Shown: positions 1 through 20,000 of the stretch, in pieces
How positions within the stretch are numbered: the first letter of the stretch is position 1
Layout of the letters: each line of letters begins with the position of its first letter
NCBI GenBank assembly: GCA_002256025.1
Contig: NKIB01013009.1
Coordinates: 45,860-65,859, forward strand
Length of the DNA: 20,000 nucleotides
Direction of reading: 5' to 3'
Source of the DNA: Asterionella formosa
Lineage: Eukaryota
The notes under the pieces: model-generated
Told to the model about the DNA's origin: nothing
What the model saw: only the letters and a program-made list of their open reading frames with translations
Databases searched by the model: none
Made by a program: the position numbers and the translations under genes

Positions 1-1522
1 CAGCAGTACTGGAGGCGCAGGAATGGAAGATGCAACTGTTGCCGAAATTTTGGTGGACTTGGAGGATGACGCAGTCTCCATTTCTTATCGCAACGTGATG
101 TATGTAACTTGTCTTTGTGGTATTTTCAGCGTGGTCATCTCAACTTTAGCGTTAGTGATTATGACGGTGATTGCCAAGCGCCTTGTTCAAGTTGCTTTGA
201 TTTTAACAATCTCACTGAGTTTTGCTTGGGGAACTATTGGAATCGGCGTGTCCCCCCAGAATTTCGTGCCTATTACTGGCATTATCGCGTTAATGTTAAG
301 TGTGGGATACACTTTTATTGTTTGGGATCGAATTCCATTTGCAGCAGCCAATTTACATGCAGGGCTTAGTGGTGTGAGAGCCAATGCGGGGACCGTCGTG
401 GTTGCATTTGCCTTTCAGGGCCTTTCCTTGTTGTGGACGATTTATTTCGCTCATGTATTAGTTGGAATTTACAATGCTTTGGACAAGGGAGATTTGGTCT
501 TGTCAAAGCACATGACAATCTTTGTTTATACTATGTTGGGAATTTCCTACTATTGGACATACCATGTATTGATGGTAAGTACGAAAGGGGACGATGGACT
601 TCATCAAATTCAAGTACTAACCACTTCCTTTCTTTGCCGTATTTCAGAACGTTGTTCAGGTAACGGTGGCTGGCACAGTTGGGAGCTGGTGGTTTACGCC
701 AGATGGTAACCCGTCATGCTTCAAGGAGGCTGTGACGACTTCCTTTTTCTCTGCGATCGTTTTTCGGTTAGGATCCATTTGCTTTGGAAGTTTGCTAATA
801 GGACCAGTACGGTTGCTTCACATGGTGGCTGCCTTTTTCCGTCCAAGCAACGAGGATTCCACCCTATTGTGCATGCACGAATTCCTGAATTGTGTCCGAC
901 AGTGCATTGCCGGAACTTGGGTGGATCAATTGTCCGAGCATTTTAGTCCCTGGGCCTTAACGTACGTTGGATTGTACGGTTATTCATTGTTGGATGCTGG
1001 AGAGCACGCGACAGAACTATTTGAGAAACGAGGCTGGACAATGATTGTATCGGATGACTTGGTTCCAAATGTGCTTCTGATGGTTAGCGTGGTAGTCGGA
1101 GGAGTGACGGGTTGCTTCGGAGTTTTGATCCAGAAGATGGATGAACTTAAGTTTACATCATTTCATGCACCTGCTGCGACCGCTTTTTTGTAAGTCACCA
1201 CCATTGTTATGTTGGCTTTCTTATTCTGCAGGCAACGCTAACACCTTGCGTAATTTTTTTCAGAATCGGCCTCTGTATTGGGTGGGTAGTGACATCTGTA
1301 TTATTCGGTATCATTTGTAGCTCCGTCAATGCTGTAATAGTATGTTTTGCTGGGAACCCCGTGGAATTTAACAAGAATCATCCTGAACTAAGCGAGGAAA
1401 TGAGATCGGCCTGGCGAGAAGTGTGGCCAGGTTGCATGGATGTTGTTGACATGAGAGCGGAGTACGTCGATTTGGCGAATGCACATCATCAGCAAGCGGG
1501 TGAACGGCATCCGCTGTTGTAG
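1..1522 (+). CDS. Choline transporter-like (CTL/SLC44/Pns1 family) membrane protein, 5' end probably outside the window; exons <1-574, 648-1189, 1264-1522
   Basis: Three ORF-track pieces join in frame across two introns: 575-647 (GTAAGT...TACTAAC at 615-621...TTTCAG) and 1190-1263 (GTAAGT...GCTAAC...CAG). The spliced product has CTL motifs RIPFAAANL, YYWT..V..NVVQVTVAGTVGSWWF, GSICFGSL and ALTYVGLYG. The frame is open to the window start. Confidence 0.9.
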
Positions 1523-2311
1523 AACAAGAGAATTTAGGCCGCGGCAGTGTACTGGCTTGGTATGTTCCAGATCGTTGGTAGCTCGCAAGCACCATTGTGA
1601 AATCAAGTCAGTTGGCGCTAAATATTTGGTAGAGTCTTGCAGTGCCGCTTGCATGTTTGAAAGAGGACCATTGAAATTGATTCAGCTTATATTTATTATT
1701 ATAAAACTAATGGTTCAAACCTGAACAACACCAAACTCACAAACGCGGAGCTGCACATCACGGCAAGCGCTCAAACACAGGTGCTTCTACTGCAAACGCT
1801 GCAGTCGTAGCATATTATGACGCTAATGATAGAATATGCTACTCTAAAATGGATTGCAAGTCGCCAATTCTTGGCACCCAACATAGCTAGCTATAGCATA
1901 ACAAGAACTAGCAAACAATTTGCAAGGTCGTGCTTGATGGCGGAGTGCAAGTTTCGTCGACACTGTCTTTTTTAGTCGGCGAAGTAGTTTCGGTGGATTG
2001 CTTACGTAAAATCTATATATGTATCAAAATGACTGCCTTCGTTAGTCAAACCTGATCACAAATGAGTTCAGTGTGACAAGTCATGATCTATGTGAAAGCT
2101 GAGTAATAGCGCTATAGGAGCAAACTATGGGTGCAACTGTGTATTAATCTTCGATTGAGTTGATATGTAGTTTCTATGAATACTTTTACATTCATGGTAA
2201 TGCTTGCTTGTACTGGCGTGTCTGTTCCATTACTCATGTATTATTACATCATTGTTTCCAGTAGTATTGCAGTCTGTCAATTTCTCTGAGATCATTTAGC
2301 TGATTGCTTAG

Positions 2312-3398
2312 TCATGATCGCCAATTGAAGGGGTTCAACATGGGTTCGACCACGACATCGTCCTCGGGGTTTGCATCGAGCAGCACACTGTCGAACTCAG
2401 TCTCTTCCCAATGATTGTACGTAGGGTCATACCAGTCACCGCTTCAGGTCGAATCGAGAAAGGTGAAGTTAGAACGTCATGTCCATTAAATATAGGAAAT
2501 CATCCTTTGGAATGGACTCGTCAATATTATCGACTGACCTTTTGGAACCCATGGAAGACCCCCTAGTCAGAGTTGGGGACATGATAAGCGATGAAATGTC
2601 TTCTTCATTCTGGAATGGATCGACAAAATGAGAAAGCCAAGAATTTTCCTCGTTGACGTCGTCCAAATGTTCCGGAAGCTTTGAGGAGCCTGGTACCGAT
2701 TGGTCCAAATGAAGAACTTCGGGAGTGTTCACCGGTGACGTGGGCATCAAAGTCGGAGTCGCATCTTCGTCACTAGTGTCGTCGTTATTGGGTATCGTCT
2801 TGATCAGTTTGGCACGACGGTAAAAAGTATCATTGCTCATGAGAGGCGAAACAACGCTAAGTTGCGGGCGCTCTTGCTCTGCAGTCGTCTTGTTCGTTGA
2901 TGCTCCACCAATGGTCTTCCGAGAATCTTGCACGGGGTTCGCTTCGCATTTCCGCTTCGGACGGTCATGCCCTGTCAAAGAAGACGAAAGCGTAGGAGCA
3001 TCCTTGTGCTGAGCTCGAATTGTCGGCGCTCCTTCCCTCAATGCCTGACTTGTCTTGGCCATAGCCTTAGCGTCATCAATCTCAACCCAATAGCTTCCAA
3101 AGCCGGTACCTGTGTCGCGTTGCAGAAACCGCCCGGACGGAATCTGAGCTTGCACCAATTCCACGACCTGTCTGGCGACCCTTGCTTTCTCTGCCTTGCT
3201 TAAAGCCAAGTTGTAATCGTTCTTGTAGACCTTGACGTAGTCGCGGAAGACTTTGTTGCCTTCGTGCGAGTTGATACCTCCACCCCGTCCAGCCAGAACA
3301 TCGTTGGGGTGAGGTGTCCTTATTCGTTTGACTGCGCCGTGCGATGCCGAGTTCACAAAGAAATCTCCTGTATGCTGCGGGATGTTCATCATCATCAT
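2312..3398 (-). CDS. DUF6824-domain protein (family expanded in diatoms); probable intron 2442-2538, unspliced ORF ends at 2469
   Basis: PHPNDVLAGRGGGINSHEGNKVFR...K.EK...GRFL...W.EI.D..A..KTSQALRE is the typical DUF6824 signature. Donor AG|GTCAGT, branch CTAAC (2468-2472) and acceptor AAG give an in-frame last exon ending in TGA at 2312-2314. Confidence 0.8.
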
Positions 3399-3690
3399 CG
3401 TTTGTGGTGGTGGGTGGGAGTCTAAGTTGCTCTAAAGTGAGTGATTTGAATGGGGAAAGTTGAAAGTTGTGAAAGAAGATGAACAGCCTTCTCGCGTTGT
3501 TGCGTTGTTCCTGTATATAAACTGTATGTGTTCCTGCTTCTATATGCGTTTTGCTTCGTGTAGCTTTGTGTCACTGTTGTTCGTTTCAACAATTGTGAGC
3601 CGGCAGACAGTGGCAACTGAAAACAACACAGAGAACCAACACACATCAAAAGGAAAGAATTCCATGGCCTTCCTGCAAACAACGACACTT

Positions 3691-3777
3691 ACGTGGCAAA
3701 CGAGAATAGGGTGACGACATCATGACGTTCGTATGAAATTCCTATGATCTGGTTGGACAAGATCCACGTACACGTCA
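3691..3777. promoter_or_regulatory. Cluster of four ACGT cores, two of them TGACGT, upstream of the DUF6824 gene (candidate bZIP sites)
   Basis: ACGT at 3691, TGACGT at 3723-3728, ACGT at 3766 and ACGTCA at 3772-3777, about 300-380 bp upstream of the ATG. Function is inferred only. Confidence 0.3.
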
Positions 3778-4209
3778 TTATTTGACACTATCCTCCTTGA
3801 ACTGGTAATGACTTCTTCGGCCATCTGATGCCATCACCTCCGAAAAGACTATGTGATGACTGTCTTAACAAACGTATGTAGAGATAACGGCATAGGGTTC
3901 GCGCTGAGTTTGCATCATATTTCCATGTGTCACGAATCAGGCAGCTCAGAACGATGCATAGTTCTTGTTGATACTTGTTACATACCGGATATGCATTAAA
4001 CAGAATTAGTCATCATTCTGACACTAATCGACCCCGATGACGGAGTGCCAAAATGCTTTGGTTCGTTTCTTGTAAAATGTATGTAGAGCAATGACACGGA
4101 CACCCCTGGTGTGGAGCAAGCAAGCTTTTCGTTTCATTTCATTTACATACCCGGAGTGGGTGAAATTGCAGTAGCAATACATATCAAAGATAAGAACATC
4201 ACTCAATGC

Positions 4210-4748
4210 TACCGGTACTCGAGCACCGGTGCCTCCCACTGGAGCAGGAGTGCTCGGTACCAGGTACTTGCATACTCCACGTGGTACATACAAGGGAATT
4301 CTACCGGGTGGACCCAGGACCAGGTTCGGTCGTTGAAGTTTCTTCACAGAAAATAATGAAGCCTTGTACATACTTAGGGTTGCAAATAGCATCATATTCA
4401 TACCTATATGTAGTTATGTAGGGTAGTATTCTACCTACCGGTACAGCAAGTTGCGGAAATTTTGATGAACTAAAAGTTTAGCTATTTTTATCCGAGATTA
4501 AATTGTTTCTTTTAAGCAAAATGACTGCATCTTGCACATATCTTAGTTCTATGTGGATTTACGGCACCAGGGTACCCTGGTACCACTTCCGCGAGGGGGT
4601 TCTGGTGCGTGTCGACCGGTACATAGAGCAAAACGACTGCCGGCGTCCTATTTACCGGTACTGTTCCGGTACTTATTTCTTCTAAGTCCTCAGGCATTTG
4701 GCACCTCTCAAAGTTGACAGCAATCGAAAATTAACATACTACCGGTAT
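4210..4748. repeat. Dispersed cluster of TACCGGTA / TACCWGGTA / GGTACC palindromic units
   Basis: Examples: taccggtac (4210), ggtaccaggtac (4256), tacctaccggtac (4432), gggtaccctggtacc (4570), accggtac (4615, 4654), taccggta (4740). Confidence 0.7.
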
Positions 4749-5141
4749 CAATCTTTTGGCGAGAAACAGAATGATGAAATATGCATTGCCTCGGTCCAAT
4801 GCATTCGAAAACTGAATGGATATGCAGCTTGTACTGATCAATCTCACTTTACCGTTGTGCCATCGAAGGCAATCTGAGTAATGCATACTTTCACCTTTCA
4901 GCGTACCTCCAATCGACTTCCGAGCATGCGTGGTCCTAATGGCTACCAGACAGCTACTTGCTTTGACGTTCGTCCATCACAGCACTAATATTTGCGACAG
5001 CATCATCAAGGGGGTAACATACTTATTCCCTTTAATTAAGCAAAATATCCCAAACTTTTCATTAGAAAGTTCCGCTGTAGGTCAATTGCCGTTTGCTCAT
5101 GCTTTACTTAGAATTCCATTGAAGCGTGTGTCCCATTTCAT

Positions 5142-6470
5142 CTAGCCTAGGTTCTCAGCCAGCTCTTTGGTTGCTACAGCTGTCACTCGCACCACTGTCT
5201 GTTTCGTTACCAAAGAAAAGCCAATGTATTCATACTGCCATCCAAATTTTCTACAACACTCTCGCCATGCCCTGAACTCATCTTGTCTCCACGTCGCATG
5301 ACATAGATACTCATCAAACAACAACATTGTCCCTGGAACAACCCGTCCATGAAGATTCTCCAAAATATCCAAAGTCGAAGAATACAAGTCACAGTCAATG
5401 TTGGCATACGCCAAACACTGATCCTTTCGCACAGTCTTCTTGAACTTTGGGATCGAATCACAAAATAATCCTTTGTGAAATCGTACATCACCTTCCAAAA
5501 ATATGGGAACTATTCCACCAGTACTATACGAGCCCTCCGGTTCCCTCCCCCACGCCTGTGGTAGGCCCATAAATGTATCAAACCCATGAATAGTTACACT
5601 CAGTGGCAACAACTCTTGAGTCATACGTAAACTTCGGCCCGAAGCGACACCAAATTCACACACGAGGCCCCCATCGGCGATAAGAGGCGCCGCATGAGAC
5701 AAGGCCAATTCAATCATGTCGCGGGTGCCTCGATGCAAATTAGCTCGATCAACTTTTCGGGTATGCCATCGTACATATCCCCATGAGTCGACCAAACACG
5801 CAATGTGAGCTTCTGATTTGCGAAGTTGCTCCATGAGAAGTTCAGCTTCTTCCGTTTCACCAAGTCGTTCCAAGGCGACAGCAAGGTGGAAGGCAAAAAC
5901 TCGATTTAAAGGCGCTAGCTCAAATGCTTTTCTGTATGCGACTTCAGCCGCCTTTAAACTCCCCCCAGCTGCCTCGATGGAAACCCCCAAGCCATTGTAA
6001 CTCACTGCTGACGGGTAGATATCAATGTCACACGCATCTTGATAGAGACGCATTGACGCTCTTGCATCCCCCAAGGCATCGTGAGATAGATGCGCCAATC
6101 TAACACATGCGTAGGACAAAACAGCACGCACATCGTCTTTGGAGAGGAGAGTGACATGTCCAAACTCGTCGGCGGATTCCAGACAACACTGATAGAGGGT
6201 GGCCGCTTCATGGAACGAAGCAGCTGCTGCTCTGGCTCTTCCTGACTTTTCCATACGCATGCCGAGCTGAAAAGCTCTATCGGCCTCTTGTACAATTGCA
6301 TTGACCGGTGTTTGCTGGTCGTTGATGAAGTCAACGACGGCGGAAGGGTTGAGTGAACGCGCAAAAGTTGATTTGGCAAGGGATGTTCCGAACAAGCGCT
6401 GAAAAGCAAAGGCGGGTGTTGTTGATAGGGCCAGTGCGGCTAGCGATGAGATACTGGTAGAGATTCTCAT
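5142..6470 (-). CDS. TPR-repeat + TylF/MycF-like (class I SAM-dependent) methyltransferase, predicted plastid-targeted, 442 aa
   Basis: The first ATG is at 6470 (the ORF track starts at an upstream TTG). Signal peptide ends AFA-F, followed by an S/T/R-rich stretch. TPR-like helices: SYNGLGVSI...AEVAYRKAFELAP...AFHLAVALERLG. C-terminal motifs: EFGVASGRS, GFDTFMGLP..W, KGLF.DS, NIDCDLYSST, PGTMLLFDEY. Confidence 0.85.
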   Translation of the reverse strand: MRISTSISSLAALALSTTPAFAFQRLFGTSLAKSTFARSLNPSAVVDFINDQQTPVNAIVQEADRAFQLGMRMEKSGRARAAAASFHEAATLYQCCLESADEFGHVTLLSKDDVRAVLSYACVRLAHLSHDALGDARASMRLYQDACDIDIYPSAVSYNGLGVSIEAAGGSLKAAEVAYRKAFELAPLNRVFAFHLAVALERLGETEEAELLMEQLRKSEAHIACLVDSWGYVRWHTRKVDRANLHRGTRDMIELALSHAAPLIADGGLVCEFGVASGRSLRMTQELLPLSVTIHGFDTFMGLPQAWGREPEGSYSTGGIVPIFLEGDVRFHKGLFCDSIPKFKKTVRKDQCLAYANIDCDLYSSTLDILENLHGRVVPGTMLLFDEYLCHATWRQDEFRAWRECCRKFGWQYEYIGFSLVTKQTVVRVTAVATKELAENLG

Positions 6471-6618
6471 GGAGATCAAAGAAAGTTGACGATCACCACA
6501 AACCGTCAATCAGCACGAGTCATTCAACCAACAGGCAACACTGGAGTGGATAGAAATATATGTCATCTGAAGGCAAACGAATTTCAATCTTTATCATGGC
6601 ACAAAGTGCGTGCATGCA

Positions 6619-7089
6619 ACCAGGTACCGGTATCTATTTGCACGCGGAGGCCATGATGACCACATCGCACATGCATGCGTACCGGAACTGGTACTGTGTC
6701 TACCTGGCGGTCCTGGTACCGGTATCCGGTATGCATACCGTTATGCTACCTGGTTCTGTATACCACCATAACCAGGTACCAGGTACTGGTAAAAAAATCA
6801 TGCCGGTACATTGATCTACTGGTATTTATGCATGATAGAGACTAAAACCGGTAGATATGAATGAATCACACTACCAGGTACCAACCAGGTACCGGTACTG
6901 TAAGATTGTATGCCGTTATGACTGGTAAAAAATACCCAGTTGCTGCTGTACATAAGTAACAACGTACCAGGTACCTGGTGGGTACGTATGACGGTGAACA
7001 TTACTACCGGTACCGGTTCTACATAACCCTAGCAAATAGAGGGGAAGGTAAGAAACCCAAGAAATAACAAAGCACGACGCTACCCGGTA
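6619..7089. repeat. Dense cluster of TACC(W)GGTA / TACTGGTA / TACTGTA units in the divergent promoter region
   Basis: Examples: accaggtaccggta (6619), accaggtaccaggtactggta (6771-6791), taccaggtaccaaccaggtaccggtactgta (6872-6902), taccaggtacctgg (6965), taccggtaccgg (7005), tacccggta (7081). Confidence 0.8.
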
Positions 7090-7348
7090 AGCAAGAAGCA
7101 ATTCGGAAACGAAGCAAGGAGCATCAGCAATGCGTTATCTTCGGCGGGGTCGTGTAAACGCTCGTCGCCATTATTATTATTTTCATCCCGAATACATAAT
7201 CAACCGTCGAAGTTGTTGACGATGGCAGGAAACTTGTTCCATACGTCCAGAGTGTAGAGTAGATTCTAGTCCATCGACGATTTCACATTAATATCAGCCC
7301 TTTTTAGTATCTGAAGACTCAGCCAATCTGTGCAATCATATTCGAACA

Positions 7349-8368
7349 ATGGCGAGCACAACGCGACGAAAGAACGGAATGTCCGGGCCTCGCAGTTACA
7401 TGCAAATATCAACGTGGATCTTCCTACCGACATTGGTGACAGAATTCCTCCTCGTTTGTTCCCCGAATCTTCCGCTGGCAGCGTCAATACCAGTCACTCT
7501 AATATTTTGCGTATTGTCGTTTCTTGCTGCGATCTATGGCTACCTTGCAACCGTGACAGATGCCATCGACTCCCACTTGGCCTGTCATTTGCGTGACCAA
7601 GGCGACAGCACACCTGCTGCTGCACCAACAGGGTTCCTGGCTCTCTTTTACCGCCAACCTTCCTTCACGCCAGCTCAAATAGAAGCTGAATCAACCAAAT
7701 ACTGTTGGGTATGCGAAACAAGCGTGGCACAACACTCCATGCATTGCAAGTATTGCAACAAATGCATCTCTAATTTCGATCATCACTGTCAGTGGCTCAA
7801 TACATGTGTCGGCAAGCACAATTATCCATATTTTTACAAAACGCTTTGGTATATTTCGGGAGCGCTGCTGGTTCATGGACTCACGTCGCTGGCGATTGCC
7901 ATTGACATTCTGGCACATGGCACGTCAGAACAACGAGCCAACGATTGGTTAGGGGGCAGCAACCTGAAGGCATTGGTGGTGGCATTCTGTTTTGTTTTTG
8001 TAGCTTTTGACACTGTGGCCTTTTTTTTGATTGCACAGCTACTCTTGTTTCATATTTCCTTGAAACGAGAGAAACTCACGACCTATCAGTTTATTTTAAA
8101 GGACAATCAGCGAAAGCGAGACTTGGCAAAAATTAACGAAACTATTAATTCAAAGCGCATTGTTGCAATTCGGAAGGCCAAGCAAGAAGGCAAGACTTTG
8201 TTATTCTATCAACTAAAATGTGGAAAATATTGTAAGGCATGTGATCCCTTGGTGCTGGAAGTCCCACCCTCGACCCGACAAGAAGCGCCGGAATACAGCA
8301 ATTGCGAAGAAATTGATCTTGAAGAGAGTAAATCAGAGAACGACGAGGACTCTAGGAATGCACTGTAA
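7349..8368 (+). CDS. DHHC-type protein S-acyltransferase (palmitoyltransferase)
   Basis: Cys-rich domain YCWVC...HSMHCKYCNKCISNFDHHCQWLNTCVGKHNY, a 2+2 TM arrangement and TTYQF after the last TM. The N-terminal RKNG.S.P...Q resembles the ZDHHC1/11-like clade. Confidence 0.95.
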   Translation: MASTTRRKNGMSGPRSYMQISTWIFLPTLVTEFLLVCSPNLPLAASIPVTLIFCVLSFLAAIYGYLATVTDAIDSHLACHLRDQGDSTPAAAPTGFLALFYRQPSFTPAQIEAESTKYCWVCETSVAQHSMHCKYCNKCISNFDHHCQWLNTCVGKHNYPYFYKTLWYISGALLVHGLTSLAIAIDILAHGTSEQRANDWLGGSNLKALVVAFCFVFVAFDTVAFFLIAQLLLFHISLKREKLTTYQFILKDNQRKRDLAKINETINSKRIVAIRKAKQEGKTLLFYQLKCGKYCKACDPLVLEVPPSTRQEAPEYSNCEEIDLEESKSENDEDSRNAL

Positions 8369-8899
8369 GAAAAACAATATATGGGGTATTGTAACTATTT
8401 TTTGGCTAAACAGAACTCTTGCACGGCTTCTCTCGTTGTAAATTGTGAGGGTACTTTAGAACTAACATCGTAAATGTTGTGGGGTAAATTATAATTGTGC
8501 ACTTTGGTACACAGTCCAAGCTAGCGAAGTCAACTTGATTGATTACTTAGAATGAAGACATTCAGTCGTTCAGTCGTCTGCCTCGTTTCTATGATGTCCA
8601 ACCATGGGGACTCTTGAATCCTGTCTGATAGCTTCGATCAAGAGACTGAAAACATAATGATTTTTTTGGAATGGAAATATTGGCCGTATAAGTTGTGTCA
8701 TTGTCATGTACTCCGTTATCTATTCTCCTGGTGGGGTTCCTAGTGGAGCTGGACAGAAGGGAAAGAGTTCGAGCTGAGCATTTGTACGAACTCAGAAATT
8801 TGCTCCTCTGGAGTTAGCAAATAGCTAAAGTATAGGACACCACAAAATCAAAACGAGCGATAATATGGCAATCTGTCGTCTACTGGCCCAATGGTACGG

Positions 8900-9830
8900 C
8901 TTCAACTGGTCTAGTGCTGGGGCTTAACAACCATCTATTTAAATAAGCCCTTTGTGTTTTATTCGCAATGTGAACCCGCTAAAGTAAATTTGCGCTTGTA
9001 CTCTTGGCGAATGGGTTGGGTCATTCACTGGAAACGGAAGACAATACTCCTTAGTTGTTTATGATAGGAAATTTGGACTTCATATTGCTTGTTCTTGTCC
9101 TTTGTAAGCTACGTACTGTGTGAGTAACCTACAAAATTACTAGAGCCTCCTCTATACATCGATAGTATTGTTAGGAAACATTTACTCTTATTCTTGACCT
9201 ATTTCTGAGTCACACACTATCATTAATTAGCTTGATGTGATCGATGCTTCAAGATCAATGTTGACACCATGATACCAAATCTTCCATTTTACAACGAATG
9301 AAAATACATTGTACTAGCCATCGCCATTGAGCCCAGCAATCGAGTCATAGTACTAGATAACCATCCAAGGAAGTAAATAAAGTAAATGTGGCTGTGGGTT
9401 GCCAAATTCTAATACCATAATGATTGATAGCACCAACACAACCATGGTATTCATGTCACTTTGTTCTGACTTTATCCATTTCATCTGAAGCGCATTGCAG
9501 CTCCACAAGGCTCTCTTGAAATTTTATTTCTTCAGCAATCGATGGAATTAAAGCAATTATAAACTTCTCAGGTATCTTATATATGGATGTAACTAGTACC
9601 CACATTAAACCCTAACATGCATCAATGTATGTTGAACCTCCCAAAATGCGAAGTGACAAGTACATGATTTCATGAATGGAAAGTGCCCACCTGCTGCTTG
9701 TTCTTCTAGGATGTTCATTCTGTTTATCCGATTTTTAAGCAATCCCTAGACCAATGAGGTTTCTCAATAATTAATAAGTAAATCGAGAAATTCAAAACAT
9801 TTCACGAAAAGTGACAGCATCTGCTGGTCA
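8900..9830 (-). pseudogene. Decayed PIF/Harbinger-type (DDE_Tnp_4) transposase; boundaries approximate
   Basis: Manual translation from 9809 in one frame: FREMF*ISRFTY*LL...LSLRILGGSTYIDAC*G...SIY...IKF...YHGCVGAINHYGIRIWQP (GCVGAI at 9443-9426). Further downstream: LPFP...LRIKTQRAYLNRWLL. These match Harbinger FR.FRMSR.TF, LR.LAGGSY.D, GC.GAIDG and LR..IE.AFG.L..RW.IL. Multiple stop codons; absent from the ORF track. Confidence 0.75.
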
Positions 9831-12158
9831 AAAGTCCTTGTTTCTTCCTTTCGTTAACAAAGTCTGATCAATCAAATTGGTCAACAAAGTAGTGAAGCCA
9901 ACAAATATAACCCAAAACTGCTAGGTTTCTTGCAAAATCACATGTCTTTGCTTGTCTTGCGAGGTACCTATAACAAGGGACGATTTAGTTGTTTTTATTA
10001 GTTCACCCTTTCATGTTTTACCTTGTTCCAACTTACACCTACTACTACCCTTGCGTTCCTTCCAGACAAAATCATGATATTTCTTCATCATGATATGAAT
10101 CATCATCCATGTCAAAATCGTCATGAATGACATGGCTGGAAATGGAGGAAGTACTTACTACAGACCCATGATTGTTACATTTTGAAGGCTGTTCAAATTG
10201 CGTTGTTGGAAGTGGATCAATCATGGGTGCAAAGGAGAATGTTAACATAGGTTTGTGTCTTCGTCTTCCGCAGTGGTGAAATTGGTGGATGATCCATCGG
10301 AAATGAATGCCGAAAGCGGTGCTCCGGATTGAGTGCACTCCTAGTCGGTTGAACTGATGACTGGTTGTAACGACACACTTTGTGCTGGCTGGTTCTTGGT
10401 CCCACTGCTCCATGTTGTAGCCGCCATTTTTGGAAGGAAGAGTGGCTGGTTGTTGGAAGTAGCCAATGTTGATGACTGTTCACTGAAATATGATGATGCT
10501 TAGGGGAATGGCTTAATTGGTTAGCACACCTCATGAGGTGGCAGTTTCGATTCTTGCATTCTCCATCACCCCATCCCTAGGGGTCCAGGGAGTGACAAGG
10601 CTGACAAAGAGACAGATCCCGTTGTACTGTATGGAAAAATAAAACCGGTACTAATTGTTTCCATTCAAGTGGGCACATGTGCAATTATTGTATAGCTTTA
10701 ACATACTATAAAAAATTTATTAACTTTATATTTTAAATCATCCATGTCATACTATATCACCATCACCACACACACCGGACCAGCACAACACAACAGCTCA
10801 GGAAACAGCAATGATAGCCCGCCCTCAAGCTAAATTATGATTGGCTATGCAAATAGCACATCACGTTTTAACAGCAAATTTGAGATTCAAATATCGATTT
10901 TGCTGATAAAAAAATTTGCCTTTTTTCCATGTAATTATCAGAAAAAAGATACTCAGATACTTTTTGACATCATATCCCCAGGTTTACTTATCAGCACGTG
11001 TTTTCATCAGAAATATTATATTTTATCAGCCCTTCAAGGTTAGCTAAGGTAATGCGTAATGAACCTGAACCTCACTCCAGTGGATGTTGCAAAGACGATG
11101 CTTGAGGATGCACAATTCACGTCATCATCCATAGCGGCATATACCGTACAGCTATCGTCAGCCACTGATGTATTCAGGAGTGGTAAATATCATTTTTATA
11201 TATTCATATATTAATAATATTATGCTCCGATGACATGGTTACAGTACCCTAGTACCAGGTACGGGTAGTCTATGTACTATAACGAACGGTAAATAGCTAT
11301 ACCAGGTCAAGGACCAGGTACCTGGTACCAGTTACCAGTAAAAAACTGCCATGACCCATTGAGAATATTTTTGAACTGCCGTGACCCATTGAACGCAGAA
11401 TAACACGTTTTGCAATCAAAACTTAAATAAATATAGATTTTGAGAGTTCTGGCTCCTTCCCGAGCATATAGGCTAGTCAGCCATGTAATTAGTTTGAGAT
11501 TTGGAGCAAGTTGTTCATCTCGATAGATTGCCTGAAATGGTCGATCGACCGAAAAACCATGAAGAACACGGATTAGGGTAAGTTTAAAAGTCACCGCATC
11601 ATATGATATACGACGATCTATATAATGATTTGAACCTTCACCTCATTTGCGACAATAAAGTATATCTTGTCTTGGTATTGACTTCTACGGAGAGATGGCA
11701 AATTATTTAGGCGCACGGCATCATCATGCAAATGCGTTATGTATGATTACGGGTATAACAGGTAGGGAGTACATACCAGGTTTTCATTGCACCTTTCTAA
11801 TAACACGCATGACAAGTGCTTTAACACATGACCTAATCCGTCCTCGAAAATGTATATAAATTTATATACGTTTATCCAGAAAAAAGTATATACTGCCGTG
11901 ACCCAGAAATCGTTAAATCAGAATTCTAACATGACAGCTTGATTGATCGATGCTGCTCTGACACTGGGCGCGCTCTGATAATAAAAAATTATTATATCAT
12001 GTGTGTATTATAACACAAATTATTCTGGTGATCTGCTACATAATATCGTCCGTGCGCTCTGATAATAGAGATATTTTAGATTACTTCTCTGACATAATAT
12101 ATATATTTTTAACTTTAATTTTCAACAGTTAAATTTTCATATCAATGCATCCTCTTGT

Positions 12159-12859
12159 ATGCTATGCCGCCTCTTGTTCATTATATGCATGAGTTCTATA
12201 TATTCATCATCGTCGGTCACTGACCATGTCGACTTTCATCTCATCTCATCTCCTGATGATGATGATGATGATGACATTATGATCACATTGCTACTGTTAA
12301 CAATGTGCTATCCACCAGTAAATAGGACACCATCGTTCAGGGAAAGTTTGACTGTTGATGAGGTCAGAAGAAGAAGTGGCAAAATCCGATGCCACGCACT
12401 ACAGCATCCATTATCGAGTCCATTCTGGACTTGTTCAACAGCAAGCATGATGATGCTCTGATTACCTTGTGTGGGTTTGACCATGCTTCTTTCGAGCTCC
12501 TACACCAGCTGTTCAAACCTTGTTTTTATTCCTTCACTCCCTGTAGGAAAAATACGGATTTCATTGTTAGAAATTCAACAACAAAGAAAGGTCGGCAAAG
12601 ATACCTCTGTTCCATCAGTTGTCTAGCGCTTGGGTTAGCATGGACCAGGACTCATGGTTCCTATATGATTCTTCAGATTATTTTCGGATTAACTCATGGT
12701 TCTTTGAGTGTTTGGTTGAGGTTTTCAAAGCGAATGATTGTAAAAGTACTGCTGACACATGAAGATGCCGTTGTGAGACTGTCTAGTACTGCAGACGAAG
12801 ACACCTTGTTTGCAACCATGATCAATCAGAAATACCCACTTCCAGAAACACCAATCTGA
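12159..12859 (+). pseudogene. N-terminal half of a stramenopile-type Harbinger-like transposase, frameshifted at about 12429 and truncated before the catalytic DDE domain
   Basis: ORFs 12159-12461 and 12389-12859 join as ...RRRSGKI..AL.HP.SSPFW / LFNS..DDALITLCGFDHASF..L...F...KGRQRYL...LALGLAWTRT.GS...LQIIFGLT...LSVWLRF...KYPL. The reading frame ends just before the expected first catalytic D-G motif. Confidence 0.75.
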
Positions 12860-13074
12860 GAAACACCTGGGACAACTATCCTACTGTCCTCATAGTCACT
12901 GACAAACTCATCAGCACCAGTGTCATCTTCATTCTCGTCGTCGTCCTCCTCCTCTTCTTCTGGTTGAGTCTGTTGTTGTTCTTGTTGCTGGTGACGGCGA
13001 CGTTCAAGCAGCCTTGAAGAGGAAGGGAAGCCCTTCCTGGCTGCTCTCCTTTGACTAGAAGAAGATGAAGACAT
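12826..13074 (-). pseudogene. Probable 5' remnant of the element's second, convergent ORF (Ser/Gln/acidic low-complexity N-terminus)
   Basis: The ATG is about 300 bp inside the right TIR. MSSSSSSQRR...QQQEQQQ...EEEEEDDDENEDD looks protein-like and runs into the truncated transposase end. Harbinger elements typically encode a second ORF. Confidence 0.5.
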
Positions 13075-13989
13075 GGCCGAAATCTAAAAGCGATGATGAT
13101 CGATTTATTGAGGAGGTTGATTGATATGTAATGATATGCATACCTATTTTGGCAAGAGCAAGCCATTTTGAGTATGAGCAAGCAAGTCTTAAAATATTCC
13201 TGGAAATTCTATATAGTCATTCATGTCTATACATCTTTTTATATAATGCACTGTTATTTATAACTGTAAAAAATTTGTGTTTGTGTTTGTGTTGACCCAA
13301 ATTTTGGGGTTATGGGTACAACGATTTGTGTTATGATACACATGATATAATAATTTTTTATTATCAGAGCGCGCCCACTATCGAACAAACGGATCCGCAA
13401 TTCGGTAGAATTTACCATTAGTCGGAGGAGTCAAACAAACACCCTAACTCAATGGGTCATGGCAGCTTTTTACTGGTACCTGGTACCAGGTACCAGATAC
13501 CATCGACGGCTTCGTCTCCTCGTCATGCATACCTGTCCCCGTGCGATACGATAAGTATTGTTGCAAAACGATGAGAGAACGTGAGAGATCTTCAGTTGAG
13601 TGTTTCCTTTCTTCTGTTGAGGAAGGTCACCTTGACGATCAATAGCTTCGCTTTGTCGTGCACCACGGTACGTCAATTGAACAGCAAAGAATGAGAGGCG
13701 GTAACTTTGCGTTAACTTCTACCATTGATCGTCCGTTCTGCACACACTGGCATTAATTATTGCTCCGTGGTCACATCATTTTATCGTGTTTCGACGCGGA
13801 TTGATTGTGTTTGCATGCAGGATGTCTTCCAAGCAGCTTTATATCTTGCCTTCGAAACAGGCAGCGAATGCTTCAGTTTTCGGTCGACCATTGTTCCATA
13901 CAACTGCTTCCTTACTGACCCCACTGATGCAATTTTTAGAACTCAGCAATATTATTTTCAGCTTGTAGTGAAAATTCTGAGACGAGCGC

Positions 13990-16900
13990 ATGTCGACTCT
14001 TGCTATCAACGACCCTGTGCATGTCGAACGAGAGTCTCAAAAGCTCGAAGGCGTCATTGCCTACGTCGGCCCGGTCCAATTTTCTGACGGCGACGATTGG
14101 GTCGGCGTCAGATTGACAGGTGCTTTCATCGGGTTGGGCAAAAACGATGGCAGTGTCAAGGGGGAGCGATACTTTCATTGTGGTCCCAACAATGGAGTGT
14201 TTGTACGCATGTCACACGTTTCCGCTAGGACTTTGACGAGGCTGGAAGAACTGCGTTTGAAACGAGAATTGGCCAAGGCCAATGCTGATATCGCGACGGC
14301 AACTGCAAATGCTGCTACCACACCCTCGGAGAACAAGCCTCTATCCTCACCAATGAAGAGTATCGATCCTGTCAAGAGTGCAATATCATCTCCAGCTCTT
14401 CCACCTTCCGCTGGTAAGAGTACTACGTTGGCGCCTACGACAACAACCAAAAAATCTAAACTGGAAGAAATGCGCGAACGCCGAGCTGCCTTGGAAAATG
14501 CGAGGCTTGTTCACAGTCAGTCATTGTCTGCCGCACCGTCTCAGAATAATTCTCCTGGTATAGTAGAAGTAGGAGAGGTTGGAGACGACCTTAAAGATGG
14601 CTTGATTTCATCGCTCCGAGACCAATTGAAGGACATGCAGCAACAATGGGCAGGTACTGTGGAGAAATTGAAGATAAAGGAACAGGAAAATGCATCGCTC
14701 CAAGAGTCATTGTCGAAGTCCGAACAAGAGGTACACGATGCGAACACCAAAGCCGAAGAAGCCCAGTCAGTCGCAGCGCCAACTATGACGCTTGAATTGA
14801 CAGATATAGCACTCGATGAAGCTCTTGCCCAAGCGAAAGATGAGCTGCATCAAGTCAAGCAAGAATGCAAGTCACAATTAGATAATTTGGAGCAGCTCAA
14901 GATGGAACTATATTCTACCAAAATAGACCTGGAAAAGGAACGGGAAGGCCGAGCTGCTGATGTTGAGGATTTGACCAAAACAAAATCGGAACTGTCTGCC
15001 CTCCAACACGAAGTCCAAGCTATGTCGGATCAAGTCAATGTGCGGTCCACCTCGGATGCCATGCATTACAAGGAGCGGGCAAAACTTCAAGCAGAACTAT
15101 GCGCTATGAAGCGGACAATTGAAGCATTGGAGACTGAAAAGGTTCAGATGGAAAGCAACATTGAAGATCTGACTCTTGACAAGGAGCAACTTCAAGAAGA
15201 AAACGAAACCCTACAAGATCGGTTAGATGAAATTAAAATTGACGCTGAAACTGCACAAATGGAAGTGGAAGAATTGAGAACGGAATTAGAGGATGCCAAG
15301 CGTCAAAAAGAAAGTCCCGTTGGCGAACTTCAAATGGAAGTGTCGTCGGAAGCCGACGATGCCTTGCACTCGTTGTCTGTTCAGAATGGACGACTTCGTG
15401 AAGCATTGATTCGACTACGCGAACAGTCGTTGATAGAGAAAGTGGCTATGAGCAAGGAATTGAGAGCTGCTGAAAAGGCCGCATTGGAAGGCAACGCTTT
15501 GTTTACTGAAGTCGAAACCCTGCGATCGTCGACCAAAGTGCTACACGATCAAATTTCTGACCTCAAAGATATGGTTGAGGAGGGAAGTGCGTTTGAGAGC
15601 ATGGTTGAAGATTTGTCAGATCGTGTCATGGCCTTGGAAGACGAGAATGTAGCTTTGCAGTCCACTATTCGTGAAATGGAGGAAGCAAGCGACATCGCTG
15701 GTGAAATGGAGGAAGTTCAGGCTGAAGAACTTAAAGCATTGATGCGTGATGTTGATGGTAGAGATGCCATCATTAGAAATTTGGAAGAAGCTATTAAAAT
15801 GCAACGTCGTCGGGAAGAAGATTTTCAACGGACGGTCGGAAATTACCGCCATACTGTGGCTACGTTGAAGCAGGAAAAGGAACAGCTCCTTGCCTTGCAG
15901 CGTGGGGGCGAAGGTGAAAAGAGTGATTTGTTAGCTGCCTCGCAAAAAGCCCTTTCTCGTGCTGCTCATCTGGTGTCTGACGCTGCCAATTCTAGAAAGC
16001 GAGATGCGGAAGCTGCCTTCGTCCAAATTGAATGCCGGATACAACATCACCTTGCCGAGCGGCTAGAATCATTCTTGCCACAAAGTATTGCTGGCCCTGA
16101 GCTTGCCGCAGTTCGCGGAGAGCTGCTTGTAAGCTCCATAGTCGATAAGGCTTCCAAGGCCTTAGATGACATGGGGTCAATCTTTTCGCAGACTATTCGT
16201 GCTGGGATCAGTGAAACTTTCTCTGAGTCTGGTGAGAATGGCGACGCTCTGTCCTTTGCTCTTTCTGAGGATGCGGTACAGGGAATTGATAGCATGTTGC
16301 ACCAGTCCGAGTATGCCATTCATACCATTAATTTATCATCTGATTTGATTCGATTGCTTGCCGCAGGTCAATGGCCCGATGTTCTCACGACAGAAGAATC
16401 GACCGAGCTTGGCGCGATTCTCGGTCACTCGTTATTGGAGATCGAGACCGCTATGAGTAGCATGCTGAAGGGTCTCAAGGAAGAAGGAGTGCTGTCGCCG
16501 CATAGATCAAATCTTGGTGCTTTCCAGCAGAACATACAGACTACAATACAGGTTTTGAACTCCTCCATTGAACGTGACGGAAATGCTTTGATTTCCCCTG
16601 TTTGGAATCCTCCAGCCTTGGAACTCTTTAAGGCGCTGACTACTGCGAAATTCTTATGTCTTGGCGCGGGATCTGTTGTCGCTTCTGCTGTCTGTCCTAA
16701 AGACTCGACAGTGTCATCGGGTTCATCAGTGCTCGCCTCCACTAACAGCAAATTAGCTCTAAAGGCGGTGATGGTAAAACTTGACCAGATTTCAGGAGAA
16801 GCATGTAAGATTGGACCTCGTCTTGCTCGATTGGATGTCATGAATGAAAGGACTGTGAAGGAGATTGAGCAGGTAGCAGACGAATGGAAGACCGCCTCGC

Positions 16901-18123
16901 TGCAGCTGATGACAACCATCAAGGCATTGTTTGCCCCGAGGTCCGAATTCCAGCTCTCCGCAGTTGTTGTATGCGAAGCTGCCTCTGATGTGGTGATAAA
17001 GGCTATGAATCAATTATCATCGTCACTTCGTGCGGCGGACTTGAACGCAGAAGACGACGCGCTATTCCATCCTTTTGCCGCTGAAGCCAAAGATCCTTGG
17101 AATGGCATCACAAGCCTTGCTCAAACTGTCCGAGCTATAGATGGAGATCGTGACGATATTAACTTTATTGTCCGTGCTCAAACAATTGAACAACGAGTTG
17201 TTGAAGCCATTGAAAATGAGCCCAAGTTAGACATTGCCACCAGCAAGATTGCTAGTCTCGAAAAGAGCTTGTCACTTCGATCGAAGGAGGTTGCCATGCA
17301 GAATGCTAAGCTCTCTGAACTGGAAAAGGTACTTACAAAATCAAGTGTCCCGACACCGCAGGTAGCTCAAAAATCTATCGACATTTCTTCGGTTGCGGAA
17401 ATTAATGGCCTCCAAGAGGAGAATAGAGTGCTTACCGAGGCCATGGACGTTCTTCAGCAGCAAGTCGATGAGTACGAAAATGAGATCCGTGCTATCAAAG
17501 ACCCCAAATCTCCGAAGCCTAGAGGGGTAAACGCTTCGAGGAAAGCAGCTGGATTGTTTTCCACTAGCCGATCGGCGCGAGGCTTTGATGATACTTCTGG
17601 TGTAGCTGAGACGTCACAAGCTGCTGTTGCCGCAATAGAGGCTGCCTTTTATCGACCCGCGCTAATGTCAGCCAGACGTGAAGCAAGCAGCTGGAAGGCA
17701 ATGGCTATGTCGTCCATCATTTCGGACCTTCCACCACTAAATGTTCCAAGTGTATCATTCCCGTTTGGAGAGTCCAAAGAAGCAGAAGCAGACGGCAGTC
17801 CGCTGGCTGCATTGGAGGCAGCCAGATCAGGACTTCGAAATGCTAAGGCAGCTTCAACTATTGTTGACTTGACCAAACCCTCTCCACGAGCACAATATTT
17901 TGACACAATGAGCAGAGTCGCGTTTGCTGAAGAGAGGCTTAAACAAGCAACCGCAGCTGCCGATCAGTGGATGTCAAACTTTGGAGGCTCCTCTAATTCT
18001 CACGAGGCAGGCTTGCTTCTTGGGCGTGTGAAGCTACCTGGTCTTCCCGAATCTGCCACGACAATATCTGTTTCAGTCAACAGGGAAGATATGAATCGTC
18101 TACATATGATCATGCTTCAATAA
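13990..18123 (+). CDS. DCTN1: Dynactin subunit 1 (p150Glued), intronless, 1377 aa
   Basis: N-terminal CAP-Gly domain (GVIAYVG...WVGV.L....GKNDGSVKGERYF.C....GVFVR), an S/T/P/K-rich linker and a long coiled coil with p150 motifs LTLDKE..E and QNGRLREALIRLRE. A helical central domain and second coiled coil follow. Confidence 0.93.
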   Translation: MSTLAINDPVHVERESQKLEGVIAYVGPVQFSDGDDWVGVRLTGAFIGLGKNDGSVKGERYFHCGPNNGVFVRMSHVSARTLTRLEELRLKRELAKANADIATATANAATTPSENKPLSSPMKSIDPVKSAISSPALPPSAGKSTTLAPTTTTKKSKLEEMRERRAALENARLVHSQSLSAAPSQNNSPGIVEVGEVGDDLKDGLISSLRDQLKDMQQQWAGTVEKLKIKEQENASLQESLSKSEQEVHDANTKAEEAQSVAAPTMTLELTDIALDEALAQAKDELHQVKQECKSQLDNLEQLKMELYSTKIDLEKEREGRAADVEDLTKTKSELSALQHEVQAMSDQVNVRSTSDAMHYKERAKLQAELCAMKRTIEALETEKVQMESNIEDLTLDKEQLQEENETLQDRLDEIKIDAETAQMEVEELRTELEDAKRQKESPVGELQMEVSSEADDALHSLSVQNGRLREALIRLREQSLIEKVAMSKELRAAEKAALEGNALFTEVETLRSSTKVLHDQISDLKDMVEEGSAFESMVEDLSDRVMALEDENVALQSTIREMEEASDIAGEMEEVQAEELKALMRDVDGRDAIIRNLEEAIKMQRRREEDFQRTVGNYRHTVATLKQEKEQLLALQRGGEGEKSDLLAASQKALSRAAHLVSDAANSRKRDAEAAFVQIECRIQHHLAERLESFLPQSIAGPELAAVRGELLVSSIVDKASKALDDMGSIFSQTIRAGISETFSESGENGDALSFALSEDAVQGIDSMLHQSEYAIHTINLSSDLIRLLAAGQWPDVLTTEESTELGAILGHSLLEIETAMSSMLKGLKEEGVLSPHRSNLGAFQQNIQTTIQVLNSSIERDGNALISPVWNPPALELFKALTTAKFLCLGAGSVVASAVCPKDSTVSSGSSVLASTNSKLALKAVMVKLDQISGEACKIGPRLARLDVMNERTVKEIEQVADEWKTASLQLMTTIKALFAPRSEFQLSAVVVCEAASDVVIKAMNQLSSSLRAADLNAEDDALFHPFAAEAKDPWNGITSLAQTVRAIDGDRDDINFIVRAQTIEQRVVEAIENEPKLDIATSKIASLEKSLSLRSKEVAMQNAKLSELEKVLTKSSVPTPQVAQKSIDISSVAEINGLQEENRVLTEAMDVLQQQVDEYENEIRAIKDPKSPKPRGVNASRKAAGLFSTSRSARGFDDTSGVAETSQAAVAAIEAAFYRPALMSARREASSWKAMAMSSIISDLPPLNVPSVSFPFGESKEAEADGSPLAALEAARSGLRNAKAASTIVDLTKPSPRAQYFDTMSRVAFAEERLKQATAAADQWMSNFGGSSNSHEAGLLLGRVKLPGLPESATTISVSVNREDMNRLHMIMLQ

Positions 18124-18210
18124 ATAACTACTTGTAGAAATTTTTACGAAAGGATCTTCATTTTCACATCTAAGTTCAACAATTTTGCTTGTCGCCATTG
18201 GTGGCATCCA

Positions 18211-19133
18211 TCACGTGCCAAAAACTTTGTCGTAATCAGGAGCCTCTTCGGGTGGCCCAGCAACTGGATCAATTGTGTTGTTAATCGATGATTGTGCTCC
18301 TGACACCTGGATCGTCGTTTCTTCTACCGAAGTCGAAGCATCTGCGTTGACAGTAGTTTTTCGGATCAATCTAGTGCCGTCAGGCATGACAGTTTCAACG
18401 ATAGTCACGGTTCCAGGCGCTGGGAATGGTTGTCCAACGTCGTAATTGTACACTGGAAGACTTGGTCTAACAAACATAGCGCATAAACCAGAGCAAAAGA
18501 ACAAGATGCACGCTCCAGTTGTCATACCAGCTCCTATAGAGTACTCACAGTAATACGTGTAGCACAGATCAGTTGCAAGCCAGACAAAAGAAAGAGCACT
18601 AAAAACCCCACTGACAATGAGTGATAATCCCAATCCTTTGAAGAAAATTGGCTCATACGTTCGACAAGTGGTAGTGAAGGCCGCAATGGCGGCAATACTC
18701 GCGATGACAGTCGAGATAATGGCCATGGCAAAACCTGATTTCCAGGCGGCATCCCATAGGTTACTCTTTTCTGAATTACTGTACTCAACACAGTACAAAG
18801 AAGAAAAAGAGTCATCGTCAGCCCATGATTGCCATTCTTCGAGGGTTCCTTCACGAAGGAACATCCCAAAACCTACGGTGCCTTCCAGCAACCCAACTGT
18901 GTCGGGAGGGAGAGTAACGAGGACGAACTGGCAAAGGCTCCAGCCTACAACGGAGAACACAACTCCTGTGGAGCTAAAAAGAGCAATCAAAGTAAGCATC
19001 CAGAAATTACCATTGGGGTAATTACTGGATTTTGATAAATCGCGAATCACAATTCGAGTGTTGTGAGCTACAGCTGTATTTACATTTCTTTTTCATTCAA
19101 GCGTCAAATAACTTTTGCTTACCAACATGCCAT
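18211..19133 (-). CDS. Four-TM membrane protein (claudin/PMP22-like topology), about 274 aa; exons 19133-19123 and 19024-18211
   Basis: Four hydrophobic segments with Cys-containing loops and G.G.F in the first loop. The ORF track starts at GTG, but CAAAA-ATG-G at 19133 plus intron 19122-19025 (GTAAGC...TCCAG) gives in-frame MACC-NYPNG. Confidence 0.75.
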
Positions 19134-19291
19134 TTTTGATGACTTTTCTGTGAAAAGTGGAGGATAATACAACAAGTCCAGGATGAAGAACGGCGAGAGA
19201 TCCAAAAGTAAAATAAACGATGTTGTTAACCAAGGCAGATGATAAAGTATGAGAAGGCCCCAGGCAAGACTTCACTTCCCAGTACCTGGTA

Positions 19292-20000
19292 CCACTTAAA
19301 AACTGTAAGCCACCGCTACGGCCACTTTTGAACTGTAAGCCACCGCTAAACGGAGTAAACGCACGGTTTGAACTTATTTTACAAGATACGCTATTTATTG
19401 TCACGAACGAGTTGTTCAGATTTATATAGCGAGTAAATACTTCCGTACTTGTATTGTTGCATTGTGTACATTGTTAATTAGGTATTATCGCCCAAAGGTT
19501 GCTGTCGACGTGAAATTGCGAAAATTGGATATTTTCACGTTTACTCGATTGAGCAAGCATCACCTTTTATATACGTATTCAGCTATGAGAATATTCCTCC
19601 GCTAGAAAACTAATTTAGTATCCTCTAAAATTTATTTAATATGGCTACGACGTCATTGCGCTTTCGCTCGTGCGCCATAATAAAGAGATAAATTCACTAA
19701 TGGAAAACGTCAAATAGGAATTCCTGGCGCGCCCGAATTATGAGTACAAAAATTAAATGCAAACACACAACAGTCACCCATCACCCATCACAATACCAAC
19801 ATCATGACCTCGAAAGCGCCTCGACAAGGCAATGTCTTGCCTCGAAAGAAATTGTCTCCTGAAGAGTTGGTCAGTGTTCAGATTTGTCTTAACAATGTGA
19901 TTAGGGAGCTAGAAGCTAAGAAGGCTAACAATGGTGGAAAAATGCCTTATGGTGCTATTTCTAGGACAGTATCAGCTAAGCAATGCATTTTCCCTTGGAT
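19292..20000 (+). mobile_element. Left end of a TA-flanked TIR transposon related in end structure to the 11335 MITE; continues beyond the window
   Basis: TA|CCACTTAAAAACTGTAAGCCACCGCTA, with the 18-bp AACTGTAAGCCACCGCTA repeated at 19301 and 19331 (same offsets as in the MITE). An AT-rich leader and an open ORF follow. The other end is not visible. Confidence 0.7.
19804..20000 (+). CDS. 5' part of an ORF inside the element, candidate pogo/Tc1-like transposase
   Basis: 65 codons open to the window end: MTSKAPRQGNVLPRKKLSPEELVSVQICLNNVIRELEAKKANNGGKMPYGAISRTVSAKQCIFPW. The GK.PYGAI...PW segment looks HTH-like. The catalytic domain is not visible. Confidence 0.55.
   Translation, partial: MTSKAPRQGNVLPRKKLSPEELVSVQICLNNVIRELEAKKANNGGKMPYGAISRTVSAKQCIFPW

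What the first reader, a model, noticed from the sequence alone, without database searches (positions are those of the whole stretch)
6619..7089. GGTACC-type arrays may be stacked transposon excision footprints that create their own landing pads
Seen: intergenic DNA at 4210-4748, 6619-7089, 11240-11334, 13477-13496 and 19283-19291 is rich in TA-CCAGG-TA, TA-CCTGG-TA, TA-CCGG-TA, TA-CTGG-TA and TA-CWG-TA (6896, 11240). These units are often chained through a shared TA and are rare in exons. All three TA-flanked element ends found here begin CCA or end TGG and sit directly against such units. Known: Tc1/mariner excision leaves TA + a few terminal bases + TA (Sleeping Beauty leaves TA-CWG-TA). 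Inference: joining the non-complementary CC/CCA overhangs of CCA...TGG elements would give TA-CCGG-TA or TA-CC(A/T)GG-TA. Re-insertion into a footprint TA would grow a 6-7 bp unit array, giving a self-amplifying target site and a record of past transposition.
Basis: partly seen in the sequence, partly recalled or inferred. Interest (0 to 1): 0.8.

Follow-up and report, generated by a model that had tools for sequence, protein, structure and literature searches.

The report
Transposon landing pads in diatom promoters
Short GGTACC-type repeats crowd the gene-upstream DNA of a freshwater diatom and are the favoured insertion sites of a very abundant Harbinger-type jumping gene, but nothing shows that the repeats are scars left when that element leaves.

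Summary
GGTACC occurs 19 times against 1.9 expected. TACCGGTA with up to 1 mismatch occurs 23 times against 3.3, and TACCWGGTA 23 times against 2.3. These are the most over-represented words in the window. They sit in five intergenic stretches on the 5' side of ORFs. They are near-absent from ORFs, transposon interiors and two other intergenic stretches.

All three element ends do abut such units. However, the elements are not Tc1/mariner. The 11335-13476 element is a deletion derivative of a PIF/Harbinger-type (DDE_Tnp_4) transposon with a 2-bp TA duplication. It interrupts a pre-existing six-unit 7-bp array. Five of 8 element ends, here and in metagenome copies, abut a unit, against 1.7% of background TA steps.

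So the "landing pad" part is supported. The "excision footprint" origin is not shown. No empty allele was seen. Canonical-type footprints of CCA...TGG ends are not enriched. The one family member whose excision I read about, mPing, excises precisely (PMC2836001).

Best reading: pre-existing promoter-proximal motif arrays that serve as the extended palindromic target of a TA-inserting Harbinger family.

The parts
4210..4748 (.). Array region A: dispersed TACCGGTA (4 exact), GGTACC and CCWGGTA units. It lies between the DUF6824 gene and the 3' end of the TPR-methyltransferase gene.
   Evidence: 88 motif-covered bases in interval 3399-5141
6617..7089 (.). Array region B (the finding). It is the densest cluster, with about 20 units, partly chained through shared TA. 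It lies in the divergent upstream region between ORF 5142-6509(-) and ORF 7349-8368(+).
   Evidence: 136 motif-covered bases of 839; an exact 16-mer occurs twice, at 6617 and 6882 (D3)
11240..11334 (.). Array C, the left flank of TE1. Its last three 7-bp units are 11314-11334 (CCAGGTA CCTGGTA CCAGTTA). The TA at 11333-11334 is one copy of the target duplication.
   Evidence: (period 7, 5.9 copies)
11335..13476 (+). TE1, a non-autonomous deletion derivative of a PIF/Harbinger-type transposon. Its 29-nt terminal inverted repeats are 11335-11363 and 13448-13476, beginning CCAGTA. Subterminal direct repeats are at 11344-11362 and 11374-11392. It carries a truncated transposase ORF at 12362-12859 and an internal deletion point at 12841/12842.
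   Evidence: (I2, D13); loose ends at 12841/12842 in all 4 runs and very high summed depth
13477..13502 (.). Array D, the right flank of TE1. It starts with TA (13477-13478, the second copy of the duplication). Units CCTGGTA CCAGGTA CCAGATA (13479-13499) follow. It lies about 490 nt upstream of the CAP-Gly ORF start at 13990.
   Evidence: (period 7, 4 copies)
19276..19291 (.). Array E: CCCAGTA CCTGGTA directly before TE2. It lies about 230 nt upstream of ORF 18211-19050(-).
19292..20000 (+). TE2, the left end of a related element that runs off the window. It begins CCACTT. Two 27-nt subterminal repeats lie 30 nt apart (19292-19318 and 19322-19348). It has the same end architecture as TE1.
   Evidence: D10; one search gives about 60% identity over 80 nt to the TE1 end at E 0.083, which is weak; very high depth
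5142..6509 (-). TPR plus TylF-like methyltransferase ORF. By my reading, its likely ATG is at about 6470. Its upstream region holds array B.
7349..8368 (+). DHHC palmitoyltransferase ORF. Its upstream region holds array B.

Best explanation
The GGTACC-type units are a short palindromic word family. The half-sites are WACC and GGTW, abutting (TACCGGTA), one base apart (TACC-W-GGTA) or overlapping in TA (GGTACC). They form clusters and 6-7-bp tandem arrays in gene-upstream DNA of this freshwater diatom.

A very abundant PIF/Harbinger-type (PHIS superfamily) transposon family has CCA...TGG ends and a 2-bp TA duplication. It uses the GG|TA|CC steps of these arrays as its extended palindromic target. 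The arrays therefore act as landing pads and collect insertions.

The arrays exist before the insertions. Most likely they are a promoter-proximal protein-binding or structural motif that grows by slippage. They are not the product of excision.

Shown:
- the enrichment and placement of the units;
- the transposase family;
- the TA duplication;
- insertion into an existing array;
- the association of element ends with units.

Inferred:
- that the association reflects target choice by the transposase;
- that the arrays have a promoter role;
- that they grow by slippage.
For: 1. Enrichment and clustering.

2. Placement: the arrays lie only in the five intergenic stretches on the 5' side of an ORF (7.0% of bases covered). 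Intervals 1194-2468 and 8369-10534 have 0 and 6 covered bases. Transposon interiors have 0.4%.

3. Transposase family: the TE1 ORF finds 11 longer proteins, and all 11 carry PF13359. A direct scan places DDE_Tnp_4 at 211-372 of the 400-aa relative. The window ORF matches its residues 68-203 at 96%.

4. Insertion into an existing array: the flanks of TE1 read as three 7-bp units on each side in one register, with TA on both sides. The empty site would be an unbroken six-unit array.

5. Ends and units: 5 of 8 ends abut a 7-mer within 1 mismatch of TACCWGG, against 1.7% of 2171 background TA steps. My own binomial arithmetic gives about 1e-7. Two of those five ends are on independent metagenome contigs (L051, L075).

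6. Other copies: in contigs of 4 runs, other copies keep matching the window for 15-26 nt into the arrays. The loose ends and joints lie at 11310-11318 and 13494-13502. Some contigs join a right end through array to a left end (tables 5c and 7).

7. Literature: PIF/Harbinger elements are reported to have an extended target preference of 9-15 bp, and mPing excises precisely (PMC2836001 passages). PHIS groups differ mainly in short palindromic targets such as A|AT|T and C|TNA|G (PMC4482050 passages).

8. Precedent for a promoter motif: TACCGGTA is a predicted promoter motif (M94) in another stramenopile, Phytophthora infestans (PMC3597505 passages).

9. Boundary letters: arrays start with AA instead of TA at 6618, 6770, 6883, 6846 and 10643. 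This fits a WACC half-site better than strict TA-bounded scars.
Against: - No binding protein, transcript start or cross-species conservation was tested, so the promoter-motif part rests on placement in one 20-kb window and on a distant precedent.
- The central base of TACC-N-GGTA is A or T in 9 cases and C in 1 (7081). The fillers CCGG, CCAGG and CCTGG are exactly what 2-3 terminal bases of CCA...TGG ends would give. A pure binding-site model does not predict either point, and the footprint model does.
- 3 of 5 metagenome ends (L063, L075 left, L053) abut ordinary sequence (3-4 mismatches), so the preference is not absolute.
- More than 20 units in 470 bp is extreme for a binding-site cluster.
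- The proportion of array-flanked copies genome-wide is unknown. No genome is held, and one search shows only the best-supported rows.
Confidence: 0.5

Rival explanations
1. First reader's model. The units are excision footprints (TA + 2-3 terminal bases of each end + TA). Transposons with CCA...TGG ends left them, and re-insertion into footprint TAs stacks them into arrays that amplify themselves.
For: - The enriched fillers are exactly CCGG, CCAGG, CCTGG and CTGG. These are the combinations obtainable from CC/CCA plus GG/TGG.
- The central base is A or T in 9 of 10 cases.
- The elements are extremely abundant and sit in the TA steps.
- Isolated single TACCGGTA units in region A look like single events rather than slippage.
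- One contig form of about single-copy depth joins 11337 to 13470 with one extra letter. Almost the whole element is missing there, but the terminal 5-7 bases of both ends remain between arrays (table 5c).
- Tc1/mariner excision sites retain the first or last 2-4 transposon bases between TAs. The Sleeping Beauty footprint (3 bases) was read in PMC6943129. That Tc1 (2-base stagger) leaves TACATGTA is recalled, not checked.
Against: - The transposase is DDE_Tnp_4 (PIF/Harbinger), not Tc1/mariner.
- mPing of that superfamily excised precisely in 109 of 110 events (PMC2836001).
- The footprints expected by the Sleeping Beauty rule, TACCATA and TATGGTA, occur 1 and 0 times, and TACCATGGTA 0 times.
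- The CCA overhangs are not complementary, so the proposed products need an ad hoc join.
- Five units start with AA rather than TA.
- TE1 sits in an array that already existed.
- No empty allele with an added unit was seen.
- The 11337-to-13470 form cannot be assigned to this locus, and it keeps 5-7 bases of each end rather than 2-3.
Confidence: 0.15
2. The arrays are functionless, hairpin-prone 6-7-bp microsatellites. They arise and grow by replication slippage where selection is relaxed, and the transposons merely prefer them.
For: - Period-7 tandem arrays exist.
- 2 of 5 array stretches fold as DNA hairpins far better than shuffles, with z of -3.6 and -3.7.
- One X1 contig differs by a 3-base insertion that restores three perfect units at 6883 (table 4). 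Its locus is uncertain.
- DNA transposons that target microsatellites are known: MuTAnT in TA repeats (PMC4486113 abstract).
Against: - Many units are isolated single 8-mers separated by 40-200 nt of unrelated sequence, which slippage does not produce.
- The arrays are absent from 3.5 kb of other non-ORF DNA and from AT-rich transposon interiors, which should be just as free to slip.
- Three of the 5 stretches fold no better than shuffles.
Confidence: 0.2
3. The arrays next to the elements are part of the elements. The inverted repeats would then be 47 nt or longer and end in GGTACC repeats, so each insertion would bring its own arrays.
For: - The inverted repeat of TE1 extends 18 nt beyond CCAGTA with one mismatch (47 nt at 96%, I2).
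- Other copies match the window through 15-26 nt of array.
Against: - On metagenome contigs the flanks diverge immediately outside TA|CCAGTA, in L063, L075 left and L053.
- An insertion into a palindromic array gives apparent extended inverted repeats by itself. Only the middle base (A or T) of each unit needs to agree, and it agrees in 2 of 3 units (my reading).
- Regions A and B hold arrays but no element and no end relic at E<0.01.
- No direct repeat flanks the longer version.
Confidence: 0.05

Closest known systems
PIF/Harbinger elements and their Tourist MITEs (for example Ping/Pong/mPing of rice)
   Same: - DDE_Tnp_4 transposase.
- Terminal inverted repeats with subterminal repeats.
- Abundant short deletion derivatives: a 735-bp copy on L075 and the common joint 11961 to 13376.
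- Extended palindromic target preference (PMC2836001 passages).
   Different: - The duplication here is 2-bp TA, not 3-bp TWA.
- The target is the GC-containing CCWGG|TA|CCWGG step of a tandem array, not an AT-rich 9-mer.
- A second Myb-like ORF was not identified in the truncated copy.
Other PHIS groups: ISL2EU (AT), Spy (none), Pangu (ANT), NuwaI (CWG), NuwaII (C|TNA|G)
   Same: - Same transposase superfamily.
- These groups are told apart by short palindromic targets (PMC4482050 passages).
- ISL2EU also makes a 2-bp duplication.
   Different: None of the six listed groups has a TA duplication in a G|TA|C context. I did not place the transposase on a tree against those groups, and the paper's supplementary tables were not read.
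MuTAnT (Mutator-like) and TAFT elements that target TA microsatellites
   Same: A DNA transposon family whose copies are mostly flanked by a variable number of tandem repeat units. In other words, a simple repeat serves as the landing pad (PMC4486113 abstract).
   Different: - Different superfamily (MULE).
- A dinucleotide TA repeat rather than CC(W)GGTA units.
- No claim there that the elements build the repeat.
Tc1/mariner excision footprints (Sleeping Beauty TACAGTA/TACTGTA)
   Same: TA-bounded short inserts derived from element termini (PMC6943129 passage). The units here are TA-bounded and could be spelled from the ends CC/CCA and GG/TGG.
   Different: - The transposase here is not Tc1/mariner.
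- The canonical analogue (TACCATA or TATGGTA) is not enriched.
- No excision product was observed.
Promoter motif M94 (TACCGGTA) of Phytophthora infestans, listed with its near-twin M93 (TACATGTA)
   Same: The identical 8-bp palindrome, over-represented in promoters of another stramenopile and listed among 'high-confidence' predicted transcription-factor sites (PMC3597505 passages).
   Different: - Oomycete, not diatom.
- Single sites rather than chained arrays.
- In the passages I read, M94 is not stated to be one of the six motifs tested experimentally.
- No binding factor is named.

Membership tests
   The TE1 ORF is 96% identical to part of a transposase with DDE_Tnp_4 (PF13359). All 11 of 11 longer homologues carry that domain.
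   TA lies on both sides of TE1 (11333-4 and 13477-8), and TA lies before TE2. On L075 the two sides read TA and TC.
   TACCATA occurs 1 time and TATGGTA 0 times in 20 kb. TACWGTA occurs 4 times against 1.46 expected, not significant.
PIF/Harbinger (PHIS) superfamily | DDE_Tnp_4 transposase | tested here: met
   The window copy keeps only residues 68-203 and lacks the catalytic domain.
PIF/Harbinger (PHIS) superfamily | Terminal inverted repeats | tested here: met
   29-nt repeats, 28 of 29 complementary.
PIF/Harbinger (PHIS) superfamily | 3-bp TWA duplication (PIF/Harbinger group proper) | tested here: not met
   The 3 bases flanking TE1 are TTA on the left and TAC on the right. Only TA is shared.
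PIF/Harbinger (PHIS) superfamily | Second ORF for a Myb/SANT-like DNA-binding protein | tested here: inconclusive
   No Pfam family reaches its cut-off for the other ORFs of the truncated copy. The full-length element was not available.
PIF/Harbinger (PHIS) superfamily | Extended palindromic target preference | tested here: met
   5 of 8 ends abut TACCWGG within 1 mismatch, against a 1.7% background.
ISL2EU group of PHIS | AT duplication in an A|AT|T target | tested here: not met
   The duplication is TA in a G|TA|C context. The feature is taken from PMC4482050 passages.
Transposon excision footprints | The empty allele carries extra bases, derived from the element ends, relative to the never-occupied site | not testable with these tools
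   No genome is held. Contig tables show no empty allele assignable to a locus. The indel rows for run X2 (44 gap letters over 1-9643) were not listed.
Transcription-factor binding-site cluster | Promoter-proximal placement | tested here: met
   All five array regions lie on the 5' side of an ORF, and there are none in two other intergenic intervals. The data are one window, ORF-based and classified after the fact.
Transcription-factor binding-site cluster | Conservation at orthologous promoters, and a binding protein | not testable with these tools
Relatives of the DHHC gene at 72% identity are known only as proteins.

The most novel reading that the evidence does not exclude
The arrays are built by the transposons themselves. 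Imprecise excision, or end-retaining deletion, of a TA-inserting Harbinger-type family leaves CC(W)GG-TA. That unit recreates the family's own preferred GG|TA|CC target. Promoter regions would then accumulate self-amplifying landing pads that also record past transposition. This would be a positive feedback between footprint and target choice that, as far as I recall, has not been described for any transposon. My searches did not turn it up.
Probability: 0.15. Interest if true: 0.85.

Novelty: new variant of a known kind. Interest (0 to 1): 0.5.

Why it matters
If the best reading holds, this diatom carries a PHIS-superfamily lineage with a target not among the six groups listed in PMC4482050 (TA within CCWGG|TA|CCWGG). 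It also has a genome-wide class of promoter-proximal heptamer arrays that channel a very abundant transposon into gene-upstream DNA.

That would be a natural system for studying three things:
- how a two-protein Harbinger transposase reads an extended target;
- how insertions are steered towards or away from promoters;
- what the GGTACC/TACCGGTA word does in stramenopile promoters, where the same 8-mer was predicted as a regulatory motif in Phytophthora.

If the footprint model were right instead, it would be a new mechanism for the birth of simple repeats and for the self-reinforcement of insertion hotspots.

Tried and rejected
- **Whole genome.** None is held, so flanks could not be tabulated genome-wide.
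- **Metagenome scan for element ends.**
  - The scan used a 17-letter end motif and returned 81 loci.
  - By my reading are chance matches in unrelated, mostly bacterial-looking DNA.
  - Only 8 loci (L025, L051, L053, L056, L062, L063, L075, L078) belong to the element family.
  - Those 8 loci give only 5 usable ends.
- **Other collections.** A 31-letter degenerate end pattern found 0 matches in genome contigs and 0 in viral contigs.
- **Reads.**
  - No joint that removes TE1 cleanly was listed.
  - The X2 contig over 1-9643 differs by 25 letters and 44 gap letters. The places of its gaps were among the unlisted rows, so unit-step polymorphism could not be tested.
  - X2 contigs reaching 16 and 24 letters into TE1 from either flank fall below the tool's 31-letter rule, so they do not count as bridging.
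  - The +GGT form at 6883 and the 11337-to-13470 form cannot be assigned to this locus, because several array loci map there.
- **Decayed element ends in regions A and B.** Nothing below E 0.01; the best hit is 13 nt at E 32.
- **Longer shared elements carrying the arrays.** Only the arrays themselves match between regions.
- **Palindromic TA-bounded fillers in general.** Only the CC(W)GG/CTGG set is enriched.
- **Pfam on the other element ORFs.** Nothing above cut-off.
- **Literature.**
  - 'GGTACC + diatom + motif + promoter' gave 5 papers, none relevant by title or abstract.
  - 'TACCGGTA' anywhere gave 509 papers. I judged the 20 listed irrelevant from their titles and abstracts.
  - 'ACCGGT + diatom + cis-regulatory' gave 5 papers, one useful.
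  - No paper on such arrays in diatoms was found by these three searches.
- **Earlier notes of this scan.** Nothing on this genome or on look-alike DNA.

Full report
**What the window is.**
- The ORFs encode a choline-transporter-like protein, a DUF6824 protein, a TPR/TylF-type methyltransferase, a DHHC palmitoyltransferase and a CAP-Gly protein.
- The DHHC protein finds 95 relatives. The named ones are almost all diatoms, the best named hit being Seminavis robusta at 44% identity. The identical sequence occurs only in assemblies of public runs.
- Runs that hold the stretch are labelled algae, freshwater or lake-water metagenomes.
- I therefore treat the window as nuclear DNA of a freshwater diatom. 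No whole genome is held.

**Check of the observation.** The units are real and far above chance. Expectations come from 200 dinucleotide-preserving shuffles, and 0 of 200 shuffles reach any of the first three observed counts.

| Word | Observed | Expected |
|---|---|---|
| GGTACC | 19 | 1.87 |
| TACCGGTA, <=1 mismatch | 23 | 3.30 |
| TACCWGGTA, <=1 mismatch | 23 | 2.31 |
| TACWGTA | 4 | 1.46 |

- In an unbiased ranking, words of this family fill the top of the 6-, 7- and 8-mer lists.
- Among all TA-X-TA fillers, only CCGG (8), CCAGG (6), CCTGG (3) and CTGG (4) stand out.
12 of 200 shuffles reach the observed 4.
- Around the half-site GGTA, the conserved neighbours are C at -2 (61 of 78 sites in the array regions) and C at +4 (48 of 78). 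The common core is therefore C-N-GGTA-C.
- 78 of the window's 178 GGTA/TACC half-sites lie in 1223 bases.

**Where the units lie.**
- Motif words cover 7.0% of the bases in the five intergenic stretches that lie on the 5' side of at least one ORF.
- They cover 0.5% of ORF bases, 0.4% of transposon interiors and 0.2% of the remaining non-ORF DNA.
- Intervals 1194-2468 and 8369-10534 have 0 and 6 covered bases.
- This classification is based on ORFs only and was made after seeing the data.
- It does show that the units are not a general property of non-coding DNA here.

**The elements.**
- The stretch 11335-13476 has 29-nt terminal inverted repeats that begin CCAGTA.
- It has 19-nt subterminal repeats 30 nt apart, and TA on both sides.
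- A second element starts at 19292 with CCACTT, after TA, and has the same end architecture.
- The ORF at 12362-12859 finds 11 longer proteins, all with Pfam PF13359.
- A direct scan places DDE_Tnp_4 at residues 211-372 of the 400-aa relative. The window ORF is 96% identical to its residues 68-203.
- The window copy is therefore a non-autonomous deletion derivative of a PIF/Harbinger-type element, not a Tc1/mariner element.
- Contigs of all four runs carry extra sequence at 12841/12842, consistent with a longer parent.
- Summed contig depth over the two elements is hundreds to over a thousand times that of the neighbouring single-copy bins. The tool warns that this is not a copy number, so I say only that the family is very abundant.
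- The 2-bp TA duplication differs from all six PHIS groups listed in PMC4482050 (passages read). Those are TWA, AT, none, ANT, CWG and C|TNA|G.

**Elements and arrays.**
- The three 7-bp units left of TE1 (11314-11334) and the three to its right (13479-13499) are in one register. Removing the element and one TA would leave an unbroken six-unit array.
- That array therefore existed before this insertion.
- In the window, 52 of 1086 TA steps have CC(W)GG on at least one side, and both independent insertions use such steps.
- A metagenome scan for the end motif returned 81 loci. By my reading, 8 belong to the family and give 5 further ends.
- Over all 8 ends, the 7 bases next to the duplication differ from TACCWGG by 1, 0, 0, 1, 3, 4, 0 and 4 letters.
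- Only 1.7% of 2171 background TA steps are within 1 mismatch. Five of 8 against 1.7% is about 1e-7 by my own binomial arithmetic.
- In the laid contigs, other copies keep matching the window for 15-26 nt into the arrays. Three contig forms join a right end through array to a left end (tables 5c and 7). Two copies can therefore share one array.
- The preference is not absolute, because 3 of the 5 metagenome ends abut ordinary sequence.

**Are the arrays footprints?** Nothing I could run shows it, and several points speak against it.
1. The one superfamily member whose excision I read about, mPing, excises precisely: 109 of 110 events in yeast, and 'usually perfect' in rice and Arabidopsis (PMC2836001 passages).
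2. By the Sleeping Beauty rule (three terminal bases between two TAs; PMC6943129 passage), CCA...TGG ends should leave TACCATA or TATGGTA. These occur 1 and 0 times, and TACCATGGTA never. The proposed CC(W)GG products need an ad hoc joining of non-complementary overhangs.
3. Five units begin with AA rather than TA.
4. Regions A and B contain no decayed element ends and share nothing beyond the units themselves.

Some points favour the model.
- The enriched fillers are exactly those that can be spelled from CC/CCA plus GG/TGG.
- The central base is A or T in 9 of 10 cases.
- Isolated single TACCGGTA units look like single events.
- One contig form of roughly single-copy depth lacks almost the whole element but keeps the terminal 5-7 bases of each end between arrays (table 5c). 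It cannot be assigned to a locus.

The decisive data were out of reach. These are empty alleles and unit-step polymorphism. The X2 contig over 1-9643 differs by 44 gap letters whose positions were not listed.

**What the arrays may be instead.**
- Their restriction to gene-upstream DNA, the palindromic half-site structure and the AA-started variants fit a protein-binding promoter word.
- The identical 8-mer TACCGGTA is listed as the 'high-confidence' predicted promoter motif M94 in the stramenopile Phytophthora infestans, next to TACATGTA (M93) (PMC3597505 passages). I did not see M94 among the six motifs tested there.
- From memory, TACATGTA is also the classical Tc1 footprint, so that precedent is itself ambiguous.
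- Tandem growth by slippage is plausible. Two of 5 array stretches fold as DNA hairpins with z below -3.5, and three do not.
- A transposon family that targets a simple repeat has a precedent in MuTAnT, which targets TA microsatellites (PMC4486113 abstract).

**Verdict.**
The arrays are landing pads, but for a Harbinger-type family and not Tc1/mariner. Their origin as excision scars is unsupported, and the precise excision reported for mPing argues against it.
- My odds: 0.5 for pre-existing promoter-proximal arrays used as an extended target; 0.2 for functionless slippage-prone repeats that the elements prefer; 0.15 for the footprint model; 0.05 for arrays being part of the element ends. The rest is unknown.
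- The combination of a TA-duplicating PHIS lineage with a heptamer-array target is, as far as my searches and the passages I read go, a new variant of known kinds.

Noticed in passing
window 11960-12015 and 13327-13382: A 56-nt internal inverted repeat (88%) lies inside TE1. A joint 11961 to 13376 that removes the 1414 nt between the arms is seen in 9 X1 contigs and in X2, X7 and X8. The family therefore has a common short MITE-like form. A whole copy of about 735 bp lies on L075.
   Followed up: partly
window 10006-11339: This stretch has 20-36 times the summed contig depth of single-copy bins in X1. Loose ends at 10501 in X8 suggest another repeated element directly left of array C. Its ORFs (10072-10413-, 10217-10534-) have no Pfam family.
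   Followed up: no
window 4476-4510: X1 contigs break here, and depth rises about 17-fold for the bin 4003-4669. A 1-base deletion at 4510 is seen in 7 X1 contigs. This looks like a short dispersed repeat inside array region A.
   Followed up: no
window 6617-6632 and 6882-6897: The exact 16-mer CAACCAGGTACCGGTA occurs twice, 265 nt apart (D3). TAAAACCGGTA occurs at 6843 and 10640. Units with an AA left boundary recur, which suggests a word longer than the TA-bounded unit.
   Followed up: partly
window 4210-4262; L051 4-17; L075 189-204: Other TA-adjacent palindromes sit beside the units. CTCGAG next to TACCGGTA occurs both in the window and on L051 as a 14-nt exact match. TTTACTCCGGAGTAAA occurs on L075. 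They were not enriched in the window-wide filler test.
   Followed up: partly
window 2-1193: The choline-transporter-like gene is read in two overlapping frames (2-709 and 666-1193), which implies a short intron or a frameshift near 666-709.
   Followed up: no
literature (PMC3597505): The two abundant palindromic Phytophthora promoter motifs TACATGTA and TACCGGTA both have the form TA + 2 bases + their complement + TA. From memory, that is the form of Tc1-type 2-base-stagger footprints. Whether those 'motifs' are partly transposon scars may be worth a look.
   Followed up: no
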